In this document: positions 1-64,000 of the stretch, piece by piece
Position numbering within the stretch: position 1 is the stretch's first letter
Layout of the letters: each line of letters begins with the position of its first letter
Assembly (NCBI GenBank): GCA_021797995.1
Contig: JAJZYR010000001.1
Span: forward strand, 79,342-143,341
Origin: Candidatus Micrarchaeota archaeon
Lineage (GTDB): Archaea; Micrarchaeota; Micrarchaeia; Micrarchaeales; CABMGC01
Direction of reading: 5' to 3'
Length of the DNA stretch: 64,000 nucleotides
The notes under the pieces: model-generated
The model's input: the letters and a program-made list of their open reading frames with translations, nothing else
Databases searched by the model: none
Told to the model about the DNA's origin: nothing
Program-made: the position numbers and the translations under genes

Positions 1-302
1 TTTGACGTAAACATTATGTCATTGCCGCGAAGCCCCACTCTTTCTGATAACACAAGCTCCGGAAGGGAGCTGCAGTCAACGCCGCCGGACTCATCCCTCA
101 AGATCTCTACGATATACGGATTTGGGCAGGCCTTCACCGCAAAGTAGTTCTTGAACCCCCTGGACCAGCTAAATGCCCTGTAGAGCCTCCTTGCATTCTC
201 CCTTATTCCCTTTTCACTGTATATGTGGAACGGAGTCGGGTATTTCTTTATCGTCTCCTGTATCTCACTGAGGCCGAAGAAAAGGTCAGAATCGTCATTC
301 AT
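1..302 (-). CDS. lysA: diaminopimelate decarboxylase, N-terminal ~100 aa (gene runs off window start)
   Basis: Minus-strand frame from ATG 302-300 reads MNDDSDLFFGLSEIQETIKKYPTPFHIYSEKGIRENARRLYRAFSWSRGFKNYFAVKACPNPYIVEILRDESGGVDCSSLPELVLSERVGLRGNDIMFTS. This looks like an Orn/DAP decarboxylase N-terminal barrel with the AVKA PLP-lysine context. It starts 6 nt after the dapL stop. It is absent from the ORF track because it is truncated. Confidence 0.7.
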   Translation of the reverse strand, partial: MNDDSDLFFGLSEIQETIKKYPTPFHIYSEKGIRENARRLYRAFSWSRGFKNYFAVKACPNPYIVEILRDESGGVDCSSLPELVLSERVGLRGNDIMFTS

Positions 303-308
303 CGCATC

Positions 309-1610
309 TCACCCGAGCTTGGCACGCATCAGCTCAGCCGCCAGCCTTACCTCGTCAACATGGGGAACGAGAGCAAACCTGACATAGCCGTCGGCGTTTG
401 GCGCGTCGCCGAGCGCAAGCATGCTGCCTGGAGTCACATTTATCCCGACCTTCTTTTCCCTGTCGAGCGTGAGCATGCGCTTTGAGAAGTCTATGGAACT
501 TCCATGGATCTTCGCCCAGACATAGAAAGTTGAGTCGGCCCAGTATCTTATTCCGGCAGTGTCCAGCGCGGCTGTCAGCAGCTTCCTCTTCTCGTCATAA
601 AGCGCCCTCATCTCCTGCACGTGACCTTCGTCTCCGAGCGCAGCTATGGCTGCTTCCTGCACCGCATTAGCGACTCCAGAATCGAGCTGTGTCCTTAGCT
701 TCCTGTAATAGCTTATTAAGTCCTTGCCGCCGGCTGCAAAGCCGACTCTCAATCCTGTGGCGTTGCTCCTCTTCGACAATGACTGGAAGACGATGATGTT
801 GCTCCAGTCATCTGAGAATTCAAGCACTGACCTTGGCTTCTTATCCACGTACATCTCTGTGTACGCCTCGTCTGAGGCGATGACAACCCCGTACTTCTGC
901 GTAAGCTCGATGAGGCCCTTGTAGAACGCGTCGGTTGCCATGGCTGTTGTCGGGTTGTTCGGGTAGTTTATCCATATCATCCTTATGCCGCTGTTTGCGC
1001 TGATCTTCCTCTCTATCTCCGCAAGATCGGGAAGGAAGCCGTTCTCCTCCTTGAGCTGGTAGTACTCCGGAATTCCGCCTGCGAAGACCGTCCCGCCCCT
1101 GTATGGCGGATATCCTATGGAAGGCATCAGGACGGACTCGCCAGGATCCAGTATCGCAAACGGGAAGTGGAAGATCGCCTCTTTCGATCCTGCTGTGGAC
1201 GTGATCTGGGTATCAGGATCTGCCTCAACGGAGAATCTTTTCTTAAGCCATCCTGCTGCAGCCTGCCTGAAGCGCGGCATTCCTATGTAGCTTGGGTATC
1301 CGGACCTGGAATGCTCCGAGGCGCCGCGCTGCAGTGCCCTTACTGCACCATCATAGAGCGGCTCTGTCGGATCCCCAACTCCGAAATCGATTATCCTGTA
1401 TCCCTCCGCCTGCGCGCTGCTCTTTGCCTTATCTACTTCTGCAAATGCGTAGGTCATGAACTCCTTCATCCTCTTGCTTGGCCTTATCATTTCATCCAAC
1501 CTCTCTTTGCCGCTTGCCGCGGCTCCTCTTTCTGCCCTGCGTAACGCAGCATGCTGCTGTTTCGGCGTACCTGCATCTGACCCGCTGCTGCCTCTATACT
1601 TATATGGCAT
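309..1610 (-). CDS. dapL: class I/II aminotransferase, LL-diaminopimelate aminotransferase type
   Basis: Fold-type I aminotransferase motifs are present: IDFGVGDP, NYPNNPT, and SLSKRSNATGLRVGF carrying the PLP lysine. The gene lies between asd and lysA. The first 40 aa look non-native, so ATG at 1490 (MIRPSKRMKEF) is the likelier start. Confidence 0.7.
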   Translation of the reverse strand: MPYKYRGSSGSDAGTPKQQHAALRRAERGAAASGKERLDEMIRPSKRMKEFMTYAFAEVDKAKSSAQAEGYRIIDFGVGDPTEPLYDGAVRALQRGASEHSRSGYPSYIGMPRFRQAAAGWLKKRFSVEADPDTQITSTAGSKEAIFHFPFAILDPGESVLMPSIGYPPYRGGTVFAGGIPEYYQLKEENGFLPDLAEIERKISANSGIRMIWINYPNNPTTAMATDAFYKGLIELTQKYGVVIASDEAYTEMYVDKKPRSVLEFSDDWSNIIVFQSLSKRSNATGLRVGFAAGGKDLISYYRKLRTQLDSGVANAVQEAAIAALGDEGHVQEMRALYDEKRKLLTAALDTAGIRYWADSTFYVWAKIHGSSIDFSKRMLTLDREKKVGINVTPGSMLALGDAPNADGYVRFALVPHVDEVRLAAELMRAKLG

Positions 1611-1658
1611 AACAAGACCTGCTGCCTGGACTGAAAGATGAAGCCAACACCATTTATA

Positions 1659-2729
1659 TCACTTTCCTATACTCTGCCCGTCAATATATCCCTGCTTTAC
1701 TAGCATCTCTGCATTCAGTATTGCGGAGCCTGCCGCGCCTCTTACAAGGTTGTGGCCCAGCAGCACGAACTTATAGTCAAGGATGCTGCATTCCCTGAGC
1801 CTTCCTATAACCGTAGTCATGCCATTGCCTGCGGATGCATCCTTGCGCGGCTGCGGCCTGTCGCTTTCCCTGGTATATGTTATCGGACGCCGCGGCGAGC
1901 TCGGAAGGCCCAGCCCTGCCAGCGGATTGAAGTCTTCCCACGCTTCTATGACCTCGTCTGGATCCGCTTTCCTGGAGAGCTTCACGCTTACGGACTCTGT
2001 GTGCCCGTTCACGACGCCTACCCGTGTGCATGTGGCGCTGATTGCGAAGCCCGCGTTCCTTATCGCGCCTCCGGAAAGCCTTCCGAATATCTTAAGGGGT
2101 TCAGATTGCATCTTCTCCTCCTCTCCGTTTATGAATGGTATAACGTTGCCGACGATATCGAGCGATGGCACGCCGGGATAACCTGCCCCGCTGAGCGCCT
2201 GAAGCGTAGTCACCACTGCCTTTTCCACCCCGAATGCGTCGTATAGCGGCTTCAGGCCCATGCAGAAGCTTATCGTGGAGCAGTTGCCGTTTGTTATTAT
2301 GAATCCCTTCGAACCCCTCCTCGTTCTCTGGCGTTCTATCAGCCCGAGGTGCTCTGGATTTATCTCGGGAATTGAGATCGGCACGTCTGCATCCATCCTG
2401 TGGTTCCTTGCATTTGTAGAGACAGCATACCCATGGTTTGCGAATTCCTCCTCTATTCCCCCGGCCACGTCGGAATCAAGTGCGGAGAAGACGATGCTGC
2501 AGTCCAACCCCGGATGGCACTCCTTTACCACCATGTCCCTTGCATACTCGGGTATCTCGGCCCCTGCGCTCCACCTTGAGCGCATAAGCTCGCCGTAGCT
2601 CTTTCCGGCGGACCTGTCAGAAGCGGCGAGCTCAGTCACCTCAAACCACGGATGCCCGTCGAGCATCTGCACGAACATCTGGCCCACTGTCCCGGTTGCC
2701 CCGAGTATCCCTATGCTGATCTTCCTCAT
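1659..2729 (-). CDS. asd: aspartate-semialdehyde dehydrogenase
   Basis: GILGATGTVGQ dinucleotide fold and GNCSTI active-site cysteine. ATG at 2729 (MRKISIG) lies 1 nt after the lysC stop. Confidence 0.85.
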   Translation of the reverse strand: MRKISIGILGATGTVGQMFVQMLDGHPWFEVTELAASDRSAGKSYGELMRSRWSAGAEIPEYARDMVVKECHPGLDCSIVFSALDSDVAGGIEEEFANHGYAVSTNARNHRMDADVPISIPEINPEHLGLIERQRTRRGSKGFIITNGNCSTISFCMGLKPLYDAFGVEKAVVTTLQALSGAGYPGVPSLDIVGNVIPFINGEEEKMQSEPLKIFGRLSGGAIRNAGFAISATCTRVGVVNGHTESVSVKLSRKADPDEVIEAWEDFNPLAGLGLPSSPRRPITYTRESDRPQPRKDASAGNGMTTVIGRLRECSILDYKFVLLGHNLVRGAAGSAILNAEMLVKQGYIDGQSIGK

Positions 2730-2730
2730 G

Positions 2731-4053
2731 CTAACTACCAAAGAAGGCCTTGTGCAGGTGCCTTACTGCATCGTCGGCATCCCCATCCTTCACGACAAGA
2801 CTCTGATTTATCTCGGAGGTGCTGGATGAGGTCATCTCCACTGCCACGCTGCTCAGCGTCGAGAAGATCCTGCTGAGCAGGTCGGTCCTGTATGCAAGGC
2901 CGTTGCCGACGACCGATACCATTGCCATGTTGCTCTTTATCTCCACCTCCGCAATCTTCTCCAGCTCTTTTACAAGCCCTCTTGTGTCGTGGCGCTGGTC
3001 CAGCGTAACCGAGACGTTGACTTCCGAGGTCGAGACCATGTCAACCGAGAGCCCGAACATGTCGAATGTCTCGAATACCCTCCTGAGGAACCCGTGCATG
3101 AGGAACATCTTCGGCGTGTGTATGTTTATCACGCTTATCCTCCTCTTGCATGCTATCGACGCTATCCGCTTCCTGTTTCCTATGCACCTGACAATCGTGG
3201 TGCCCCTGTGCGACGGATTGAATGTATTCAGTATCCTTACAGGTATGTTCTTGCTTATTGCGGGGAGTATCGTCTTTGGGTGAAGTACCTTTGCGCCGAT
3301 GAATGCGAGCTCTGAGGCCTCGGCGTATGATACCAGCCTTACGTTCCTTGCACTCTTCACTATCCTGGGATCTGCCGTCATTATCCCGTCCACATCGGTC
3401 CATATCTCTATCCTCTCTGCACCTACCGCGGCGCCGATTATCGATGCTGTATAGTCGCTTCCCCCCCTCCCGAGGGTGGTTATCTCCCCGCGGCCGTTCT
3501 TCCCGATGAATCCGGTTACAACATGAAGGTCTGGGCCGTCCTTTCCGAGCGCAGCCCTTATCAAGCGGTATGCTCCAGGGAGTATGTCGGCATTTCCAAA
3601 GTCCGAGTTAGTCAACATGCCCGCATCATAGGCGTCGCATGCCGCTGCCGGAATGCCGCTCTCTGCCATATGCGCGGCTATTATCCTGCTCGACATGCGC
3701 TCCCCGAACGACATGATTGTATCAAGCACCTTTGGGGTAATGTCTCCAGGCCCATTTATCCTCGATGCCGACTTATCCAGCTGGCTTAGCTCCTTGTCTA
3801 TAAGTCCCTTCTTGAGCCCGAGGTCGCTTATCACCTTGTAGTGCCTCTCGCGTATCCAGTCGAGCTTGCCTTCTGCATGCCTGCCGGCCTGGGGACCATT
3901 TGCCAGGGCGATGAGCGCATCGGTAACCCCGCTCAGCGCTGATACGACGACGATTGGATTGCCCTTGCCCATTCTAGACCTTACGATGGCAGTGGCCTTC
4001 CTGATCTGCTCTGCGCTTCCGATAGAAGTGCCGCCGAACTTCATTACTATCAT
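2731..4053 (-). CDS. lysC: aspartate kinase
   Basis: MKFGGTSIG N-terminus, GRGGSDYTA motif and a C-terminal ACT-like duplication. The start forms an ATGA overlap with the dapB stop. Confidence 0.85.
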   Translation of the reverse strand: MIVMKFGGTSIGSAEQIRKATAIVRSRMGKGNPIVVVSALSGVTDALIALANGPQAGRHAEGKLDWIRERHYKVISDLGLKKGLIDKELSQLDKSASRINGPGDITPKVLDTIMSFGERMSSRIIAAHMAESGIPAAACDAYDAGMLTNSDFGNADILPGAYRLIRAALGKDGPDLHVVTGFIGKNGRGEITTLGRGGSDYTASIIGAAVGAERIEIWTDVDGIMTADPRIVKSARNVRLVSYAEASELAFIGAKVLHPKTILPAISKNIPVRILNTFNPSHRGTTIVRCIGNRKRIASIACKRRISVINIHTPKMFLMHGFLRRVFETFDMFGLSVDMVSTSEVNVSVTLDQRHDTRGLVKELEKIAEVEIKSNMAMVSVVGNGLAYRTDLLSRIFSTLSSVAVEMTSSSTSEINQSLVVKDGDADDAVRHLHKAFFGS

Positions 4054-4811
4054 TTCCCTTCGCCTCCCTGCATCATGTCACGCACCATGTCCTCCATCGA
4101 GAAGATTCCCTTCTTCCCTGCTATCCACTTCGCGGCGTATATCGCTCCGGATGCAAAGCCTGCCCTGCTTCTTGCGGTGTGCGTAAGCTCAATGGTATCT
4201 GATGCGCTGTCGAATCCTACTGTGTGTATGCCTGGTATCGATCCGGCCCTTAGGCTTGCCACATGCAGCTCATCAGGTTTGATCCTCCTGTCAAGCCTAT
4301 CAAAGACTGCGCTCTTCTTTCTCTTAACATTCCTGATGACAGCATCAGCAAGCGCCCTTCCCGTACCTGAAGGCGAGTCCGCCTTCCCGCTGTGATGCGC
4401 CTCGTAGATGTAGGGATCGTATTCCGGTGCCTTGTCCATCAGCCTTGAGGCATACTCTACAATCTTCATGAAGAGGCTTGCGCCTATGGAAAAGTTTGGG
4501 CTGTATACAAGCCCGGTATTGCATCTCCTGACTATCTTTCCGGCCTCTTCCAGGCCATTGTACCATCCCGTAGTCCCGACTACCATGTCCTTTCCTGCGC
4601 CTGCAACCATCTCGATATTTGAGAGCTCTGTCTTCTGCGAGGAGAAATCTATCGCCACGTCAGCCTGCCTAAGCGAGCTCTCGCCAACTGACTTGTATTG
4701 GGCGGCAGAATCCTCTGGGTCGATGATTGCTGCTACCTCAATCCCGTTGGCCTTCGCCTGCCGCTCTACCTCCTTCCCCATATTGCCATATCCTATTATC
4801 GCTATCTTCAT
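4050..4811 (-). CDS. dapB: 4-hydroxy-tetrahydrodipicolinate reductase
   Basis: MKIAIIGYGNMGK Rossmann N-terminus and the EAHHSGKADSPSGTG signature. ATG 4811 is chosen over the upstream ORF start, which would overlap dapA. Confidence 0.85.
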   Translation of the reverse strand: MKIAIIGYGNMGKEVERQAKANGIEVAAIIDPEDSAAQYKSVGESSLRQADVAIDFSSQKTELSNIEMVAGAGKDMVVGTTGWYNGLEEAGKIVRRCNTGLVYSPNFSIGASLFMKIVEYASRLMDKAPEYDPYIYEAHHSGKADSPSGTGRALADAVIRNVKRKKSAVFDRLDRRIKPDELHVASLRAGSIPGIHTVGFDSASDTIELTHTARSRAGFASGAIYAAKWIAGKKGIFSMEDMVRDMMQGGEGK

Positions 4812-4815
4812 GCCG

Positions 4816-5727
4816 TCACCTGCCTCCCTTCCCCTTTCCAAGGCCCGTGAGCTCCTTGTATCTTGAAAGGGTCTCGCGAAGGATCTCCATGTTCTGCGGC
4901 GCGAGGCCGCAGAGTGGGAGCCTTACGCCACCGGACGGCAGGCCTGCCAATTCCATTGCAGCCTTTATAGGTACCGGATTTGTCTCCAGTTTTGCAGCCC
5001 TGAACAGGGGCATCAGCTTGTAGTGCAGAACTCTTGCGCGCTCCATGTCCCCGTCCAATGCCGCACCGACCATCTCTGACATCAGGCCTGGAAGAAGGTT
5101 GGATATCGTACATATTACCCCGTCGCCGCCCAGCGCGATGAGTGGAAGGGTCATCTCATCGTCCCCACTCATCATGGCAAAGCTGTCAGGCAGCGCATTC
5201 ATCACGTCCATTGCCTGTGAGATGCTCCCCGAAGCCTCCTTTACTCCGGCTACGCCCTTGAGCCTGCTCAGCCGCAGGAGGGTCTGCGTCTCGATATTGA
5301 TCCCTGTCCTTCCCTGGATATTGTAAATTATCATTGGAACCCTGACGGACGCTGCGACTGCACTGAAGTGCCTGTACAGCCCCTCCTGCGAAGGCCTGCT
5401 GTAGTACGGCGATACGACAAGCACGCCGTCTGCACCGCACGCCTCGGCCTCGCGCGTATACTCGATTGTCTTCTCAGTAGAGTTCGTCCCTGTGCCTACG
5501 ATGACGGGAATCCTTCCCCCAGCTTCGTCAACCGCTTCGGTTACTATCCTCTTTCTCTCAGGCTCCCGAATTGTCGGTGACTCCCCGGTGGTGCCGAGCA
5601 CCACCACTCCCGAGGCCTTATTCGATATCTGTAACCGTATAAGCTTGCGGAGGCCTTCGTAGTCCACCTCGAGCTTCCTGTCAAAAGGGGTTATCAGGGC
5701 GGTCATGCAGCCCTTAAAATTTATCAT
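4816..5727 (-). CDS. dapA: 4-hydroxy-tetrahydrodipicolinate synthase
   Basis: GTTGESPT motif and GVKEASG, the Schiff-base lysine context. First gene of the minus-strand lysine operon. Confidence 0.85.
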   Translation of the reverse strand: MINFKGCMTALITPFDRKLEVDYEGLRKLIRLQISNKASGVVVLGTTGESPTIREPERKRIVTEAVDEAGGRIPVIVGTGTNSTEKTIEYTREAEACGADGVLVVSPYYSRPSQEGLYRHFSAVAASVRVPMIIYNIQGRTGINIETQTLLRLSRLKGVAGVKEASGSISQAMDVMNALPDSFAMMSGDDEMTLPLIALGGDGVICTISNLLPGLMSEMVGAALDGDMERARVLHYKLMPLFRAAKLETNPVPIKAAMELAGLPSGGVRLPLCGLAPQNMEILRETLSRYKELTGLGKGKGGR

Positions 5728-5988
5728 GCTATTACCTTAATGCAACGAGCGGTGCGCGCAGCGAATTATAGGAAGTTATGCGGCGCGAGTCTTTATGCCC
5801 TCTAAAACTTTATAACCTTCGCCTGTTTGATTGCGAGTGCGTCTTGTACTGCTTATATGTTGCTGCTGACTATTTAAATCTTCGTAATTATTTTACGATA
5901 ATCGTATTCTATCCGCGGGCTTCCGAAGGCATAGCTGCATCCCGAAACATTTAAATCCCAGAAGCAGCTATGGTAATCAGGTAATAGA

Positions 5989-6612
5989 ATGGCTGAAGAC
6001 CAAGCTGCGCCGTGGGATGCTAATACTGATGGACTTATAACGAACCTGGATAAGCAGATAACAAAAGAGTACGGACTCAGCCTGCGCGAGCTCCTGCTGA
6101 CCCCGGAGAAATTTGCCGGCCAGAAGGACGCGCTGCAGAATGCCGAAAAGATAAGGGATTACGTCAGCAAATACTTCAGCGGCGTAAAGGACGGGATGAA
6201 GGATGAGCAGGCGGAGTTCACGAAGGAGCTTGAAAACGCCGACGCGCAGAGCGCAAAGATCGAGGAGGTGATCTCGACTAAAGCGGCGCTTGCAAGGATC
6301 CCTTTCATCAAGCCGTACTATGTAGACTTTGATCCTGCAAGGAAGGAGGAAATAACAGTAGACAAGTACGATAACTCCGTCGATGCGCTGATTGCGAAGC
6401 TTGTGAACGTCTCAGATTATGTCAGCGATATGTCAGGCATTTACGGCAAGTACGTAATAGGCTCGTGGCTCTTCTCAGGCCGGAAGGCATATGTCATCTC
6501 GGTGTATCTTGAAGAGAGCATAATCTCTTCCATAGACAGGATGGAAGGGGACCTTGACAGCATGATAGAGACGGCGTACCAGAGCCTGAAGCTCGTCTCC
6601 AGAAAGCAATGA
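5989..6612 (+). CDS. hypothetical protein
   Basis: 207-aa ORF. A TATA-like catttaaatcc lies about 35 nt upstream. The stop forms an ATGA overlap with the next gene. No motif recognised. Confidence 0.55.
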   Translation: MAEDQAAPWDANTDGLITNLDKQITKEYGLSLRELLLTPEKFAGQKDALQNAEKIRDYVSKYFSGVKDGMKDEQAEFTKELENADAQSAKIEEVISTKAALARIPFIKPYYVDFDPARKEEITVDKYDNSVDALIAKLVNVSDYVSDMSGIYGKYVIGSWLFSGRKAYVISVYLEESIISSIDRMEGDLDSMIETAYQSLKLVSRKQ

Positions 6613-7172
6613 TCCTGATGGATGCTGTGGTCATTACAGGCACTCCGGGAAGCGGGAAGAGCACCATTGCAGGGAAGGTGGCTTCCAGGCTCCGCGGATC
6701 CGGCCTCATACACATAAACGAGCTCGTACGGTCCAGGCACCTCTTCTCCTCACGCGCGAAGGACGGAACCATGATAGTAAGGATGAAGGCGCTTGAGGCA
6801 GAGATAGGCAGGATCCTAAAAGGAGGCAGGGGCAGGACCATGATCCTTGACGGGCACCTGCTATGCGACATGCAGATCAGGAAGGCCACTGCCATCGTTA
6901 TAAGGGAACACCTGCCTGTATTGAGGAGGAGGCTTGAGAAAAGGGGGTATGCGGAGCGGAAGGTGATGGACAACCTGGTTTCCGAAGCCCTTGACTACTG
7001 CGGCGAACATGCTTCCTTAAATTACGGCAGGGTGTTTGAGCTCTTTAATACAAGAGAGGCCCCTGGGGAGATAATAAGAATCATAAGGTCCGGCCGGGGC
7101 AGGCAGGCGCGCCCTGACCTCCTTCCGGAGCTTGAGGCGTTGCTTAAGCAGCGCGGGCTTGGAGGCATCTGA
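6609..7172 (+). CDS. P-loop nucleotide kinase, adenylate kinase AK6/Fap7-like
   Basis: ITGTPGSGKST Walker A at the N-terminus. Small size. Contains DGH and VIREHLPVLRRRLEKRGY...N..SEA segments typical of Fap7-type kinases. Confidence 0.6.
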   Translation: MILMDAVVITGTPGSGKSTIAGKVASRLRGSGLIHINELVRSRHLFSSRAKDGTMIVRMKALEAEIGRILKGGRGRTMILDGHLLCDMQIRKATAIVIREHLPVLRRRLEKRGYAERKVMDNLVSEALDYCGEHASLNYGRVFELFNTREAPGEIIRIIRSGRGRQARPDLLPELEALLKQRGLGGI

Positions 7173-7306
7173 CGCGGGTGTGCAGAAAGGCGCCCGGGGA
7201 TCCCGAGGGGCAGCACGATGCCATCAAGGAGCTATGCAGACTGAAAAAGCCAGCCACCATTCATCGATGGAGGAATACCGTTGGCATGCGGGCCCTGGAT
7301 GCCGCG

Positions 7307-8602
7307 CTATCTGAACTTTGAATGCGTACGGACTCCTCTAGACCTATCGCCCCTGAACCTGGAGTCTGCCGGCTGGCTGTGGCCGTATCTGCCGCCGCCC
7401 CTCGTATCGCCCTGGCGGCCGTGCCCCCAGTGGCCGCGGCCCTGATCCTGGCCTCCGCGCCTGAAGTCAGGCCCCCTTCCACTTCTCCTGAATATCTGTA
7501 TATTGCTATACGGGGCCGTGTTGAGCGATATCCTTTCAAGGTGAATTTTCGCCATGTACTCGATATCCTTTACGATCTCCCGCTCCTGCGGCACGGTTAT
7601 TGAAAATGCCCTGCCATCCGCATCCATTCTCGCCGACCTGCCGACCCTGTGCACGTATATGTGCGGGTCTTCCGGAAGGTCGAAGTTTATGACGTCTGAC
7701 ACCCCGAGGATGTCTATGCCCCTTGCTGCGACATTTGTGGCTATCATGAATCTTGCGCCTCCCTTGAACTGCCTCAGTGAGTGCTCTCTCCGCGCCTGTG
7801 TAAGCCCGCCGTGCAGCAATATGGCTTCGTAGCCCTGCTGCTGCAGCGCGTCGTGAATCGCGCTTGCTGCATACTGGGTCTGCGCAAAGATTATCGCCTT
7901 CTTCGGATTGTACTGTTTTATGTATGCAAGGAGGGCGCCGAACTTCTGCCTGCCTTCCGAGACCACATAGAGGTGCTTTATCTTCGTGACCACGAGTTCG
8001 TCACCTGTGCCTACCTTTATCACCTGCATGTCGTGCATGTACCGCCTTGCCACCTGTATGATCTTGTCAGGCATCGTCGCCGAGAACAGAAGCGTCTGCT
8101 TGCTGCCTGGCGTCTTTGATAGTATGAATTCGATGTCGTCGATGAAGCCGATGTCGAGCATCGTGTCCGCCTCGTCGAGTACAAGGAACCTTATGCTTTC
8201 TATCCTCAGTTCCCCCCTTTCCATCAGGTCTATAATCCTTCCCGGGGTCCCTATCACAATGCTCGGATTTCTTTTTAGCGATTGTATCTGCATGTTGATT
8301 GAGGCTCCGCCGTATACCACTGCGACGTTCCTGTTGCCGTATCCGAGCCTGTTTGTCATCTCCAGTATTTGGAGGGCAAGCTCCCTTGTCGGCACTATAA
8401 TCAGCGCCTCTGGCTCCCTGCTTGGCCTCGACATCTGCTTTATCGGCACCAGGAAGGCGCATGTCTTTCCAGTTCCCGTCTTCGCCCTGACAACAATGTC
8501 CTTGCCCTGCATGGCCACTGGTATGACCTGCTCCTGCACATCTGTTGCGTTTATAAAGTTTATTCTCTTTAAGGCCTCAACCAGCTGCGGATTGAGCCCC
8601 AT
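7307..8602 (-). CDS. DEAD-box ATP-dependent RNA helicase with C-terminal Arg/Gly-rich tail
   Basis: Motifs AKTGTGKT, PTRELA, VLDEAD, SAT and HRVGRSAR. ATG 8602 is preferred because gttaaatttgaa lies about 25 nt upstream; the ORF track begins at TTG 8644. Confidence 0.85.
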   Translation of the reverse strand: MGLNPQLVEALKRINFINATDVQEQVIPVAMQGKDIVVRAKTGTGKTCAFLVPIKQMSRPSREPEALIIVPTRELALQILEMTNRLGYGNRNVAVVYGGASINMQIQSLKRNPSIVIGTPGRIIDLMERGELRIESIRFLVLDEADTMLDIGFIDDIEFILSKTPGSKQTLLFSATMPDKIIQVARRYMHDMQVIKVGTGDELVVTKIKHLYVVSEGRQKFGALLAYIKQYNPKKAIIFAQTQYAASAIHDALQQQGYEAILLHGGLTQARREHSLRQFKGGARFMIATNVAARGIDILGVSDVINFDLPEDPHIYVHRVGRSARMDADGRAFSITVPQEREIVKDIEYMAKIHLERISLNTAPYSNIQIFRRSGRGPDFRRGGQDQGRGHWGHGRQGDTRGGGRYGHSQPADSRFRGDRSRGVRTHSKFR

Positions 8603-8879
8603 TTCAGAAAATGGTTTCAAATTTAACACCTTGCTCAAAAGCAAAAAGAGTAATTAAGCGAATGGCTATCTGTTAAAAGTAGCCATTGGTACTGTACTAC
8701 CGTATCTGCTCCTATTTTCTTTATGTCGGACAGGTATTTAAACCTTAACTACGCCGGGATCCTGATGCGCGGTTTTGTAGCAGAGGCTGGCACCGGCGTT
8801 TTTGAGGCAGGATACTTGCCCTGATGGCGCGGCGGCAAGGCGCCAAGCCGCCTGACGGCATTCGACCCGTGGAGCGCCT

Positions 8880-10046
8880 TCAGCTCCGCGAGAATCGCCT
8901 TCCCGAGTATGCAATTATCGCAGCGGCGAGTATCGCCACCATGCCTGCATAGAGATATGAGTAGGCAGGGCTGAGGGCATAAAGCAATCCCATTATCACA
9001 TTTGCAGAGAAGATGCCTATGCTTCTGGAGCCCGTGAGCGCGCCCATTCCGCTTCCGATGCTGCCGGCCTTCTTTATCAGCGAGACGATAGTGGGCTCGA
9101 TGGTTTCCACGACACCCATGGAGAAGCCGATGACGGCGACAGCGGCATATAGGGCCATGGCGCCCTGGCCGGAGAGGTATGCCAGCGCAAGGAAGAGCGT
9201 TCCCAAGCCGGAGAGCAGGTAGCCGTAGAGGCCCAGCGTTCTTACGTAGTTCCACCTCCTGGAGCCAATGTAATATCCTGCGACAGCCGACACTCCGAGA
9301 TATATCCCGTATGACCCTATTCCGAGGAGGCTGCTCGACGACTGCTGTGCTATCGTCAATATCGGGAAGCCGAGGCTGTAGCTGCTGAAGCCGTACAGGG
9401 AGGTTGAGAGGATTATGCCCCTGTACGCGGCCCTGCCCGCGGACGGAAGGGCAACGTTGGCGTTGCGGGACGCCTTCCGCCTTGCCATCCTGCTGTCGCT
9501 GATCATGACCAGCAGGATTGTTGATATCACCAGCGGTATTGCGGTAAGGAGGAGTATCTGCGTGTAGCCGAGGCCTGCGAGGAGAAGGAGCAGGAGGATG
9601 AGTATCGAGACCATGCCTCCGCCTATGTCCAGTGCGTGAAGGAAGCCGAAGGCCTTTCCTCTGTCATCTGTGCTGGACGATCTGGCAAGCATGGCTCTCC
9701 TTGCCGGAGACCTGAAGTTCCTGGCCCACCATCCGCCGGAGAAGAGCGCTATCGCCGCAACAGGGCTCACTGCAAGGCCCATGAGCGAGATGAGCGGTAT
9801 AAGCGCATTTCCCAGTATCGCTATGCGTTTGCTGCTGAACCTGTCACTGAGCCTGCCGCCCACGTATCCGAATGCCGAGCCGCCGCCGAATGCTATCGCA
9901 TTTACCAGCCCGAACTCGTACGCGGGGGCCTTGAGGGTTATAATTAGGAATATGGGCAGGATTGCAAGCGCAGCCTGGTACCCCAGATCAGCAAAGAACG
10001 CCGACAGTGATATCAGCATCACGTTCCTGTTAAGCCACCTTGCCAT
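8880..10046 (-). CDS. MFS transporter
   Basis: 388 aa with about 12 hydrophobic segments and the GGRLSDRF loop motif between TM2 and TM3. Confidence 0.7.
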   Translation of the reverse strand: MARWLNRNVMLISLSAFFADLGYQAALAILPIFLIITLKAPAYEFGLVNAIAFGGGSAFGYVGGRLSDRFSSKRIAILGNALIPLISLMGLAVSPVAAIALFSGGWWARNFRSPARRAMLARSSSTDDRGKAFGFLHALDIGGGMVSILILLLLLLAGLGYTQILLLTAIPLVISTILLVMISDSRMARRKASRNANVALPSAGRAAYRGIILSTSLYGFSSYSLGFPILTIAQQSSSSLLGIGSYGIYLGVSAVAGYYIGSRRWNYVRTLGLYGYLLSGLGTLFLALAYLSGQGAMALYAAVAVIGFSMGVVETIEPTIVSLIKKAGSIGSGMGALTGSRSIGIFSANVIMGLLYALSPAYSYLYAGMVAILAAAIIAYSGRRFSRS

Positions 10047-10111
10047 GCCACCAACGCCTTTATTATGGAGTAGATGCTTTATATCCGCGCATGGAGTGCT
10101 GCAGGCGCAGC

Positions 10112-12520
10112 CTATTGGCCGAGGCCGAGGCGCGTGAATGCCGCAACCTTTACTGCATCATTTACGAACATGAAGGCGATAGAGAGCGCGAAGACCGATA
10201 GTATCGGAACGAGCCCTATGCGCGGTATGAGGATTCCGAAATATGAGAGCACGACGCCTGCGAGGATCCCGATTGCGGATGAGAAGACAAGAGCTGCGCT
10301 GGGCCTCGACTTCCAGAAGGCGCGGCGCTCCCTCAGATTGAATACCGTCAGCTTGTCAGTGACGTCGAACATGAGGAAGATAAGCGTCTGGAATTGCAGT
10401 ACGGTCATGTTGAATAGCCCGAAGCCAAGTGGCACAAGTACAAGCGACTCCGCGATCAGCATGACCCCGAAGATCCCTGACGAGTACATGATCGACCGTA
10501 TATTCCACCTGTCTGGGCTCCTCGAATAACCAGTATTGTCGGTGGCGATTGAGATGTTTGCTATGTCATTTGTGAATATCAGCAGGATAAGGAGGAAGGT
10601 GGTTATGGGTATGAACTTAAACGCGATGAATGCGATCGCTACAAAGCCGACTATCTGGAAGACCTTGGCGACCTTTGCCATCGTGTAGACTAGCATGCGC
10701 TCGAATATTCTCCTGCTCTCCTTTACCGCGTCGACTATAACGCCTATGCCGTTCTTTGTAAGCACCAGGGCGGCGGAGCTCTTCGCAACGTCGGTAGCCG
10801 TGGCGACTGCGATTCCGACCTCGGCCTCCCTGAGCGCCGGGGCGTCGTTTACCCCGTCTCCGGTCATCCCCGTGACGAAGCCCATGCCCTGAAGGGCCTT
10901 GACTATCGTAAACTTGTCCTCAGGATACACCGCGGCGAAGCCGTCGGCCTTTATCGCAGCGCTGCCAAGCGATCCGCGCCGCCTGTCCATCAGGATTATG
11001 TTCTTGCCGATCCCCACCTCTCCCGCAATCTCGTCTGCAACAGGCAGGCTGTCCCCTGTTATCATCTTCACGGATATTCCAAGGCTTATAAGTTCGCCGA
11101 CAAGCCGCTTCGCCTCGGGCCTCGGGGCGTCGTAGAGCGCTATCAGGCCGGAGAGCTTCCATCCCGACCTTCCCGACTTTACAGCAACGGCGATGGCCCG
11201 CAGGCCGTTCCCCGCGAGCCTGGAGGCCTCGGCGTCGACCTGTTTCCTCTCCCGGCCGGAAAGGCTGACCAGCTTCATCACCGAGAGAACCGAACCCTTC
11301 GTAACCTCGTATGCCCTGCCTGAGCTGCCTCCGGAGATCTTTGCCTCAGTTCTCTTCGTGGACGGATTGAACGGGCTGAATGAGATCTGGTTGCCGGCCT
11401 TTATGCCCATCCCTGACGAGTAATCGAGCACCGCGTTGTCTATGGGATCGTTGTCCTCGAGCCTGGAGGCCTCGGCGGCGTACCTTACAACCGTCTCGTC
11501 GCTCTGGCCGTATGGCACCACTTTCTTCACAGTTATGGCATTTTTGGTCAGGGTGCCGGTCTTGTCGATGCAGAGCACCTTCATGGTCGCAGTGTCCTCT
11601 ATCGCCTCAAGCTTTGTCACGAGCACTGACTTCTTCGACAGTTTTGCAGTTCCCAGCGCCATCGCTACGGTAAATGCAGCAGACAAGGCCACTGGTATCG
11701 AGGCGATGAATACGACAAGCAGGAAAGGCAGCAGTATGGCGGTGCTGAACTTAAGCACGAAGACACCGTAGACGAACATCACCGAGACTATGGCGGCATC
11801 GCTTATGACAAGATACTTGACGAGCCTGAGTATCATGCCCTCAAGGTGCGACTTTGGATTTGCAACCTGCACGAGCTTCTCGACCATGCCGTACCGTGTA
11901 TGGTAACCGGTTCCAGTCACGAAGCACGTGGCCTCGCCGCGCTTGACCGTAGACCCTTGGTATACGCTGCCCTTTGGCCTTTTCTCCACGAGAAATGACT
12001 CGCCGCTTATCACCGACTCATCAATGGCAAGGGACTCGGACTCGATTATCTCCGCATCCGCAGGAACTATGTCCCCGAGCCTTATGCGTATCATATCCCC
12101 GGGCACCAGGAGCCTTGCAGGGATTGTGGACCATGAGCCATCCCTTAATGCCCTTGCATTTGAGGCAAGCATGCTCTTCAGGGCCATTATCGACTTGTCG
12201 GCCCTGTACTCTTCAAAGAAGCCGACGACCGCGTTGAGGACAAGAAGGGCTATGATTATGTAAAGGTCCTGAATGTGGCCGAGATAGAATGAAAGGAGGG
12301 CCACTGCCCAGAGCAGCAGCTGCACAGGCCCGTAGAACTTCCTCAGGAAGAGCAGGTAGTAATTCTTCCTCTTTTCGTTTACCTCGTTGTAGCCGTATCT
12401 GGCGAGCAGGCCCTGCGCCTCGGAAGAGGAGAGACCGTTCTTCCTGGCTGGTATTTTATCCATGTTCAGACCTTTTTGCAGCTTCTTTGGATGGGCACCT
12501 CGTGAAATCGCGCTTTCCAT
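10112..12520 (-). CDS. P-type ATPase, plasma-membrane H+-ATPase-like (type III)
   Basis: CIDKTGTLT phosphorylation site, MITGD, GDGVNDAPAL. The N-terminus GLSSSEAQGLLARYGYNEV is typical of type IIIA pumps. Ion specificity is inferred only. Confidence 0.8.
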   Translation of the reverse strand: MESAISRGAHPKKLQKGLNMDKIPARKNGLSSSEAQGLLARYGYNEVNEKRKNYYLLFLRKFYGPVQLLLWAVALLSFYLGHIQDLYIIIALLVLNAVVGFFEEYRADKSIMALKSMLASNARALRDGSWSTIPARLLVPGDMIRIRLGDIVPADAEIIESESLAIDESVISGESFLVEKRPKGSVYQGSTVKRGEATCFVTGTGYHTRYGMVEKLVQVANPKSHLEGMILRLVKYLVISDAAIVSVMFVYGVFVLKFSTAILLPFLLVVFIASIPVALSAAFTVAMALGTAKLSKKSVLVTKLEAIEDTATMKVLCIDKTGTLTKNAITVKKVVPYGQSDETVVRYAAEASRLEDNDPIDNAVLDYSSGMGIKAGNQISFSPFNPSTKRTEAKISGGSSGRAYEVTKGSVLSVMKLVSLSGRERKQVDAEASRLAGNGLRAIAVAVKSGRSGWKLSGLIALYDAPRPEAKRLVGELISLGISVKMITGDSLPVADEIAGEVGIGKNIILMDRRRGSLGSAAIKADGFAAVYPEDKFTIVKALQGMGFVTGMTGDGVNDAPALREAEVGIAVATATDVAKSSAALVLTKNGIGVIVDAVKESRRIFERMLVYTMAKVAKVFQIVGFVAIAFIAFKFIPITTFLLILLIFTNDIANISIATDNTGYSRSPDRWNIRSIMYSSGIFGVMLIAESLVLVPLGFGLFNMTVLQFQTLIFLMFDVTDKLTVFNLRERRAFWKSRPSAALVFSSAIGILAGVVLSYFGILIPRIGLVPILSVFALSIAFMFVNDAVKVAAFTRLGLGQ

Positions 12521-12738
12521 GCTCCCGGTCCGATCTCCTGCTGCCTCTTGAGGCAGCTATAGGATAATGCGGATATGCAATATATATTCAATATGTTAGT
12601 ATCTTGTATCTTTATAGTATTTGTAGTGCCGCTGCTGCTTTAGTTGCGCTCCGACTTACGCATGGCTGCAAACCAGCGGCTAAGCAAAGCCTTCCCGCCC
12701 ACAAGCTTTTAATACATACACTGCAAGTGATAAACGGG

Positions 12739-14172
12739 ATGCCAATGAACAAGATATCGATGCTGCTCTCAGTTGTCGCGGTAGTGGTTGTAGTGGTAGC
12801 TGCTGTGCTTCTGCTGTTTGCTCCGGGGCGCACTGCCCCATACACAGGTGCAGGCGGGAACTTCACTAGTGGTGCAGGGCAGTCGTATGCGCTAGCCTTC
12901 AGCCTTACTGACCCTCCGCAGGTGCCTCCCGGAACCAACGCGCTGGTAATTTCATACTCATCTGTGCAGGCGCATGAAGCCGGCTCAGGAGGCGGTGCGT
13001 GGATAAACGGCACGGGCAACGGGACGCTGAACCTGATGGCGCTTGTAAACAGCAGCCAGGTGATAGCAGGGGCGAACGTGCCCGCAAACGCATCAATAAA
13101 TCTCGTGAGATTTTACATCAGCTCCGCCTATATAACGATAAACGGCATATCGTACAATGTCACGGTGCCGAGCGGCGAGATAACCGCATCGCTTACCGGG
13201 AGCGCGAGGATAAACGGCAGCTCCTCGGCACTTATAGACCTCTCGCCCACTGTAGCGGCCATATATACGCAGAATTCCACCGTCTTTGTGCTGGTGCCTT
13301 CGGTAAAGGCCGTGATAGTCCCTGGGGAGGGCTCCGGAAGCGCCATTGGCTCTAAGGCCGGGCTTACATCCAGGGATAAGGCGGAGCTTGAAGCGGCAAG
13401 CCCTAACATTACAGTATCTGCATCGTCATTGTCGGCTTCAGGCAACGCCACCAGCTTCTCGGTGACGGTAAAGAACAATGCGAACTCGAACGTGATTATC
13501 CGGCATGTCACGCTCTTAGGCAATATCTCAGTATACGTGATCCCGGAGCTTGGAGTGAACGGGAATGCAGGCGCGAATGCGTCAGCAGCATCGCACGGCT
13601 CTGCTGGTGCATCCGGAGTGGATGTGGCCGCAGGGTCAGATGGCCATGATAATCATACTGGAATTGGAGGCACCGCCAGTGGCCTTGGAGTAAACGCCAC
13701 GGCAGGGGTGCAGTCACATGGCGGCTCCTCTGGACCCGGCGTGGAGCAGAATGCCTCTGCAAACGCCAATGGCTCTGCGGAGAATGCAGGAAACGGGCAG
13801 GCAAGAAGGGAAACCGAGCGCGGAATCGGCGTGGTGCTCCCTGTAAGTGCGAACCTCACCGCGAACGCCACCCTTGAAGCTGATGTACACGGACTTGTTG
13901 ATACCGGACTGAATATCGAGTCGATAAGGGCCATAACGTTTGCTGTGTCTGCCAATGGCACGCTTACGGTGCCTTCTTCAGAGCACGATCTTGAAGGAGG
14001 AGGCTATGCCCTTGGCGCCGGGAGTTCGGTAACCTTCAGCTTCAGCGGCAGCATCGGCTTCGGCAACGGGCACATCAAGGCCAACGTGGTGCCTGGAGAC
14101 GCATACGCCATATCGGTAAGGGGAGAGGAGGGCGCAAAGGCCTCTGCCAACGTGACTGCGCTTTCCGGATAA
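12739..14172 (+). CDS. membrane-anchored, sequon-rich extracellular protein (DUF4382-like N-domain, tentative)
   Basis: ATG 12739 (MPMNKISMLLSVVAVVVVVVAAVLLLF signal anchor) has cttttaatac about 27 nt upstream. Many N-x-S/T sequons and a central G/A/S/N low-complexity tract. The LTDPP...VPSGE pattern resembles DUF4382. Confidence 0.7.
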   Translation: MPMNKISMLLSVVAVVVVVVAAVLLLFAPGRTAPYTGAGGNFTSGAGQSYALAFSLTDPPQVPPGTNALVISYSSVQAHEAGSGGGAWINGTGNGTLNLMALVNSSQVIAGANVPANASINLVRFYISSAYITINGISYNVTVPSGEITASLTGSARINGSSSALIDLSPTVAAIYTQNSTVFVLVPSVKAVIVPGEGSGSAIGSKAGLTSRDKAELEAASPNITVSASSLSASGNATSFSVTVKNNANSNVIIRHVTLLGNISVYVIPELGVNGNAGANASAASHGSAGASGVDVAAGSDGHDNHTGIGGTASGLGVNATAGVQSHGGSSGPGVEQNASANANGSAENAGNGQARRETERGIGVVLPVSANLTANATLEADVHGLVDTGLNIESIRAITFAVSANGTLTVPSSEHDLEGGGYALGAGSSVTFSFSGSIGFGNGHIKANVVPGDAYAISVRGEEGAKASANVTALSG

Positions 14173-14330
14173 CCTGCTCCAGTGCGCCTAGGGTTGGCAT
14201 GCGCACTGAATGTATGTCCAGGGCAGGTCTGCAGTACTTGAGCTCAGATGGCACGGCTGGAATTGATTTTACCTTCTTGACGTTAGGCGGCGCAACGCCT
14301 TTATAATAATACCCTGCCAAAGCGGTATAT

Positions 14331-15653
14331 ATGGGAACAAAGAAACTGATCAGCGTCCCTGTCGCGACCGCCGTAGGCCTGGGGGCCATAATCGGCGCGG
14401 GAATATTCGTGCTTAGCGGGAGCGCCATAGCCCTGGCAGGGGCCGACGCAATCATAGCATTCCTGATAGTAGGATCGATTGCGGTGCTAGTGGCGCTTCA
14501 GATGGGGGAGCTCGGCTCGATCATGCCTGACACGCAGGGAGCGTCATATTCTTACGTGTACAATGCGTTCGGAAGCGAGCTTGGCTTCATAACCGGCATA
14601 ATATTCTATTTTAGCTCGGCCGTCGCAATATCGGCCATCTCCCTGGGCTTCGGATCTTACCTTGCAGGCCTTCTAGGCATGCAGTCGGTATACGCTGTTT
14701 ATCTGGCAATACCGCTGATTCTCGTGCTTGCCGCGCTGAATCTCCTTGGGATAAAGAAGGCGGCGAACGCAGACTTCGTGCTCGTCCTAATAAAGATGGC
14801 GGTGCTTGCACTATTCATAGCCTTTGCGCTTAACTTTGCCTTCGGGCTCGGCCACTTCAATCTCTCCAACTTCGGCGTATCGGCTTCGCAGGCTGGCCTG
14901 GCGCCGCTCGCAGCGGCGAGCATAGCGATATTCTTTGCATATTCCGGATTCCAGACCATAAGCACCTTTACCTCGGAGGTGCGCGGAGGGGCGCGTTCCG
15001 CAGCGAAGTCGATAATGCTTGCCGTGATCCTGAGTCTCGTCGTATACACAGCTGTCGTCATCTCTATGCTCCTGCTTGCCCCCTCGTCGGCATACAAGGT
15101 ATCGACTGCAGACCCCATCTCCCTTGCACTTAACGCCGTGTCGGCGCCATACGGCCTTGAGCTCCTTGTCGGCATAGGCGCACTGATAGCGACGGCTTCG
15201 GCAAGCCTTGCGATGCTCATGCGGTCCTCAAGGATAGTGTACCAGCTCGGGAAGGACGGGCTGCTTCCGCGGTTCCTGCGCAGGTACAACGCAAAAAAGG
15301 ACGTCTCGCCGAACGGTGTTCTGGTCACGGTTGCCATATCTGTGGCGGCGCTCTTTGCTGGAAACGTTTACATAATAGCCGCGATCTCCGCTTTCGGCGT
15401 TCTGTTCACATACCTCATGTCGAGCTTCGCCTTGGTGCACTTCCGCAGGATCGGGAAGCACGGCGGCTTTAAGGCGCCCCTCTATCCGTATATATCGGCA
15501 ATCTCGATAATCTTCCTCCTGGGATTCATGTACGGCATGCCTAGGGAAGCGCTGATTATAGGAATCGTGCTCATACTGGCGCTCATAATCACATACTACT
15601 TCCTGAGGGAGTATGACGAGAAGAAAATCGTGAAGACAAGGCTCTTCAGGTAA
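14331..15653 (+). CDS. amino acid permease (APC superfamily)
   Basis: 440 aa, about 12 TM segments, GAGIFVLSG N-terminal motif, and a TATA-like ctttataataat upstream. Confidence 0.75.
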   Translation: MGTKKLISVPVATAVGLGAIIGAGIFVLSGSAIALAGADAIIAFLIVGSIAVLVALQMGELGSIMPDTQGASYSYVYNAFGSELGFITGIIFYFSSAVAISAISLGFGSYLAGLLGMQSVYAVYLAIPLILVLAALNLLGIKKAANADFVLVLIKMAVLALFIAFALNFAFGLGHFNLSNFGVSASQAGLAPLAAASIAIFFAYSGFQTISTFTSEVRGGARSAAKSIMLAVILSLVVYTAVVISMLLLAPSSAYKVSTADPISLALNAVSAPYGLELLVGIGALIATASASLAMLMRSSRIVYQLGKDGLLPRFLRRYNAKKDVSPNGVLVTVAISVAALFAGNVYIIAAISAFGVLFTYLMSSFALVHFRRIGKHGGFKAPLYPYISAISIIFLLGFMYGMPREALIIGIVLILALIITYYFLREYDEKKIVKTRLFR

Positions 15654-15731
15654 GGGACGCGTGTCCATGGGGAACGGCGCACCGGGCACTTGCCCTTTGC
15701 TCTTGGCCATGATTCCATTCCAGCTGCAGGA

Positions 15732-16511
15732 TTATTCGGCCTTATGCCTTGCCTTTTTAGCGCTATCCTGGTCTCTGTCAAGCACCGACGTCAGCGACAC
15801 AGCCGCTATTGTCGCGGGATTTATCACGCTGCCGACGCCGAGGTCTGCAAGGTGCGCTTCCAGCTCCTTGTTGTGCACCACGACCGATATCTTGACCTCT
15901 TTTGCCAGCTTCCTTACGACGAGGACCACGTATACCGTCTTTGAGTCGTCCCTCAGGTCTATTACCACGTCGGTGGCCTTGGCAAGAAGGAACTTCTCCA
16001 TGTCCTGCTTTGAGGTATAGTCAGCAAGATACGCCGCATATCCCTTCTCCCTGAGCTCGTCGGCAAGGACCTTGTCTCCGGTTATTATTATGAATCTCCT
16101 CTTCTGCTCCGCGAGCCTCTGGGCTATGATGGCGTTTGTCGCATCGTATCCTATAAGCACTATGTGCCTGTTCATGCGCTTCCTGTCCACCCTTGACGCC
16201 CCGTGATACAGTTTCTCCACTCGCTCACTCAGAAAATCGCTCGAGAGCACCGTAACGGCGCTCAGGAATATACTTAAACCGGAGATTATTAAAATGATTA
16301 CAAAGATCCTTCCGGCCTCTGTAACAGGCACTATGTCGCCATATCCCACCGTTGATATCGTCACTATTGTAAAATAGAGTGCCTCTATTGGCGAGCTTAT
16401 GGCGACGTTGAAATTGCCAGACTGGCCTAGTATGTACGTGCCTAAGACCCCGTATACCAGGACACCGGCTATGGCGGAGAGGTATATTGCTATCCTGCTT
16501 TTTATTTGCAT
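15732..16511 (-). CDS. potassium channel with C-terminal RCK/TrkA-N domain
   Basis: TVGYGD selectivity filter after two TM segments. Followed by the Rossmann-like HIVLIGYDATN. Confidence 0.8.
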   Translation of the reverse strand: MQIKSRIAIYLSAIAGVLVYGVLGTYILGQSGNFNVAISSPIEALYFTIVTISTVGYGDIVPVTEAGRIFVIILIISGLSIFLSAVTVLSSDFLSERVEKLYHGASRVDRKRMNRHIVLIGYDATNAIIAQRLAEQKRRFIIITGDKVLADELREKGYAAYLADYTSKQDMEKFLLAKATDVVIDLRDDSKTVYVVLVVRKLAKEVKISVVVHNKELEAHLADLGVGSVINPATIAAVSLTSVLDRDQDSAKKARHKAE

Positions 16512-16634
16512 TTGTTTACCACCTTGCTCCTCTGCCAGGGCATGCTATGCGGCTCCTGAAGATTGTGTAATGCACGACTGAATTGGCGTGCAAATATATT
16601 TAAGGGCTGGCTGACCATCCTTCCTGCTGATTGC

Positions 16635-17858
16635 TTGAAGCTTAGTTCCGGCTGGTTCAAATTCCTGCTTGCCTCAAGGGCGATTAGGAGCATTGCGCTG
16701 ATATACATGACACTTGCCGCTCCGCTGTACCTGAACCTGATAGGCATAAGCGTGCCCGGGATAGGAATAATCTATGTGGCCGTTATGCTGCTTTCCGCCG
16801 CGCTGAACCTTTTCCTAGGAATGTTAGGGGACAGGAAGGGCTACAAGAAGGCGCTCATTCTGGCAGAGGTCCTCCCTATGCTCTCAGCCTTCACGCTGTG
16901 GTTTACCGGAAACGCCCCTGCAGTAGTGCTTGCGGTCATCTTCGGTGGCGTTGGAGGGGTTGCCGGGGGCATAAGAGGGGTATACTCTCCAGGAAGCACG
17001 GCCCTGGTGGCGTCAAGTTATCCGCAGGACGACGAACGGGTAAGAAAACTGGGAGCCTTGATAAAGATAGGCGCGGCCTTCAGCATCCTCGGGGCTATTA
17101 TGCTCATTGCCCAGTCATACCTGTTTGCAATTGTTGGAGCGGCGTATGCCTACAGGCTGCTCTTCCTTGCTGCGGCGGCAATGATGGCGCTGTCCCTGAT
17201 AAGCTTGATGTTCATAAAGGAGGCCAAAAGACCTAAAAAGACAACTAGGATGATGAAAAGAGCCAGCTTGGCATATACGCTAAAGGTGATCGCCTCTAAC
17301 ATGGCAAATGGGGCAGGGATGGGTCTTTCGCTGCCTCTCCTGCCCCTTATAATCGGGCTGGCGTTCCATGTGCCTGTCCAGTCACTCGGGCTCACTGTCG
17401 GCCTGGTTTACATACCGTCATATGCAGGGGTTGCGCTTGGATCGTATCTTTCCGGAAGGCATTCCATGAGGAACAATATCGTCAGGACGGCAAGTTATAC
17501 CAGGATGGCAAGCGGCAGTCTTATGATGGCCATGGGAGCAGTGATAGCCGCAGGATACTTTGACTTCTGGATACCGGTTTACCTGCTTGCCATAGTAACC
17601 CTGCTGTACCTGCTCAGGTCCGTAATTGCGGGCTTTGGCAGTCCTTCCGTCAATGCCGTAAACATAAAAGGGATAGACGCCGAGGACTATGGCACTGCAT
17701 CAAGCATACAAGGAGTGGCAGTTGGGGCCTCGATGTCCAGCAGCGGAGCAAGCGGCTTCCTCATGGATGCCTTTCTCCCACTACCCCTCTTCCTCGGCGG
17801 GGCCCTGCAGGCGGTAAGCGGGGTCTTGTATGGGAGATTCTTCACTGACAGGAAATAA
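16635..17858 (+). CDS. MFS transporter
   Basis: Multi-TM ORF. In-frame TTG at 16635 lies about 33 nt downstream of aaatatattta. The ORF track start at 16563 is also TTG, so the start is uncertain. Confidence 0.6.
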   Translation: MKLSSGWFKFLLASRAIRSIALIYMTLAAPLYLNLIGISVPGIGIIYVAVMLLSAALNLFLGMLGDRKGYKKALILAEVLPMLSAFTLWFTGNAPAVVLAVIFGGVGGVAGGIRGVYSPGSTALVASSYPQDDERVRKLGALIKIGAAFSILGAIMLIAQSYLFAIVGAAYAYRLLFLAAAAMMALSLISLMFIKEAKRPKKTTRMMKRASLAYTLKVIASNMANGAGMGLSLPLLPLIIGLAFHVPVQSLGLTVGLVYIPSYAGVALGSYLSGRHSMRNNIVRTASYTRMASGSLMMAMGAVIAAGYFDFWIPVYLLAIVTLLYLLRSVIAGFGSPSVNAVNIKGIDAEDYGTASSIQGVAVGASMSSSGASGFLMDAFLPLPLFLGGALQAVSGVLYGRFFTDRK

Positions 17859-18042
17859 CTGTTTAGTATTTTGAAGTTACTATTGGCAATTTATTACAGT
17901 ATAAGAGGCCATTGGCCTTTATGGCTCCTCGCACTGGCGATGCCAGAGCAAGAGGAGCGGCAGCCCTAGCCACCGTGAGGGCTTTTACCTGAGTACCTGC
18001 ATCATCGAGTAGATATAATATTTATTGTCCTCCAATGCATGC

Positions 18043-18228
18043 ATGCGTGATATGATGGAGAAGGTAGTGTTTGAATTTACACAGAATGGCCCGGTCCTGG
18101 TCAAAAAAGACGGAAAGGTGGAATTTGCCTTGTGCAGATGCGGCCATTCGACTAAAAAGCCGTTCTGTAGTGGAGCACATGTGGATGCAGGATTCAAAGC
18201 CGACCGCAGTATGCTGGAGCTGAAATAG
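18043..18228 (+). CDS. CDGSH-type iron-sulfur domain protein (variant motif)
   Basis: CRCGHSTKKPFCSGAH matches C-x-C-x2-S-x3-P-x-C-[D>S]-G-A-H. ATG 18043 lies about 25 nt after gatataatattta. Confidence 0.6.
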   Translation: MRDMMEKVVFEFTQNGPVLVKKDGKVEFALCRCGHSTKKPFCSGAHVDAGFKADRSMLELK

Positions 18229-18320
18229 CGGGACCTCGTGATAAGGCCAGTGAGGCGCCGTAAAAAGCGTTTCGCTTTCGCCCCACACTATTGTACTACG
18301 CCAGACAACACAGAATATAG

Positions 18321-19466
18321 CTACTGATAAACCAGAAGCGGTATCTTCATCTCCAGTTCAGACATGCCAGAATGGAAACCTCTATTATCGAACTTTCTTG
18401 GCTTTTCCAGGGGGTATTGGTATTTTATAATTCCATTATCCTTCATAAGTATCATATGCGTTCCAAATCTGTGCCTTAACCTATCGCTTACTGCCCGTTT
18501 TCCAAATATGCCAGAGTGAATAAGCGAATCGCTCTCTACGAGAAGTGCGTCGTTTCCGTATTTGCGCTCAAAGAATCCGGTTAGACTGTCCTCTTTGCCA
18601 GGCAAGGCACTTAAGCACATGACTCGTGAATCGCCCCATGGTGGCATTGAGATGTATCTCATGATCTCGTCACCGCTTTTTATTATAATCTTCTTCTTTG
18701 CCTCAATTTGACCATGATCCGAGGTTATTACTAAATTGTAGCCGCTCTTTTTCAAATGAGAGGCAAGTATCTGGTTCAGATCTCTGAAGAGTGAGAGCAC
18801 GCCCTGCTTTACTGACTCCGAGCTATAGCCATTTTTGTGTTCTAAGTGGTCTATTGAAGGATAGTAAGCGTATACAAACCACTCATCCCCTTTCTCAACT
18901 ATCTTCTTGAGTTTGACCATCAAGTCTGCAGAAGTATGATAACTGACATTTCTGCTGTTTTCAATGGTTCTGATGTTCTTTATGTCATCCGGATAGACTA
19001 TGCTTATACTGCCTTTATGTGCAGCTTTCTCAAGAATTGTCGGTTTGGCAAGCACACTGGCCATCCCTTCCTGGCTAAGGCTCGCCCTTCTCGAAAAAGC
19101 GATGGAATCTCTGTATGGCGTGATAACCACCCCGAACTCCTTATAATATACATCCCACCCTATCAAGCCGTGCTCTGCCGGCGTGAGGCCAGATTCCAAC
19201 GAATTCAGGATGGGAACGGTCGTGGAGGGGAACAATGTGCTTATCTTCTCCATATGCGCTTGATTTACAAGCGAGGCATTTGGCCCGTTTAGCATATCCT
19301 CTACCAGATTGTAGCCGAGTCCATCAACAACAAGGAATATCGTTTTCTCTCCAGCTCCAACGATGCCCTTTCTTCCCGACGCTATTCCCTTTATTACTGA
19401 CAGGTTGCTGTTCCCATATTCAGGAAGCACAAAACCATTATCCATAAGTTCGGATGTCAATTCCAT
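18321..19466 (-). CDS. alkaline-phosphatase superfamily enzyme, NPP/PglZ-like phosphodiesterase
   Basis: Ordered motifs VVDGLG, FPSTTVP (nucleophile Thr context), GLTPAEHG, YYPSIDHLEHKNG, ITSDHGQ and GFHSG. The gene is AT-richer than its flanks. Confidence 0.6.
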   Translation of the reverse strand: MELTSELMDNGFVLPEYGNSNLSVIKGIASGRKGIVGAGEKTIFLVVDGLGYNLVEDMLNGPNASLVNQAHMEKISTLFPSTTVPILNSLESGLTPAEHGLIGWDVYYKEFGVVITPYRDSIAFSRRASLSQEGMASVLAKPTILEKAAHKGSISIVYPDDIKNIRTIENSRNVSYHTSADLMVKLKKIVEKGDEWFVYAYYPSIDHLEHKNGYSSESVKQGVLSLFRDLNQILASHLKKSGYNLVITSDHGQIEAKKKIIIKSGDEIMRYISMPPWGDSRVMCLSALPGKEDSLTGFFERKYGNDALLVESDSLIHSGIFGKRAVSDRLRHRFGTHMILMKDNGIIKYQYPLEKPRKFDNRGFHSGMSELEMKIPLLVYQ

Positions 19467-19575
19467 AATATCAATTTTGCATTACTATTCTATAAAACTT
19501 GCCTACTACGCTTCCAACTACGTCTGACCGATATGTGGTACTGTCATCTAGCTACTTATGAAACCGCTATTGAAT

Positions 19576-19591
19576 GTGGATGGACTCTGCG
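19576..19591. repeat. direct repeat copy of the tRNA-Ala(GGC) 3' end plus trailer (att-like)
   Basis: gtggatggactctgcg here matches gtggaatggactctgcg at 21226-21242. That is an 11-nt exact core plus 5 further nt with a 1-nt indel. The second copy is the last 11 nt of the tRNA plus its 3' trailer. Confidence 0.65.
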
Positions 19592-19672
19592 ATAGTCAGT
19601 CATTGAGTATGATGTACAAACACTATCACCTGATGATGTTTAACATCAAACACAGTTATTCGCAGTCGCTTA

Positions 19673-20560
19673 CTATTTCAGATATCTTCGATACTCTTTT
19701 ATATATCTTCTAAAGAACCACGCCACAAATATAGAATCAATTTTTTTGACCTGTGCCCTTTCCAAGGCATTATAATATCCTATCCTATTTTTGTAGGATA
19801 TATTGAGCATCGGATAACCAAGTCTGTTTAGAATAAAGTTCATAATGAGCCTTGATAATCTTCCATTTCCGTCTATAAACGGGTGTACTGTAACAAATTT
19901 TAAGTGTGCTAGTGCAGCCAACTCAACAGGATGCATTTTCATTCTGTTTTTATTGTACCAACTAAAGAAATCCTCAAGTAACGGCATGACTTCTACAGGA
20001 CTTGGAGGTATAAATTTGCTGCCATGTATCCAAACCTGCCTCGTTCGTATTTTTCCAGCTATATCCTTCTTTGTATTTTCAAAAAGAGTATGGTGCCATT
20101 CCAAGATGAGTTGCAGAGTCAGACCTTTTTTATATCTCAGCATATTATAAAAGATATTCGAATGCGCCTCGGCTTCTTTAGCATCTCTCGAAGGTTTATT
20201 TGAAGGTGTCACTCCATGCTGTAATAAATTAGCGGTTTCTTTTAGGGTTAGTGTTGAACCTTCTATTTTTTGAGTATCATAAGTAAACTTAATCATAAAT
20301 CCTTCAATTTCTTTGTCTTTTTCAGAGGGAGTTGCAGAACCGATGTCTTTTTTATAGGACGCCTTTATCTTATCCAATGATAAATACCACTTCTGAGTGT
20401 AAACCTGTGTGAGAAAATCGCTCTTTATTTTATCTAAATTCTTAGGTATACTACTCCCCAGATATTTCTCCTTCTTAATGACAGTTCCATTAAGCCTGAA
20501 AGAGTGTTCGATATAGTAGTACTTTTTATTACCGTATTTCCGTTCCCTTATATTTACCAT
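19673..20560 (-). CDS. Fic-domain protein (AMPylase family)
   Basis: HPFIDGNGRLSRL is the canonical HPFx(D/E)GNGR motif. An upstream TQKIEGS helix motif is present. ATG 20560 (MVNIRERKYG) lies about 25 nt after a minus-strand tttataaat TATA box. Confidence 0.85.
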   Translation of the reverse strand: MVNIRERKYGNKKYYYIEHSFRLNGTVIKKEKYLGSSIPKNLDKIKSDFLTQVYTQKWYLSLDKIKASYKKDIGSATPSEKDKEIEGFMIKFTYDTQKIEGSTLTLKETANLLQHGVTPSNKPSRDAKEAEAHSNIFYNMLRYKKGLTLQLILEWHHTLFENTKKDIAGKIRTRQVWIHGSKFIPPSPVEVMPLLEDFFSWYNKNRMKMHPVELAALAHLKFVTVHPFIDGNGRLSRLIMNFILNRLGYPMLNISYKNRIGYYNALERAQVKKIDSIFVAWFFRRYIKEYRRYLK

Positions 20561-20725
20561 AGTAATACTTGCCCCTACACATTTATAAATATTTGGTTTT
20601 TGATTGAAATGTAGGGGTAGATAGCTACTACTATGGGATTTGTATCCTGCCTCCTCGTAAACGTTAAATGGACTCAGCGTGGCTTCCAACAAAGTTGTAA
20701 GTTCCTCGTATATAGCTATATAACG

Positions 20726-21145
20726 CTATACGAGTATGGCTAAGATAATAGCAGGTACGATGACAAACCAGGCAAGTAAATACATCAGATTAAGCGGAAA
20801 GCTGCGTATATCTATCTTCTCTCCTAAGACGGTTATAAGCAAGTCCAAAATTATCGTAAATAGGAGAGAGGTGATACCAACTGGGAGAAGTTGGATAGCC
20901 GACAGGGACAAGTGCAATTCCGCTAGCACAACCTTGGTCGTTATGAAAAACGACACGAAGCTGCAAATCGGCACAGTAGCGATTGCAAGGGCTGAAGGAA
21001 GCCTCTTAACAATGGCAAGTGGGTGTTTATAGTCCATGCTGATTCTGAATAACTTGAAGTATATAAGGAAAAAGACAATGCCCAACAGCCATAGTCCGAT
21101 ATATCCTATTAATGGGATAAGGATAACGATCAGCTCGTTAGCCAT
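20726..21145 (-). CDS. small integral membrane protein, hypothetical
   Basis: 139 aa with 4 hydrophobic segments. AT-rich and co-oriented upstream of the Fic gene. Confidence 0.55.
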   Translation of the reverse strand: MANELIVILIPLIGYIGLWLLGIVFFLIYFKLFRISMDYKHPLAIVKRLPSALAIATVPICSFVSFFITTKVVLAELHLSLSAIQLLPVGITSLLFTIILDLLITVLGEKIDIRSFPLNLMYLLAWFVIVPAIILAILV

Positions 21146-21231
21146 GAACTTCGCCTACTTATTGTGACCTTGAGCAGTTATTATAATTATGCCTGGGGTG
21201 ATATGCACATGCCCACGAGGGACAAGTGGAA

Positions 21232-21303
21232 TGGACTCTGCGGGATTTGAACCCGCAACCTCCTGCATGCCATGCAGGCGCGCTACCATTGCGCTAAGAG
21301 CCC
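21232..21303 (-). tRNA. tRNA-Ala (anticodon GGC)
   Basis: 72-nt cloverleaf. Acceptor GGGCTCT/AGAGTCC with G3:U70. D arm GCGC-AATGGTA-GCGC. Anticodon arm CCTGC-ATGGCAT-GCAGG. T arm GCGGG-TTCAAAT-CCCGC. Discriminator A, no encoded CCA. Confidence 0.9.
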
Positions 21304-21641
21304 AGAATCTGCAGTTAGAGTTGTCTGATTTGACATGTGACATCCTCCCCGGGCTTTAGCCCGGGGCTTCCCATCGGACCAAGACTTCCCGATCCGAAGG
21401 TATGTTCTCGCTTCGACGGTCCCGCTTTCGCATCCGTTTCCGGGTGCAAAGAGGCAGGATCTCCACGAGCTTCAATTCCCGCATGCCCTGCGGTACTCTT
21501 GTGCAGTATATTCCTCGCAGCATTTATATCCCTGTCGATCCGGAGGCCGCACACCATGCAGGAGTACGTCCTCTCGCCGAGAGAGATGTCCCTGATTGCA
21601 CTGCACGCGCTGCACCTTCTTGTCGTATCCTTCGGTTCCAC
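21304..21641 (-). mobile_element. tnpB: IS200/IS605-family remnant: TnpB (OrfB) C-terminal fragment plus right-end hairpin
   Basis: The translated tail PKDTTRRCSACS...YSCMVCGLRIDRDINAARNIL carries a zinc ribbon and the RuvC-III DRDxNAAxNI motif. It continues into ...GSPGLKPGEDVT, which is encoded by the GC hairpin ccccgggc-ttta-gcccgggg (21347-21366). Only about 105 aa of a normally ~400-aa protein remain. Confidence 0.7.
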
Positions 21642-21851
21642 TGGGTCTATCCTTATCCCGACCTCCTCCCTGGCCTCTCTTACCGCAGCCGCGCTGATAG
21701 CCTCGCCTTTCTCTAAGTGGCCGGATGGCATAGAGTACCATCCATCCCTGTAACCGGTGCCTTTGCGCCTTATGAGAAGTATCTTCCCCTCCTTTCTGAG
21801 TAGGATGAATACGCCAATCCTGTGGCCGCTCCGTATCTCATGTCCAGGCAT
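21642..21851 (-). pseudogene. Nudix hydrolase, N-terminal ~70 aa, fused in frame to the TnpB fragment
   Basis: The complete Nudix box GHLEKGEAISAAAVREAREEVGI is followed within about 5 codons by TnpB sequence. The rest of the Nudix fold is missing. Confidence 0.65.
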
Positions 21852-21855
21852 CCGA

Positions 21856-22083
21856 TCACGCCGGCGAGACGAATAGGATGTTTCCGCCCCTCAGAAGCAC
21901 CGTGCCTATCTTTGCCTTCAGGTTTCCGCTCTCCAGCTCCTCAGCGCCGTCGAGCACGATATTCATGTGGGCATCGAACGAGACTACCTTTCCCCTGATG
22001 TCCAGGCCGTTCTTCAGCCTTATCATCACCTGCTTGCCTACCGCCTTGTTCAGAAGGTCAAAGGGCCGTTCCTGTATTGCCAT
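21856..22083 (-). CDS. archaeal Sm-like protein (SmAP/LSm)
   Basis: 75 aa. Sm1/Sm2 pattern: VMIRLKNGLDIRGKVVSFDAHMNIVLDGAEE...LLRGGNILFVSP. Confidence 0.85.
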   Translation of the reverse strand: MAIQERPFDLLNKAVGKQVMIRLKNGLDIRGKVVSFDAHMNIVLDGAEELESGNLKAKIGTVLLRGGNILFVSPA

Positions 22084-22131
22084 TCATACACCAGAAATCA
22101 GATATACATTAGAGCATTGGCGCATAGATAT

Positions 22132-23169
22132 TTAGGGCTTTACCTTTGACATATCTTCCTTCTTTATCGCAAGCCTGACAGATCCGGTGCCTATCGGTAT
22201 CTGCTTCCCCACAAGTATGTTCTCCGTGACTCCGCGCATCTGGTCCGTTTCTCCGAAGGCCGCGGCATTGATCAGGTGCTTGACCGTCTCCTCATATGCA
22301 GCCCTGGCGAATACCGACTTCTTCTCGCCGCTGAGCCCATGCCTTCCTACCCCCTTTACAGATCCGCTTGCAGTCATCGCGTCAGCTATGAGGAGCAGGT
22401 GCCGCAGGTCGACAGAGATCTTCTGCTCGTCAAGCGTGAGCTGCAGCTCCCTCGCAATTGCATTCCTTGCGGCTTCGATTCCGAAGAGCCTGTAGATGGC
22501 AAAGACGTCGTTTGTATATATCCTTGATTTGTCTATGCCCTCTATGCCCATCATGCCCTCTATGTTGCTCCCTGCCGAGATTATGTAAAATTCACCGGTC
22601 TTGAGGTTCTTTTGCACTATCGCCTTTCCCGCCCCTTCGATCCCGCTTATCACAGACCTCATGATCTTTACCCTCACAGCCCTGACCTCCTTGAGGTTCT
22701 TCGTATGGGTCTTTACAGTGAGCACCAGACCCTCAACGGCCACTTCGAGGCTGAGCAGCTTTCCCAGCCTGTCCGCAACCTGCCTGGGTGTCATGTCCTC
22801 TGACTCTAGCTCCTGCCTGCTTAAAGCGATCTTTATTGTCCCTTTTGCAAAGTTCTCAATAATCCTCCTGACAAGCGTGCCCATACGCACCTCGTTTATC
22901 TTCGCAGCGACCTTTTCCGCATCGTCGATGTTTCTGGAGGCCTTGGCATCGAGGTATATTGTCGAAAGCGGCGTTGTAGGCCTCTTCTTTGCATCCACGA
23001 GCTCTACTATTCTCGGAAGCCCTGATGTAGCTATGGCAGACTCAATGCCTGCGAAGTGAAACGACCTGAGGATCATCTGCGTTCCAGGCTCCCCGACAGA
23101 CTGCGCCGCAATCATTCCTACCGGCTCGCCGAACTCCACCTTGAAATCGCTGCTCTTCTCTTTTGCCAT
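22132..23169 (-). CDS. rpoA2: DNA-directed RNA polymerase subunit A''
   Basis: AAQSVGEPGTQM motif, appropriate size, and position directly after rpoA1. Confidence 0.9.
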   Translation of the reverse strand: MAKEKSSDFKVEFGEPVGMIAAQSVGEPGTQMILRSFHFAGIESAIATSGLPRIVELVDAKKRPTTPLSTIYLDAKASRNIDDAEKVAAKINEVRMGTLVRRIIENFAKGTIKIALSRQELESEDMTPRQVADRLGKLLSLEVAVEGLVLTVKTHTKNLKEVRAVRVKIMRSVISGIEGAGKAIVQKNLKTGEFYIISAGSNIEGMMGIEGIDKSRIYTNDVFAIYRLFGIEAARNAIARELQLTLDEQKISVDLRHLLLIADAMTASGSVKGVGRHGLSGEKKSVFARAAYEETVKHLINAAAFGETDQMRGVTENILVGKQIPIGTGSVRLAIKKEDMSKVKP

Positions 23170-23173
23170 GGCA

Positions 23174-25765
23174 TCACTTCTTGTCCTTTTCCGCCATCTT
23201 GGCGAACTGTGTTGCTACTGGTTCCATCCCGTCCCCGCCATATGAGGTCTGCACCACGTTGTTCGCCGTGTCCCTTACACTAAAGTCCTTTTCTATGTAT
23301 AGGTCCTGGAGCGCGTTCGACAGCCTCCTGTAAAGGTATCCAGACCTTGCGGTCAGGAGAGCCTTGTAGACTTCAGATCCCCTGGATCCGACGGCATGCA
23401 TGAACAGGTCTATGGGCGACAGCCCTGATTCATAGTTGGTCTGCACGAATCCGCGTGCCGAAGGCCTCACGTCGCCTTCGTATATGTGTGGAAGCACCCT
23501 CCTTGTATAGTATCCGCGTTTTATCCTGCCTCCGCTAAGCGTTGCCTGCTGCCCGAGAAACATGCTCATTTGCTCATATTGGAAGATGCTGCCTCTGGAG
23601 CCTGCCCTTGCCATCTGCATTGCGCTGTTCTGCGGGTCGATGTGCCTTATCAGCACGTCCCCTGCCTTCTCCCTGGCAAGGTTCAGGTCGACTATGATCC
23701 TCCTCTCGAGCGACTCCCTTCTAGTGTACCCTATCAAAGGCTCGAGTTTCCCGTTCTTGTACTGGCTTATCTTCTCGTCGATCAGCCTGAACGTGTTCTG
23801 CAGAAGCTCCTCCCTGGCCTTCTCTATCTCATTGTTGGTTGTATATTCCTTTACCCCCACAGTTACGCCGGCAAAGGTCACATATGCGTCCGCCAGCTTT
23901 GAAGAGAGGAAGAGGAACTGCTTGAGCACCTCGTCGCCGTACTCCATTCCTATCTTAATGAGCAGCTTGTTGTTGCCCTTGCCATAGGTCTCCTTGGTAA
24001 TCACCCCTTCGACGAGCTTGCCGTTGACTATCCTTACCATGCCCCCCGCGGTCTTGGTCTCGAAGTTCAGCTTTGGGGGGAGAAGCAGCGAGAAGATGTC
24101 CTTGCCCCTGTACATGCCGTCCTTGTCCGGTTCGGGCAGCTCGTATATGCCCCCGATCCCGAGTATGTACGACGCCTCGTCCTTGTTGAGCCTTGTCTCG
24201 TCTTTTGTGAGGAAGTACATTCCAGTGATCCCGTCCTCGTTATTCGTTATTACGGCCTCGCCGTCCCTTGGGGAGAAGACCTGATGCTGTACCGCAAGCA
24301 GGTACTTTGCTTCTACCTGCGCCTCAAGCGTCTGCGGAACATGCAAATTCATCTCGTCTCCGTCGAAGTCCGCGTTGTAGGGCGATGTCACGCAGAAGTT
24401 TATCCTGAATGTCTTGCCTGGCAGGACCCTCACCCTGTGTGCCATTATCGACATCCTGTGCAGGGACGGCTGCCTGTTGAACAAGACGATGTCGCCGTCG
24501 ACGAGCTGCCTTTCGAGAATGTCCCCGGGCTTTACCGCGGCAAGAAGCTCGTCGTGGTTTATGTCGATGACACGCTTCCTCTTCCCATCCCCGCTTATCA
24601 GGTTAAGTATCATGGGATATTCGGTCCTTGCAAGAAGCTCCTTTGCCTTGTCAAGGTTCCAGGCAGTCACATAGAACGGCACCGTGAGCCTTGAGGCTAT
24701 GTCATACGGTACACCCACCTCGTCGAGGTTTATGTATGGATCCACGCTTATTACGGTCCTTGCAGAGTAGTTTACGCGCTTTCCGCTCAGGTTATACCTA
24801 AAACGGCCCTCCTTGCCCTTGAGCCGCTGCGCAAGGGTCTTCAGCGCCCTTCCGCTTCTGTGCCTTGCCGGCGGTATTCCTGATGTCTCGTTGTTGAAGT
24901 ATGCGGTAACGTGATACTGGAGAAGCTCCCACAGGTCGTCTATGATTATCTGCGGCGCCCCGGCGTTTATGTTCTGGGCGAGCCTCTGGTTGATGCGCAT
25001 GATGTCAACGAGCTTGTGCGTAAGGTCATCCTCGCTTCTCTCCCCGCTCTCCAGCGTGATGGACGGCCTTACATTTACAGGAGGAACGAGAAGGTACGTG
25101 AGTATGAGCCATTCCGGCCTGCTCGAATCCGGGTCGATCCCGAGAATCCTCAAGTCCTCGTTGTTTATGCCCGTGAGCATGTCCCTGATCTCGTCCGGCT
25201 TGAGCTTCTTGTCCCCCATGTAGAAGTAAGTAGGCGAGGAGAACTTGATCTTAGTCTGCGGTGCACCGCAGTGCGGGCATTTCTTAGCGCTCCTAATCTT
25301 CTTAAGCACGCTCTTTCCGCCCTTCTTCTCGTCCACCTCGGCCGCATTGTCGGCTATTTCGGCATCTGTGAGGTCTTCCACCTCCAGCGCGATGATCTTC
25401 TTTGACTTGTCCTGGAGCCCGTGTATCTCATCGTCGGTGAGAAGGACCCTGTGGCACTCTCCGCATGTGGACTGCAGAAGCATGTATAGTATCTTTGAGA
25501 ACTCCGAGTGTATTACCGGCCTGACAAGCTCTATGTGCCCAAAATGCCCCGGACAGGACTTTGCACGTGCTCCGCACGTCTTGCACACAAGGCCTGGGTC
25601 TATTACCCCGAGCCTCTGGTCCAGCAGACCACCGTCTATAGGATAACCATCCTCGTTGTACGTGTCGGGGATGCTAAGCTTGACGACACTGAGCCTCTTG
25701 GCCTTCTCCGGCGATATTATGCCAAATTTCACATTTTTAATTATCTCGGCCTGCATATCAATCAC
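23174..25765 (-). CDS. rpoA1: DNA-directed RNA polymerase subunit A'
   Basis: NADFDGDEMN catalytic motif and N-terminal zinc-binding cysteines (CKTCG...CPGHFGH). Confidence 0.95.
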   Translation of the reverse strand: MIDMQAEIIKNVKFGIISPEKAKRLSVVKLSIPDTYNEDGYPIDGGLLDQRLGVIDPGLVCKTCGARAKSCPGHFGHIELVRPVIHSEFSKILYMLLQSTCGECHRVLLTDDEIHGLQDKSKKIIALEVEDLTDAEIADNAAEVDEKKGGKSVLKKIRSAKKCPHCGAPQTKIKFSSPTYFYMGDKKLKPDEIRDMLTGINNEDLRILGIDPDSSRPEWLILTYLLVPPVNVRPSITLESGERSEDDLTHKLVDIMRINQRLAQNINAGAPQIIIDDLWELLQYHVTAYFNNETSGIPPARHRSGRALKTLAQRLKGKEGRFRYNLSGKRVNYSARTVISVDPYINLDEVGVPYDIASRLTVPFYVTAWNLDKAKELLARTEYPMILNLISGDGKRKRVIDINHDELLAAVKPGDILERQLVDGDIVLFNRQPSLHRMSIMAHRVRVLPGKTFRINFCVTSPYNADFDGDEMNLHVPQTLEAQVEAKYLLAVQHQVFSPRDGEAVITNNEDGITGMYFLTKDETRLNKDEASYILGIGGIYELPEPDKDGMYRGKDIFSLLLPPKLNFETKTAGGMVRIVNGKLVEGVITKETYGKGNNKLLIKIGMEYGDEVLKQFLFLSSKLADAYVTFAGVTVGVKEYTTNNEIEKAREELLQNTFRLIDEKISQYKNGKLEPLIGYTRRESLERRIIVDLNLAREKAGDVLIRHIDPQNSAMQMARAGSRGSIFQYEQMSMFLGQQATLSGGRIKRGYYTRRVLPHIYEGDVRPSARGFVQTNYESGLSPIDLFMHAVGSRGSEVYKALLTARSGYLYRRLSNALQDLYIEKDFSVRDTANNVVQTSYGGDGMEPVATQFAKMAEKDKK

Positions 25766-27598
25766 CTATACGTTGAGTCTTACCTCAGGCATTATGTGCA
25801 GCGACTTTATCTCATCGAGCAGTATCTTGAAGGCATAGCTTATCTCGACCTCTGCAAAAGAATTTGAGCCGCACAGCGGGCATATCGTAACCCTCTTTAT
25901 CCTATCGTAGTAGCCGATGTCCCCGCACTCCTTGCATATGAGAACTTCCGCCTTGTCAGACTGGTCAAGGAGCCTCTCCTTCAGGAGCAGGCTTGCGCCG
26001 TAGCCTATAAGCGCATCGCGCTCCATCTCCCCGAACCTAAGTGCGCCCTGCCTGGCCTTGCCTTCCGTAGGCTGGTGGGTGAGTATCTGGACCTTGCCCC
26101 TGCTCCTCACCTGTATCTTGTTGCTTACCATGTGGTAAAGCCTGTTGTAGTATACCACGCCGGTAAATATCCCTGCCTTGAACGGCTTGCCCGTCATTCC
26201 ATCATACAGTGTCTCCTCGCCGTTCTTGTCGAAACCGTATTTCTCAAGTATCTTACCATACCCTTCTATCCTTGCCGAGCCCTTTTCCGTGAAAGCCGTA
26301 CCGTCGACAATGTGGCCGCCTACCGCTCCGGCCTTTCCAGCAAGCTCCTCGAGCAGATGGCCGAAGGTGAGCCTTGTCGGGATGGAGTGCGGATTGAGGA
26401 GCAGGTCAGGCACAATGCCTTCTGCCGTGAATGGCATGTCCTCTTGCGGCACTACCATCGCAATGACTCCCTTCTGCCCGTGTCTGCTTGCAAACTTATC
26501 CCCCTTCTCCGGGATTCTCAGGCTCCTTACCCTTACCTTTACTATCTTTGTGGCTCCCGTAGACTCCGTGAAGATCACGCTGTCAACGCTGCCTGTCTCT
26601 CCGGTCTTCAGCACCGATGAGTCGTCACGCATCTTCTCCTCAAGGCCTCCAGCGCCTATGCTCTCCTCAAGGAATCTCGGCGGAGCGACCTTTCCGATAA
26701 GCGCATCGCCCTCTACAACCTTCATCTCAGGCTCTATTATCCCATCGTCTCCGAGCTTCGAATATGCATGCTCGCCCATGTATCCTTCGGCCGTAGGCTG
26801 CGGAATCTTGAACTTGTCCTTCTGCCCTCCCGGATACCTCCTCTCCTCATCCACATACGTCTTGTAGAATATGCTTCTTCCTAGGCCCCTGTCAACCGCC
26901 GACTTGTTGACCACTATGGCGTCTGCCATGTTGTATCCGTAGTAAGTGGACAAAGCCACCACGAAATTCTGGCCGCTCGGATGGTGCTTTATGTTTGCCC
27001 CGTCATATGCTACCGTAGTCACTATTGGCGCCTGCGGATAGAAGAGCAGGTAACCTCTCGAGTCGAATCTCAGATTGAAGTTTGACGCATAAAGCCCCTC
27101 GGCCTGCTTGGTGAAGTTTGCAAGCATGGCGTGCCTGGCTATGTTATTGTGCTCCGGGAACGGCGAGGTATTGACGGTAAAGCCGAAGATCGATGCAACG
27201 TCTATCTCCATGTGCGTTGTCTTGTCTGTGATGTCCTCTTCGTTGAAGGCGACGAGCGCGTTCTCCTCCTCTTCAGCGTCAAGATATTCTAGTATCCCAT
27301 TTCTAAGCAGCGAATTGAAGTCGAGCTCGCGTTTCTTTACCTTCTCCACGATCTCCGGCGTCATCTTCGGCTTCATATGCTCCACGATGATGTACGGCTT
27401 CCTTATCCTGCCCCTGTCCGTGTTTATGTTTATCACGTTCAGGCTCTTTATGAACGCTATATTTGTCTCTCCCGAGATGAGCCCCTTCCTCCGCGCGGCC
27501 CTTATCTCGCTTACATACGCGTCAGGATCCGCAATGTGGCCTATGACCCTGCCGTTAAGGTACAGATAGCATCTCGATTCATCTTCCTTAGCCAACAT
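25766..27598 (-). CDS. rpoB1: DNA-directed RNA polymerase subunit B' (C-terminal half of split B)
   Basis: GDKFASRHGQKG motif and C-terminal CKECG...CPLCG zinc ribbon. ATG 27598 (MLAKEDESRCY) lies 7 nt after the rpoB'' stop. The longer track ORF overlaps rpoB'' out of frame. Confidence 0.9.
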   Translation of the reverse strand: MLAKEDESRCYLYLNGRVIGHIADPDAYVSEIRAARRKGLISGETNIAFIKSLNVININTDRGRIRKPYIIVEHMKPKMTPEIVEKVKKRELDFNSLLRNGILEYLDAEEEENALVAFNEEDITDKTTHMEIDVASIFGFTVNTSPFPEHNNIARHAMLANFTKQAEGLYASNFNLRFDSRGYLLFYPQAPIVTTVAYDGANIKHHPSGQNFVVALSTYYGYNMADAIVVNKSAVDRGLGRSIFYKTYVDEERRYPGGQKDKFKIPQPTAEGYMGEHAYSKLGDDGIIEPEMKVVEGDALIGKVAPPRFLEESIGAGGLEEKMRDDSSVLKTGETGSVDSVIFTESTGATKIVKVRVRSLRIPEKGDKFASRHGQKGVIAMVVPQEDMPFTAEGIVPDLLLNPHSIPTRLTFGHLLEELAGKAGAVGGHIVDGTAFTEKGSARIEGYGKILEKYGFDKNGEETLYDGMTGKPFKAGIFTGVVYYNRLYHMVSNKIQVRSRGKVQILTHQPTEGKARQGALRFGEMERDALIGYGASLLLKERLLDQSDKAEVLICKECGDIGYYDRIKRVTICPLCGSNSFAEVEISYAFKILLDEIKSLHIMPEVRLNV

Positions 27599-27605
27599 AC
27601 CACCT

Positions 27606-29081
27606 TCAGACCTGCTCGGCCTTGTGCAATTCATTGAGCTTCTGCTCGACCTGCGCCTCGTCGGCCCCCACCGTGACCTTTGACATGATTGCAAGATACT
27701 TCGTAAGCCCCACTTCCTGGCCCTCAGGGGTCTCGGACGGGCAGATCTTGCCCCACTGGGTCCCATGCACGTCCCTTGCGCGGAAGTGCGGATGTTTCTT
27801 CGCAAGCGGGGACTTTACCCTCCTGAGGTGCGTGTACGAGCTTATGAGATTCGTGCGATCAAGGACCTGCGATACCCCTGTCTGGCCTGCTACCCACGTC
27901 CCGGTCCCCATCGCATATGCAATTTTCTCGGTAAGCGTATCAGGGTTTATTATCGACTGTATGGAGAGCTTCCTGCCCCTCGCGCTCGTCCTCTCTATCT
28001 GATATTTGACCTCTTTTACGAAGAACCTGAAGGCATATGCAAAGAGCTCCTCCATCAGGTCCCCGGCAAACTTTACCCTCTTGTTGGCGTAATGATCCTT
28101 GTCGTCCTGCCTTGCGAGCTTGTTCCCTATAATTGTAGCCTTGCGCGCCATCTGTATCAGGTACTTGCCCTTTTCAATCCTGTCCTCGCTTCCGCTGCCT
28201 ATATGCGGCAGGAGATAGTTGTCGAGCTGCATCTCGGCGCGCTTCTCCTGGTACTTGCTTGCCTGCCCTGGCGCAGCCATCTTTCCAAGCTCCAGGAGCG
28301 CATCCTTTGGGGTAATATCCTTCGTATCGCTTATCTCGATGTTGAGGAGCATGTCATTCTTGAAAGGATGAAGGTCCTGGGCATAGGCGAGTATCTCGCC
28401 CATCTGCATGCCAAGCGCCCTGAGCAGCATTATCAGGTCGAGGCTCTTGCCTGTAGTAGGGAAGTCAACGCTGAATATGCCATTCTGGTTTCTTGAGACG
28501 ACACATCGCGCCCTGAAGCCAGGGGTGGTGGAGAAGACACGGCTCTTTACCTCCTTTCCGTCAGACTCCCTGGTGGTAATTATCCTGTTCGGGGCGACAT
28601 CCTCGAGCCCTATGAGCACGCGCTCCACCCCCTTGAGTATGAAGTAGCCTCCCGGATCGTCGGGATCCTCGCCGCTCTCAAGAAGCTGGCTTCTTGCCAT
28701 GGTCCTTGTGTTGCAGAGATTGCTCTTTATCATAATGGGCATCTCACCGACAAATACCTCCCCGTATGCCGCAGTCTTCTCAATGCCCCTTATAATCGGG
28801 ACCACTTCTATGAAGATCGGCGTGGCATAGGTGAGGTTTCTCAGCCGCGCCTCGTTTGGCAGTATGCCCCTCCTCGATCCGTCAGACTCGATGATGGAGA
28901 CCCTGTCAAGCCTTATGTTCCCGAGTTTCAGCGCAAATCCCTCCACGCTCGGCTCGATGAGGTTCTGCCTGCTTACCACCTTCTGTATGCTGCTGTCAAG
29001 GAAGCGGTTAAAACTCTCAGTCTGGTGCTGCACAAGGGATACCGAATTAAGGTAGGATTCCAATAGACCATATTGTCGCAT
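27606..29081 (-). CDS. rpoB2: DNA-directed RNA polymerase subunit B'' (N-terminal half of split B)
   Basis: 491 aa colinear with RNAP second-largest-subunit N-terminal regions. Located between rpoH and rpoB'. Confidence 0.9.
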   Translation of the reverse strand: MRQYGLLESYLNSVSLVQHQTESFNRFLDSSIQKVVSRQNLIEPSVEGFALKLGNIRLDRVSIIESDGSRRGILPNEARLRNLTYATPIFIEVVPIIRGIEKTAAYGEVFVGEMPIMIKSNLCNTRTMARSQLLESGEDPDDPGGYFILKGVERVLIGLEDVAPNRIITTRESDGKEVKSRVFSTTPGFRARCVVSRNQNGIFSVDFPTTGKSLDLIMLLRALGMQMGEILAYAQDLHPFKNDMLLNIEISDTKDITPKDALLELGKMAAPGQASKYQEKRAEMQLDNYLLPHIGSGSEDRIEKGKYLIQMARKATIIGNKLARQDDKDHYANKRVKFAGDLMEELFAYAFRFFVKEVKYQIERTSARGRKLSIQSIINPDTLTEKIAYAMGTGTWVAGQTGVSQVLDRTNLISSYTHLRRVKSPLAKKHPHFRARDVHGTQWGKICPSETPEGQEVGLTKYLAIMSKVTVGADEAQVEQKLNELHKAEQV

Positions 29082-29102
29082 GCTATCACCAGCATAGAGA
29101 GC

Positions 29103-29333
29103 TTAACCCTCTATGACTACTCTATAATACGTGTAAGAGTGCCCGTTGTCCGACCTGTGTATCTTGATAACATGGCCGGGTTTCGCGCCGAGTTTCTTGC
29201 ATTGCGGATCGCTCTCAAGAATCTTCGGAAGATTATCTATTGTTATATGGCTCCCGTCGAGAAGCGTGTTGACCTCCTTAAGTTTAAGGATCTCGTGATC
29301 CGGAACAATCTCGTGGTCGCTTCTATATGCCAA
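29103..29333 (-). CDS. rpoH: DNA-directed RNA polymerase subunit H (RPB5 C-domain homolog)
   Basis: 76 aa, HEIVPDHEILK...LPKILESDP...GAKPGHVIKIHR. First gene of the rpo operon. Confidence 0.85.
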   Translation of the reverse strand: MAYRSDHEIVPDHEILKLKEVNTLLDGSHITIDNLPKILESDPQCKKLGAKPGHVIKIHRSDNGHSYTYYRVVIEG

Positions 29334-29623
29334 GAATCCACCTAAAACAAGAACTAACAGTGGCGCGCATTGCAGTAGGTATTTATATCAGAAGATTTAT
29401 AACCCTGCGCCTACGTTCCACCACGTCCACTACATCCCTTACAGAGAGGCTTTGTAGGAAAAATCTGATTAAGGGGTATATTGCCGCCACAATGCCTCGG
29501 TTCCTCAGTGCCAATAAGGCTACAAGAGAACCAATAAAATTGCAGAAATTGGAGTGAACTACAATGCCCTTGCACCCCAAACTGTTTTATATTCGCTCGG
29601 GCCATAACTACTTAAGTGACCTT

Positions 29624-30748
29624 ATGCCCGAGAGCTTCAATGTAACGGCTTACGATGTAAACGGCGAGGTAGATTATAGCAAGCTGATCGAGCGCTTCGG
29701 CATAAAACCAATAGACAAAGTTATGGAGGAAAGGATAAAGAAGGATGCAGGCGACCTTCACTATTTAATAAGGAGGGGCATCTTCTTTGCGCACAGAGAC
29801 CTTCCATGGCTGCTGGGCGAGTATGAGAAAGGGAACAAGTTCTACGTATACACTGGCATAGCGCCATCAGGGGGCATGACCATAGCGCATCTGCTTCCCT
29901 TCATCATGGCGCAATGGCTCCAGAAGAGATTCGATGTCGAGGTTCTTATACAAATTCCCGACGAGGAAAAGTTCCTTGCAAAGAAGGACCCCAACCTCAC
30001 GCTGGAGAAGATCCATGAGCTTGCGTATGCAGATGCGCTCAACATAATGGCGCTGGGTTTTGACCAGAAAAAGACCAGGATCTTCTTCGATACCGATTAT
30101 GCGAGCAGGACGTACAAACAAGCCGTAAGGGTGTCGAAATATATAACGTATTCTATAGTAAAGGATGCGTTTGGCTTCTCCAACGAGACTAACATAGGCA
30201 TGCTGTTCTACACAAGCATGCAGGCTGTTCCGGCATTCATCAAGTCTGTCGAGGCCGGAAAGAACGTGCCATGCCTCATACCCCTTGGCGTAGACCAGGA
30301 CGTGCACTTCAGGGTTGCAAGAAACGCGATTGAGAAGCTGGGATACTACAAACCCGCTATAATGCACAACAAGTTCGTACCAGGGCTCAAGGGCGGTGCA
30401 AAGATGTCCTCAAGTGATCCTGGCAACTCCATATACCTAGACGACAGCGAAGATGAGGTAAATAAGAAGGTCAACAGGGCGATTACAGGACAGCAGGCCA
30501 CTGCAGAGCTTCAGAAAAAGCTTGGCGGGGACCCTGAGAAATGCTCCGTATGCCAGTACTACAGGTTCCTGTTCGAGCCTGACGACGCAAAACTTGAGGA
30601 TATTTTCAATGCGGAGAGGAAGGGCACTCTTCTTGCAGGCGAACACAAGGCCGACCTTGCAAGGAGGATAAACAAATTCCTTGCGGACCACAGAAAGAGG
30701 AAGGAAGCGCTCAGGGACAAGCTTGGCAGTTTCATATTACAGGCATAA
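29624..30748 (+). CDS. trpS: tryptophanyl-tRNA synthetase (archaeal/eukaryotic type)
   Basis: GEVDYSKLIERFG, YTGIAPSG..IAHLLPF, QIPDEEKFL and KMSSSDP motifs. ATG 29624 lies about 30 nt after ttttatattc. Confidence 0.85.
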   Translation: MPESFNVTAYDVNGEVDYSKLIERFGIKPIDKVMEERIKKDAGDLHYLIRRGIFFAHRDLPWLLGEYEKGNKFYVYTGIAPSGGMTIAHLLPFIMAQWLQKRFDVEVLIQIPDEEKFLAKKDPNLTLEKIHELAYADALNIMALGFDQKKTRIFFDTDYASRTYKQAVRVSKYITYSIVKDAFGFSNETNIGMLFYTSMQAVPAFIKSVEAGKNVPCLIPLGVDQDVHFRVARNAIEKLGYYKPAIMHNKFVPGLKGGAKMSSSDPGNSIYLDDSEDEVNKKVNRAITGQQATAELQKKLGGDPEKCSVCQYYRFLFEPDDAKLEDIFNAERKGTLLAGEHKADLARRINKFLADHRKRKEALRDKLGSFILQA

Positions 30749-30767
30749 GTTCTTCTATACCGGGCTG

Positions 30768-31151
30768 TCAGAATATCTCTCCAACAACTGCAGTGACACC
30801 CCCTTTCAGGCTGTACGACTCAACGTTATGCCTGTCCTTCAGCAGCTTGGCCACTGCACGGGAGGTGTTGCCGTGGTAGCATACGAAGATGCAGTCGCTG
30901 AATTCAAGGGCCCTGAATCTGTCAGCGCCGAATATCTCCTGCGGCTCGGCCTTCTCGGCGATGCCAGCGTCGAGCTCCAGAAGCCGCGCAATGTAATCGG
31001 CAGGCTCTTTTCCTAGCCAGACAAACTTACGGCCCGATTCGAGCAGCTCCACAGCCTCCTGAAAGTCTATCTCCCTTATTCCGTTCTTTTCTTCCACGAT
31101 GTTCAATAGGCACGTTTCATATAAAAGCATTGCCGTCTGGTCGGCGGCCAT
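30768..31151 (-). CDS. rhodanese-domain protein
   Basis: 127 aa. CYHGNTS active-site loop followed by GGV. Confidence 0.6.
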   Translation of the reverse strand: MAADQTAMLLYETCLLNIVEEKNGIREIDFQEAVELLESGRKFVWLGKEPADYIARLLELDAGIAEKAEPQEIFGADRFRALEFSDCIFVCYHGNTSRAVAKLLKDRHNVESYSLKGGVTAVVGEIF

Positions 31152-31291
31152 GGATATGCCTCAAAATCCGCACAAGCGCCCTGGCAGGCAGATACGCCGT
31201 AAGCCCTGATGCGGTTTCCGCCTTGCGGCTGGCATGCATTCTGGGTTACAAATATAAGCATGCATTTCCAAGACTGATGTGGCAGGGCTTT

Positions 31292-32395
31292 ATGGAATAC
31301 GTCCTCAGGTGCACGGGCTGCAGTTTAACGGCAAGGGACTACGCCTCGTTCAGGTGCAAGAGGTGCGGTTCGGTTCTTGAGGTAAGCTATGATTACTCTA
31401 CCCTTGTGCTGCCTGCCGGCTTTAGAGGAGAAAGGATAGGGAGCAGGAAATATCTGCCGTTTCTGCCTGTTCGCTCGCTTTCTGCGAGCCTCGGAGAGGG
31501 CGGAACCGCGCTGGCGTGCAAACGCATCCCGAAGTACAAAGGAGTCAATCTGTTCTTTAAGACCGAGACCGAGAATCCTACGCGCTCATTCAAGGACAGG
31601 GGATCTGCAGTGGAGATCACAAGGGCGCTGGAGCTCGGGTTCGACAGGATCATATGCGCATCCACCGGAAATATGGGCATGTCGCTTGCACATTACGCCA
31701 AGCACGCCGGTATAAGGGCGACTGTCTTCATAAACAGAAGCGGCAATCCAGAGAAGATAAGGAGAATCCGCGGTTTTGGCGCAGAGATCAAGGCGGTAAA
31801 AGGGGACTTTAACGAGTCGCTCAGGGAGGCTGAGGCATACGCATCGTCATCAAGCGCGTTCCTCTGCGGAGATTACCATTACCGGAAGGAGGGGCAGAAG
31901 ACCGTTGCGTATGAAATTGCAGAGCAGCTGCGCTACGAAGTGCCTGACTTTATCTTCCTCCCGGTGGGAAACGCAACCCTGCTGTCAGCGTTGTACAAAG
32001 GGCTTAAGGAATACATGATGCTCTCGCTTATAGACAGGCTCCCAAGGATCGTTGCAGTCCAGTCATCGGGATGCGACCCGCTGGTAAAGGCATACAACAG
32101 GAAGGAGAAGATAGGTTACGTAAAGCCCTCGACGGTGGCAGACGCGATCGCAGTGGGATACCCCACTTTCGGAACAGAGGGGATAACCGCGCTGAGTGAG
32201 ACAAAGGGATACGCGGTGAGAGTCCCCGACGAGGGCATCATTAAGTCGATGAGGCATCTGGAATCGCTTGGCATATACACTGAGGCAGGTGGTGCCGCGG
32301 CATTCGCAGGATTCAGGAACATGTATGAGGGCAGCAAGCGGGTCTTTAATGGGAAGACCGTCGTAGTCTTAGTCACGGGAAACAACGAGAGGTAG
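31292..32395 (+). CDS. thrC: threonine synthase (with N-terminal zinc ribbon)
   Basis: ENPTRSFKDRG PLP-lysine motif. CTGC...CKRCG N-terminal ribbon. ATG 31292 lies about 35 nt after a TATA-like caaatataagc. The track ORF start overlaps the rhodanese gene. Confidence 0.85.
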   Translation: MEYVLRCTGCSLTARDYASFRCKRCGSVLEVSYDYSTLVLPAGFRGERIGSRKYLPFLPVRSLSASLGEGGTALACKRIPKYKGVNLFFKTETENPTRSFKDRGSAVEITRALELGFDRIICASTGNMGMSLAHYAKHAGIRATVFINRSGNPEKIRRIRGFGAEIKAVKGDFNESLREAEAYASSSSAFLCGDYHYRKEGQKTVAYEIAEQLRYEVPDFIFLPVGNATLLSALYKGLKEYMMLSLIDRLPRIVAVQSSGCDPLVKAYNRKEKIGYVKPSTVADAIAVGYPTFGTEGITALSETKGYAVRVPDEGIIKSMRHLESLGIYTEAGGAAAFAGFRNMYEGSKRVFNGKTVVVLVTGNNER

Positions 32396-32399
32396 TGCC

Positions 32400-33197
32400 A
32401 TGGTCCTCCTTTCGTCAACAAAGAGGATGGACCTGCATCCGCTCGAGCTGGTAATAAAAAGATGCCCGGTCTGCTTAAGGGACACAGAGCAGGACTCCTT
32501 TTACGTATCAAACCCTGACTTCGGCGTTGAGGCAATGACGCCTACAACGCCGCAGTTCAAGGTGGTCGTGGTGCCGAAGGAGGACCATAAGATGAATTGG
32601 TACATAGTTGCGAGGTGTAGGTCTTGCGGTTACCTTTACAAAGTCACCGGGATCCCGCAGTACAAGATAAAGCTGCTAAAGCCTTCGGAGGCAGCAGATG
32701 CCAAGATAGCGATCTTCTGCTGTGATATCTGCTACAACGAGGAGTACAGATACGAAACTGCTGAGATATTCATCAACCTAAGTGATGGAAAGAGCGTCTA
32801 CCTGTGCAATCCCCATGCGGCTGAAGTGGAGGGAAGGAAGGAGAAGAATGGGTCGTACTCGGAACTGGTAAACAGGTTCAATGTCTGGAAGGCCAATGGT
32901 GCGATGCCGAGGGCCGTGCAGCTTAAGGATGGAGAGGTAGTGGTGCTGAAGGGCGATAGAGGATACATGGAGCAGATACTCAGGGAGCTCTCTGGGGCGC
33001 AGTGGATGGAACTCGGAGATCTTATGAGAGGGATAGTGCGGCATGGCATTGCACATAGGACGCCGAAGCTCATAGAATCTCAGGTAGAAGGACTGAAGGG
33101 CCTCTTGCTCGTTGGAGAGGCAAGAAGCGGACGGATAATAAAAAGGAGAAGGCTCTTCCTCACCGGGAAGGGGAAGAAGGTTGCAGGTATGCTCTGA
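32400..33197 (+). CDS. hypothetical cysteine-cluster (zinc-ribbon-like) protein
   Basis: 265 aa with CPVC...CRSCG and CCDIC...C pairs and a basic C-terminus. No family recognised. Confidence 0.5.
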   Translation: MVLLSSTKRMDLHPLELVIKRCPVCLRDTEQDSFYVSNPDFGVEAMTPTTPQFKVVVVPKEDHKMNWYIVARCRSCGYLYKVTGIPQYKIKLLKPSEAADAKIAIFCCDICYNEEYRYETAEIFINLSDGKSVYLCNPHAAEVEGRKEKNGSYSELVNRFNVWKANGAMPRAVQLKDGEVVVLKGDRGYMEQILRELSGAQWMELGDLMRGIVRHGIAHRTPKLIESQVEGLKGLLLVGEARSGRIIKRRRLFLTGKGKKVAGML

Positions 33198-33207
33198 CCC
33201 TGGCCCC

Positions 33208-33609
33208 TTACCTTTCCCCGTCGCCGTAAATGTATCTTGGACCCCTCATCATCGATGCTATCGCGGCGATAAACGCGAGCACTGCGGCTATAATTAGAAC
33301 CTCCTGCATTCCAGAGATGAATGGCACTTCAAGCGCTGTGGGGAAAAAGACCGTTCCGGTGAGAAAGTCTCTGACCGATGGCTGGAGGGAGCCGAGCACG
33401 CTCTTCGGAACAAGTGCTGCTACAGGGTTGTACCCAAAGAAGGATGCGAAGATAGCCGCAGTGGGTGGCAATGAGGCGACCTGCTGCGCCACAGAGGCAG
33501 AGATGCTCTGGGCCACTAATGTCTTGTAGAGCGTGGGCCCGATGCTGCCTGCCGGCTTTGTATGTGAGGAAGCTGTATAAGCCCAGCGCCATAACCAGGC
33601 AGTAGGCAA
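33208..33609 (-). pseudogene. C-terminal fragment of a DHA2-type MFS transporter
   Basis: 133-aa ORF with a non-ATG start. Its tail FISGMQEVLIIAAVLAFIAAIASMMRG parallels the tail of the full-length MFS at 38233-39690 (FITGMRFSFVAMIVILVAAGIVSLARG). About 350 N-terminal aa are missing. Confidence 0.4.
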
Positions 33610-33618
33610 TCCGATAGA

Positions 33619-34425
33619 CTAAATCGCGTTTCGCAGTTCCCGCGAGATCCTGGCTTCGTCAATGCTGATCTTCTTCATCGTGCTGTCCTCTACAGCCGAG
33701 ATGCCCTTTTCAATGTCCCCGTATGCCTGTACAAGAAGGGCCAGCTCTGCCGCATTATCCCCAAGCCTGACCCCGAAGCTTCCGTTTCCTCCGCGTTTCA
33801 CCAGTGCCTTGTTTAAGCGTTCCAGTCTTCTTAGCCTCCTTCCGTAATCCGTTATCCTGCCGAAAGTCAGTCCTGATGCCTTTGAAAACCTCCCTCTCCA
33901 GTCAAGCACCTCGTCTATCGCAGTGCGTATCTCGTCCCTCTCCAGCGGCACAGCGACGCGCTTCCTGAACTCGGCAAAGTCCCTTTCCCTGAATTCCATG
34001 TACTTCCTGAGAAGCGACTCCGACATCTCCCTTGTGGCTTCCGCGCCAATCTTACTGCTGCCCCTGGAATAAGCGGCATCATACTCCTGCTTGAGTGAAC
34101 TGTCCTTGAGCGTTGAGTAAGCCTCGTTTATCATCTCCGATATCTCCTTGGCCCCCTTCTCCCTGCTTACGTCAGGATGGTACCTTTTCATCATTTCCAG
34201 GTAAGCTGCGCGTATGGTCTTCCTATCGTTTGTATAAGGTATCCCGAGAACTTCATAATAGCTCCTCGAAGCCGTATTCTTCAGGTCTATCTTGAACCTC
34301 TTCGCCTCAGCCCTGAATTTTGCATCCAGTTCCGAGCTCTCCTCAAGAAGCCTCTTTATCTTGGCGTCAAGGCGCGCCCCGCCAATCTCCCTGAGCCTCG
34401 CCGCCACTGTATCAAAGACGCCCAA
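33619..34425 (-). CDS. J-domain protein
   Basis: YYEVLGIPYTNDRKTIRAAYLEMMKRYHPDVS is a J-domain with the HPD tripeptide, located internally. The rest is helical and unassigned. Confidence 0.7.
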   Translation of the reverse strand: MGVFDTVAARLREIGGARLDAKIKRLLEESSELDAKFRAEAKRFKIDLKNTASRSYYEVLGIPYTNDRKTIRAAYLEMMKRYHPDVSREKGAKEISEMINEAYSTLKDSSLKQEYDAAYSRGSSKIGAEATREMSESLLRKYMEFRERDFAEFRKRVAVPLERDEIRTAIDEVLDWRGRFSKASGLTFGRITDYGRRLRRLERLNKALVKRGGNGSFGVRLGDNAAELALLVQAYGDIEKGISAVEDSTMKKISIDEARISRELRNAI

Positions 34426-35026
34426 AGACCTCTACCTCCTTATCTCCTTCCGAAAACATCTCGTCCCTTACCTTCCTGCCCCTGGAACCAGTGACTTCAA
34501 GCACCAGGACCCCTGTATTTACTGTCCTTAACTTAAACTGCTCCTCCAGGGGGGTATTAAAGTAGAGCGAAGCGAGCGCCTTCACCACTCCGCCATGCGT
34601 GACGAGCAGGACGGTTTTGCCCTTATACTCCCTGCATATCCTTCCTGCAAACCTGCCCGCCCTGTCGCTCATCTCGGCCAGGCTCTCCCCCTTTCCAGGC
34701 TTGAAGTCCAGTAGAGGAACCCCGCTAGCCCGTATTATCCCCGCGAAGCGCTCATGGCTCATCCCCTCGAACTCCCCGGCGTTCCTCTCCCTCAGCTCCT
34801 TTACGTAATAAACAGGCACTTTATGGAATCGCGCTATCTCCCTGGCTGTATCCGCCGCGCGCCTAAGGTCGCTTGAGAATATTATGTCTATTTCTTCGCG
34901 GCTCAGCTTTAGCGCCACCTTCTTCGCCTGTCTTCTCCCAATCTTGTTCAGCCTTACGTCAGACCCCTGCACCACGCCCCTTACGTTATGGTTGGTCTGA
35001 CCGTGCCTGACGATTATCAGCCTCAT
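34412..35026 (-). CDS. histidine phosphatase family protein (phosphoglycerate mutase-like)
   Basis: The RLIIVRHGQTNHN catalytic RHG motif sits at the N-terminus. A THGG motif lies downstream. Confidence 0.75.
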   Translation of the reverse strand: MRLIIVRHGQTNHNVRGVVQGSDVRLNKIGRRQAKKVALKLSREEIDIIFSSDLRRAADTAREIARFHKVPVYYVKELRERNAGEFEGMSHERFAGIIRASGVPLLDFKPGKGESLAEMSDRAGRFAGRICREYKGKTVLLVTHGGVVKALASLYFNTPLEEQFKLRTVNTGVLVLEVTGSRGRKVRDEMFSEGDKEVEVFGRL

Positions 35027-35046
35027 GCACGCATCTCGTTCCGGGT

Positions 35047-36423
35047 CTAAATTTGCAGTTTCTTCATCAGTTCCGAATAGGCAGCCCCGGCATACTCCTT
35101 CGGAATAGAATTTACGAATAGCATCGCCTTTCCAAGGCGTATATCCTTGCGCGCCTTCCTTCCCTTCCTTATCATATCCCTGAAAGCCTCCTCCGCGCTT
35201 CCGTATCTGTTTTTCTCCAGGGCGTATAGCTCGGTGCCTTTTATCAGCGCCCCGATCGCCCTGCTGTGCCCTTTAATGAAATTGCCAGCAGCCTGGCGCA
35301 TAAAGACGCTAGGGCCCTTGAGCAGCCGCGTCTCTATCCTGGTGCCAGGAAGCGCGAAGAGGAGAAATCCGTAATGCCCCGAGATCCACTGTGCTGAGAG
35401 GAAAACGCCATAGCCATGCCTAGAGAGCGTATCCGCCATTATTCCAGAAGTCTTCCTCAGCTGCGGCCAGACGACATCCTCGCTCTTGTCCGGAACCCTT
35501 AACTTTACCATATAAAGCGAGAGGCCCGAATCCTTGGTGAACTTTCTCAATAGCACCCCGGCTGCAGGAGAGGGAAATCCCTTTCCGAAGAACAGCTCTG
35601 CGCTCGGGTTATCAACGAATCTCCTTGCGACCATCACAAACCGGCTGAGAGACTCTGGAGAGACTCCTGCGCCGACATTCCTATTGCTGTCGACGGGATC
35701 TATGACTATAAACTTAGAATTGAATCTCTTTACAAGCTGCTGGTCACCCTGCCTGCCTCTTGTCTTGGGGTCAAGTATTACAGGCAGCTCAAACGTCGCC
35801 GCACTTTCCAGGAGCTTGATGAGGGATCCAAACTGGAGTATCAGGAGTTCGCATAGATACCCGGGAAATCCGCCAACCCTTACCTCTGCACCATAGATGT
35901 TATGCGCCTTCAGCAGATACTTCAGGAGCCTCGTCTCGTCCCTCTGCCTCTCGGTCATGTTGGAATTTATGAAATCAGTATGCAGAGGGGTCCTGTCTAC
36001 CGTCGTGCCCATTTCCTCAATGTTGTCTATCTTAAGTGCGGGGACAAGATCTATCCTGACTCCAAGCCCTTCAAGGTAAACGCGTATGTATGGGTGCTCC
36101 GCATATTTTATCTCGAACCTGTCGCGTTTTCCGCTTGCAAGCTTCTTCCCGTAGGCTAAGCCCTTCCTGACAAGCTCCTCCTTCCCGGTTTTCTTATGGA
36201 AGAGCATAAAGATGTCGATGTCCGCATCCCCCTTCAGGTTAGTCCCCCTGGCCACGGAACCAACGACCCTCAGTTCAACCCCCTTCTCGACAATTCCTGC
36301 CAGCCTCGATGTCACCGTATTTATATTGGCTATAGTGGCATTGGTTTCGGCCTGGCTGGGCTTTATGTCGGCAAGCACCCTGTGGAAGATCATTTCTGCC
36401 TTCCCTGCCTTTCGTGCTTCCAT
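35047..36423 (-). CDS. cca: CCA-adding enzyme (archaeal class I tRNA nucleotidyltransferase)
   Basis: GSVARGTNLKGDADIDIFMLF nucleotidyltransferase motif. Length and order are typical of archaeal Cca. An alternative start at MIFHRV is possible. Confidence 0.8.
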   Translation of the reverse strand: MEARKAGKAEMIFHRVLADIKPSQAETNATIANINTVTSRLAGIVEKGVELRVVGSVARGTNLKGDADIDIFMLFHKKTGKEELVRKGLAYGKKLASGKRDRFEIKYAEHPYIRVYLEGLGVRIDLVPALKIDNIEEMGTTVDRTPLHTDFINSNMTERQRDETRLLKYLLKAHNIYGAEVRVGGFPGYLCELLILQFGSLIKLLESAATFELPVILDPKTRGRQGDQQLVKRFNSKFIVIDPVDSNRNVGAGVSPESLSRFVMVARRFVDNPSAELFFGKGFPSPAAGVLLRKFTKDSGLSLYMVKLRVPDKSEDVVWPQLRKTSGIMADTLSRHGYGVFLSAQWISGHYGFLLFALPGTRIETRLLKGPSVFMRQAAGNFIKGHSRAIGALIKGTELYALEKNRYGSAEEAFRDMIRKGRKARKDIRLGKAMLFVNSIPKEYAGAAYSELMKKLQI

Positions 36424-36482
36424 ATGTGCTTCTTACACTGGAAAGCTTAAAACCTTTGCGAGGTAATCCACTTCCATGTAAC

Positions 36483-36584
36483 GGGCTCGTAGCGCAGCAG
36501 TAGCGCGCATCGTTCGCAAGAAGCCTCTAAAAAAGGCTTCATCGAAAGACGATGAGGTCGCGGGTGCGATTCCCGCCGAGTCCA
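36483..36584 (+). tRNA. tRNA-Ala (anticodon CGC) with 30-nt intron
   Basis: Acceptor GGGCTCG/CGAGTCC with G3:U70. D arm GCGC-AGCAGTA-GCGC. Anticodon stem CATCG/CGATG with loop TTCGCA|A. Intron 36519-36548 sits at position 37/38 and contains the hairpin GAAGCCT-N7-AGGCTTC. T arm GCGGG-TGCGATT-CCCGC has a non-canonical loop. Discriminator A. Confidence 0.8.
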
Positions 36585-36675
36585 CATTTTTACTGCGGTA
36601 TTTGTTCTCTAGTAATGAACAATAGTGTTCATTGGTAATGAAAACATTTAAATATCTTAGCCTCTAAATGAAATC

Positions 36676-37896
36676 ATGATACTGAAGGAAACACTTAGGC
36701 AGATAGTCAAAGCTCAGAGGAAAGACTTAGAATCGTTCAGCTACGGAGTAGAAAGGGAAGAATTAGGTGAGATAAAACTCAATATGCATTACGCATTGAT
36801 ACTATCAGGTATAAGACGATGTGGTAAGAGTACTCTACTTCACCAATTGCTTAAAAAACTTCCAAATTTCTATTATCTAAACTTTGAGGACACACGGCTA
36901 GACAGCTTTCAAGTTGAGGATTTCGAAAAGTTAGATGAAATCTTCAAGGAAGATTACAGTGAATCCGAATACTATCTTTTCGATGAAATACAGAATATTG
37001 ATAAATGGGAGCTTTTTGTAAGATCCAGACTTGACAAACAGAAGAAATTTATTATTACAGGCTCTAACGCTTCGCTTTTAAGTAAGGAGCTTGGTACTAG
37101 ACTCACAGGCAGGCACATCAACATGGAACTGTTTCCATTCTCCTTTATGGAGTCGCTTTCTATGACTAAGGTAAAGGCAAGCGCAACTTCATTCTCAGAA
37201 TACTTAAGAAGTGGAGGGTTTCCAGAATATCTGAGATATAAAAAACAAGAAATACTGCGCGAGTTATTAACAGACATAATACAAAGGGATATTGTAGTAA
37301 GGCACAAATTGCGCGATTCTAAAACAGTGAAGACACTTGCGTTATATCTGCTTAGTAACACGGGCAACGAGTTTTCGTATAATAACCTTAAGAAGATGTT
37401 CAATCTGGGGTCAGTGAATACCGTAATAGCATTTGTTTCTTATTTTGAGGACAGCTACCTTCTATTTACTGTGCCAAAGTTTGATTACTCGCTTAAGAAA
37501 CAGATAGTTAATGCAAAAAAAATATATTCTATAGATAATGGTCTTTCGACCTCAAATTCGGCTTCGTTCTCTTCAGATTTAGGAAGAATGTTAGAGAATT
37601 CTGTATTCTTGCATCTTCGTAGGAGATATAAAGAAATATTCTACTTCAAAGGAAAAAGAGAATGCGATTTCTTAGTAAAGGAGCAAAACAAGATAAAAAT
37701 GGCAATACAGGTCTCGTATGAGCTAAACGAAGGAAATAAACAGAGAGAATTTGACGGACTTCTTGAAGCTATAAAAGAGTTTGATTTGGTAGAAGGATTA
37801 ATACTTACATTTGACCAAGAAGACAAATTTGAGATTGAGGGAAAACACATAATAGCAAAACCGGTTTGGAAATGGATGCTAGAAAGCAATTTGTAA
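36676..37896 (+). CDS. AAA+ ATPase, COG1373 type (AAA_14 + DUF4143), paralog 1
   Basis: GIRRCGKST Walker A, YYLFDEIQNIDKWE Walker B, ITGSNASLLSKELGTRLTGRH, C-terminal ECDF...IQV. AT-rich. TATA catttaaata lies about 25 nt upstream. Confidence 0.85.
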   Translation: MILKETLRQIVKAQRKDLESFSYGVEREELGEIKLNMHYALILSGIRRCGKSTLLHQLLKKLPNFYYLNFEDTRLDSFQVEDFEKLDEIFKEDYSESEYYLFDEIQNIDKWELFVRSRLDKQKKFIITGSNASLLSKELGTRLTGRHINMELFPFSFMESLSMTKVKASATSFSEYLRSGGFPEYLRYKKQEILRELLTDIIQRDIVVRHKLRDSKTVKTLALYLLSNTGNEFSYNNLKKMFNLGSVNTVIAFVSYFEDSYLLFTVPKFDYSLKKQIVNAKKIYSIDNGLSTSNSASFSSDLGRMLENSVFLHLRRRYKEIFYFKGKRECDFLVKEQNKIKMAIQVSYELNEGNKQREFDGLLEAIKEFDLVEGLILTFDQEDKFEIEGKHIIAKPVWKWMLESNL

Positions 37897-37995
37897 TGTA
37901 TGAAAGTGAAAAAGGAGGAACGAGATTAAAATTGTTTTATCTATGAGTCTGTGTTCAAAAGAAATATCTCCAATTTGGATTTTACCTAGTACACA

Positions 37996-38113
37996 AACCT
38001 TTTTGGAAAGGTTAATCGAAAACACTGGGTGCGAATACAGCCAGATTTGCACCGTGTCTGTTTATATTTCTAAATGCGGTATAATCTGTGTGCGAAGACA
38101 CAGATGTTCGCAT
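37996..38113 (+). repeat. conserved non-coding module R, copy 1
   Basis: Hairpin aaccttt-ttgg-aaaggtt (37996-38013). Hairpin 38023-38056. TATA tttatatt (38061-38068). gtgtgcgaa...ttcgcat hairpin. Homologous to 42857-43010 and 45542-45695. Confidence 0.8.
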
Positions 38114-38170
38114 TTCTGAAAATAAAATCTACGGTGGCTATATGGAAACGAAAGCTAGACGAAAAAGCTA

Positions 38171-38226
38171 CGACCCGCGTCCGCTTTGCAAGCGGAAGGT
38201 CGCTGGTGCGATCCACGCGGAGTCGA
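38171..38226 (+). pseudogene. tRNA-Ala(UGC)-like 3' fragment
   Basis: Anticodon arm TCCGC-TTTGCAA-GCGGA. Then AGGTC, an imperfect T arm with a TGCGATC loop, and GGAGTCG-A. There is no matching 5' acceptor strand or D arm. Confidence 0.6.
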
Positions 38227-38232
38227 TTCAAG

Positions 38233-39690
38233 CTACCTGTCCGGCTTCGTAGTGCCTGCGCCGTGAAGCTGTTGTACTCTGTCATCCTTCCCTCTTGCCA
38301 GCGATACTATCCCTGCAGCGACAAGTATGACTATCATTGCAACGAACGAGAACCGCATGCCCGTGATGAATGCGCTGGCAGTTGCCCCTGTCAGCTTTGC
38401 AGAGGTGCCTACGAAGATCTCAAACGCCTGCGCGCGCGGTATCGATGCAGCTGCTACCACGAAAACGACTATGAAGCTGCCCATCATGCCTATGGTAGAG
38501 AACATCCTGGACAATCCGGAAGCTATGCCGAACCTGCTCTGCTCTGCGTGCGCCATGATGGAGCTACTGTTTGCTGGCCAGAACATCGCGCCCCCTATAC
38601 CTGTAATCAGCGACCCTAGTATTACAAGGTAGACCGAGGAGTATGGATTCAGGAACATGTACACTATTATCCCAAGTATCTGGAGGGCTATGCCCAAGGT
38701 CGCCACAATCCTCGCGCCGTGCTTGTCCGAGATCCTGCCCATGTAAGGCGACAGCAGGCCGCTTACAACGTAGCCTGGCACAAGCAGGAGGGAAGCGAAG
38801 AGGGGTGTAAAGCCGAGGACCCCCTGAAGATACAGTATAAGCATGAAGACGACTCCCAGGAAGCCCAGGCCCTGAAGCATAGCAGCGAAAACTGAGTTCT
38901 TGAACACCCTGTTCGCGAACATGTCGAACGGTATCGTTGGGCTCTCAGATCTCCTCTCTATGAAGTAGAACGCTGCCAGGAGCAATACGCCTATGACCAC
39001 CATAACCGTGTTGAGTGCACCTGTGCCGGTTGAGGCATATCCTATGCCGCCGTACAGCAGCAGGGACAGGGCAACTGCCAACGTCACCATGCCCCCTATG
39101 TCCAGCTTGGCTGCGAACGTCTGCTTGTCGGATATGTACTTGACGCCCAATACCAATGCCACTATGCCTATTGGCACGTTTATGAAGAATATGTACTGCC
39201 AGCCTATGAAGGTTGTTATTATGCCGCCAAGTAGTATGCCTAGGAGCGCCCCTATATTGTATGCCATGGCGGTGAAGCCGAAAGCCCTTCCGATTCTGTG
39301 CCTTCCGAAGGTATCAGCTATTATTGCGCCGCTGGTTGCTGCGATCATCGCCCCTCCGAGCCCCTGCACTGCCCTAAATACGATAAGGAGAACGTCAGTA
39401 GGGGCTATGCCGCAAAGGAAAGAGGAAGCGGTAAACACGGCAAGCCCGGCTATGAAGATTTTGGCCCTGCCATATATGTCGCCCACCTTACCGAACTGTG
39501 TTGTGGCTACTGCACTGATGAGCATGTATATCAATATGACCCATATTATGGTAGTCAAGTTAGAATGAAGCGACGACACTATTGCAGGGAATGCCAACAG
39601 CACTATTGTTGAGTCTATGGCTGCCATCAGCACTGCTACGAGTATCACACCCAGTATTATGTCCTCGTGTACGTGTTTTGCAGCCAACAT
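38233..39690 (-). CDS. MFS transporter, DHA2 (EmrB/QacA-like, 14-TM) family
   Basis: 485 aa with about 14 hydrophobic segments. N-terminal LMAAIDSTIV and GKVGDIYGR motifs. Confidence 0.75.
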   Translation of the reverse strand: MLAAKHVHEDIILGVILVAVLMAAIDSTIVLLAFPAIVSSLHSNLTTIIWVILIYMLISAVATTQFGKVGDIYGRAKIFIAGLAVFTASSFLCGIAPTDVLLIVFRAVQGLGGAMIAATSGAIIADTFGRHRIGRAFGFTAMAYNIGALLGILLGGIITTFIGWQYIFFINVPIGIVALVLGVKYISDKQTFAAKLDIGGMVTLAVALSLLLYGGIGYASTGTGALNTVMVVIGVLLLAAFYFIERRSESPTIPFDMFANRVFKNSVFAAMLQGLGFLGVVFMLILYLQGVLGFTPLFASLLLVPGYVVSGLLSPYMGRISDKHGARIVATLGIALQILGIIVYMFLNPYSSVYLVILGSLITGIGGAMFWPANSSSIMAHAEQSRFGIASGLSRMFSTIGMMGSFIVVFVVAAASIPRAQAFEIFVGTSAKLTGATASAFITGMRFSFVAMIVILVAAGIVSLARGKDDRVQQLHGAGTTKPDR

Positions 39691-40022
39691 AGGAATCAGC
39701 GTATGATAACGGCATATCCACTGCCAATTACATACATGTAGCTGTTTTAACGGTCGAAGCTTAATAACCTTTATCAGTTACTTACGGAATACGCGTAACA
39801 ATATTCCACTATAAAAGATAAATTTACTTGCTTATAATGGCCCAATAAGGACGGCGTAAGCTTAAGGAAAGATTTCACTCCTTTTTCTTCATTGGTTATA
39901 TGTTTGGGGCCAGCTATGTGACATCCTCCGATGACTAAAGGTCGTTGGCTTCCCCTGCATTTGCAGGGTATGTTCTCAATTCCTCAAGCGGCTTTTCGAT
40001 TCCTGTTGAATCGCAGAGGCTA

Positions 40023-40655
40023 CTAATATGGGCTGGTGAGCTTGCCGGCGTCTGCAGATTCTTTGTGCCGCTTTATGAAATTCAGGACGACTGTAGCAGT
40101 ATGCTTGTCGTATCTCTCAAGGTATTTGTGGATCTTTTTTCTGCTTATCTTCTTTAGTAGCTCGCTGTAATCTTGAATCGGCAATTTCACCCTATAGTAG
40201 AACAGGTCTATAAGCGTCTTTTCTGGTTCAGATACAGGCACCTCCAGTGTCCCGTATTTGACTATGCCAAATCCGAAGAAATACTTTGCTGGCATGTGGT
40301 GGACGAAGACCGTTTCCTTTATATCGCCAAATATGTGTATCGAAGAGGCGCGGACCTTCCTGATGGTAATGATATCAGGCCTAGAGTTCTGTGTCCAAAG
40401 CTCCCTTATAGTTAGCGCGGACAGCAATCCATAGTAGAATGGACTGTATGCAAAGCCTGCCACCATGCTATCTTTTTTGAATGCATAGGCCCCTTTTCTA
40501 ACCGTATACAGCTTTCCGCTGCTCTTCATATACGCGATGATCCTTGTAAGGTTTGCCGTTTTCAGCTTTTTGTTTTTGAAGTATAGCTTAAGGTCCCTGC
40601 GCGTGAACACAGGGTAGTCTGAAAAATGATTAATTATGTCCTTTACTATTGTCAC
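40023..40655 (-). CDS. AbiEi-like antitoxin / COG5340-type wHTH regulator (tentative)
   Basis: 210 aa. The N-terminal pattern FTRRDL...L..L..SGKLYTVRKGAYAF resembles AbiEi wHTH domains. It overlaps the upstream nucleotidyltransferase gene by 26 nt. Confidence 0.5.
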   Translation of the reverse strand: MTIVKDIINHFSDYPVFTRRDLKLYFKNKKLKTANLTRIIAYMKSSGKLYTVRKGAYAFKKDSMVAGFAYSPFYYGLLSALTIRELWTQNSRPDIITIRKVRASSIHIFGDIKETVFVHHMPAKYFFGFGIVKYGTLEVPVSEPEKTLIDLFYYRVKLPIQDYSELLKKISRKKIHKYLERYDKHTATVVLNFIKRHKESADAGKLTSPY

Positions 40656-41328
40656 TCAACCACTTCTTTATCGTGTTCACCATCAGGTCGAATGTCGGCG
40701 GCAGGCCTGCGATTATCAGATGCCCTAAGCTGCCCATATTCGGCGGCGGATTTCCGTCTATTTTTCCAATTAATGCCTTTAGCCGTTTGACTGACGTTGC
40801 ATCAACCCTGTTGATCAGGGAAATCAGATAGTAAATATCATACAGATCCTGCACTTCAGTCTGCTTGAATCTCTCCACACTATTCAATTTATCTTCATAG
40901 GCGGCCATCTTTTCATTGAGCAGTTCCAATGGACTTAGAGATAGGACAACGATTTTGCTGCCGTCAATTTTCATGTAATCGAATTCGGTGCCCTTTTTGT
41001 ATTTGAAGTTGATGTCGATTTTCATCTTTGTGTTGGATTCTACCAAAAAGTGCATCGTGTCTGTTGCCTTTTCATATCCCTTTTCTTTCATCAGAAATCC
41101 TGAATCTTTCAAGAAATCTGAGAGCTCCTTGTAGTGCCGCATCTTTTCTTCGTTTGTCTTAGCATCGAGATAGAAGTCTATGTCTCTAGAGAACCTGTTT
41201 CCCCCATGGCATCTCCATATCGAAGTGCCGCCGTGAAACACCAGGCCGTTGTATCTGCTATACAGGAGTTCTACTAGAACGTCCTCCAGTTTTGCTTTCT
41301 CCATCTGCGCCTGATCTCTTATATCCAT
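40630..41328 (-). CDS. nucleotidyltransferase AbiEii/AbiGii toxin family (DUF1814)
   Basis: FHGGTSIWRCHGGNRFSRDIDFYL matches the GGTAL...R.S.DIDF N-terminal motif of the family. 232 aa. Confidence 0.65.
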   Translation of the reverse strand: MDIRDQAQMEKAKLEDVLVELLYSRYNGLVFHGGTSIWRCHGGNRFSRDIDFYLDAKTNEEKMRHYKELSDFLKDSGFLMKEKGYEKATDTMHFLVESNTKMKIDINFKYKKGTEFDYMKIDGSKIVVLSLSPLELLNEKMAAYEDKLNSVERFKQTEVQDLYDIYYLISLINRVDATSVKRLKALIGKIDGNPPPNMGSLGHLIIAGLPPTFDLMVNTIKKWLSDNSKGHN

Positions 41329-41402
41329 AGAACCATAACTACATTTTATTACAATTTTATGTAATAATATGCACTTATATATTTAAATACCTTGCTGTTG
41401 AA

Positions 41403-41499
41403 GGCAGTGTGGCGGTAGTGCTCATCGTTCGCAAGAAGCCTCTAAAAAAGGCTTCATCGAAAGAGGATGAGTTCGCGGGTTCGAATCCCGCGGAGTCTA
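41403..41499 (+). pseudogene. tRNA-Ala(CGC)-derived pseudo-tRNA retaining the intron
   Basis: A 42-nt run (41423-41464) is identical to tRNA 36508-36549, covering the anticodon stem-loop and the whole intron. The T arm is canonical (GCGGG-TTCGAAT-CCCGC). The 5' acceptor strand and D stem do not pair, and the anticodon stem has one mismatch. Confidence 0.7.
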
Positions 41500-41577
41500 C
41501 TTACTCTGATTAGGTCGTTTGGATATTATATAGTATAGTAACAAAGATTTAAATAACATTATATAGTATACTATATC

Positions 41578-42852
41578 ATGGATAAAGAAACGCTCAGGCT
41601 CGTAATAGTTGACCAGAGAAAGAGCCTCGAGGAAAAGCTTAGAGACAAAAACATAATCGTTCGGGATGCAAGTAAGTCGATAGTGCTGAAAGCCCCGACC
41701 GCCTTCATAGTCCTCGGGGTCAGGCGCTCTGGCAAGTCTACGCTTTCGGAGCAGTTGTTTATTGATGACAAATTTGGTTATATAAATTTTGATGACGAGA
41801 GGCTCCTAGGCGCAACTAGAGATGACCTTAATATCATACTTCAGATATTCTATGAGTTGTACGGATCCGATCTTGGCAATATAATACTCGATGAGATACA
41901 ATTAGTACCTGGTTGGGAACCGTTTGTGAGCAGGCTTAGGGATACAAAGAAGGTCATAGTCACTGGGTCTAGCTCTAAACTGCTTAGTGGCGAGCTTTCG
42001 ACCAGGCTGACAGGCAGGCACATCGACCTCCTGTTGTTTCCGTTCAGCTTTAATGAGTTTCTTACGTATAAACACTGGAACATACCTAAGGCTTTCTCTA
42101 CTACCGATAGGGCAGAGGTTGTAAGATTACTCGATGAGTATATAAGCTCTGGGGGATTCCCGGAGCAGTTTACCTTGGGCAGGCAGATAATCAGGAACAT
42201 TTACAATGATATAATAACAAAAGACATCGTAATAAGGCATAAGATAAAGTACATAGACGACTTAAGGCAGGCAGCGCGGTTTTTGGTATCAAACAGCTCA
42301 AAAGAATTTACATACTCTTCTCTTAAAGGTGTGACTGGGGCCAAGAGCATTATAACCCTATCGAATTGGGTGAGGTACCTTGAAGAGGCATATCTTATCT
42401 TCAAAATAGAGCGGTTTTCATATAAACTGAAGCAAACAATCCTCGCGCCTAAAAAGATATACTGCGTCGATGTTGGTATAATAAACGGGATAAGCCCGGA
42501 GCCGACGGGCAACAAAGGCAGATTGATGGAGAATACTGTTGCAATGGAACTGATAAAGGGCAGCAAAAATGTCGGATTTGAGGTATTTTACTGGAAGGAC
42601 CATCAAGGGAGGGAGGTAGATTTTATTATTAAGGACGACAGAAAGGTCGCTAAGCTAATCCAGGCTACTTATGCAACAAGCCGTGAAGCAATTGAAGATA
42701 GGGAAATAAAGTCGCTAGTAATAGCTTCTAACGAACTGAGATGCAATAATCTCTTCATAGTCACGTGGGATTATGAGGGCAGTATCGTGATAGAAGGAAA
42801 GAAAATAGCACTTGTTCCATTATGGAAGTGGCTGCTGAATAAAGAATTATGA
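41578..42852 (+). CDS. AAA+ ATPase, COG1373 type (AAA_14 + DUF4143), paralog 2
   Basis: GVRRSGKST, NIILDEIQLVPGWE, VTGSSSKLLSGELSTRLTGRH, C-terminal REVDF...IQA. TATA atttaaataac lies about 25 nt upstream. Confidence 0.85.
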   Translation: MDKETLRLVIVDQRKSLEEKLRDKNIIVRDASKSIVLKAPTAFIVLGVRRSGKSTLSEQLFIDDKFGYINFDDERLLGATRDDLNIILQIFYELYGSDLGNIILDEIQLVPGWEPFVSRLRDTKKVIVTGSSSKLLSGELSTRLTGRHIDLLLFPFSFNEFLTYKHWNIPKAFSTTDRAEVVRLLDEYISSGGFPEQFTLGRQIIRNIYNDIITKDIVIRHKIKYIDDLRQAARFLVSNSSKEFTYSSLKGVTGAKSIITLSNWVRYLEEAYLIFKIERFSYKLKQTILAPKKIYCVDVGIINGISPEPTGNKGRLMENTVAMELIKGSKNVGFEVFYWKDHQGREVDFIIKDDRKVAKLIQATYATSREAIEDREIKSLVIASNELRCNNLFIVTWDYEGSIVIEGKKIALVPLWKWLLNKEL

Positions 42853-42856
42853 CAAT

Positions 42857-43010
42857 GCTTTACGAAAAGCTTTACCAAAGAGTCTGGGTGCGTAACCTTT
42901 TTGAAAAGGTTGAACCAGAACACTGGGTGCAGTTTTGTCGTTATTTGCACCGTGTCTCTTTATATTTCTGAAATGCCATAGTCTGTGTGCGGATACACAG
43001 ATGCGCGCAT
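42857..43010 (+). repeat. conserved non-coding module R, copy 2
   Basis: Starts 5 nt after the ATPase-2 stop. Hairpins at 42894-42911 and 42921-42954. TATA at 42959-42966. By hand alignment there are 3 mismatches in about 117 nt versus copy 3. Confidence 0.85.
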
Positions 43011-43061
43011 TTTGAAATATGATCTACTGTGGCTTGAATGGCTAGAAGAAATGACGGTAAA

Positions 43062-43119
43062 AGCTTAGAGCGCGTCGTTCGCAACGATGAGATTGCGAGT
43101 TCAAATCCTGCCGAGTCCA
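43062..43119 (+). pseudogene. intron-less tRNA-Ala(CGC)-derived 3' fragment
   Basis: CGTCG-TTCGCAA-CGATG anticodon arm joined exactly at the exon-exon junction of the 36483 tRNA. T arm GCGAG-TTCAAAT-CCTGC. CGAGTCC-A. The 5' acceptor strand and most of the D arm are absent. Confidence 0.65.
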
Positions 43120-43230
43120 TTTTATGTTTACGAGTGAAGCAGGTGCGATGGACTTGTCTTTAGTCTTTGGTAGAAATAGATGTTCTATATTCTAGAATAT
43201 CCAGAAGATTTATATATGTATATCATCACA

Positions 43231-43248
43231 TATATCACTAGTGATATA
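43231..43248. promoter_or_regulatory. perfect 18-bp palindrome, candidate PadR operator
   Basis: tatatcact|agtgatata lies between the TATA-like gatttatatatg (43207-43218) and ATG 43249. Confidence 0.5.
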
Positions 43249-43479
43249 ATGAGAAACGTAGAAAACGTAGAGAAAGAAGACTGTGGATGCAGCTGCAGAT
43301 GCGGAGGTGGAAGCAGAGGAATGCGCAGGCATATGGGCTTCGGTGATATGGACTTGACAAATGACGAAACAGCTGAACGTCTGAGATACTACAAAGATGA
43401 CCTCACGGAAGAAATAAAGCTCATAGATAAACGGATAGCGGATCTCAAGGCAGAAGCCACAAGGAAAGGCAGCAAATAG
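43249..43479 (+). CDS. small Cys/Gly/Arg-rich plus coiled-coil protein (DUF5320-like, tentative)
   Basis: MRNVENVEKEDCGCSCRCGGGSRGMRRHMGFG followed by a heptad-like tail (LTEEIKLIDKRIADLKAEA). ATG 43249 lies directly after an 18-bp palindrome. Its stop overlaps the PadR start. Confidence 0.55.
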   Translation: MRNVENVEKEDCGCSCRCGGGSRGMRRHMGFGDMDLTNDETAERLRYYKDDLTEEIKLIDKRIADLKAEATRKGSK

Positions 43480-43859
43480 TGCAGGCTATGCCTATAAATT
43501 CAGGGTACTGCAACTGCGGTCCGTTTAGGGTGAGCGTGATCCCCCACGGGCTTCTCAAGCCGTATATTCTCAGGCTGATATCAGAGAGGCCTATGTACGG
43601 CTTTGAGATAATGGAGCAAATATTCGAGAAGACAGGCGGCATGTGGCGGCCCGGTCCTGCAGCCACGTATACTACGCTTGAGTGGTTGGAGCGGAATGGA
43701 TATATAAAATCGCTGAATGCAGTGCAGAGGTCCGAAAAGCAGAGGAAACAGTATAAGATAACTGAAAAAGGCCTCACTGCGCTCACAGACTATGCCGAAA
43801 CGTCAAAAATGATAGCGAACCGCATGAAAAGGTTCGGATTGCTGTATGGTGGCCTTTAA
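43479..43859 (+). CDS. PadR-family transcriptional regulator
   Basis: LLKPYILRLISERPMYGFEIMEQI...GPAATYTTLEWLERNGYI is a PadR wHTH. The start is either GTG 43479 (TAGTG overlap) or ATG 43488. Confidence 0.8.
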   Translation: MQAMPINSGYCNCGPFRVSVIPHGLLKPYILRLISERPMYGFEIMEQIFEKTGGMWRPGPAATYTTLEWLERNGYIKSLNAVQRSEKQRKQYKITEKGLTALTDYAETSKMIANRMKRFGLLYGGL

Positions 43860-44223
43860 TGATCGTTATCCCAATTACTACAAAATATATACTGATGATA
43901 GTATAACGGCAGTCAGATTTGCTGTAGCAGTTTAAAGTCAAAATCTCTTACTTCATCTACCCCGCGTACTACTGACGGTTGATGTTCTTTATAGTCAACT
44001 GCCAATAATTCATCCAGCATTTTACTGCCTAAAAGACCAAATTTTACCTGGGGATACGCGTATAACAAATTCCTGCCTTCCACGTAATCGACAATATACT
44101 AATGCTTATCTTACAGAACAGCACAAAAGGTGCAGAGGAGCAGAGTAATGATCAGCCGTCTTTCATTTACGTACAGTATACTAAACGTAAAGCATATAAA
44201 CATGTATAACATACTATACAGAT

Positions 44224-45522
44224 ATGGCTAGCGTTGATGACTTTAAGTATGTGCTTACCCTCTGGAAAGAGATGGAGCTACCAGAAGTCATAGACAGGAA
44301 GATTACTTTAGATTTAGATGCAGACAAAATAATAGTCATTGCTGGTGTAAGACGCTCTGGTAAAACGAGTTTAATGTTTCAGCACATTAAAGAGCTAATG
44401 AGAAGAAAGGTGGGAAAGGACAATATTATTTATGTTAATTTTGAGAATGAGCGCCTAATAGCTACTAAAGCAACAGACATGGATAATCTCATGGTTGCGC
44501 ATTCGCAAATATTCACTCCTGTAGAAGGAATTGTGTATTTGTTCTTGGATGAGATCCAGAACGTAGAGAACTGGGATAAATGGATAAGGAAGATATATGA
44601 CACCAAGAAGTATAGAATTATAATAACCGGATCGTCATCGCAATTACTTAGCAGCGAGATAGCTACGGCGCTTGCAGGCAGGAACCTTTCTTATACTGTT
44701 TATCCATTCTCTTTTAGCGAGATACTGAAATCGAAGGGTATAACCACCGAAATTAGTAGCATAAAATTTTCTTCAAAGAAAGGCATTGTACTGAAAGCGC
44801 TAGATGAATTTCTCGAATATGGCTCTTTTCCAGAGGTCATACTTTCAAATGATGCTACAAGAAAAATGGATCTTTTATCAGCGTACTTTGATGCAATATT
44901 CTTTAGGGACATAATAAAGCGATATAACCTGAGGGAAATGGGTGCATTAAACATTTTCCTTAAGATACTTGCTAGTAACTATTCGACTTATTTCAGCTCA
45001 ACAAAAGCCCAGAATTATTTCAATAGTATGGATTTTAAGATTAGCAGGGTTACAATTCTTAACTTTTTAGAATACTCTAAATCTGTATTCTTTGCTGAAA
45101 CCTTGGAGCAATACTTAAAAAGTCCAAGAAAGCGATTTGCTAGACAGATAAAGAGTTATATTGTTGACATTGGGCTATCAAGATTGTTTACAGAGATAGA
45201 TAAAGGTAGGGCACTTGAAAATGCGGTGTTTATTGAGCTGCTTAGAAGGAGAAAGGCACCAGATAATATCTATTATCTGAAATTGAAATCAGGAAAGGAG
45301 ATTGACTTTATTATAGGTTGGAAACCTACTAAACTAATACAGGTATGCTATAAATTTTCTAGCAACGATGTAAAAAAAAGAGAAACTCTGGCACTAGTTG
45401 AAGCTGCAAAAACACTTAGACTTAAAGAAGGGACCATAATTACTTATGATTATAGCGGCAGTGAGGTTATAAATGGAATAAAGATATTACACACACCCTT
45501 CTGGGAATGGGCCCTTACGTAG
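44224..45522 (+). CDS. AAA+ ATPase, COG1373 type (AAA_14 + DUF4143), paralog 3
   Basis: GVRRSGKTS, YLFLDEIQNVENWD, ITGSSSQLLSSEIATALAGRN, C-terminal KEIDF...IQV. TATA gcatataaac lies about 25 nt upstream. Confidence 0.85.
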   Translation: MASVDDFKYVLTLWKEMELPEVIDRKITLDLDADKIIVIAGVRRSGKTSLMFQHIKELMRRKVGKDNIIYVNFENERLIATKATDMDNLMVAHSQIFTPVEGIVYLFLDEIQNVENWDKWIRKIYDTKKYRIIITGSSSQLLSSEIATALAGRNLSYTVYPFSFSEILKSKGITTEISSIKFSSKKGIVLKALDEFLEYGSFPEVILSNDATRKMDLLSAYFDAIFFRDIIKRYNLREMGALNIFLKILASNYSTYFSSTKAQNYFNSMDFKISRVTILNFLEYSKSVFFAETLEQYLKSPRKRFARQIKSYIVDIGLSRLFTEIDKGRALENAVFIELLRRRKAPDNIYYLKLKSGKEIDFIIGWKPTKLIQVCYKFSSNDVKKRETLALVEAAKTLRLKEGTIITYDYSGSEVINGIKILHTPFWEWALT

Positions 45523-45541
45523 TAACGAGCAACTTACAAGA

Positions 45542-45695
45542 CCTTTTTACGAAAAGCTTTACCAAAGAGTATGGGTGCGTAACCTTTTTGAAAAGGTTGA
45601 ACCAGAACACTGGGTGCAGTTTTGTCGTTATTTGCACCGTGTCTGTTTATATTTCTAAATGCGGTATAATCCGTGTGCGAATCGGATGTTCGCAT
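45542..45695 (+). repeat. conserved non-coding module R, copy 3
   Basis: Hairpins at 45581-45598 and 45608-45641. TATA at 45646-45653. gtgtgcgaa-tcggatg-ttcgcat hairpin. Confidence 0.85.
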
Positions 45696-45757
45696 CCATC
45701 CAATGGCTGAAGTGCGTGGACTCTCTGCTATTCATTTTGTAAGACTGTAGGCGCGTG

Positions 45758-46423
45758 TTACCTTGATATTACGAGCCCGAAATGCCAATGCCCGGGCTTG
45801 AATCTCTTCTTGATACTGAATCCAGGGAACCATGCAAGATACTCCTCCTCGGACATCCGCAGGTTATCTGGCGGGCCTGAATGCTGCTTGTCGCGCATGC
45901 CGGCACCTTTTCTCCAGTCAACGATTATTATACGCCCTCCAGGTTTAAGTATCCTTATTACTTCTCCAGCAGCAGCGCCCTTCCTGTCCATATCGTGGAA
46001 TGAATTCGCCATGAAAACTGCGTCTGCAGATGAGTCGGGCAGGGAGATCCTTGAAGCATCCTCCTTCAGGAACCTTACATTTTCTCCATGGACCGTCTTG
46101 CGCGCCGCAGATATCATGGCCTTGCTGCTGTCTATGCAGTAGAGCCTTGATGCGAATGGTTTCAGCTTTTTGGCATAGAACCCAGGGCCACAGCCTATAT
46201 CCGCTATAACCTGCTTCTCAGGCCCGAAGATGTCCTTGAGGAAGGCTGTATTCTCGAACTTTTCTCTGCCATTAAGCAGGCGCTGTGCTGCGGATTTGTC
46301 CCATGAGTGGTGATGCGCTTCCATTATTACACGTTTACTGGGAGACTGCCGAACAAACGATCTCCCATAGGGAGTCTGGCTTGCTATGCGCCTGCCGGAT
46401 GCACATTTGCCTGTATTCTCCAC
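45758..46423 (-). CDS. class I SAM-dependent methyltransferase (Methyltransf_11-like)
   Basis: VIADIGCGPGFYA motif I and IIIVDW post-motif. The track start is GTG 46423, with tctatataac about 25 nt upstream. An internal ATG at 46324 (MEAHHHSWDK) is an alternative start. Confidence 0.75.
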   Translation of the reverse strand: MENTGKCASGRRIASQTPYGRSFVRQSPSKRVIMEAHHHSWDKSAAQRLLNGREKFENTAFLKDIFGPEKQVIADIGCGPGFYAKKLKPFASRLYCIDSSKAMISAARKTVHGENVRFLKEDASRISLPDSSADAVFMANSFHDMDRKGAAAGEVIRILKPGGRIIIVDWRKGAGMRDKQHSGPPDNLRMSEEEYLAWFPGFSIKKRFKPGHWHFGLVISR

Positions 46424-46503
46424 GCCAGACCTCTGTTGTCAGTTATATAGAATGGCCGAGAAGCCTTAAATATCTTTAAATTAGACTGTTCTATCGGGTT
46501 CTT

Positions 46504-46568
46504 GGCCCAGTAGTAGAACGATTCCATTCGCAACGGGGAGGCCGCTGGCATGATTCCAGCAGAGTCGG
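46504..46568 (+). pseudogene. degenerate intron-less tRNA-Ala(CGC)-like fragment
   Basis: ATTCGCAA loop context. Perfect T stem GCTGG-CATGATT-CCAGC. AGAGTCG-G. Anticodon stem and acceptor stem cannot form. A TATA-like ctttaaatta lies upstream. Confidence 0.5.
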
Positions 46569-46601
46569 TTTTATCTTATTCAGTACAAACGTGGCGGTTG
46601 C

Positions 46602-47111
46602 ATGAAGAAGAAATTTAAGCTGGGCTTATTCATCGGCAGGTTCCAGCCCTTCCACAAAGGCCACATGTATGCGCTGGAGTTCTCCGCAGCAATGTGCAAG
46701 GAGCTGGTCATAGGGATTGGAAGCGCAGGGGAGTCTGGTACTGGAAGGAACCCCCTTTCGTCAAAGGCCCGCATAAGGATCATCAGGGCTGCGCTGGATG
46801 GGGCATCCCTCGATACAAGGTGCATACGCTTCATTGAGATACCAGACTTCAAGGATGATGAGAAGTGGTTCCGGTACATAACCAGGAAGGAACCAGGCAT
46901 AGAGGCCGTCTTCTCGCATCACTGGCTGGTGAAGAGGATATTTAGGGAGCATGGGCTTGCTGTAATAATGCCCCCATGGCACAAGAGGAGCTCGCTTGTG
47001 GCAACCAAAATCAGGAGGATGATAAAGGAGAAGAGGAATTGGAGGGGCAGGGTTCCTGCCGGCGCGATAAAGGAGATATCTTTATATGAGAAAATTATTA
47101 GAGGCGCATAG
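46602..47111 (+). CDS. nadM: nicotinamide-nucleotide adenylyltransferase (archaeal NMNAT)
   Basis: GLFIGRFQPFHKGH nucleotidyltransferase (H/T)xGH motif. 169 aa. Confidence 0.8.
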   Translation: MKKKFKLGLFIGRFQPFHKGHMYALEFSAAMCKELVIGIGSAGESGTGRNPLSSKARIRIIRAALDGASLDTRCIRFIEIPDFKDDEKWFRYITRKEPGIEAVFSHHWLVKRIFREHGLAVIMPPWHKRSSLVATKIRRMIKEKRNWRGRVPAGAIKEISLYEKIIRGA

Positions 47112-47428
47112 ACCCCGCTGCTGCTTTTTAGCCATGCAGAAGGCATAGGCTGGCTGTGCACCAGGGCTTTTATCTGATGCCGGAAAATGGCGAATGCCTT
47201 AACAACATGCGAGTGGAAGAATGCGCCATTTATGGGCGGATGGGAGCAGACCGCATCGCACAGGAAGTATAATGCAGATAAATATATATAAGAGATGAGC
47301 AAAAAGGTATGCAATGGAACTGATAAGTGCCCACAAATTCAGAATTTGTCCGGAGCGCGGCGCCTTCATGCGGGAAGAAGTCACTAAATGCAGAGCCACA
47401 CTTTCAGATAGCCATTGAAGCTGAGATA

Positions 47429-48646
47429 ATGGGAAGGGTACTAATCGTAGGCGCAGGAGGAGTCGGGAGGGTGGTAGCCCACAAGTGCGCGCAGATTCCT
47501 GAAGTCTTTGCTGAGATTATGTTAGCCAGCCGCAACGTCTCAAAGTGCGAAGAAATAAAGAGGGAGATTAAGGCAAAGACTGGGCGGGAGATAAAGGTTG
47601 CTGAAGTGGACGCCGATGCTGTTCCAGAGCTTGTTGCATTGATAAAGAAGTTTAATCCGGAACTCGTCGTCAATGTTGCCCTTCCTTATCAGGATCTCAA
47701 GATAATGGATGCGTGCCTTGAAGCCGGTGTAAATTACCTTGATACTGCAAACTACGAATCACCAGATGTTGCGCATTTTGAGTACAGCCAGCAATGGGCT
47801 TACCGGGATAAATTCAGACGGAATGGACTTATGGCAGTCCTTGGGTGCGGATTTGATCCAGGAGTCTCAAATCTCTTCTGCTCGTACGCCCTAAAACACC
47901 TCTTTGACGAGATAAATTATGTCGATATTCTTGATTGCAATGCAGGAAGCCATGGGTATCCGTTTGCAACCAATTTCAATCCTGAGATAAACATTCGCGA
48001 GGTGACGCAGGCAGTAAGGTATTGGGTGGACGGGAAGGTGATAGAAACCCCTCCCATTCTTGATCCAAAGAGCATTCATTTCAGCTTTGACTATCCTGTT
48101 GTAGGGCCCATGGAGAGCTATCTCCTCTACCACGAGGAACTTGAGTCGCTTGCCGCGAACATAAAGGGCCTGAAGAGAATAAGGTTCTGGATGACCTTCT
48201 CTGAAAGTTACCTGACGCACCTCAGGGTCCTCCGGAATATCGGAATGACAAGAATTGACGGAGTCGATTATGAGGGCAAGAAGGTTGTTCCGCTCAAGTT
48301 TCTCAAGTTGTTGCTTCCTGATCCGGCCACGCTTGGGACAAATTATACCGGAAAGACGGTCATTGGGGATATAATAACAGGATTAAAGGACGGAAAGAGG
48401 AAGTCTGTTTACATTTACAACATATGCGACCATGCAGAGTCGTTCAGGGAGGTCGGAGCGCAGGCAGTCTCATATACTACAGGGGTGCCTGCAATGATCG
48501 GGGCCATGATGATGCTTAAGGGCATTTGGAAGGACGCAGGGGTATTCAACATAGAGCAGCTTGACCCTGATGCATTTATGGAGGCGCTGAACAGGTACGG
48601 GCTTCCGTGGCAGCAGGTTGAGTTCACGGGGAAACTGCCTGATTAG
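47429..48646 (+). CDS. carboxy(nor)spermidine dehydrogenase (saccharopine dehydrogenase family)
   Basis: MGRVLIVGAGGVGRVVAHKCAQ Rossmann N-terminus, about 405 aa, immediately upstream of an nspC-type decarboxylase. ATG 47429 is preferred over the track start. Confidence 0.7.
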   Translation: MGRVLIVGAGGVGRVVAHKCAQIPEVFAEIMLASRNVSKCEEIKREIKAKTGREIKVAEVDADAVPELVALIKKFNPELVVNVALPYQDLKIMDACLEAGVNYLDTANYESPDVAHFEYSQQWAYRDKFRRNGLMAVLGCGFDPGVSNLFCSYALKHLFDEINYVDILDCNAGSHGYPFATNFNPEINIREVTQAVRYWVDGKVIETPPILDPKSIHFSFDYPVVGPMESYLLYHEELESLAANIKGLKRIRFWMTFSESYLTHLRVLRNIGMTRIDGVDYEGKKVVPLKFLKLLLPDPATLGTNYTGKTVIGDIITGLKDGKRKSVYIYNICDHAESFREVGAQAVSYTTGVPAMIGAMMMLKGIWKDAGVFNIEQLDPDAFMEALNRYGLPWQQVEFTGKLPD

Positions 48647-48656
48647 GTGCGCGTTC

Positions 48657-49835
48657 ATGGAAGGCCAATCTTATGAAGCTGCCATTAAAGACTTCCCGGA
48701 TAAGATGACCAGCAGCGTAGAAACCCCCTGTTTTATCGTAAGCGAGGGAGCCCTGAGGAGAAACCTTGAGATTCTTGCCTCCGTAAAGAGACGCACTGGG
48801 GCGAAGGTCCTCCTTGCGCTGAAGGCATTTGCAATGTTCAGCACATTTCCCCTTATTAGGAAATATCTTGATGGCGTATGCGCAAGCGGGCCTATTGAGG
48901 CACAGCTCGGCTTCGAGGAGTTCGGAAAGGAGGTGCATACGTTTGCCCCCGCATATTCTGAAGCGGACATGAAGAGGGTGATAAGATACTCGGACACCAT
49001 AATCTTCAACTCCATTGCCCAGTGGAAGAGGCACCGCGGGGCGATAGAGAGGAGCGGGAAGAGGATTGAGGTAGGGCTGCGCATCAATCCAGGATACTCC
49101 GAGGTGGAAAACAGGCTGTATAATCCCTCAGCTCCGGGATCGCGGCTCGGCATGGCGGCTTCGGATCTTGATGGTGATGACCTTGACGGCATCGACGGAC
49201 TTCACTTCCATTCACTATGCGAGCAGAACTCCGATGTGCTCGTGCGTGTACTGAGGTCTTTCGAAAAGCGCTGCGGGAAATACATACCGCGCATGAAATG
49301 GATCAATTTCGGCGGTGGGCACCACATAACAAGGAAGGGCTACGACACTGGACTGCTCGTCAGGACGGTAAACGACTTCAGGAGGAGGTACGGGGTGCAG
49401 GTGAACATAGAACCGGGGGAGGCTGTGGTCCTGAATGCAGGGGTATTGGTAGCCACTGTACTTGACATCGTCCACAACAGAGTCGACACGGCAATCCTTG
49501 ATACGTCTGCTGAGGCACACATGCCTGATGTCCTTGCAGGCCCTTATCGCCCGGAGGTTATAGGGGCAGGAAGGCCTGGCATGCGGAAACACACTTACAG
49601 GCTTGGGGGCCTTACGTGTCTTGCCGGCGATGTTATTGGGGATTACTCATTTTCAAAGCCGCTCAAAACCGGGGATCGCATAGTATTTCTTGACATGGCA
49701 CATTATTCGATGGTCAAGACAACCACCTTTAACGGAATACGGCATCCGTCGCTTGCACTATACAATCCAGGCACGGGGAAGGTCAGGGTGGTAAAGAAAT
49801 TTGGGTATGATGCGTATAAGGAGAGGCTTTCCTGA
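48657..49835 (+). CDS. nspC: carboxy(nor)spermidine decarboxylase
   Basis: ALKAFAMFSTFPLIRKYLDGVCASGPIEAQLG matches the NspC-type PLP-lysine region of alanine racemase-fold decarboxylases. The start is ATG 48657 or 48705. Confidence 0.7.
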   Translation: MEGQSYEAAIKDFPDKMTSSVETPCFIVSEGALRRNLEILASVKRRTGAKVLLALKAFAMFSTFPLIRKYLDGVCASGPIEAQLGFEEFGKEVHTFAPAYSEADMKRVIRYSDTIIFNSIAQWKRHRGAIERSGKRIEVGLRINPGYSEVENRLYNPSAPGSRLGMAASDLDGDDLDGIDGLHFHSLCEQNSDVLVRVLRSFEKRCGKYIPRMKWINFGGGHHITRKGYDTGLLVRTVNDFRRRYGVQVNIEPGEAVVLNAGVLVATVLDIVHNRVDTAILDTSAEAHMPDVLAGPYRPEVIGAGRPGMRKHTYRLGGLTCLAGDVIGDYSFSKPLKTGDRIVFLDMAHYSMVKTTTFNGIRHPSLALYNPGTGKVRVVKKFGYDAYKERLS

Positions 49836-49843
49836 GCCACAGC

Positions 49844-50812
49844 TTACTTGATGAACGATGCTGAGAAGGCCATGGCGTTTGCCCTTGCAATGTCGCTTTC
49901 TGTGAGCAATCTGCCCTTCAGCAGCAGGTCAATCTCATTCCTTAGGTTTGTCGTCAGCATCTCAGGCCCGTCGGTATTTATGGTATATTTTATCTTGTGG
50001 GAGTTCAGCGAGCTAAACACCTGCCTCATGTGTGCCATGTCCCTTATCACGCCGGTATGCATGTTTGATGACGGGCATACTTCAAGGACTGTGCCTGCAT
50101 CAGCCAGGAGATCCATTGTCCCCTCGCTTTCCGTTGCACGCACACCGTGACCTATCCTCTGCGGCTCAAGATACTCGAGAACCTCCCTTACTGATTCGTG
50201 GTTGTTGTCCTCCCCGGCGTGCACCGTCAGGCCGAGACCCGCTTTTCCGGCCTTCTTGTAGATATCGCCATAATCCGAGTATCTGAAGTCTCTGCTTGCT
50301 GGGCCGGCTATGTCAACGCCCACCACCCCCCTGTCCTGATACTTTATTGCCTTCTCGACTATTATCTCGTTGAGCCTGCGTTCGAAGGCCCTGTCAAGGC
50401 ACACTATTATCCCGGCCTTTACAGGATACTCCATTGACGCCCTGTCCAGTCCCCTTATCGCAGCCATCATTATCTGGTCAAGGTCCTGCTCCCCTCCCCT
50501 GTTTCTCTTCATCGGATTGAACCTTATCTCAAGCAGGGTTATGTTGTTCTTCCTGTACGCTCCGGCTATGGTCTGATATACAGCCCTCTCCACCGCCGTG
50601 GGGCTTGACTGTATAAGGTCCGTCCAGTTGAAGAGCTTCAGGTAGTCATCAAGCGACTTGACCGACTTCCGGCTTACCGTAATCATGTCCACGAAGCTCC
50701 AGTAGTCCTTCGTAGGCAGCCTTATGCCCTGCAAATGCGCAATCTCCCACATGACGGCAGGATCGACGGAACCGCCAAGATGCACATGGAGCTCGGCAAG
50801 CTTATTCTCCAT
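49844..50812 (-). CDS. add: adenosine deaminase
   Basis: ELHVHLGGS metal-binding N-terminus, HAGE, and INTDGP C-terminal motif. Confidence 0.8.
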   Translation of the reverse strand: MENKLAELHVHLGGSVDPAVMWEIAHLQGIRLPTKDYWSFVDMITVSRKSVKSLDDYLKLFNWTDLIQSSPTAVERAVYQTIAGAYRKNNITLLEIRFNPMKRNRGGEQDLDQIMMAAIRGLDRASMEYPVKAGIIVCLDRAFERRLNEIIVEKAIKYQDRGVVGVDIAGPASRDFRYSDYGDIYKKAGKAGLGLTVHAGEDNNHESVREVLEYLEPQRIGHGVRATESEGTMDLLADAGTVLEVCPSSNMHTGVIRDMAHMRQVFSSLNSHKIKYTINTDGPEMLTTNLRNEIDLLLKGRLLTESDIARANAMAFSASFIK

Positions 50813-50973
50813 GATGCTATTTGCCGTTGCGGTTTATAAGATTTCCTGTTTATTGCCATTTTCAGGGGCCGTGGCACCGGTGAATGAGTACCATTGTAAC
50901 GAAAAGTACTGACGGAACTGACACTTTTCAGTATATTTATATATGATGGACGGCGCAATTCCTGTGTGGAAAC

Positions 50974-51570
50974 ATGGCAGGCAGAGAAAGCGATAATGGA
51001 AGCGGGGGCAGGATAAGAACGCGCACAGGCATTATTACCGGTCGTGTTACTAACCGGATGGACTTGGCGCCTCTTGCAAGGGACGCAAGGGACAGAATAG
51101 GCTATAGGATAATGGATATGATGGACGCTATAAAGGACAGGGCGGGAGCCGCAAGAGATGGCGTAAAGCGAGACATACATGAGCTTATCATTGACGACTT
51201 GGCATCTGATATGTTGGATGCGTATAGAAAAATTAGCCCGGAAGAGATGCGGAAGGACGTTAGACGAAGCAGGCTGCATAGAACTGGCGCGTTTGCCTTG
51301 ACGCTTCCGTTATCCGTAGCAGGATATCTTGTTGATTTCCATGCGAGACAGCCTCCTAGCCCTGCTGTATGGGATATGGTGAACATTGGGTGGCTGATTG
51401 CAGTAGCCACGGTGGCCGGAACATGGGTGAATGTGAAGGCAAGGGAACTGGCTAGCATTATGGTAAAGAAGGAGCGGAGAATGGCGGCGGTGGCGGAGGA
51501 GGAAGAGATAGGGAAGGTAATACATGTTGACTTCTCCGGCAATGGCAGTGGAAGCGGGCCTGCAAGCTAG
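50974..51570 (+). CDS. hypothetical membrane protein
   Basis: 198 aa with two hydrophobic segments. TATA-like tatatttatatatg lies about 30 nt upstream. Confidence 0.5.
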   Translation: MAGRESDNGSGGRIRTRTGIITGRVTNRMDLAPLARDARDRIGYRIMDMMDAIKDRAGAARDGVKRDIHELIIDDLASDMLDAYRKISPEEMRKDVRRSRLHRTGAFALTLPLSVAGYLVDFHARQPPSPAVWDMVNIGWLIAVATVAGTWVNVKARELASIMVKKERRMAAVAEEEEIGKVIHVDFSGNGSGSGPAS

Positions 51571-51642
51571 GCAACGCGCTGCCGGGCCCGGCAAGCACTG
51601 ATAGGTTTAAAAAGGTGCCATGAATAACAGTAGTGTCATTAT

Positions 51643-52239
51643 ATGCTCTTCATGCTCGGCATTATCCTAGACGTGGTTGCGGTAATTGCAGTCCTTGTGG
51701 TGCTCATTCTCATAGGCACGTTCGTAAGCATCTATAACGTGCTCGTCACGCTGAGCAACAACGTGAAGAAGGCATGGGCTGACATCGATGTGCTCCTTGA
51801 GAAGAGGCATGACATGCTGGGAAAGCTGATGGACACGGTGAGCGGATATGCAAAGTACGAGAGGAGCGTGCTTACGCAGGTCACCAAGGCCAGGACGGCA
51901 TGGATGGGCGCGCAGAAAGGCACCGTCCAGAACAAGATCGACGCATCGAACCAGATATCAACCGCGCTCAAGTCAATATTCGCCGTCGCGGAGAACTACC
52001 CGGATCTCAAGGCCGACAACAACTTCATGCAGCTGCAGCAAGCCATTACGGAGATTGAGAGCCAGATAGCCGACAGGAGGGAATTCTACAATGATGCAGT
52101 GAACTTATTCAACATAAGGATACAGCAGATACCGTATACCTTCTTTGCAGGCATGCTCCATTATGCACCGCAGCCGCTCTTCCAGGTGCCTGAAGAGGAG
52201 AAGCAGGATGTCAAGATCCGATTTGACACGGGTTCCTAG
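51643..52239 (+). CDS. LemA family protein
   Basis: N-terminal TM segment followed by the ENYPDLKADNNFMQLQ...REFYNDAVNLFN LemA signature. Confidence 0.8.
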   Translation: MLFMLGIILDVVAVIAVLVVLILIGTFVSIYNVLVTLSNNVKKAWADIDVLLEKRHDMLGKLMDTVSGYAKYERSVLTQVTKARTAWMGAQKGTVQNKIDASNQISTALKSIFAVAENYPDLKADNNFMQLQQAITEIESQIADRREFYNDAVNLFNIRIQQIPYTFFAGMLHYAPQPLFQVPEEEKQDVKIRFDTGS

Positions 52240-52296
52240 ACGGCTCGCCATACTGGAAGGCTGAGCCCGCTGATATGCGGCTGGGCAGGCGCATAC

Positions 52297-55200
52297 CTAA
52301 CCATTTCGGGGATTGCGGGAGCCGTGCCGTGCAAGCGGTCCCCTTCTCCTTTTGCCCTTCCTGCTCAGGTAGTATGCTGCAATCATTAGCAGGATTATTG
52401 CAACTGCAATAACAGCGATTACCGTGCTGGTTGCGGCCGGCGGCTTTGCCTGCGCAGGCGGCGCGGCCGCCTGGGAGGTCGTCTGTGCCGTAGAGACTGG
52501 CACCGTAGTGGTTTTCGGCGGCAGGGCCTGGAAGACGCCTATTATAGGGTCGCCTGGCGCAAGGCTGAAGGAGACTGTGCACGCTGACGCATTGGCAGTG
52601 GAAGTTATCGCAGCCCACGCACCGTTGAGCAGCTTGTATACGCTTATAGTTGGAGAGGGTGCACTGCACGGATAGTGAACCGTGATGTTGAGCGATGCGG
52701 AAGGCGAAGACACGTTGACTCCGAATGAGAGCAGCTTCTTGTATCCCGTCAGGTTGGGTGTCGATGCCGTGTCGTTCGCAAGCGACACATTTGAAGTGAA
52801 AGGGACGTTTGACGCAGTATAGACAAGTATGAGCGCATTCCCGTTCTCGAAGTTGATGTCGAGCGGGCTGTTGCTGGATATGTAAGGTATAAGGCCATTG
52901 AATGACGGCCCTGTTACGTTTATGATACGCAGGGCGTTGGTGGAGAGGTAGAAGCTGACCGAGGCATTGTGGAGTATGGGTGTGTACTGTATGCTGTTCA
53001 GCATGGCGTAGCAGCTGCCCTGGCCTGAGGCGCCTATCTGCACAGGATTGCCGAGCGTGAGCACCTTTAGCGCGTTGTTTACGCTGATGCCTGTGGCGTT
53101 TGGACTGATGTAGTTGTCCGTCACCGTGAATGCCTCGCCGCAGAGCGTGATGCTGAAGGTATTTAGCTGGGCAATGCCGTTGACGATGTAGCCGTTAGGG
53201 ATAGTGGATATCGAAGGCTTCTGCACCCCGCCACCGCCGCCGGTTGCCATGCCTGACGAGCCTCCGGTTCCGTAGTATATCGTAGTCGTCGATGGCGCAG
53301 GAGGACTTGGATTTGGAATCGAGAACTGCGTGCCTGGATCCGTACTGCCTACAACAGTGTTTGCGCCCCATAGGCCATATACGGTATCGTTAGTGAGTCC
53401 TGTAGCAAGCAGGAGAGATGCAGGAGCCCTGCTGCCGAAGGAAGGAAGCTTGAGGAACGCCCTGTTATCCCCGTAGGTGGAGCTGTGGGTTATGTAGAGC
53501 ACGAGGGAGTTGTTCCTTCCCCCTCCGATAGTCGTATTTGCGCCAAGAGTCGGGGTAAGTATTAGGGTATTGGCTGAAGTGACGTTAACGAGGAGCGTTA
53601 TCTCGTTTATGGGCAGGGTCAGCGTGAAGGTGTTGTTGATAGTCGTGCTTGCACTCGGCGGGAGCAGCGACCAGTATCCCGTGTACGGAGGCTGACCGCC
53701 ACTGAAGAAGAGTGTTAGGAAGGTAGTCTTTCCTACATCGACAGTGGTGTTTGTTATAGAGACTGTTGCAGGGGAGATTGCGGGGAAGAACACAGAGCTG
53801 AAGATTCCGTTCGCGGTTTCCTGCGGAGTGCCTGCATCCTTTACTGATACCTTAACGAGGTTCGGGCCGGCAGAGGCTGTGACGGAGTTGAATGTGAAGG
53901 AGTTTGTCGTATCCTCTGAGACGCTGTTGTACGCTATCACATTCGTGGCCATGTAGTATGAGATTGCCATTGGCGTGATGGGCCCTATTGCACTGCCTCT
54001 GTCGGTGACGTTCGCTGCCATCTCTACTATCCCGTTGCCTGCGGAATTTATGTAATTCATGTTGTTTATGTTGGTGTTGGAAGAGGTAAAGGACCTGACG
54101 AACGTATATGCTGGGAACTGGCCCAGCCTCGTTGAGTTGGTCAGGTTTATCAGCATGAATGTGTTCGGGACGTTTGACTGCGCGTTGGCGATCTCGGGCA
54201 TGTTGTACGTGAAGTACGTGACCGAATTTGTTGGTATCGCGGAGCCCGGAACAAGCAGAGTATTGGTTGTAAGTATCAAATTGACCGGGATCCCGTTCTC
54301 GCCGGAGTACGTAACTAGGTTATTAGGCGCAATTGGCGTGTTGGCAGGCACCTCGCCAAGGAAGTTCCCGTTAGGCACGTTGTAGAGCAGCGTGGGGCCG
54401 TTGTACGTGTACTGTGCAAGCTGAATGTTGTTTGAGGGATCCTGCGAAGGCAGCACCCCGTTTGCGTTGATTGAGTCGTAGATGCTGATCCGCACGCCTG
54501 GTGCAGGTGGCGTTAGGCCATAGATCCATACTCCTGTAATGTTGTAGGCGAGGAACGTGGGCAATGAAGAAGGGCCTTGCATGAGGGCGGTGTTGGAGCT
54601 TGCAGGCAGCGCATTTATCCCATAGATCAGGAAGGACCGTACCTTCGAGCCATTCAGCCCGCCTCCCCACCCTGCGACAGCAACGATGAACGGGGGTGTG
54701 TACGCGCTCACGTAGTTCGCACTGATGCCAAGGTTGGTTATCGTTACCTCTGGATCTACAAGCTTTCTGGCTATGGCATTCTGTATCTGCGGCGAATTTG
54801 ATGTGAGCACCGTAGCAACGTTGAGCGTATTGGACTGCATGAGCGAGTATGTGTCAAGGTTGTAGATTACGCTGTTCTGCACCCCGCCTGCGCCGGGCTG
54901 GTACTGCGCACCTACCGTATTGATTGTGAACATGCCGGTGTGGTTGCTCGATACGACGAAGAGGTTCGGAAGGAAGGCGGGCAGCACACTTTCGTTGCCT
55001 CCGGCAACCGCAAGCACATTGCCTGTAGACATTGCATTGAAGGCAATGCCATTCCACGCGTAAGGAGTCACTGTAAGCGTGTTTCCTGGATTCTGATATT
55101 CGAACATCGGGTTCGGAGGCGTTCTGCTGCTTGGACTTTGCGGCTGCGGCATCTGAAACGGAGGAACTAGGGAAAACTGCATGAGGTCGTATCCCCCAAG

Positions 55201-57183
55201 TACACTTCCTGCAAACCAGTTGTATGTATATGAGTTCGGTGCAGGGCCAGGGGTCCCTCCAATTGGCATTATGTTGCCAGTAAAGGCCTTGCCTTGCTGA
55301 AGTATTGGCCCCTGGCCCTGCGGGAACTGCGCTATCCCAAATGCGAGCCCGTTGTTCACGTTTACGTTTACGCTGAACGGCGAGTTAAATATGTATGGCG
55401 AGGAGGTGCTGATGTCGTTGGCTACTGCATTGAGCGTGTACGCTCCCGAAACGCTCGGTGTGAAGAGGAGTGAGGTAGGGGTGCACTGCGCTGTGGATGT
55501 GATCCCGTTAACCGAAATGTAGCCCGGCTTAAGGATGTTGACATCGAATAGGTCTGTCCCTGCGCATGGATAGCCTCCAGCTACAATCACGTTTACCGTC
55601 AGGGAGGTGCTCTGCCCCACCCCAATAACAGGATTGGATGGCTGTGAGATCGTAACGGCTGGCTGCAGGTTAATCGTGAGCGTGTTCGAAACGGACAGGG
55701 TATTTGCGCCTGTACTGTCGTATATAAGGGCATTGAATGTCCATACGCCCGCTATGGTATTCGGAGGCACTGTGGTTCCGAATGGATAACCTTCTGCTGC
55801 ATTCTGTAATATATTAAGGTGCAGGTCGTTGACAGGAGAGGAGGTGTAGAACATGTTCACGTTTGACGGAATGGCATAATAGACGCTGTTGGATACCATG
55901 CCGTTGTATCCGCCTATGCAGACTATCGCACCAGGGAAGACGCAGCTCATGTTCTCTGTTGCGACCGGATACGGCACCGTGTCAAAAAAGCTTCCTGCAC
56001 CGCCATTCTGCGGATTGACGAATGTATAGTTTGCCATTGAGAGGGGTACCGACGGAGCAGAGGCATACCCTCCGATGCAATATATGCCTACTCCGTTTGA
56101 CTGGAAGGCAACGCAGCTCGTGCCGCCTTTATAGGAGCCGCCAAACGCACCGGATGATCCAGAAATGGAGGACCAGGATATTCCCGTCGGGCCGGGAGTG
56201 CCCTCTGCATAAGCGCCATTTGGTCCGATGCAATGGAACATGCCTCCGGTCGGAGCCTGGTCGCAGTGGGTGGCACCTGACCATGCCAGCGAGTTTGCCT
56301 GCGTCCATGCGCCTATGCCTCCTGAATTCGGCAGTATGTTTGCGTAGTAAACCGCATTGGTAGGGATGCCAATGGCATTTCCGTCTAGGGTGTTTGTCGT
56401 GGTTCCTCCAAAGCAGTAGATGATTCCAGAAGCGGCGCCGCAGCTTGTGTTGGCAATGAAGAGAGGGTAGCTGTTTGTAGATGCCCATGAGCTTATCACA
56501 TTCCCAGAGACGGTTGCGAAGGTGACTATATTTGCGTATGCCGAATGCCCTGCGTATGATAGAGTAAGACCGTATGGGTTGTATCCCCCTACGCAATAGA
56601 TTGTGTTTGAGGGCATAATGCAGCCTGTGCCTATTGTATTGGTCATGAATGCGTTTGCAGACGGCACCCAGGCGCCAATCCCGTTTGCGCCGTAGTTATT
56701 CACTGGAGCGGCAAAGGCGTTGTAGACATAGTTGTCGCTTATGCCGTTGAACCCGTAGCCTGCCATGCAGTAGATGTACCCTGCGCCGGGATTCGAGACG
56801 CAGCTCTCCGCCTCTATGTTTGAGGGGTATGCGTTTGTCGCAACCCATGTATCGAGCGCAGCTGGAACTGTGCCGGGATTTGATGTCTCTGGATTGCCGC
56901 CGCCGATATTGGCTAAGCCTGAAGATGCGGGGGCGGTAATAATCTCGTTGAATGAGTAAGGAGGGATGCCATTGCTTACTATAAAGCTCTGCGCTGCAGT
57001 GAGCTGCGGTACGTCGATGAGCGAGTTTGTCAGTATCTCTGGACAGGGAGATGCAGTCAGGATATTGCCAGGACCTGTGCCGCAGACTCCTGTGGCATTG
57101 AGCGGTGCAATATAGATAAATGCTGCCGCAAGGATTGCCAGGAAAAGTGCCAGGCCCGACAGGCGGTTGCCCATAATTCCCAC
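52297..57183 (-). CDS. giant surface protein: signal peptide, six-bladed Kelch-like propeller, beta-rich repeats, Thr/Pro linker, C-terminal TM anchor
   Basis: 1628 aa. N-terminal LALFLAILAAAFIYIAP. Six IYC(I/V/F)GGY-type blades, about aa 120-440 (nt 55863-56826). Dense N-x-S/T sequons and very few charged residues. The C-terminus reads PPKTTTVP...VIAVIAVAIILLMIAAYYLSRKGKRRRG. The start is GTG 57183 or ATG 57174. Confidence 0.8.
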   Translation of the reverse strand: MGIMGNRLSGLALFLAILAAAFIYIAPLNATGVCGTGPGNILTASPCPEILTNSLIDVPQLTAAQSFIVSNGIPPYSFNEIITAPASSGLANIGGGNPETSNPGTVPAALDTWVATNAYPSNIEAESCVSNPGAGYIYCMAGYGFNGISDNYVYNAFAAPVNNYGANGIGAWVPSANAFMTNTIGTGCIMPSNTIYCVGGYNPYGLTLSYAGHSAYANIVTFATVSGNVISSWASTNSYPLFIANTSCGAASGIIYCFGGTTTNTLDGNAIGIPTNAVYYANILPNSGGIGAWTQANSLAWSGATHCDQAPTGGMFHCIGPNGAYAEGTPGPTGISWSSISGSSGAFGGSYKGGTSCVAFQSNGVGIYCIGGYASAPSVPLSMANYTFVNPQNGGAGSFFDTVPYPVATENMSCVFPGAIVCIGGYNGMVSNSVYYAIPSNVNMFYTSSPVNDLHLNILQNAAEGYPFGTTVPPNTIAGVWTFNALIYDSTGANTLSVSNTLTINLQPAVTISQPSNPVIGVGQSTSLTVNVIVAGGYPCAGTDLFDVNILKPGYISVNGITSTAQCTPTSLLFTPSVSGAYTLNAVANDISTSSPYIFNSPFSVNVNVNNGLAFGIAQFPQGQGPILQQGKAFTGNIMPIGGTPGPAPNSYTYNWFAGSVLGGYDLMQFSLVPPFQMPQPQSPSSRTPPNPMFEYQNPGNTLTVTPYAWNGIAFNAMSTGNVLAVAGGNESVLPAFLPNLFVVSSNHTGMFTINTVGAQYQPGAGGVQNSVIYNLDTYSLMQSNTLNVATVLTSNSPQIQNAIARKLVDPEVTITNLGISANYVSAYTPPFIVAVAGWGGGLNGSKVRSFLIYGINALPASSNTALMQGPSSLPTFLAYNITGVWIYGLTPPAPGVRISIYDSINANGVLPSQDPSNNIQLAQYTYNGPTLLYNVPNGNFLGEVPANTPIAPNNLVTYSGENGIPVNLILTTNTLLVPGSAIPTNSVTYFTYNMPEIANAQSNVPNTFMLINLTNSTRLGQFPAYTFVRSFTSSNTNINNMNYINSAGNGIVEMAANVTDRGSAIGPITPMAISYYMATNVIAYNSVSEDTTNSFTFNSVTASAGPNLVKVSVKDAGTPQETANGIFSSVFFPAISPATVSITNTTVDVGKTTFLTLFFSGGQPPYTGYWSLLPPSASTTINNTFTLTLPINEITLLVNVTSANTLILTPTLGANTTIGGGRNNSLVLYITHSSTYGDNRAFLKLPSFGSRAPASLLLATGLTNDTVYGLWGANTVVGSTDPGTQFSIPNPSPPAPSTTTIYYGTGGSSGMATGGGGGVQKPSISTIPNGYIVNGIAQLNTFSITLCGEAFTVTDNYISPNATGISVNNALKVLTLGNPVQIGASGQGSCYAMLNSIQYTPILHNASVSFYLSTNALRIINVTGPSFNGLIPYISSNSPLDINFENGNALILVYTASNVPFTSNVSLANDTASTPNLTGYKKLLSFGVNVSSPSASLNITVHYPCSAPSPTISVYKLLNGAWAAITSTANASACTVSFSLAPGDPIIGVFQALPPKTTTVPVSTAQTTSQAAAPPAQAKPPAATSTVIAVIAVAIILLMIAAYYLSRKGKRRRGPLARHGSRNPRNG

Positions 57184-57435
57184 GCTTTTATCTTGGGAGG
57201 GAATATTAATAAATGTGTGCCGAATGAGTAAGAAGTATTAGCTTGGCAGCCCGACCCAATTCAACGTGTATTGACATGGGGGGCGTAATAAGCGCGGCTG
57301 CCATGAAAACTGAAAACTGCATATAAGTATCACGCAGGCTGTGAGGAGGAACTGAACCGGTAGCACCATGGAGGCCGGTCATGGCCGCTCCGGAAGCCTG
57401 CGCGCTTCGGATCTCTTTGGATTGGGTTGTTGGTA

Positions 57436-58122
57436 ATGGCGATGCTTAGGATAGGGCACAGGGGCGCTGCCGGCGAGGCTCCGGAGAATACGCTAAGGAG
57501 CTTCAGGCTTGCGCTGGAGCAGGGTGCAGATGCAGTTGAGCTTGATATCCGCAGAACGCGGGACGGGGTGCTTATAGTCATGCATGACGCCGACCTTATG
57601 AATCTTACAGGCACCGCAGGTCTTGTCTCAGATACTCCAATGAGCCATATCAGGGAACTCCGGGTAAAGGGGGAGCGCATACCCACCCTCGACGAGACCT
57701 TATCAGAGCTTGGGCACTACAGGAAGCTTATCTTCCTCGAGGTGAAGGAATACGGCATCGAGGAGCAGGTCGTGGCTGCAGTGGAGAATGCCGGCGTCAG
57801 GGATGTCTCGGTTGTAGTCTCGTTTAACATGGACTCGCTCAGACAGATAAGGAGGATTGGCAGCGCAATTCCGATAGGCCCCACGTTCGAGAGCAGGGAA
57901 GCGTGGGTGCCCATAGCCAGGGGGATGGATGCGCAGTATATCTCTGTCATGAAGGACCTGCTCCGCAGGGAGGACATAATGCAGGCCCACGAGAGCGGGC
58001 TTAAGGTACTCGCATGGACCGTCAACACGAAGGAGGAGATGGCCAGGTTCGGGGAGATGCAGGTCGATGGGATCATCTCGGATTATCCGGGAATGCTGCA
58101 CGAGGTCTTTCCAGGGTCGTAA
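57436..58122 (+). CDS. glycerophosphodiester phosphodiesterase
   Basis: GHRGAAGEAPENT catalytic motif, ELDI and MHD segments. ATG 57436 is chosen; the track start is TTG 57427. Confidence 0.8.
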   Translation: MAMLRIGHRGAAGEAPENTLRSFRLALEQGADAVELDIRRTRDGVLIVMHDADLMNLTGTAGLVSDTPMSHIRELRVKGERIPTLDETLSELGHYRKLIFLEVKEYGIEEQVVAAVENAGVRDVSVVVSFNMDSLRQIRRIGSAIPIGPTFESREAWVPIARGMDAQYISVMKDLLRREDIMQAHESGLKVLAWTVNTKEEMARFGEMQVDGIISDYPGMLHEVFPGS

Positions 58123-58250
58123 TGGCGGCTTTGTGGCATAATCTTGCTCCATGAATGGGCGTGGCACGGTTTCCCGCCCGCTTTTGCTAAAGCATGGTTC
58201 CGCAGACGCATTCAGGCTCCGCATTCCCGCTTTGCACGGGCCGTTGGGCA

Positions 58251-59150
58251 TCATGCCTTCGGAAGGTCCGCAATCCACTTGACGACAGAAGCTGCCATTG
58301 CATCCTCGTATCCTGTGAACGAATGCGATGCACCTCTGATCAGCATCGAATCGAACGCCGTGGAGTTTGCCTTCTCCCTGAGTATCTTCATGTACATCTC
58401 CACTGGCTTTACCGCGCCTTCGTCCCTGGACCCGAAAATGACGTACATAGGGATCCTGATGCTGCTGAACTCGCGCAACTTCCCGTCGTAATTGAAGAGC
58501 CGCGCCTCAATCCTGCCGGGATCTGCGACCGACAGGAACCTCTGCGGTGAGAAGGGGAGGGCGGGGCAGCATGCATTGCCTCTGCCAAGCCTTACCATGC
58601 GCCGTGCCTTTTTTACAAGCCTGGCCCACTTCCTGCCCAGCTCCTTCTTGTTAAGGTTGTAGTCATCATCAGGGGCAAGCAAGACCAGGGCCCTTACTTT
58701 CCTGTTTCTTCTCCTGTACTGGTAATATAGTATCTTCTGGCATCCTGTGCTGTGGCCTGCAAGCACGAACCTGCTGTATCCAATGGACTTCAGGAACCTC
58801 AGTGCGCCGTCTATATCACGCACGCTTTCCTCAAACCTCTCGTACCTTGTGCCTGTCCTTATCCTCCTCCGCTTCCCGCCGAGCGCGACTGTTCCGCTGC
58901 TCTCGATATCATGACCGCGGGTATTGGCCGCAAGGACAGAATACCCGGCTCTCCTGGCGGCTCTCATGAGCGCCAGGGGGATTCCTCCGGAGTAGAAATT
59001 CGAGGCCATGCCATGCACATATATTATGCACAGTCCGGCTTTCCTTCTTCCGGCGAGGAAGCCGTCAAGCCTGAGCCCGTCCGTTGCCCTGAATGAGACC
59101 TGCTCGCCCTGAATCTGCAGTGCCCCCATGCTACCTGTGCTGTAAGCCAC
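58251..59150 (-). CDS. alpha/beta hydrolase
   Basis: GHSTGCQ nucleophile elbow (GxSxG) and HG oxyanion region (VHGMASN). The start is GTG 59150 with tatttatat about 30 nt upstream, or ATG 59129. Confidence 0.7.
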   Translation of the reverse strand: MAYSTGSMGALQIQGEQVSFRATDGLRLDGFLAGRRKAGLCIIYVHGMASNFYSGGIPLALMRAARRAGYSVLAANTRGHDIESSGTVALGGKRRRIRTGTRYERFEESVRDIDGALRFLKSIGYSRFVLAGHSTGCQKILYYQYRRRNRKVRALVLLAPDDDYNLNKKELGRKWARLVKKARRMVRLGRGNACCPALPFSPQRFLSVADPGRIEARLFNYDGKLREFSSIRIPMYVIFGSRDEGAVKPVEMYMKILREKANSTAFDSMLIRGASHSFTGYEDAMAASVVKWIADLPKA

Positions 59151-59299
59151 TATGTCACAGACCTTCTTATTCCGTCACGGTGTATTTATATCCGACTATT
59201 TGCCTTTATATCCGGCTGGTTTGACGGCCCATCGAAGCGTATTCTGTGCTCATTCTGACATCCCCCTGCAAATTAAGGGGAAGTCGGCCTCGCATTTTA

Positions 59300-59950
59300 C
59301 TATATAGTTGAATCTCCATTTCCCAGTAGCTTAAGCGACACGCTATCCCATATCAATGCCCTAAGGAGCCATTCCTGCTCGGGCAGGTGTTCGTCTATCA
59401 CAAGGCTCCTTACCTTTACAATCCATTCATCATACGCTTTTTTCGCCCTCTCTACAGATTCTGCACAGCTGTTGCCCTTCATGATAGAAAGAGGTATCCT
59501 GTTTGTTGAGTCAAAGAAGGGTCTTGAAAGCTCATCTTTAAGTGGTGTTACAGTTTTGGTATGGTCATATATTATGACAAACTTCTCCGTATAACCAATA
59601 AAGCATTTAGTATTTTTGGATACTGCAGCTTTCCCTAGAGACTTTGCAGCCTCACACGCTATCGTATATATTATTCCTTTAAATTTCGATATATTACGCC
59701 CATCAATGAGGGCCTTATCCCCGTATCCGTAAATCGCATCTTCATCCCCATGGCCATTGACTATGAAGAGGTCTATGCCCTTTGAGGCAACTATTCCCTC
59801 TATCACATCCCTGCTGGCTCTTTTGCTTATAAGCTGTACCACTTTAAGGCCGCACCTCTTTCCCTCGGTTGTAATGGCCTCGCTCCATTTGCTCACGTAG
59901 GTGGTCTCTATGTCGTGGTCAGGAAGAGTTATGATTACACTCTTTTCCAT
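59300..59950 (-). CDS. hypothetical protein with His-Gly ... Ala-Cys dyad pattern (possible clan-CD caspase/gingipain-like fold)
   Basis: 216 aa. LFIVNGHGDEDAIYG and IIYTIACEAAKSLG are spaced as the catalytic His and Cys strands of clan-CD peptidases. This is pattern-level evidence only. AT-richer than flanks. Last gene of an overlapping three-gene operon. Confidence 0.55.
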   Translation of the reverse strand: MEKSVIITLPDHDIETTYVSKWSEAITTEGKRCGLKVVQLISKRASRDVIEGIVASKGIDLFIVNGHGDEDAIYGYGDKALIDGRNISKFKGIIYTIACEAAKSLGKAAVSKNTKCFIGYTEKFVIIYDHTKTVTPLKDELSRPFFDSTNRIPLSIMKGNSCAESVERAKKAYDEWIVKVRSLVIDEHLPEQEWLLRALIWDSVSLKLLGNGDSTI

Positions 59951-60156
59951 TGGGCCTCATCCTTGAAGAGTTCAAGATAACGAAGCTCTATCTTCGCAAG
60001 GAGTACTCCGGTACCATCCCTCTTCTTGAGAGCCTCAATCGCCTTCTTCTTATCAATAGACTCGCCGCCGCCTATGGCAATGCTGATATGGCTCGGCATC
60101 TTCTCGTACCTTTTTATCATGATGCCCCAGAATTCATCAGGTATCTCACCAGTCAT
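59935..60156 (-). CDS. small hypothetical protein
   Basis: 73 aa. The start forms an ATGA overlap with the upstream gene, and the gene overlaps the downstream gene by 16 nt. Confidence 0.5.
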   Translation of the reverse strand: MTGEIPDEFWGIMIKRYEKMPSHISIAIGGGESIDKKKAIEALKKRDGTGVLLAKIELRYLELFKDEAQWKRV

Positions 60157-60440
60157 AGCAGTCCCATTTTATGCATTTTATTTATAACCTTTCTGCCTTC
60201 AGGCCCGCCTGTAGCCGCTTTTCTGTAGGTCTGCTTCCATGTGAGTGTTTTGTTGCCTAGTTTTACGATTGGCATATCGCGCTCTCCGACAGGCAGGATG
60301 GACATTATACGTCTTAATTTATCTACGTAATCAAGGTATAAGACCTTTGGCTTCTTTTTGCGATAGGCCGACATTCCCAGACCCTCAACCTGAGTTACAT
60401 TATACGCGCTATGTGACATTCCTCCGCCCGCAAGCGGCAT
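60153..60440 (-). CDS. small basic hypothetical protein
   Basis: 95-aa ORF. The likelier start is ATG 60374 (MSAYRKKKPKV, 73 aa), about 27 nt after cgtataatgt. Confidence 0.45.
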   Translation of the reverse strand: MPLAGGGMSHSAYNVTQVEGLGMSAYRKKKPKVLYLDYVDKLRRIMSILPVGERDMPIVKLGNKTLTWKQTYRKAATGGPEGRKVINKMHKMGLL

Positions 60441-60652
60441 GGGCTTCTTGCATCAATGGAGTAAAATCCATAGTATCATTGCCATGCACGCTTATATGCC
60501 TTTGCGGTTCGCTTTCACCCCGCCCCGAAGAGCGCGGGCTTTCCGCCACCTCCTGTCACTCGTTCCGTAGACTGTCAATTATTTATAGAAATATTCAACT
60601 TTTTATTGAAAAAAAGCAAACATTTATATATCTAAAGCTGAATAGCATATGC

Positions 60653-61087
60653 ATGGCCTCTGAGGAGAAGATCGTGGTCAGGCAGATCGGCAGGCCGCAT
60701 AAGGAGAACGCCGATGCACTGCTGGTATGGTTCTGCGAGTCGCTGGACCTGTCCGGAAATAAGGACATAATGGGGCCGGAGATGCTCAGGGAAATAATAA
60801 ACGGAAGCCTGAACGGGAACGGAGTGACGAGCAAGGAGTTGAACTGGAAGCTTAATGTACCGAGGACCACGGTGATATACCACCTGAACAGGTTTATCTA
60901 CTCAGGGATTGTGATAAGGAGGGGCAGGAGGTATTACCTGCGCTCTGAGGACATGAAGAGCACCCTGCAGGAACTCCAGGCAGACATGATAAGGGAGTTC
61001 CAGCGCATGATGGACATGGCCCAGAAGCTGGACGGGATACTGGAAGATGAGACATATGCCAGAAGGAGAAGAGCAAAAAAAGGATAG
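60653..61087 (+). CDS. winged-helix transcriptional regulator, co-transcribed with grpE-dnaK-dnaJ
   Basis: 144 aa. TSKELNWKLNVPRTTVIYHLNRFIYSGIVIRRGRRYYL is an HTH plus wing. ATG 60653 lies about 25 nt after tttatata (60623-60630). The 3' end overlaps the grpE start. Confidence 0.65.
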   Translation: MASEEKIVVRQIGRPHKENADALLVWFCESLDLSGNKDIMGPEMLREIINGSLNGNGVTSKELNWKLNVPRTTVIYHLNRFIYSGIVIRRGRRYYLRSEDMKSTLQELQADMIREFQRMMDMAQKLDGILEDETYARRRRAKKG

Positions 61088-61655
61088 CTTGGGAGGAGCC
61101 GAAGCCGCGGGGAAGGTGCCTAAGGATGGCAGTGGCAGCGGGGAGAAGGGACTGGGAGCGCCCGAGAAGGAAGAGGCGGGGAAGGCTAAGCCCGAAGAGG
61201 AGCTTAGGGAGAGGCTCCTGAGGCTCGCCGCGGAATTCGACAACTACAAGAAGAGGACTGCCAAGGACATCGAGAATGCGAAGAACATAGGCAAGGCGGA
61301 GATGGCACTGAAGCTGCTTCCGGCCCTGGATGAATCTGAGCTTGCGCTCAATGCGCTTGGGGAAAAGGGGGCCAAGGAGGGCATCGGCATGGTGCTCGCG
61401 AACCTCACGGATGCGCTAAAGGGGCTTGGGCTCGTGGAAGTGGACGCGCACGGGACCTTTGATCCGTACAGGCATGAGATAGTGCTTGCCAGGGAGAGCG
61501 AGAAGAAAGAGGGTACGATCCTTGAGGTCGTAAGGAAAGGGTATGAGCTGAATGGCATCATGCTCCGGCCTGCATCGGTAATCGTCTCGAAGGGGACTGC
61601 CGAGGCAGCAGGCAGGAAGGAGGAGAAACTGCAGCAAGAACAGGATAAATTATGA
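61047..61655 (+). CDS. grpE: nucleotide exchange factor GrpE
   Basis: [13 protein letters not shown] signature and C-terminal beta domain ([16 protein letters not shown]). Confidence 0.85.
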
Positions 61656-61669
61656 TCATAGGTGAAAAA

Positions 61670-63550
61670 ATGGCTAAAATAATAGGAATTGATTTGGGAA
61701 CCAGTAATTCTGCGGCAGCGGTACTTGAAGGAGGGAGACCGGTTCTGATCCCAAGCTCTGAAGGGACATCGTTATACGGAAAGTCGTTTCCAAGCTATGT
61801 CGCCTTCACAAAGGACGGCCAGAGGCTCGTAGGCGAGCCGGCAAGAAGGCAGGCGGTGGCAAATCCTGATGGAACCGTGAATGCATTCAAGAGGAAGATG
61901 GGCACTGACTACAAGTACAGGATCTTCGGAAAGGACTACACCCCCCAGGAGCTCTCCGCAATCTTATTGCAGAAGATAAAGAAGGACGCGGAGGCATTCC
62001 TTGGAGAGGAGATAAAGAAGGCCGTGATAACGGTGCCGGCATACTTCAATGACAACCAGAGGCAGGCCACAAAGGACGCCGGGGAGATCGCCGGGCTTGA
62101 GGTGGTAAGGCTCGTGAACGAGCCCACGGCAGCATCGCTCGCATTCGGAGTCGACAAGCTCAGCAAGGAGATGAAGATCCTTGTCTACGACTTCGGAGGC
62201 GGAACGCTCGACGTGACGATAATGGAGTTCGGCAACGGCGTCTTTGAGGTGAAGTCCACGAACGGGGACACGCAGCTCGGAGGCACGGATATGGACAACG
62301 CTATAGTAACGTTCCTGCTTGCCGAAGTGAAAAAGCAAACAGGGATAGACATCTCAAAGGACACGCAGGCGCTGCAGAGGCTCCGCGAGGCCGGGGAGAG
62401 GGCCAAGATCGAGCTCTCGACAACGCTCACTACGGAGATAAACCTGCCTTTCCTGACAATGGGGCCCGGTAACGCGCCGGTTCACTTCGCATACCCGCTC
62501 GCAAGGGCGAAGCTCGAGGAGATAGTCTTCCCGATTGTCGATAGGACCACAAAGCCCGTAAGGCAGGCGCTCACGGACGCAAAGCTCGAGCCCAAGGACA
62601 TCGAGAAGGTGATCCTTGTCGGCGGGCCTACCCGAATGCCCATAGTGCAGAGATACGTGGAGCAGCTCCTCGGGAAGAAGATCGAGAGGGGCGTCGATCC
62701 GATGGAGGCCGTTGCCTTCGGGGCGGCAATACAGGCAGGAGTGCTTACCGGAGAGGTAAAGGACATCGTACTTCTAGACGTAACTCCGCTCTCCCTCGGG
62801 CTTGAGACCCTCGGGGGCATCATGACCAAGATCATAGAGAAGAATACGACGATACCTGCGAAGAAGACCCAGATATTCAGTACCGCGGATAACAACCAGC
62901 CTGCAGTGGAGATCAACATACTGCAGGGCGAGAGGCCCATGGCGAAGGACAATGTAGGGCTCGGGAGGTTCCAGCTTACCGGGATCCCTCCCGCACCAAG
63001 GGGGGTTCCGCAGATCGAGGTGACCTTCGACATCGATGCGAACGGGATCTTACATGTAAGCGCGAAGGACAAGGCGACCGGCAGGGAGCAGAGCATGCAG
63101 GTAGTCGCACCGAACAAGATGGACAGGTCGGTGATAGAGAAGAAGGTGAAGGAAGCGGAGGAGTTTGCCGAGGCGGACAAGAAGGAGCTCGAGAAGGTGC
63201 AGACAAGGAACGACGCGGAATCGCTGATTTACTCCGCTGAACATACCATGAAGCAGTTCAAGGACAAGATATCCAAGGACGTTGCAGACGAGGTTGAGGC
63301 TGCAAGGAAGGCGCTCCAGGAGGCCATCGAAAAGGAGGACTACGACGCGATGAAGGCGAGGATGTCGGACCTCGGCGACGCGCTTCAGAAGGTAGGAGCA
63401 GGCATGTACGGCCAGGGGCAGGGTGGGGGCGGTGGAGCCGCGGGGCAAGGCCCTGAAGAAGGCGCGGGAGCGGGAGGAGGTGCAGATCCTGGTGCTGGCG
63501 GCGGCGGTGCAGGCGATACGGTAGATGCGGACTTCAAGGTAAAGAAATAG
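61670..63550 (+). CDS. dnaK: molecular chaperone DnaK (Hsp70)
   Basis: [19 protein letters not shown] and [11 protein letters not shown] motifs. Gly-rich C-terminal tail. Confidence 0.95.
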
Positions 63551-63556
63551 AAGTAG

Positions 63557-64000
63557 ATGCAGATGCCTGATGATTACTACAAGGTATTGGGAGTCCAGAA
63601 GGGCGCCAGTGCTGACGAGATAAAGAAGGCGTACAGGGAGCTTGCGCTGAAGTACCACCCTGACAGAAACCCGGACAAGGAAGCAACAGAGAGGTTTAAG
63701 GAGGTCAACGAGGCTTATGCGGTCCTAAGCGACCCGGAGAAGAGGAGGCAGTACGACGCGTACGGGCCTGCGGGCTTCGGGCAGAAGTACAGCGAGGAGG
63801 AGATCTTCAGGAACTTCGACTTCGAGCAGATCTTCAAGGACATCGGCATAAACTTCGGCTTCGGTTCCGGGGGCCAGCCGTTTGGCAGCTTCTTCGAGCA
63901 GGGAGCCGCGCGGCAGGGCGGGGAGGGGCAGAGCATACTGTACAGGATGGAGCTGCCGCTGGATGAGATTGCCGACGGGGTGCAGAAGGAGATCTCGGTG
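63557..64000 (+). CDS. dnaJ: molecular chaperone DnaJ, N-terminal part (runs off window end)
   Basis: Read by hand: [40 protein letters not shown]...FGFGSGG. This is a J domain followed by a G/F region. Absent from the ORF track because it is unterminated. Confidence 0.85.

Follow-up and report, generated by a model that had tools for sequence, protein, structure and literature searches.

Type I integrases, also called suicidal or SSV-type integrases, belong to an archaeal literature on gene capture that is said to include work by She et al. in 2001. In these systems, attP lies inside the integrase ORF and integration is directed at the 3' part of a tRNA gene. The int(C) half comes to stand behind the intact tRNA, while int(N) goes to the opposite end together with the promoter. 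Trapped and decaying elements accumulate in arrays, and related elements share or exchange integrase halves. The locus described here appears to resemble these systems in each of these respects. Type I integrases with gene capture are known from SSV1/2, pXQ1, pTN3 and pT26-2 (Badel et al. 2020, PMC7253208; review PMC8371274). All known suicidal integrases are members of PF16795 and go back to a single origin event (review PMC8371274). In contrast, the integrase found here is PF00589/Xer-like, its host is an acid-mine DPANN archaeon instead of a hyperthermophile, only a very short piece of int(N) (~11 codons) lies 5' of att, and the integrase gene has the same sense as the tRNA. It would be a self-splitting integrase outside the PF16795 family; until now, such integrases have been described only for a different family in heat-loving archaea.

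CIMEs and tandem accretion at tRNA or att sites in bacteria involve att-flanked elements without recombination genes. The units described here are likewise short, bounded by att and devoid of an integrase, and they stand in tandem with integrase-bearing relatives that could potentially mobilise them. Unlike CIMEs, they are part of an archaeal split-integrase system in which each unit retains the integrase promoter and int(N), and their mobilisation is only putative. Phage-ICE tandems are a further comparison for tandem accretion (PMC13651849).

The window is the whole stretch of DNA that was analysed (64,000 nucleotides), and it is matched by a Ca. Micrarchaeota MAG contig at 99.7% identity. 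Positions 36483-46568 form a low-GC island that starts at a single live, intron-containing tRNA-Ala(CGC). The island is composed of three COG1373 ATPase genes, each with a conserved R module 3' of it, four decayed tRNA-Ala copies and further cargo (Table 1). The GC content of the units is 0.36-0.42 versus 0.52-0.53 in the host, which marks the units as foreign, and a GC content of 0.52 is restored beyond 46568. Foreign DNA alone does not make up the array, however, as the MFS transporter and the methyltransferase within it have host-like GC. The AbiEi/AbiEii pair is also found in L004, flanked by two R copies. The units are flanked by att-type tRNA-Ala repeats and lie within an integration hot spot that differs between strains. 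Very probably, this hot spot behind tRNA-Ala(CGC) was filled by successive insertions of elements with a self-splitting integrase, and the units are remnants of such elements without int(C).

Table 1. Features of the island and its left flank, in window coordinates
Feature	Position	Strand	Basis and remarks
CCA-adding enzyme, host gene, left flank of island	35047..36423	-	Pfam tRNA_NucTransf2, CAA_C, NTP_transf_2
Live tRNA-Ala(CGC), attB/attL of the array	36483..36584	+	Rfam RF00005, 52.9 bits; 30-nt intron 36520-36549
P' side of unit 1	36585..36675	+	~15-nt shared post-att stretch, then ATP1 promoter for a leaderless mRNA; TTTAAATA at 36647-36654
ATP1, COG1373-type ATPase (AAA_14 + DUF4143), 406 aa	36676..37896	+	Pfam 5e-36 and 2.8e-22
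R1 core, predicted integrase gene upstream region/promoter	37994..38141	+	Alignment of R copies, motif statistics
int(N) remnant 1, ORF METKARRKSYDPRPLCKRKVAGAIHAES... through tRNA fragment	38142..38252	+	Same frame as L023 int(C) read out of the tRNA; ATG-to-GAGTC 78 nt
attR of unit 1, 3' tRNA-Ala fragment	38170..38226	+	TGC anticodon loop, intronless, T-stem broken/decayed
MFS transporter	38233..39690	-	Pfam MFS_1 4.8e-49; GC 0.528; ends 7 nt from unit 1 attR
AbiEi/AbiEii toxin-antitoxin pair, overlapping genes, island cargo	40023..41328	-	Pfam
Pseudo-tRNA-Ala(CGC), D-arm to 3' end	41412..41499	+	Sub-threshold in Rfam
ATP2 own promoter	41528-41577	+	ATATAGTAT repeats surrounding TTTAAATA
ATP2, COG1373-type ATPase, 424 aa	41578..42852	+	Pfam; AF2 model pLDDT 90.7
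R2	42859..43037	+	CTGGGTGCR at 42884 and 42923; palindrome 42894-42911; TATA box 42959-42967; leader hairpin 42987-43009
int(N) remnant 2, MARRNDGKSLERVVRNDEIASSNPAES... across att fragment	43038..43163	+	ATG-to-GAGTC 75 nt, in frame
attR of unit 2 and left border of element 3, 3' tRNA-Ala fragment	43062..43119	+	CGC-type, intronless; Rfam 21.9 bits, sub-threshold
Element 3 cargo, 99-aa ORF and PadR-family regulator	43180..43859	+	Pfam PadR 3e-18
ATP3, COG1373-type ATPase, 432 aa	44224..45522	+	Pfam
R3	45546..45700	+	97% identical to R2 over 114 nt; ends after leader hairpin; no int(N) ATG, no tRNA fragment
SAM methyltransferase	45758..46423	-	Pfam; GC 0.512
Decayed tRNA-Ala(CGC)-like copy, nearly full-length, intronless; right end of island	46495..46568	+	Sequence comparison; fifth tRNA-Ala copy, absent from the sequence-only reading

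Two units of the same architecture are present at 36483-38226 and 41403-43119, as had been noticed from the sequence alone. Unit 1 is composed of the live tRNA-Ala, a 91-nt spacer, ATP1, the R1 core and a tRNA fragment that reaches to 38226. Unit 2 is composed of a tRNA-like sequence, a 78-nt spacer with TTTAAATA at 41548, ATP2, R2 and the fragment that ends at 43119. The earlier observation that the third unit lacks a flanking tRNA fragment also holds, R3 being truncated. From both 1.7-kb units and from the third one of 2.6 kb, int(C) and the bulk of the remaining cargo have been lost, and none of the three can move alone.

The att core CCCGCCGAGTCCA lies inside the live tRNA-Ala at 36572-36584, and reading of the sequence places a G3:U70 pair in this tRNA. 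The intron-containing tRNA-Ala-type sequence at the start of unit 2 is not a gene. Its intron is identical to that of the live tRNA (30/30), but the 5' acceptor strand is missing, G31 and G39 are mismatched, and the T-loop and acceptor are foreign. It appears to be an old hybrid att site. A TGC-type fragment similar to that of unit 1 follows R in L011. On the P' side of unit 1, a remnant of int(C) was sought and none was found. The unit 2 fragment is followed by a decayed stretch, TTTACGAGTGAAGCAGGTGCGATGG, and a similar post-att sequence can be read in L011 and L008; it may be what is left of the start of int(C). The R and tRNA copies match one another with BLAST E-values of 1e-23 to 1e-53. 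A 27-nt R core occurs three times versus 0.00 expected. Together with the identity of R2 and R3, these values place the repeats far beyond chance.

In the mechanism proposed here, small mobile elements would insert site-specifically, one after another, into tRNA-Ala(CGC). The attP site would lie within the 5' part of the element's own tyrosine integrase gene, and recombination at the tRNA 3' part would cut this gene into two halves. One half, int(C), would land at attL, directly after the intact tRNA. The other half, int(N), made up of the promoter, the leader and the opening ~11 codons, would land at the far end and read into the displaced tRNA fragment, at attR. The succession of R module, spacer and tRNA fragment would be this int(N)/attR end. 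The units would be trapped remnants, at best excised or re-inserted in trans by the integrase of a related element.

The organisation of R is in keeping with such a role. R1 has a palindrome (AACCTTTTTGGAAAGGTT, 37996-38013), CTGGGTGCG at 38025, a hairpin GGTGC...GCACC, a TATA box (TTTATATTT, 38061-38069), a leader hairpin (38090-38112) and a Shine-Dalgarno-like GGTGG. The 55-60 nt that were described as a spacer after R are not a spacer. They hold a Shine-Dalgarno-like GGTG, 5-7 nt 5' of a conserved ATG that opens an ORF through the tRNA fragment. The distances from this ATG to GAGTC are 78, 75, 78, 75 and 114 nt, which are multiples of 3 throughout. In L034, the int(N) ATG is one base out of frame, which speaks against the model. 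The R-driven frame continues into int(C) in complete elements and stops after 36-41 codons in the units of the window. The R promoter had been proposed to read across the tRNA fragment into the ATPase gene. It does cross the fragment, but in complete elements the frame leads to int(C) and not to the ATPase. From its sequence, R thus appears to be the 5' end of a split tyrosine integrase gene, with promoter, leader and the opening ~11 codons. It is not an ATPase accessory. The same R closes an element whose last gene is a Type ISP restriction enzyme in L014, and one that ends in a small ORF in L034. R would be an active promoter, and the CTGGGTGCR repeats that flank the core may be arm sites bound by a protein. 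In the window, all three R copies lie downstream of a COG1373 gene, an association that the integrase model alone does not explain.

The complete elements are found in sibling strains. The CCA-adding enzyme served as the synteny anchor, and 22 contigs encode an identical copy of it; the island content varies among them. ATP1 follows the tRNA in L025, L031 and L032, as in the window, and an integrase takes this place in L023 and L026. An element of ~12 kb is inserted at the same tRNA. Identity of L023 to the window ends exactly at 36584 and, on the other side, homology returns in L014 at 36555, so that the insert is bracketed. At its right border stand an R copy 94% identical to R1 and a tRNA-Ala(TGC) fragment (L014). 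At its left border, the ORF of a tyrosine integrase emerges in frame from the 3' end of the tRNA. In L023, this frame is open from within the tRNA (...DDEVAGAIPAES-IKLLGKKF...), and no ATG, GTG or TTG start occurs until 72 codons past the att site. Synonymous and non-synonymous changes in this 72-codon stretch number 9/7, 7/5 and 8/8 in close pairs, and the stretch is also conserved across homologues. It evolves as coding sequence, although it precedes the first Met in int(C). Among the best 120 integrase homologues, at least 26 have called N-termini that are translated tRNA 3' ends, of tRNA-Ala and of other tRNAs. The integrase matches PF00589 at 44 bits and does not match PF16795 at E<=1; its closest solved relative by sequence is XerA and not SSV1 Int. 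Against the model, no uninterrupted gene that joins R, int(N), att and int(C) on one episome was found; IMG/VR has none, and contigs break at the tRNA.

L034 is a compact case of 3.3 kb, composed of the tRNA, int(C), five small ORFs, R, a tRNA fragment and then host genes. L024 is intermediate: ~110 nt of int(C) stand between the tRNA and an ATPase, and a tRNA fragment and a full int(C) come next. Within the window, int(C) is absent for both integrase families, so the ATPase units are int(C)-less derivatives, either trapped remnants or at best mobilisable in trans. As a counterpoint, int(C) might still yield a protein of 241 aa that starts at its first internal Met and holds the whole catalytic domain, in which case the split would not inactivate the integrase.

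An unlikely but substantial alternative is that the ATPase-R-att units move as such, as non-autonomous mini-elements of the CIME type, mobilised in cis or in trans, or as satellites. A circle of att, ~80 nt, ATPase, R, int(N) and att would be moved by the integrase of a co-resident full-length element. Relatives that bear an integrase and a 94%-identical R exist in the same population, and a related incoming integrase has been reported to excise split-integrase elements (PMC8371274). The ATPase promoter comes almost directly (77-91 nt) after att in unit 1 as in unit 2, and L004 and L020 have the same att-ATPase junction. A random deletion is not expected to end so neatly twice, which favours a mobile mini-element over decay in situ. 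A homologous junction of 77-78 nt stands behind three different left neighbours. In the window this neighbour is the AbiE module, in L004 it is a different arm, and in L020 it is a classical PF16795 integrase pseudogene that runs antisense through a tRNA-Ala fragment beside an ATP2 homologue. ATP1 and ATP2 belong to unrelated lineages (40% identical) and share the minimal layout. However, vertical inheritance among related species (87-89% protein identity) could also give common junctions. Neither an empty site nor a circle junction nor a second place in the genome was seen for a unit as such. On their P' side, the units are without the paired CTGGGTGCR motifs found in int(C). In unit 1, the att fragments have decayed (broken T-stem, altered acceptor), making recombination doubtful there.

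The three ATPases all match the Pfam domains AAA_14 and DUF4143, and we know of no function for this family. They are 32-40% identical in pairs (ATP1 is 32% identical to ATP3), and the R modules are far more alike. The promoter of ATP2 is conserved in L020, L008, L004, L011, L035 and L039. The C-terminal E-x-D-F ... I-Q-(V/A) pattern noticed earlier is borne out by an alignment of 57 sequences, in which E318, K340, D348, F349, Q362 and E376 are invariant. Steczkiewicz et al. 2012 (PMC3424549) list DUF4143 among the PD-(D/E)XK families, as no. 100. In agreement with the tentative earlier assignment, the C-terminal domain of ATP2 is modelled as an alpha-beta-beta-beta-alpha-beta nuclease fold, with matches to McrC, Can2, Hjc and restriction enzymes. 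The window ATPases thus resemble their family in both Pfam domains and in the modelled nuclease fold. They differ from it in that Q-x-T/V stands at the third-strand motif in place of (D/E)-x-K, and in that the genes stand last before an integrase promoter. A COG1373 ATPase is the gene directly upstream of the integrase promoter in many such elements. The ATPase-nuclease gene is probably useful or addictive, which would explain why the remnants were kept.

It is very improbable that the units are autonomous selfish cassettes that owe their mobility to their own COG1373 ATPase with its nuclease-like domain and use R as a promoter or recognition element. The sequence-only reading had suggested mobilisation by the ATPase and a putative nuclease, alongside mobilisation in trans. 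The predicted PD-(D/E)xK fold would suit such a role, as would an N-terminal part with a winged helix that resembles Orc1/Cdc6 and STAND ATPases, and ATP2 homologues with 56-67% identity in other archaeal phyla suggest horizontal transfer. In the window, each R copy does follow such an ATPase. This does not extend to ATP2 orthologues in other genomes (72% and 67% identity), near which no R, tRNA-Ala fragment, repeat border or integrase was found. COG1373 paralogs elsewhere in the genome that lack R and tRNA fragments had been named as evidence against the cassettes, and the present comparison applies this to orthologues. The absence of R and tRNA fragments from such close orthologues makes the ATPase cargo and not a recombinase, a role for which nothing speaks. 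Moreover, the elements of L014 and L034 end in R without a COG1373 gene, and R continues there into the tyrosine integrase. At the borders, a tRNA 3' end is duplicated in the classical manner of tyrosine-recombinase att sites, and Q362-x-T replaces the canonical (D/E)xK in the putative active site.

Split tRNAs are known from DPANN and Thermoproteales genomes, and R combines a TATA box and hairpins with a tRNA 3' portion, but it is hardly credible that R drives a small RNA with a tRNA half, as in a split or trans-spliced tRNA-Ala gene, or is a structured non-coding RNA: the fragments are degenerate (broken T-stems or anticodon stems) with differing anticodons (TGC versus CGC) and are absent from R3 and the L004 R, neither a matching 5' half nor a complementary leader is present, R has no Rfam match and its hairpins no compensatory changes, and the conserved ATG, the GGTG motif and the preserved frame point to an mRNA.

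Three COG1373-type ATPase genes (ATP1, ATP2 and ATP3), each followed by a repeated module termed R (R1-R3), lie in a low-GC stretch of ~10 kb located 3' of a tRNA-Ala(CGC) gene, in a host genome of ~53% GC. ARAGORN calls a single tRNA in the window, the tRNA-Ala(GGC) at 21231-21304 (- strand), and Rfam identifies an additional, intron-containing tRNA at 36483-36584 (52.9 bits). The latter is the live tRNA-Ala at the head of the island. It has the G3:U70 pair, a CGC anticodon, and a 30-nt intron (36520-36549). The island contains five tRNA-Ala copies. A Candidatus Micrarchaeota MAG contig, JAJZJB010000021.1, is 99.7% identical to window 41206-49205.

Features of the tRNA-Ala(CGC) island, in order along the window
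Feature	Position	Strand	Context
ATP1	36676-37896		followed by R1 and by a tRNA fragment that ends at 38226
MFS transporter		-	between unit 1 and the AbiEi/AbiEii pair
AbiEi/AbiEii toxin-antitoxin pair	40023-41328	-	upstream of the tRNA-like sequence
tRNA-like sequence	41412-41499		precedes ATP2
ATP2	41578-42852		followed by R2, then the tRNA fragment 43062-43119
99-aa ORF and PadR regulator			between fragment 2 and ATP3
ATP3	44224-45522		followed by R3
Methyltransferase		-	between R3 and the closing tRNA-Ala-like copy
tRNA-Ala-like copy, decayed, nearly full-length	46495-46568		last in the island

The sequence-only reading had described two units of the same architecture (36483-38226 and 41403-43119). 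This holds, and the repeats are well beyond chance: the 27-nt core of R occurs three times against 0.00 expected. The claim that each unit opens with a tRNA-Ala stands for unit 1, which begins with the live intron-containing gene. The copy that opens unit 2 is a hybrid without a 5' acceptor strand. Its intron (41435-41464) is identical to the live intron at 30 of 30 positions, and the flanking exon, T-loop, and acceptor have diverged. In fragment 1, the anticodon loop reads TGC and the T-stem is broken; fragment 2, of the CGC type, lacks an intron. The GC content of the units (0.36-0.42) marks them as foreign. R2 and R3 share 97% identity over 114 nt. Because the three ATPases are only 32-40% identical in pairwise comparisons, R is far better conserved than the genes that precede it. 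The AbiEi/AbiEii pair travels with such islands: it adjoins the pseudo-tRNA in the window and lies between two R copies in the comparison locus L004 (3054-4365).

The CCA-enzyme protein of the window is found with identical sequence on 22 contigs, and the adjoining island differs among them. The arrangement of the window, with ATP1 after the tRNA, recurs in L025, L031, and L032. L023 and L026 have a tyrosine integrase at this position, on the strand of the tRNA, and in L023 the genes after it encode a DUF87/HerA-type ATPase, a TPR protein, and a Type ISP restriction enzyme of 1034 aa. Sequence identity of L023 to the window ends exactly at 36584, the final base of the tRNA. The other end of this insert is present in L014 and L015, where the restriction gene is followed by an R (94% identical to R1) and by a tRNA-Ala(TGC) fragment whose intron differs from that of the window; identity with the window restarts at 36555, inside the T-arm. 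By sequence comparison, L023 together with L014/L015 represents the occupied site of a ~12-kb element and the window its empty site. The crossover falls in or adjoining CCCGCCGAGTCCA, and R plus the tRNA fragment forms the right end. Insertion at the 3' portion of a tRNA gene, with direct att repeats, is a trait of SSV-type elements that is found here at the borders 36584 and 36555, and these exact borders in sibling contigs uphold the earlier proposal of att-flanked units at a tRNA hot spot. Many assemblies (L016-L019 and L027-L032) end at the tRNA/att sequence, close to it, or inside ATP1, which fits strain heterogeneity at the locus.

The sibling elements L023, L024, L033, and L034 encode a tyrosine recombinase (PF00589, 44-47 bits) in which the GLRIGE, HSLRH, and TMTYI motifs are visible. 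In L023, the integrase frame is open in the sense direction from inside the tRNA to the catalytic domain (…DDEVAGAIPAES-IKLLGKKFYQEAEENSCDKPASESGCDCGF…). No ATG, GTG, or TTG was found in this frame inside the tRNA, and the first Met lies 72 codons after the att site. This 72-codon stretch is conserved among divergent homologues and is coding, since synonymous changes at least equal non-synonymous changes between close pairs (9/7, 7/5, and 8/8). The frame through the 3' part of the tRNA (VAGAIPAES) is also the frame of the ORFs borne by R (…KRKVAGAIHAES, …NDEVAGSNPAES). Every R copy examined has a conserved ATG at its 3' end, GGTG before the ATG, and an ORF that runs through the tRNA fragment. 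In five divergent copies, this ATG lies 78, 75, 78, 75, and 114 nt from GAGTC, all multiples of three; the copy in L034 (67 nt) is the only one shifted, leaving five of six in frame. The ~12-kb element has, in its att fragment (L014:4930-5008), a different but related intron that preserves the int(N) frame (36 nt).

The open tRNA frame, the coding 72 codons, and the in-frame ATG of R together indicate that R supplies the promoter and the N-terminal half of the integrase gene, int(N), in the circular form of the element. There, R would provide the promoter (TTTATATTT, at 38061 and 42959 in the window), a structured leader of ~50 nt, a ribosome-binding motif, and the first ~11 codons. Translation would continue through the att site into the C-terminal half, int(C), and integration splits the gene. 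The frame evidence places attP within the integrase ORF. A search for an uninterrupted gene recovered none among the longest homologues, which start inside tRNAs or at contig ends. No relatives of the integrase were found in IMG/VR. L034 is a compact and complete element of 3.3 kb composed of the tRNA, int(C), five small ORFs, R, and a tRNA fragment, followed by host genes. L024 is in a decaying state: its tRNA is followed by ~110 nt of int(C), then by an unrelated ATPase, a tRNA fragment, and a full int(C). For at least 26 of the 120 best integrase homologues, the annotated N-termini are translated 3' ends of tRNA-Ala and other tRNAs, so the tRNA-spanning arrangement is a property of the family. 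Gene callers give these integrases a length of 240 aa or start their ORFs within tRNA genes.

CTGGGTGCR is found at four places in the window (38025, 42884, 42923, and 45610), always inside R, against 0.85 expected. In L023, L024, L033, and L034, a pair of these motifs 42 nt apart also lies within the 5' coding region of int(C), and this coding stretch aligns with the R core. The copies may be arm-type binding sites that flank the crossover core. Within int(C), the motif falls in a Cys-rich N-terminal coding region and encodes 'SGC'.

Integrases of type I ('suicidal', SSV-type) and 'gene capture' of the elements that carry them have been described (PMC7253208, PMC8371274). The known suicidal integrases all carry PF16795, are attributed to a single event, and occur mainly in hyperthermophiles (PMC8371274). 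The Micrarchaeota system works in the same way but is not a member of this group by sequence. The integrase has no match at E<=1 to PF16795, which covers the SSV/pTN3/pT26-2 clade (PMC8371274), and matches PF00589 only. Its best solved relatives are XerA (4e-6, the nearest) and IntI4, and among solved structures SSV1 Int was unmatched. A literature search found no paper joining suicidal integrases with DPANN archaea. The Micrarchaeota elements extend the self-splitting strategy to a PF00589, Xer-like lineage and to DPANN archaea that are mesophilic or acidophilic. The same tRNA is also used by a second split-integrase family, of the classical kind. In L020 (535-1360), and also in L021 and L022, an SSV-type PF16795 integrase pseudogene is broken by a stop and a frameshift. 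It runs antisense through a tRNA-Ala fragment of the TGC type, and this fragment lies 77 nt upstream of a homologue of ATP2 (89% identical). Because this pseudogene is there too, two unrelated split-integrase systems use tRNA-Ala in this community.

The window units contain int(N) remnants rather than both halves of the gene, and tblastn of the PF00589-type int(C) and of the PF16795 integrase against the 64-kb window found nothing (best E 0.17). Units 1 and 2 and a third element (43120-45700) are derivatives of integrated elements that lack int(C) and keep their last gene (the ATPase), R, int(N), and the right tRNA border, attR. When read by eye, the stretch after fragment 2 resembles a decayed int(C) start, as do those after the fragments in L011 and L008, and we infer that these are probably int(C) remnants. 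Since an int(C)-like stretch follows it, fragment 2 serves unit 2 as attR and element 3 as its left border. Recognition of R and int(N) makes it possible to delimit integrated elements correctly in Micrarchaeota genomes.

All three R copies of the window follow a COG1373 gene, though these genes are so divergent, and the ATP2-type junction from att to ATPase is conserved behind three different left neighbours. Decay in place with selective keeping of a useful or addictive ATPase explains both observations, and the units are probably ordinary remnants of integrated elements. Truly mobile, integrase-less mini-elements served in trans would account for the same two observations equally well; in layout, the units fit CIME-like non-autonomous, att-flanked elements. 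A bolder proposal, which we regard as improbable, is that a second, independently evolved, Xer-like self-splitting integrase system exists outside the SSV family in non-thermophilic DPANN archaea and that the ATPase-R-int(N) units are functional parts of it, not dead remnants. The units would then be trans-mobilisable mini-replicons, with an Orc1/Cdc6-like COG1373 ATPase-nuclease for maintenance or replication and a stored promoter and int(N) that rebuild a complete, chimeric integrase gene each time a new element integrates at their att site. With a second origin, if true, the placement of attP within the integrase gene would be a recurring solution rather than an accident of history.

Other identities for R were considered. 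Integron-like cassettes were raised by the presence of R on both sides of the AbiE pair in L004. They are rejected because R is the 5' region of an integrase, a promoter-containing module of ~180 nt followed by a tRNA fragment, unlike the attC site of integron cassettes, and no IntI-type gene was found in the window or the loci. R plus fragment could also have been the int(N) of the SSV-type integrase of L020; this is rejected because that gene lies on the strand opposite the tRNA and shows no similarity to window sequence. A split or trans-spliced tRNA is rejected because the fragments are degenerate and unpaired, with broken stems and mixed anticodons, and no split-tRNA 5' half or complementary leader was seen. 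Rfam had no match in R, at gathering thresholds or at E<=5.

ATP1-3 all contain the Pfam domains AAA_14 (1e-33 to 8e-39) and DUF4143 (2e-17 to 5e-26), as expected for COG1373. Homologues of ATP2 with 99% to ~50% identity occur in acid-mine-type archaea, including Micrarchaeota, Parvarchaeum, Thermoplasmatota, and Marsarchaeota. Orthologues with 72% identity (L035-38) and 67% identity (L039-40, Thermoplasmatota) lie amid ordinary genes, with no R, tRNA-Ala fragment, or integrase nearby, and yet keep their own promoter, in which ATATAGTAT repeats surround the TATA box. R and the att sites are therefore not part of the ATPase gene. The earlier idea that the ATPase is the mobilising enzyme of selfish cassettes is not supported. 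What looked like an 'ATPase transposon' is a set of captured integrative elements at a tRNA gene. The ATP2-type promoter is conserved across phyla (window 41528-41577, L020:1390-1444, L008:3705-3759, L035:5945-6000, and L039:5945-6000), with direct ATATAGTAT repeats on both sides of TTTAAATAA, right before a leaderless ATG. The repeats look like a putative operator, possibly for autoregulation.

The AF2 model of ATP2 is confident (pLDDT 90.7) and as a whole resembles Orc1/Cdc6 and STAND ATPases. The last 139 residues (286-424), modelled alone, reach pLDDT >90 over the core, and the model predicts a restriction-endonuclease-like alpha-beta-beta-beta-alpha-beta core in this C-terminal domain. 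Foldseek matches it to McrC (E 3e-4, TMq 0.51), then to Can2, EcoO109I, Hjc, MspJI, and NucS. DUF4143 is listed among the PD-(D/E)XK families (PMC3424549). The model, the matches, and this listing support the initial guess of a PD-(D/E)xK-like C-terminus. A search by sequence for solved structures of the ATPase found none. The residues E318, K340, D348, Q362, and E376 are invariant. On the third strand, Q362-x-T/V replaces the classical (D/E)-x-K, and nuclease activity is putative. The COG1373 ATPase-nucleases are a very large uncharacterised family, and their repeated position as the last gene beside an integrase promoter provides a concrete context in which their function can be studied.

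At other loci, R is again directly 3' of the ATPase in the closer ATP2 homologues (L004-7, L011, and L020). R without a preceding ATPase is found upstream of the AbiE pair in L004, and in L008 R is upstream of the ATPase in the order R, fragment, ATPase. L011 is syntenic with the window, with the CCA enzyme, an intronless tRNA-Ala(CGC), a peptidase, an ORF, the ATPase, R, a TGC-type tRNA fragment, and Fic. A scan of GTDB genomes with one R pattern gave matches in the same species only, plus two chance bacterial ones, and other R patterns had no match in IMG/VR and JGI metagenomes. The called 134-aa ORF at L004:2612-2962, which has no Pfam match, opens with the int(N) start (METKAR...) and diverges at the position expected for the tRNA fragment; it may be a chimeric gene on the integrase promoter. 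Another conserved module of ~65 nt (GCACTTGTATRATAATGCTTATC...TGCAG) is present at L004:1000-1070, upstream of the ATPase, and at L008:5040-5108, downstream of it. It ends in a 13-nt tRNA 3' end (GCCGCCGAGTCCA) and may be the arm of another att-using element.

A second low-GC island (18000-21230; 0.38-0.44) lies directly downstream of the tRNA-Ala(GGC) and carries a PglZ/phosphodiesterase-like gene, a Fic gene, and a 139-aa ORF; a search of this island for an integrase and att/tRNA repeats found none. Adjoining the same tRNA, a 178-aa ORF at 21315-21851 (- strand) has an odd pairing of a NUDIX domain (12-73) with a Cas12f1-like/TnpB TNB zinc-finger (62-115).

Follow-up and report, generated by a model that had tools for sequence, protein, structure and literature searches.

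Among Firmicutes, the CIMEs found at the att sites of ICEs and IMEs are bounded by att sequences, lack a recombinase of their own, accrete in tandem and are thought to be mobilised in trans. In Sulfolobus, integration of the SSV type reportedly partitions the integrase gene, with an int(N) part abutting a tRNA half. The tycheposon islands of Prochlorococcus are anchored at tRNA genes and arise by repeated integration (10.1101/2020.12.28.424599), and tRNA gene fragments have been described as integration scars (10.1101/2022.07.05.498093). Herein, a locus of a Micrarchaeota contig is compared with these systems; the window denotes the whole 64-kb stretch of DNA that was analysed.

A low-GC island anchored at tRNA-Ala(CGC)

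The island occupies 36483-46568 of the window and starts at an intact tRNA-Ala(CGC) gene on the plus strand (36483-36584; 52.9 bits with the Rfam tRNA model), which is its left anchor. This gene, for which ARAGORN gave no call, carries a 33-nt intron after the anticodon loop and adjoins the gene of the CCA-adding enzyme (35047-36423, minus strand). Its orthologs in two contigs of related Micrarchaeota, L019 and L043, are intron-less and likewise adjoin the CCA-adding enzyme gene, and downstream of the same anchor stand different cassettes (TA pairs, Fic, ATPase), all of them closed by a copy of the tRNA 3' end; the locus is a hot spot in the relatives. In L041/L045, the first tRNA fragment of the same cassette array has directly to its left an extra element that encodes a Phage_integrase, at the position where L043 has an intact tRNA gene; the left end of this element lies beyond the contig, so that no intact tRNA was seen there.

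The island cassettes look foreign, with a GC content of 35-44% versus a host background of 51-58%, and consist of one to three genes each, among them COG1373 ATPases, AbiE, PadR and others. Neighbouring low-GC cassettes are separated by fragments of tRNA-Ala, and the bounding pieces are located, besides the intact gene, at 38166-38226, 41412-41500, 43062-43119 and 46496-46568. The pseudo-copy of tRNA-Ala(CGC) at 41412-41500 (plus strand) lies directly left of the ATPase2 cassette, lacks approximately the first 14 nt, retains the same intron and is 90% identical to 36497-36585 (93% over 75 nt by blastn). The left junction of the ATPase3 cassette (44063-44146, plus strand) is composed of a remnant shared with L012 and an 'S-type' end closing in a decayed tRNA 3' end, and it aligns locally to L012:960-1149 and L016:5035-5130 (p <= 0.003 versus shuffles). 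The most distal tRNA-derived piece, a decayed tRNA-Ala(CGC)-like pseudogene at 46496-46568 (plus strand), was matched by nhmmer to the tRNA part of the R unit described below via L002 (E = 8.6e-07), scores only 13.5 bits over Rfam tRNA positions 1-71, and is likely the far end of the island.

The R unit and its copies

Three genes of the island, all on the plus strand, encode proteins with AAA_14 (PF13173) and DUF4143 (PF13635) domains according to Pfam, namely ATPase1 (36676-37896; 36% GC, cassette cargo), ATPase2 (41578-42852) and ATPase3 (44224-45522; 36% GC). A perfect palindrome of 16 bp (41561-41576) lies in the promoter region of ATPase2, the upstream motif of which recurs in L012, L016 and L019. 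The original prediction held that these distantly related genes are trailed by copies of a non-coding module, here termed R, at 37996-38113 (R1), 42857-43010 (R2) and 45542-45695 (R3). Both points are borne out: the ATPases share 34-42% pairwise protein identity and 58-64% global nucleotide identity, about background, and the copies stand where they had been placed. Exactly three were retrieved by nhmmer in the window (E values of 1e-53 to 3.5e-39), none with terminal inverted repeats, which agrees with the view that R is not a scattered MITE; R also has no conserved ORF and, as had been anticipated, matches no Rfam family.

The predicted near-identity of R2 and R3 was computed as 97% over 114 nt, their alignable length being about 155 nt, and the similarity begins right after the ATPase stop codons. 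R1 has the 3' two-thirds of the module and shares with R3 an exact 32-mer, TTTGCACCGTGTCTGTTTATATTTCTAAATGC, for which 0 of 100 shuffles gave a match; its 14-nt loop is unlike that of R2 and R3, yet the stem is retained, as described. The core coordinates of the module were thus right, but its extent was not, since the homology between R1 and R2 runs about 110 nt past the earlier ends, through a spacer and into a partial tRNA-Ala copy; R belongs to a unit of about 300 nt. The unit opens with box A, which is followed by two T-rich hairpins that probably end transcription of the upstream gene. Next come a bulged hairpin and a longer one of about 65 nt with the TATA-like motif, and a spacer of 60 nt then leads to a tRNA-Ala copy.

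All three units lie on the plus strand. R1 (37996-38226; 126 bits) is devoid of box A and comprises hp1 (37996-38013), hp2 (38022-38057), the long hairpin (38061-38126, with a TATA-like arm at 38061-38068 and an inner stem formed by 38084-38091 with 38098-38105), a spacer to 38165 and a decayed tRNA-Ala(UGC)-like copy (38166-38226). R2 (42857-43119) contains box A, a decayed tRNA 3' half (42857-42893), hp1 (42894-42911), hp2 (about 42919-42954), the long hairpin (42960-43022; TATA-like arm 42959-42966), the spacer and an intron-less tRNA-Ala(CGC) copy (43062-43119; Rfam tRNA model positions 9-63, 21.9 bits), and its tRNA-derived trailer continues to about 43160. R3 (45542-45698) consists of box A, hp1 (45581-45598), hp2 (45607-45642) and the TATA-like arm (45646-45653), stops after the inner hairpin, and possesses neither spacer nor tRNA piece.

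Both edges of the unit are of tRNA origin. Box A represents a decayed 3' half of tRNA-Ala, while the terminal copy covers tRNA positions 9-73 without the 5' acceptor strand and closes every reasonably complete R unit. In other contigs, R with an intact 3' part runs into the tRNA copy in L019a, L016u, L028-L032, L012b, L041-L045 and L047, whereas it does not in L012a, L013b and L019b; positions 9-63 of the Rfam tRNA model align in L029 and L030 with 27.6-28.6 bits. Resemblance of box A and the post-tRNA trailers to the tRNA 3' half reached p <= 0.006 in four of the five pieces tested, the exception being box A of R3 (p = 0.09). Because the same duplicated box A is found in all copies, the whole 300-nt unit must have been propagated as a block. 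Such propagation, instead of regeneration at each integration, is unexpected under a simple integration model.

The copies evolve in concert, and the suggestion that gene conversion acts on R is directly illustrated by R3, a mosaic of an R2-type 5' part (61/61 identical to R2 over hp1 plus hp2) and an R1-type 3' part (18/18 identical to R1 over the TATA block). The likeness of the copies within the genome is hence attributed to common origin and mutual recombination, and their evolution is not coupled to that of the genes in front of them. R had been thought better conserved than these genes, which is true against the paralogous ATPases but fails against the ATPase2 ortholog in L012, with a nucleotide identity of 89% for the gene and only 67% for its R. 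The notion of R as a module of COG1373 ATPases has to be abandoned: R follows an ATPase_2 (PF01637) gene in L031, a protein of unknown family in L029 and a short, contig-truncated ORF without Pfam match in L030, and no same-strand gene lies upstream of it in L012b and L041/L045. Conversely, ATPases 78-79% identical to ATPase2 have no downstream R, or have R upstream (L016); the relative in L016 carries an 'S-type' end in place of R. Moreover, the ATPases that stand in the frame of S remnant, ATPase and R are unrelated between the window and L012. R is decoupled from the cargo and forms the conserved inner portion of a tRNA-Ala-based unit, not an ATPase accessory.

Proposed cassette junctions and competing readings

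Of the three options offered by the original prediction (structured RNA, outward promoter, recombination end of a cassette), the last fits best, because complete R units end in a tRNA-Ala copy and the low-GC island is anchored at tRNA-Ala. We therefore favour, with moderate confidence, the reading in which R serves integrative cassettes targeted to tRNA-Ala as an attachment-site arm or junction module. Site-specific recombination with tRNA-Ala, or with partial copies already resident there, would bring in the cassettes or elements; each integration would leave a partial tRNA at the right junction, and in the R-type family R would precede that partial tRNA as the element-side arm. By appearance, the crossover in three units may have occurred at or near the anticodon loop, and the recombinase was presumably supplied in trans. 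No integrase gene was detected in the 64-kb window or beside any R unit, and the sole element found to carry an integrase (L045) has no R, its att being shorter and spanning only the T loop to the 3' end. Hybrid sites are suggested by L016u, L028 and L032, in which the 5' strand linked to R, ACCCG, stands opposite 3' strands matching genuine tRNAs (CGATG, CGGAA), and only two to three of the five pairs form. Among the contigs examined, neither an attP form nor a clean empty site of an R-bounded cassette was encountered. The distal piece at 46496-46568 is a full-length pseudo-tRNA rather than a 3' fragment, which counts against the junction reading.

The trailing of each cassette ORF by an imperfect, bulged palindrome on the same strand, with sites far more alike than the cassettes within the genome, recalls a chromosomal integron, in which homogeneous attC-like sites behind heterogeneous cassettes would be recombined as folded single strands. 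The TA and defence-like cargo resembles that of archaeal integron cassettes (PMC9668308), and the lack of a nearby integrase is CALIN-like. Nevertheless, the R''/R' core pair (RYYYAAC ... GTTRRRY) occurs in no unit on either strand, no IntI was found, and the cassettes have their own promoters and both orientations. The plainly tRNA-derived junctions point to classical tRNA-targeting recombination, and an attC system is considered very unlikely.

As a terminator-plus-promoter insulator, R would end the upstream gene at the T-rich hairpins, both of which contain T5 runs, and would fire outward across the junction from a start about 24 nt downstream of the TATA, at GTGTGCG. Few parts of R are as well conserved as the TATA-like block. 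Its spacing to a purine-rich GTG/ATG suits an archaeal promoter, and in L012 a called gene of the ORF112/134 family begins in fusion with the spacer ATG that lies behind R. However, the outward-promoter reading is weakened by several observations. The TATA has no purine-rich BRE, which the genome's own promoters do possess (GAAAACA upstream of ATPase1, GGAAAG upstream of the tRNA), and it is in fact the outer arm of the conserved 65-nt hairpin, pairing with a strand downstream of the proposed start. Most copies have nothing behind it but a tRNA remnant and a T run, genes downstream of R carry TATA boxes of their own, and frameshifts and stops interrupt the ORF from the GTG among the copies. 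An insulator is accordingly judged quite unlikely.

The start codon about 24 nt past the TATA-like motif also raises the idea of a peptide, either a small GTG/ATG protein or the N-terminal piece of an integrase of the SSV type that integration has split. The frame does continue through the tRNA-like piece in R1 (ORF 38088-38252) and L019a, and gene callers reported 79-aa and 134-aa ORFs at R units. Against this, 1-nt indels and in-frame stops vary among the copies, a phmmer search with the 54-aa ORF among 1.84 billion representative proteins returned only two 79-aa ORFs, from other R units, and no long protein, and homologs of the L012 ORF134 begin downstream of R with unrelated N-termini. A coding role is largely refuted and scarcely credible.

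A plus-strand structured RNA, as a 3'-UTR element or small RNA with the bulged and 65-nt hairpins as functional parts, is advocated by the position of R on the coding strand right behind genes and by the folding of the long hairpin far below shuffles (-23.2 kcal/mol, z = -5.05 in R1; -25.6 kcal/mol, z = -4.82 in R2), with the plus strand 2-4 kcal/mol stabler than the minus strand through G-U pairs. Diverged copies keep the hairpins (87-89% of cells paired versus 21-63% in slid controls). Six to seven pairs changed on both sides, a number reached by 2-12 of 500 shuffles, and in the middle helix compensation is seen at five of eight pairs, e.g., AAATGC/GCATTT to AGACGC/GCGTCT in L047. These shuffle tests overstate the support, since the sequences are few and closely related; besides the missing Rfam match, the RNAalifold covariation term is small (-0.74 kcal/mol) and covariation was never seen in the outer helix. 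Additionally, the two T-run hairpins, which would tend to stop archaeal transcription, separate the gene from the structure, and R3, L012a and L041 are among the copies truncated or broken within the helices. The modest support from compensatory changes thus leaves room for a structured-RNA or folded-DNA role, and the RNA option is regarded as unlikely. Compensatory hairpin changes would not obviously be needed by an arm serving only as protein-binding duplex DNA, a point against the junction reading.

Comparison with known systems

The junction reading finds parallels in several systems. As in SSV-type capture in Sulfolobus, a promoter-like motif and a short ORF lead into a partial tRNA at the right border; here, however, the ORF lacks conservation, none of the 1.84 billion representative proteins continues it, and the intact tRNA is not followed by an int(C). 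Homogeneous imperfect palindromes behind heterogeneous cassettes, a TA and defence cargo and the frequent absence of an integrase from the contig are shared with the attC arrays of chromosomal integrons (Vibrio VCRs) and archaeal CALINs (PMC9668308), from which R differs by the lack of R''/R' cores, the tRNA-derived junctions and cassettes with their own promoters and mixed orientation. The Firmicutes CIMEs are likewise att-bounded, recombinase-less elements stacked at one site, but the present locus is archaeal and has no conjugation context, and its mobility is putative.

In common with the tycheposon islands of Prochlorococcus, an intact tRNA stands at one end, partial copies separate foreign blocks, material farther from the tRNA is older, many blocks are without integrase, and defence and TA genes abound in the cargo. 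In contrast to those islands, the present blocks, which reside in a DPANN host, are very small, with one to three genes in 0.7-1.6 kb. Furthermore, one junction class features R, a conserved arm of about 230 nt that is rich in hairpins, lies between two tRNA-derived pieces and has been propagated as a block together with tRNA debris.

Repeat copies and the tRNA-Ala island of the window

The three open reading frames termed ATPase1 (36676-37896), ATPase2 (41578-42852) and ATPase3 (44224-45522) are real genes, each of which encodes a protein with AAA_14 and DUF4143 domains in Pfam, and DUF4143/COG1373 is listed among the PD-(D/E)XK nuclease-fold families (PMC3424549). Their proteins share 34-42% pairwise identity and the genes 58-64% nucleotide identity in global alignment, which is approximately the background level. 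The non-coding repeats located directly 3' of them, named R1, R2 and R3, are as similar as the original prediction had held: R2 and R3 are 97% identical over 114 nt and alignable over about 155 nt, and one 32-mer is exactly shared by R1 and R3, for which no shuffle gave a match. An HMM of these three copies found only these three in the 64-kb window. The ends first assigned to R1 and R2 proved too short, as the R1/R2 alignment crosses a roughly 60-nt spacer and enters partial tRNA-Ala copies, located at 38166-38226 in the R1 unit and at 43062-43119 in the R2 unit; the latter copy matches Rfam tRNA positions 9-63 with 21.9 bits.

Further tRNA-Ala sequences are distributed around the ATPase genes. 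An intact tRNA-Ala(CGC) with a 33-nt intron directly after the anticodon loop was identified by Rfam at 36483-36584, just upstream of ATPase1, and was not detected by ARAGORN. A pseudo-copy of 90% identity, without approximately the first 14 nt and harboring the same 33-nt intron, is situated at 41412-41500, just upstream of ATPase2, and a decayed full-length tRNA-Ala-like sequence was found at 46496-46568; a full-length copy at this position is not predicted by simple 3'-fragment duplication. The partial tRNA-Ala copies bound inserted DNA with the intact tRNA-Ala at one end, and this DNA displays a foreign composition of 35-44% GC (36-43% in the ATPase genes) versus 51-58% in the host background. 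The tRNA-Ala pieces and the low GC content of the cassettes together define 36483-46568 as a tRNA-Ala-anchored island of small cassettes with tRNA-Ala debris between them, in which all three R copies are located. Additional genes of this stretch, assigned with Pfam, encode an MFS transporter, an AbiEi/AbiEii pair, a PadR regulator and a methyltransferase.

The orthologous tRNA beside the CCA-enzyme gene is intron-less in two relatives (L019:2388-2459 and L043:4326-4397; contigs of relatives or metagenomes are designated by L numbers). Since the intron is present in the tRNA and the pseudo-copy of the window and absent from these orthologs, the intron-bearing 3' part of the tRNA may have been brought in by an integrating element.

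A second low-GC island (35-44% GC) was observed at window positions 18000-21304, beside a tRNA-Ala(GGC) on the minus strand (21231-21304), and its cargo comprises genes for a PglZ/phosphodiesterase-like protein and Fic as well as a small membrane ORF. Judged by eye, the ORF at 21315-21851 resembles a fusion of a NUDIX N-terminus with a TnpB-type zinc-ribbon C-terminus. In addition, a perfect 16-bp palindrome, ATATAGTATACTATAT, occupies 41561-41576, separating the ATG of ATPase2 from its TATA box (tttaaata), and a related half-site is present upstream of that TATA box. The motif is kept in the promoters of ATPase2 relatives (approximately at L012:1130-1147, L016:3740-3757 and L019:3985-4000) and looks like an operator.

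Anatomy and folding of the R unit

The consensus unit, derived from 13-17 copies, is constructed in order by box A (CCTTTTTACGAAAAGCTTTACCAAAAAGYCTGGGTGCG), the hairpin hp1 (AACCTTTTTGGAAAGGTT), the bulged hairpin hp2 (GGTGCGGTT...AATCGCACC, with ACAC/GTGT flanks), a TATA-like block, an inner hairpin (ATCTGTGT...ACACAGAT), a conserved spacer (GAAAATAAAATCTACGGTGGCTAGAATGAAACAAAAGCTAGACGARAAAGCTA) and a tRNA-Ala copy, which begins with the D stem, has a shortened D loop, extends to the 3' end and lacks the 5' acceptor strand. The tRNA copies of the L029 and L030 units match Rfam tRNA positions 9-63 with 27.6-28.6 bits. A functional, split or permuted tRNA was rejected, since the unit contains no 5' acceptor strand at all; moreover, the copy covers Rfam positions 9-63 only, scores below the gathering threshold and has mismatched T stems in R1 and R2.

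A trailer, TTTT..TTTACGAGGAAG.AGGGTAYGAATCC, is attached 3' of the tRNA copy and was also found after the intact tRNA-Ala gene of L043. Three trailers and the box A of L029 resemble the tRNA 3' half (p <= 0.006; p = 0.09 for the box A of R3 alone), indicating that R is bracketed on both sides by tRNA-Ala-derived sequence. The 9-mer CTGGGTGCG, which resembles the tRNA T arm (GCGGGTGCGAA), forms a direct repeat flanking hp1, one copy being in box A and the other in the 5' arm of hp2 (42885-42893 and 42924-42932 in R2; 45572-45580 and 45610-45618 in R3). In the R copy of L019 (L019:5296-5310), CTGGGTGCG occurs once and hp1 is absent, so that hp1 may either be a small insertion with a duplicated target or have been deleted between the CTGGGTGCG repeats. 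The possibility of a MITE or an IS end, which had been considered with the original prediction, was not borne out: terminal inverted repeats are absent from the R unit, in which only internal hairpins were found, and the copies elsewhere with sufficient flank carry or adjoin tRNA-Ala pieces.

The hairpins raise the question of whether R is a structured RNA. At the gathering threshold and at E <= 10, Rfam gave only tRNA matches on the window and 14 related loci and none for R, in agreement with the earlier remark that R was not recognised as any described RNA family. In hp2 and the inner hairpin of diverged copies, 87% of the cells were paired versus 21-55% in slid controls, and six pairs were changed on both sides, a number reached in 2 of 500 shuffles. 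A structure-guided alignment gave 88-89% pairing cells and seven two-sided pair changes (reached in 11-12 of 500 shuffles), and five of the eight pairs of the middle helix were compensated; these tests of compensatory change cover only 13-14 closely related sequences, for which the RNAalifold covariation term is small. Owing to MAFFT columns that were out of register, hp1 was judged from per-copy folds and not from pair counts. The pairing evidence is limited by the small number and relatedness of the sequences with their small covariation term, by an outer helix devoid of any covariation, and by hairpins that are broken in some copies.

The TATA-like block was found to form the outer arm of a hairpin about 65 nt long, whose partner arm is located at the start of the spacer. 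The predicted folds reach -23.2 kcal/mol in R1 (z = -5.05) and -25.6 kcal/mol in R2 (z = -4.82), and, owing to G-U pairs, folding of the plus strand is favoured over that of the minus strand by 2-4 kcal/mol. This arrangement bears on the proposal of an outward-firing promoter, for which the TATA-like motif and its right distance to a GTG/ATG would speak; however, the purine-rich BRE that is present in the genome's own promoters is absent, and the partner of the hairpin arm formed by the motif lies downstream of the proposed start.

Several other classes were considered and rejected. A coding function was discarded because the ORF starting from the GTG is disrupted by frameshifts and stops that differ between copies, and a phmmer search against 1.84 billion representative proteins retrieved only two other R-unit ORFs and no long protein; an SSV-type partitioned integrase, int(N), was dismissed on the same grounds. 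The 134-aa ORF starting within R in L012 is a fusion or a calling artefact, with homologs that begin downstream. It touches a conserved family of small proteins of 112-134 aa without a Pfam match, which contain RKESYTH/RKASYTQ (L012:2558-2962, L041:5001-5339 and L040:5001-5393); the family directly follows an intact tRNA-Ala(UGC) in L040, and in L012 a CTACRA microhomology marks its fusion to the R spacer. An integron attC was also rejected, as 17 units revealed no R'' (RYYYAAC)/R' (GTTRRRY) core pair on either strand and no IntI was found.

Occurrence, cargo and probable recombination at tRNA-Ala

An exact 17-nt R pattern searched in 185,579 species genomes gave a true match in no species other than the window's own (Candidatus Micrarchaeota LSA5.bin112). 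Three bacterial and three viral-contig matches to this pattern were assigned to chance, being unrelated and apparently coding sequence; two more viral-contig scans gave nothing relevant, and neither PLSDB plasmids nor INPHARED phages contained an R match. The diverged copies were obtained from the contigs of graded ATPase2 homologs, five further copies from a hairpin-3 pattern scan of JGI metagenomes, and additional ones via look-ups of two other proteins. In the seven matches to an A-rich spacer pattern (L033-L039), the 335-position unit HMM found nothing. The contigs L001, L004, L028 and L032 begin or end at or near R units or ATPase cassettes, which fits assembly breaks at a multi-copy repeat and implies that the copy number per genome is perhaps underestimated. 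The names attached to ATPase2 homologs of 56-67% identity come from Thermoplasmatota, Parvarchaeum (ARMAN-4), Marsarchaeota, Aenigmatarchaeota and Micrarchaeota, a spread which suggests cross-phylum transfer of ATPase-nuclease genes among acidophilic archaea.

The original prediction had described R as trailing COG1373-type ATPase genes and had asked whether it also occurs without them. R is not tied to these ATPases, since copies found elsewhere trail other genes or no same-strand gene. The gene before the R unit encodes an ATPase_2 protein (PF01637) in L031 and a protein of unknown family in L029; in L030 it is a contig-truncated ORF without a Pfam match, whose C-terminus looks like a restriction-modification methylase. 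No same-strand gene is present upstream of R in L041/L045 or at one copy in L012 (L012b). Right ends differ as well. In L016, the 3' part of R and the tRNA copy precede an ATPase with 79% identity to ATPase2, and downstream of this ATPase a different right end follows, the S type, which closes in CCGCCGAGTCCA, corresponding to the final 12 nt of the tRNA; a third type, Q, terminates TA cassettes in L041 and L012. Moreover, one frame (remnant, S, ATPase, R) encloses ATPase3 in the window and, in L012, a gene of the ATPase2 type; the two proteins are only about 34% identical. The varied or missing genes before R, the swapped right ends and the frame shared by different ATPases indicate that cargo and junctions are exchanged independently.

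The claim that R is better conserved than the adjacent genes stands for the three separately acquired paralogs and fails for an ortholog: ATPase2 and the L012 ATPase gene are 89% identical in nucleotides, whereas their trailing R units are 67% identical. Gene conversion between copies, by comparison, was borne out, for R3 is a mosaic of R2 and R1. It equals R2 at 61 of 61 positions over hp1 and hp2, where R1 differs at 15, equals R1 at 18 of 18 positions over the TATA block, and is nearer to R1 beyond it. The ortholog comparison and this mosaic attribute the similarity of R within the genome to shared origin and recombination between copies.

The same hot spot was encountered in relatives. L019 and L043 contain the CCA-adding enzyme gene and an intact, intron-less tRNA-Ala(CGC) arranged as in the window, followed by cassettes with a peptidase, an ATPase and Fic in L019, and with DUF4258/DUF2283, ORF112 and a PIN pair in L043, each cassette being followed by a tRNA 3'-end copy and a trailer. 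The same CCA-enzyme/tRNA-Ala anchor carries differing cassettes in L019, L043 and L045. The trailers of the intact tRNA and of the third cassette in L043 share about 120 nt (cacagaaccagatttctatctctgcgatttgataaaaa...; trailers at 4398-4520, 5425-5460 and 6250-6380, also in L041), so the repeats bounding those TA cassettes are far longer than the 12-nt tRNA end.

L041/L045 possess a cassette array as in L043 plus an element, 8 kb or more in length, that contains a Phage_integrase gene (50.6 bits; a 266-aa tyrosine recombinase in L045). This element lies directly left of a 22-nt tRNA 3'-end copy, where L043 has the intact tRNA gene; the contig begins within the element, so that its left end, and the intact tRNA expected there, would lie beyond the contig. 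From this position, it is likely that tyrosine-recombinase elements integrate at tRNA-Ala in these organisms. The element has no R, Pfam revealed no site-specific recombinase among 20 ORFs of the window and another 20 of L028 and L032, and no integrase was found beside R units, the sole one found being that of L045, which is unlinked to R. The difference between L043 and L041 and the ATPases swapped within one frame are the only hints, and indirect ones, of cassette excision, a circular junction or an empty site.

A crossover position may be read from the anticodon stem. The sequence from spacer to anticodon loop is identical (GGG..TC.C ACCCG) in the R copies of L016 (L016u), L028 and L032, and the 3' strand of the stem varies among them, CGGAA being that of the L019 tRNA and CGATG that of the window tRNA. 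With genuine tRNA 3' strands opposite a constant 5' strand, only two to three of the five stem pairs form in these copies; the stem is fully paired in the R1 and R2 units and in those of L029, L030 and L047. This pattern is suggestive of hybrid attR sites whose crossover would lie in the anticodon loop or close to it. Furthermore, tRNA-Ala 3' parts of both the CGC and the UGC type occur joined to R-type arms, which argues for recombination between arm and tRNA part, the crossover step as a whole being suggestive.

R as a probable cassette junction and its nearest relatives

The best explanation of R is an element-side arm (junction module) belonging to a family of small integrative cassettes with tRNA-Ala as their target in Micrarchaeota. 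On this reading, it is propagated along with tRNA-Ala debris and homogenised by recombination between copies. The build of the unit, its link to tRNA, the surrounding island, its independence from cargo and its mosaicism are demonstrated; the mechanism of recombination and the crossover position are inferred. The T-rich hairpins may serve as terminators and the long hairpin may have a role of its own; the conserved hairpin set is the residual puzzle of this junction reading.

For the annotation of DPANN genomes, partial tRNAs and conserved non-coding blocks that trail genes of the defence type can be interpreted as seams between cassettes and need not be new RNA genes, and a non-coding block that outconserves neighbouring paralogs can reflect concerted evolution and not necessarily selection. 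The locus illustrates how defence genes are shuffled even in ultra-small archaea in which few mobile elements can be recognised, by way of a tRNA-Ala hot spot and very small cassettes. Should the hairpin-rich arm prove to be active in recombination or as an RNA element, it would offer both a sequence tag and a substrate with which the recombinase could be sought, and gene flow could be tracked among Micrarchaeota, Parvarchaeota and Thermoplasmatota.

A bolder scenario, to which we give little credence, is an integron-like (not integron) cassette exchange at tRNA-Ala in Micrarchaeota and perhaps neighbouring acidophilic archaea, in which small self-promoted defence/TA cassettes, diverse COG1373 ATPase-nucleases among them, would be swapped at sites of tRNA origin. 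The R unit of about 300 nt would then be a dedicated structured recombination/insulation module, or its 250-nt core a miniature non-autonomous integrative element targeting the T loop of any tRNA-Ala copy, recognised as folded DNA/RNA by a trans-supplied recombinase. Among known systems, the tycheposon islands, which are tRNA-seeded and contain scattered partial tRNAs, are the closest to the island of the window.

Follow-up and report, generated by a model that had tools for sequence, protein, structure and literature searches.

A putative Micrarchaeota surface protein combining an S-layer-like core with a predicted six-bladed Kelch propeller

A single long open reading frame (ORF) in a 64,000-nt stretch of archaeal DNA (the window, to which all nucleotide coordinates refer) is interpreted here, at a probability of about 0.55, as encoding an S-layer-protein paralogue that is anchored in the membrane and presents an exchangeable binding head on the cell envelope of acidophilic Micrarchaeota. 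Read from the cytoplasm outward, the protein would comprise a basic tail, a transmembrane (TM) helix, a Thr/Pro/Ala spacer, a two-domain cassette, a Gly hinge, an S-layer-like core of ∼650 aa, Ig-like domains, and, at the tip, a Kelch propeller. The ORF and its predicted features are as follows, from the N-terminus to the C-terminus:

52297..57183, minus strand: whole ORF, uninterrupted; 1628 codons plus stop, from GTG
57094..57174, minus strand: signal-peptide-like N-terminus MGNRLSGLALFLAILAAAFIYIAPLNA (aa 4-30), read from the sequence, with equivalents in family members
56863..57045, minus strand: putative first half of a split Ig-like (PKD-like) domain (aa 47-107), directly preceded by the Cys34-Cys47 pair; from the P0021 alignment
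55843..56862, minus strand: predicted six-bladed Kelch-type beta-propeller (aa 108-447), from motifs, AF2, Foldseek, and profile search
55624..55842, minus strand: putative second half of that Ig-like domain (aa 448-520); from the P0021 alignment
55264..55623, minus strand: probable second domain of the Ig-like type (aa 521-640), containing the Cys540-Cys567 pair; from BLAST
53308..55263, minus strand: conserved family core (aa 641-1292), without Cys; from sequence conservation
53896..55098, minus strand: S-layer-homologous part of the core (aa 696-1096 by BLASTP; ∼657-1084 by hhalign)
53317..53787, minus strand: beta-sandwich domain closing the core (aa 1133-1289), a domain type also found N-terminally in P0021 and P0023
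53227..53289, minus strand: Gly-rich hinge (aa 1299-1319, ending in GTGGSSGMATGGGGG), read from the sequence
52522..53226, minus strand: C-terminal cassette of two beta domains (aa 1320-1554); from homologue search
52426..52527, minus strand: Thr/Pro/Ala-rich linker (aa 1553-1586), read from the sequence; all family members have a Thr-rich stretch here
52366..52425, minus strand: single predicted TM helix TVIAVIAVAIILLMIAAYYL (aa 1587-1606), read from the sequence
52300..52365, minus strand: predicted basic cytoplasmic tail SRKGKRRRGPLARHGSRNPRNG (aa 1607-1628; 9 K/R in 22 residues), read from the sequence

The 1628-aa ORF at 52297-57183 was confirmed as given in the original prediction, which had omitted that it lies on the minus strand. 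The probable start is the ATG at 57174, three codons in, giving a protein of 1625 aa as in public gene calls, and a TATA-like element, TTTATTAATATT, is located ∼35-45 nt upstream. Ten versions of the protein from independent assemblies were 99.75-100% identical, with one to four substitutions each and none inside the propeller blades; hypervariability of the head was thus rejected, and the absence of strain-level variation offers no hint of a host arms race. The genomic neighbors encode GDPD, LemA, adenosine deaminase, and polyamine genes, and no envelope or symbiosis context was seen among them; because these neighboring genes are not conserved across family members, an operon context was rejected. 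The organism is most probably an acidophilic archaeon belonging to the Micrarchaeota (DPANN). All named relatives of the protein are from Micrarchaeota metagenome-assembled genomes (MAGs), and contig L005 shows synteny and encodes a DnaK with 77% identity. The NCBI label of the source MAG, "Candidatus Marsarchaeota", which refers to a free-living lineage reported to be without PolD (PMC7544198), was rejected on the basis of this synteny with a Micrarchaeota contig, the PolD DP1 encoded on the contig, and the split RpoB in the window. Neither the DPANN (Micrarchaeota) context nor the modular family described below featured in the original prediction.

The composition of the protein is dominated by G, S, N, T, and A (∼10% each) and P (8%), whereas D, E, K, and R together account for only 84 of 1628 residues (5.2%), and nine of the 37 K/R fall within the last 22 residues. 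Likely cytoplasmic ORFs in the window contain ∼20-30% D/E/K/R, and the predicted charge poverty was thereby confirmed (5.2% against ∼25% in neighboring ORFs); this depletion fits the acidic exterior that had been proposed and is common to proteins sharing the C-terminal cassette (median 7.3% D/E/K/R). The protein is also rich in N-x-S/T sequons, as predicted, although the "dozens" originally claimed was generous, with 26 present, or about two dozen. This count is not above expectation (29.6 ± 4.6 in residue shuffles of the same protein) because the composition itself is rich in N, S, and T. The density of 1.62 per 100 aa compares with 0.34 in 18 other ORFs in the window. Of the 13 sequons in the core, though, eight recur in five or more of seven homologues; N730, N881, N1016, N1145, N1216, and N1224 are among the conserved sites. 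The protein may be heavily N-glycosylated. All 20 Cys form ten consecutive local pairs, with two Cys in each propeller blade, and the pairs are presumably disulfides; in the two members of the cassette alignment that are without the first cassette pair, neither of its Cys is retained.

The signal peptide, Thr/Pro/Ala linker, single TM helix, and basic tail originally proposed were all borne out by reading the sequence. The signal peptide, the paired Cys, the single C-terminal TM helix, and the positive-inside tail together support a predicted type I surface topology. A motif of the archaeosortase type (PGF-CTERM and relatives) was not found before the TM helix in the family alignments, and an archaeosortase sorting signal was rejected for want of such a conserved motif; the tail is 22 aa long, whereas archaeosortase-type signals call for a very short basic tail, and no PGF-type model matched in scans of the protein or of seven cassette proteins. 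One distant cassette protein carries the name "PGF-pre-PGF domain-containing" in the JGI naming.

The stretch after the propeller had been described as some 1100 aa of beta-type sequence, a description that proved incomplete, as the stretch consists of conserved modules. Its largest part, the ∼650-aa core, aligns from end to end with P0019-P0025 at 44-55% identity, and part of it is related to the S-layer protein. BLASTP against the S-layer protein of L007 gave 32% identity over 419 aa (E = 1e-30), and hhalign of the family core against Micrarchaeota S-layer proteins gave a match at a probability of 99.9% (E = 3.9e-33, 372 columns). The region of the S-layer proteins that aligns with the core spans aa ∼490-875 in L007, L008, and L009; these proteins are 1034-1077 aa long, have a signal peptide but no TM helix, and pass both Pfam S_layer_C (56-61 bits vs. 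23.9) and TIGR01564 (29-39 bits vs. 25). Scans of the query with the curated models PF05123, PF05124, and TIGR01564 gave no match. The original suggestion of an S-layer-associated protein is thus supported by the homology that links the core to the central part of canonical Micrarchaeota S-layer proteins; from these alignments, the core appears to be a paralogue of that part. The Micrarchaeota S-layer protein belongs to the TIGR01564 family, has no clear anchor, and has been speculated to have a second, TM-bearing partner (Gfrerer et al., 10.1101/2021.04.28.441871).

The core defines a modular family with exchangeable heads. Relatives of the core number ∼10 clusters among 1.84 billion representative proteins, and their heads differ, being either a YncE/YVTN propeller or Ig-like domains only; most family members are 1018-1197 aa long, compared with 1329 aa for P0019 and 1628 aa for the query. 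Since this close family is so rare, it cannot be a general anchor of Micrarchaeota. The core closes with a beta-sandwich domain of a type that recurs in the N-terminal domains of P0021 (core-HMM positions 495-565 against aa 34-106, E = 5.7e-7) and P0023 (the same positions against aa 49-112). An AF2 model of the core from an eight-sequence alignment had a pLDDT of 35.5 and no usable fold, a core profile had no matches in the PDB, and a viral scan with the core found no relatives. At the position of the Gly-rich hinge that follows, P0019, P0020, P0026, and P0027 have a poly-Gly run.

The C-terminal cassette is far more widely shared. The ∼235-aa unit was present in 145 of 149 representative matches, 126 of which carry it ≤60 aa from the C-terminus, and in 121 of the 145 the final 70 aa include a hydrophobic stretch; the count of 145 is a lower bound, so that at least 145 other charge-poor proteins carry the cassette. 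At L010, a second giant cassette protein adjoins P0019. The cassette has two Cys pairs in the query (Cys1348-Cys1391 and Cys1506-Cys1535). No Pfam or NCBIfam family was found for it, and a cassette profile had no matches in the PDB. The "choice-of-anchor U" model NF041766 aligned with aa 1482-1546, directly before the linker and TM helix, with E = 2.3e-5 but 25.1 bits against a cut-off of 32, and matched in one of seven cassette proteins scanned.

The head is supported as a closed six-bladed Kelch propeller, as originally predicted, by a structural model and by fold and profile searches that agree with it. Six copies of the motif [hydrophobic]-x-C-x-G/A-G/P lie at aa 137, 195, 255, 316, 367, and 420 (spacing 51-61) and do not occur in the rest of the protein; the six predicted repeats thus stand, whereas the "W...YP" segment said to precede each is clear in three blades only, being complete in blades 1 and 3, reduced to "YP" without the W in blade 6, and degenerate in blades 2, 4, and 5. 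Blades 4 and 5 are also degenerate relative to the Kelch consensus. In alignment with homologues, which have six-motif units with a period of ∼50-55 aa, the consensus reads W-x-S-T-N-x-Y-P...S-C-V...I-Y-C-V-G-G...V-Y-Y-A-P...G-x-W, and the repeat signature of the Kelch class is present (repeats of ∼44-60 aa, a Gly doublet, and spaced Y and W). The AF2 model of aa 100-455 (pTM 0.77, mean pLDDT 70.7) formed a propeller and retrieved Kelch domains from the PDB by Foldseek at E ∼1e-12 and target TM-scores of ∼0.7-0.75; each of the best 50 matches was a propeller of the Kelch type, nearly always six-bladed, and most had target TM-scores of 0.6-0.77. The top matches, all of them six-bladed, included SAKe6 designs, KLHDC2, KLHDC3, KLHDC10, KLHL12, KLHL20, and KEAP1. 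A profile of the propeller family matched KBTBD10, KLHL17, and KLHL12 in the PDB (E from 1e-9 to 1e-8, lowest 1.4e-9). The Pfam outcome was divided, with the query scoring below the Kelch_1 cut-off (13.2 bits vs. 20.1) and homologue P0003 passing the Kelch model PF24681 (68.5 bits vs. 50). A phmmer search of the PDB with the whole protein returned only noise.

The propeller seems to interrupt the first Ig-like domain and to be nested in it, a reading drawn from weak pairwise alignments. Query aa 4-85 align with aa 1-70 of P0021 (E = 1.6e-5), the first half of its uninterrupted N-terminal domain, and query aa 468-532 align with P0021 aa 117-179; when the Ig-like halves were spliced, they aligned across the junction (E = 3e-7). 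The closing motif G-x-W-x-F-x-A-x-x-x-D also ends the intact domains of P0021, P0023, and P0003. HMM matches to the two halves were each insignificant alone, and a Pfam scan of the spliced halves was negative. For the following domain, aa 475-660 gave BLAST matches to P0005 and P0007, which are annotated with Ig_3, as well as to P0003 and P0004. Curated Ig/PKD models gave a weak HYDIN/VesB Ig-like match in the query (E = 0.034) and a K319L-like PKD match just below the cut-off in P0003. Ig/PKD-like domains are probably present in the query.

If the protein is an anchored paralogue with a binding head, the core would position it at or in the S-layer and the anchor would fix it to the membrane; the canonical S-layer protein of the lineage is unanchored, and the cassette is one that the lineage uses on many surface proteins. 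The head would act as an outward-facing ligand-binding module, a Kelch propeller here and a YncE/YVTN propeller or Ig-like domains alone in paralogues; in the Kelch propeller, the two conserved Cys of each blade would be placed to staple its first hairpin. The likeliest ligand would lie on the host-cell envelope or in the biofilm matrix. Docking on, or insertion into, the S-layer lattice would be expected, and adhesion or cell-cell contact, with such a target, is presumed. The fuller scheme, in which the family both connects the unanchored S-layer to the membrane and recognizes the host, is more speculative: the paralogue would join or dock onto the lattice through its core, tether the lattice by its own TM anchor, and pass its exchangeable head (Kelch, YVTN, or Ig) through the layer to select the host envelope. 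This scheme is tentative, with the odds clearly against it.

Several other explanations were weighed against this one. The protein could itself be the main, self-assembling S-layer lattice protein of this sub-lineage, TM-anchored and with its outer domain swapped for Ig and Kelch domains. The homology of the core to the central region of the S-layer protein is compatible with this, most family members are about as long as the canonical S-layer proteins (1034-1077 aa), the TATA-like element upstream is strong, and in one genome scan L004-L006 yielded only anchored family genes and L007-L009 only canonical ones, with both found in none of the six. That exclusivity, however, comes from six incomplete MAGs searched with two patterns, in a scan of species representatives, a set outside which the window's own genome falls. 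Against the protein being the lattice protein stand the missing N- and C-terminal S_layer domains, the wholly different heads of close relatives, which would be unusual in a lattice protein, and the occurrence of the same cassette on at least 145 unrelated passenger proteins, including the neighbor of P0019; we consider it unlikely. Propellers of the Kelch and YncE types are also used as scaffolds for enzymes and for ligand binding. In favor of a generic protein that binds or catalyzes outside the cell (in polysaccharide capture or oxidation, for instance), that just reuses the scaffolds of surface proteins, and that is unconnected with the S-layer and with host contact, stand this versatility and neighbors that are without envelope or symbiosis context and are not conserved in the family. 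The invariant columns of the propeller alignment, however, are C, Y, G, W, A, and N only; the alignment contains no conserved His, Asp, Glu, or Lys from which a catalytic or metal site might be built, and a catalytic Kelch enzyme was rejected for this reason. Scanning the query with Pfam and NCBIfam returned next to nothing, with no match to an enzyme family, and the core clearly descends from an S-layer protein, so that such a generic role is quite doubtful. The near-empty scans and the strong composition bias might also suggest a low-complexity or spurious ORF with repeats arising from composition, but this is already refuted by conservation, namely the near-identical copies in ten independent assemblies and the identity of homologues across the core, and the adequate propeller model and the pairing of the Cys speak against it as well; we give it almost no weight. 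An anchored S-layer-protein paralogue with an exchangeable head accordingly remains our preferred reading.

Micrarchaeota live in obligate or near-obligate partnership with acidophilic hosts, and such a protein would bear on how they hold and choose these hosts. It would also bear on the attachment of the lattice protein to the membrane, which was left open by the one study of their S-layer (10.1101/2021.04.28.441871). A TM-anchored paralogue of the lattice protein with a swappable head is a testable candidate for both host attachment and S-layer anchoring. As by-products, the analysis yielded a surface-display cassette with no Pfam family in at least 145 representative clusters, a ∼650-aa core beyond current structure prediction, and a nearly uncharged, probably disulfide-stapled, predicted Kelch propeller that may be of interest as an acid-stable scaffold.

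Among known systems, the surface-layer proteins of Methanosarcina mazei, reportedly described by Jing and colleagues in 2002 as having YVTN beta-propeller and PKD domains, resemble the query in being archaeal envelope proteins with a beta-propeller and Ig/PKD-type domains, but they have seven-bladed YVTN propellers, come from a different phylum, and are not acidophilic; to our knowledge, they have no detectable sequence relationship to the query. The eukaryotic six-bladed Kelch domains (KLHL12, KLHL20, KEAP1, and KLHDC2) share the predicted fold, the GG doublet, and the spaced Y and W; however, they are cytosolic ubiquitin-ligase adaptors, whereas the query propeller is predicted to be extracellular, is almost uncharged, has two conserved Cys per blade, and is seemingly nested in an Ig-like domain. 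In the Sulfolobales, SlaB is a C-terminally TM-anchored, glycosylated, beta-rich stalk that links the SlaA S-layer to the membrane. It offers a functional analogy only, with no homology to the query detected, and differs in having a coiled coil, in having no propeller head, and in being universal in its order, whereas the query family is rare; this comparison was also raised by Gfrerer et al. (10.1101/2021.04.28.441871).

Closer parallels come from within the phylum, whose cultured members attach to hosts (PMC8784108). Strain-specific surface proteins of "Ca. Mancarchaeum acidiphilum" Mia14 pair PKD domains with propellers of the Kelch or YVTN kind and have been proposed to act in contact with the host (Golyshina et al. 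2017, PMC5498576). Four of these (MIA14_0152, _0331, _0793, and _0946) are, like the query, giant, secreted proteins of an acidophilic Micrarchaeon with PKD-like domains and a propeller, a likeness judged by description only; they have a CARDB-like module, which was not detected in the query by Pfam, and the Mia14 paper (PMC5498576) makes no mention of homology to an S-layer core or of a shared C-terminal cassette. The canonical S-layer protein of "Ca. Micrarchaeum harzensis" (SLP_Mh, Micr_00292) shares ∼400 aa of central homology, as judged through its family members L007-L009 from MAGs. Both it and the query are secreted, N/S/T-rich, charge-poor, and sequon-rich proteins of the same phylum; the query is without the N- and C-terminal S_layer domains and appears to add to the shared region a C-terminal cassette, TM helix, basic tail, Ig-like domains, and Kelch head.

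The open reading frame of the original prediction (52297..57183) is genuine and lies on the minus strand, with 1,628 codons and a GTG start from which residues are numbered here; public gene calls place an ATG start at 57174 and give 1,625 aa. A TATA-like TTTATTAATATT is found ∼35–45 nt upstream. The gene is solitary, flanked upstream by a divergent GDPD gene and downstream by LemA and hypothetical genes in convergent orientation, and no shared gene neighbourhood is conserved among family members. Ten variants of the protein from independent assemblies are 1–4 substitutions apart, with none inside the propeller blades; the sole head-region substitutions (aa 448 and 451) lie immediately past the propeller in one of the ten.

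The composition and both ends of the protein are those of a surface protein as originally described. G, S, N, T, and A contribute ∼10% each, D+E+K+R amount to 5.2% compared with ∼20–30% charged residues in likely cytoplasmic ORFs of the window, and the last 22 residues hold one quarter of the K/R. The density of N-x-S/T sequons is high relative to 18 other window ORFs (1.62 vs. 0.34 per 100 aa, ∼5-fold) but not relative to chance, because shuffled versions of the protein give 29.6 ± 4.6 sequons and the 26 observed are thus explained by composition; of the 13 in the conserved core, eight are retained in at least five of seven homologues. The 20 Cys are arranged in ten successive local pairs, as would be expected of extracellular disulfides. 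The N-terminus resembles a Sec signal peptide, and the C-terminus ends in a tail with nine K/R, preceded by two features:

C-terminal features of the protein (minus-strand gene)
aa 1553–1586, Thr/Pro/Ala linker
aa 1587–1606, single transmembrane helix

A second charge-poor protein (12604..14172, plus strand; 522 aa, 9% D/E/K/R, 26% N/S/T) combines a hydrophobic anchor at its N-terminus with a DUF4382 domain, and its 44%-identical homologue adjoins a family member on the Micrarchaeota contig L005.

The proposed S-layer association is supported by homology between the core of the protein and the central region of Micrarchaeota S-layer proteins. A genome scan recovered more distant core relatives on three Micrarchaeota contigs (L007, L008, and L009), all 1,034–1,077 aa long with a signal peptide and without a transmembrane helix. 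They pass Pfam S_layer_C (56–61 bits; cut-off, 23.9), with the match divided between both ends, and TIGR01564 “S-layer protein” (29–39 bits against 25), the family to which SLP_Mh of “Ca. Micrarchaeum harzensis,” its dominant envelope protein, was assigned (Gfrerer et al., 10.1101/2021.04.28.441871). Residues ∼657–1096 of our protein align with their central residues ∼490–875, at 32% identity over 419 aa by BLASTP (E = 1e-30) and with 99.9% probability when the two family profiles were compared by hhalign (E = 3.9e-33, 372 columns); among the motifs they have in common are YNLDTY-x-L-x-QSN, PAPGV-x-IS-[IV]-Y, Y-x-GPT-[LV]-x-Y-x-VPN, and YFTYNMPEI. Judged from sequence, the core is derived from an S-layer protein, and the S_layer end domains were not detected in our protein by Pfam or NCBIfam, including TIGR01564. 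Micrarchaeota S-layer proteins have been placed in a hexagonal “MSTP-like beta-sandwich” class (lattice-prediction preprint, 10.1101/2024.05.28.596244); the AlphaFold2 model of the core reached a pLDDT of only 35.5, and no solved structure matched it by sequence.

The ∼1,100 aa that follow the propeller are of beta type, as noted originally, and prove to be modular, with a conserved core and a C-terminal cassette. A search with aa 660–1480 returned five proteins 43–49% identical across 72–100% of the segment, of which only P0019, from a Micrarchaeota MAG, carries an organism name; the genome scan added core family members on Micrarchaeota contigs. By alignment the core spans aa ∼641–1292 (44–55% identity), and it is preceded by different heads: a YncE/lactonase-type propeller straight after the signal peptide in P0019, and only Ig-like domains in the core-sharing proteins P0020–P0025. 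Of 293 matches in an exhaustive phmmer search (aa 446–1628 against 1.84 billion representatives), only ∼10 cover the core, and the rest align with the last ∼310 aa only. Among the best 149 of these 293, the cassette is present in 145 proteins (113–2,145 aa long, median D/E/K/R 7.3%), lies ≤60 aa from the C-terminus in 126, and is accompanied by a terminal hydrophobic stretch in 121. It corresponds to no Pfam or NCBIfam family, bar a sub-threshold “choice-of-anchor U” match in our protein, and we read it as a surface-display module used lineage-wide. Directly upstream of P0019, on the Micrarchaeota contig L010 (1915..7827, plus strand), a 1,970-aa protein also contains the cassette (E = 2e-60), with no Pfam domain and neither core nor Kelch domain.

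The six-bladed Kelch-like propeller was recovered by several comparisons. The blade motif occurs at aa 137, 195, 255, 316, 367, and 420 and nowhere else in the protein, and homologues of aa 108–440 show a cleaner repeat (W-x-S-T-N-x-Y-P...S-C-V...I-Y-C-V-G-G...V-Y-Y-A-P...G-x-W), six per unit with a period of ∼50–55 aa. Several homologues pass Pfam Kelch models; our protein itself falls below threshold (Kelch_1, 13.2 bits vs. 20.1). AlphaFold2 modeling of aa 100–455 from an eight-sequence alignment gave a pTM of 0.77 and a mean pLDDT of 70.7, weakest at the degenerate blades 4 and 5. The top Foldseek matches to the model in the PDB were exclusively Kelch-type propellers, essentially all six-bladed (SAKe6 designs, KLHDC2, KLHDC3, KLHDC10, KLHL12, KLHL20, KEAP1, and LZTR1; E ∼1e-12, target TM-scores mostly 0.6–0.77), and the family sequence profile matched KBTBD10, KLHL17, and KLHL12 (E = 1e-9 to 1e-8). 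Since the invariant alignment columns are C, Y, G, W, A, and N only, an enzymatic role was rejected and we read the propeller as a probable binding scaffold. Each blade carries two Cys in its first two strands, 7–11 residues apart in our protein and eight in the cleaner homologues; a two-residue turn would set them face to face, from which we infer one putative hairpin-stapling disulfide per blade.

The propeller in turn seems to be inserted in an N-terminal beta domain. P0021 and P0023 have at their N-terminus an unbroken ∼130-aa beta domain (...V-I-D-V-G-Q...G-x-x-P-Y-T-G-N-W...G-x-W-x-F-x-A-x-x-D...), the halves of which lie on either side of the propeller in our protein (aa ∼47–107 and ∼448–520), an arrangement also seen in the related proteins P0003 and P0006. 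BLAST matches to P0021 are collinear (4–85 vs. 1–70, E = 1.6e-5; 468–532 vs. 117–179, E = 0.04), and the spliced halves align through the junction (32% identity, 117 aa, E = 3e-7). A Pfam scan of the spliced halves gave no match, so the nesting is moderately supported.

The window DnaK is identical to MCL5419759.1, labeled “Candidatus Marsarchaeota archaeon” at NCBI. We rejected this label, probably a mislabel or chimeric bin, and treated the source as a Micrarchaeon, which we consider likely, on several grounds. The rpoB gene (25766..29081, minus strand) is divided between B″ (491 aa, Rpb2 domains 1–3) and B′ (domains 4–7), an arrangement that is not known as a Thermoproteota feature and is useful as a lineage marker. 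All named relatives of the protein come from Micrarchaeota or Micrarchaeia MAGs. Contig L005, from a Micrarchaeota MAG (GC 50% vs. 51% in the window), is syntenic with the window and holds in one neighbourhood a family member, GrpE, a DnaK 77% identical to that of the window, and the DUF4382-protein homologue. Lastly, the PolD small subunit (DP1) is encoded ∼10 kb upstream of the gene, on the same contig in near-identical strains, and Marsarchaeota, like Crenarchaeota, are reported to be without PolD (PMC7544198).

Elsewhere in the window, Rfam places a 102-nt tRNA at 36483..36584 (plus strand), not reported by ARAGORN and probably an intron-containing archaeal tRNA. Three AAA_14/DUF4143 ATPase paralogues follow within 9 kb (36676..37896, 41578..42852, and 44224..45522, plus strand); the second of them shares 79% identity with a gene of L008, an unrelated Micrarchaeota contig, suggesting that this is a mobile or defence-type island. 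At 47327..49835 (plus strand), a saccharopine-dehydrogenase-like gene adjoins an Orn/DAP/Arg-decarboxylase gene (Pfam labels), a pair typical of the carboxy(nor)spermidine polyamine route.

We propose an anchored envelope protein of type I topology. Its S-layer-like core would lie at the height of the S-layer, where it may dock on the lattice or become part of it; the Thr/Pro/Ala spacer, the cassette, and a Gly hinge would bridge the gap to the membrane, and the Ig and Kelch head would face outward as a binding module. Giant Mia14 surface proteins combine PKD domains with Kelch or YVTN propellers and have been proposed to act in host contact (Golyshina et al., PMC5498576), and Micrarchaeota in culture attach to host cells (PMC8784108); on this basis, host or matrix adhesion would be the likeliest role of the head, with a probability of roughly 0.4–0.5. 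As the main alternative, the family could be the sub-lineage's own self-anchored S-layer protein. The genome scan lends this reading some support: three genomes (within L004–L009) yielded only anchored members, three only canonical TIGR01564 S-layer proteins, and none both, so that the two types may be mutually exclusive; however, this count comes from two search patterns and six incomplete MAGs, too small a sample for a decision. The family is a testable candidate both for the link between S-layer and membrane in Micrarchaeota and for the means by which these symbionts grip hosts.

Archaeal surface proteins with propeller and PKD domains are already known, Micrarchaeota included. In the literature searched we found no description of paralogy between the core and the S-layer protein, of an S-layer-like core combined with its own transmembrane anchor and interchangeable heads, of the widespread C-terminal cassette, or of a nested, putatively Cys-stapled Kelch domain. 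Compared with the canonical S-layer proteins of L007–L009, our protein has N-terminal Ig and Kelch domains and a C-terminal cassette, transmembrane helix, and tail in place of the S_layer ends.
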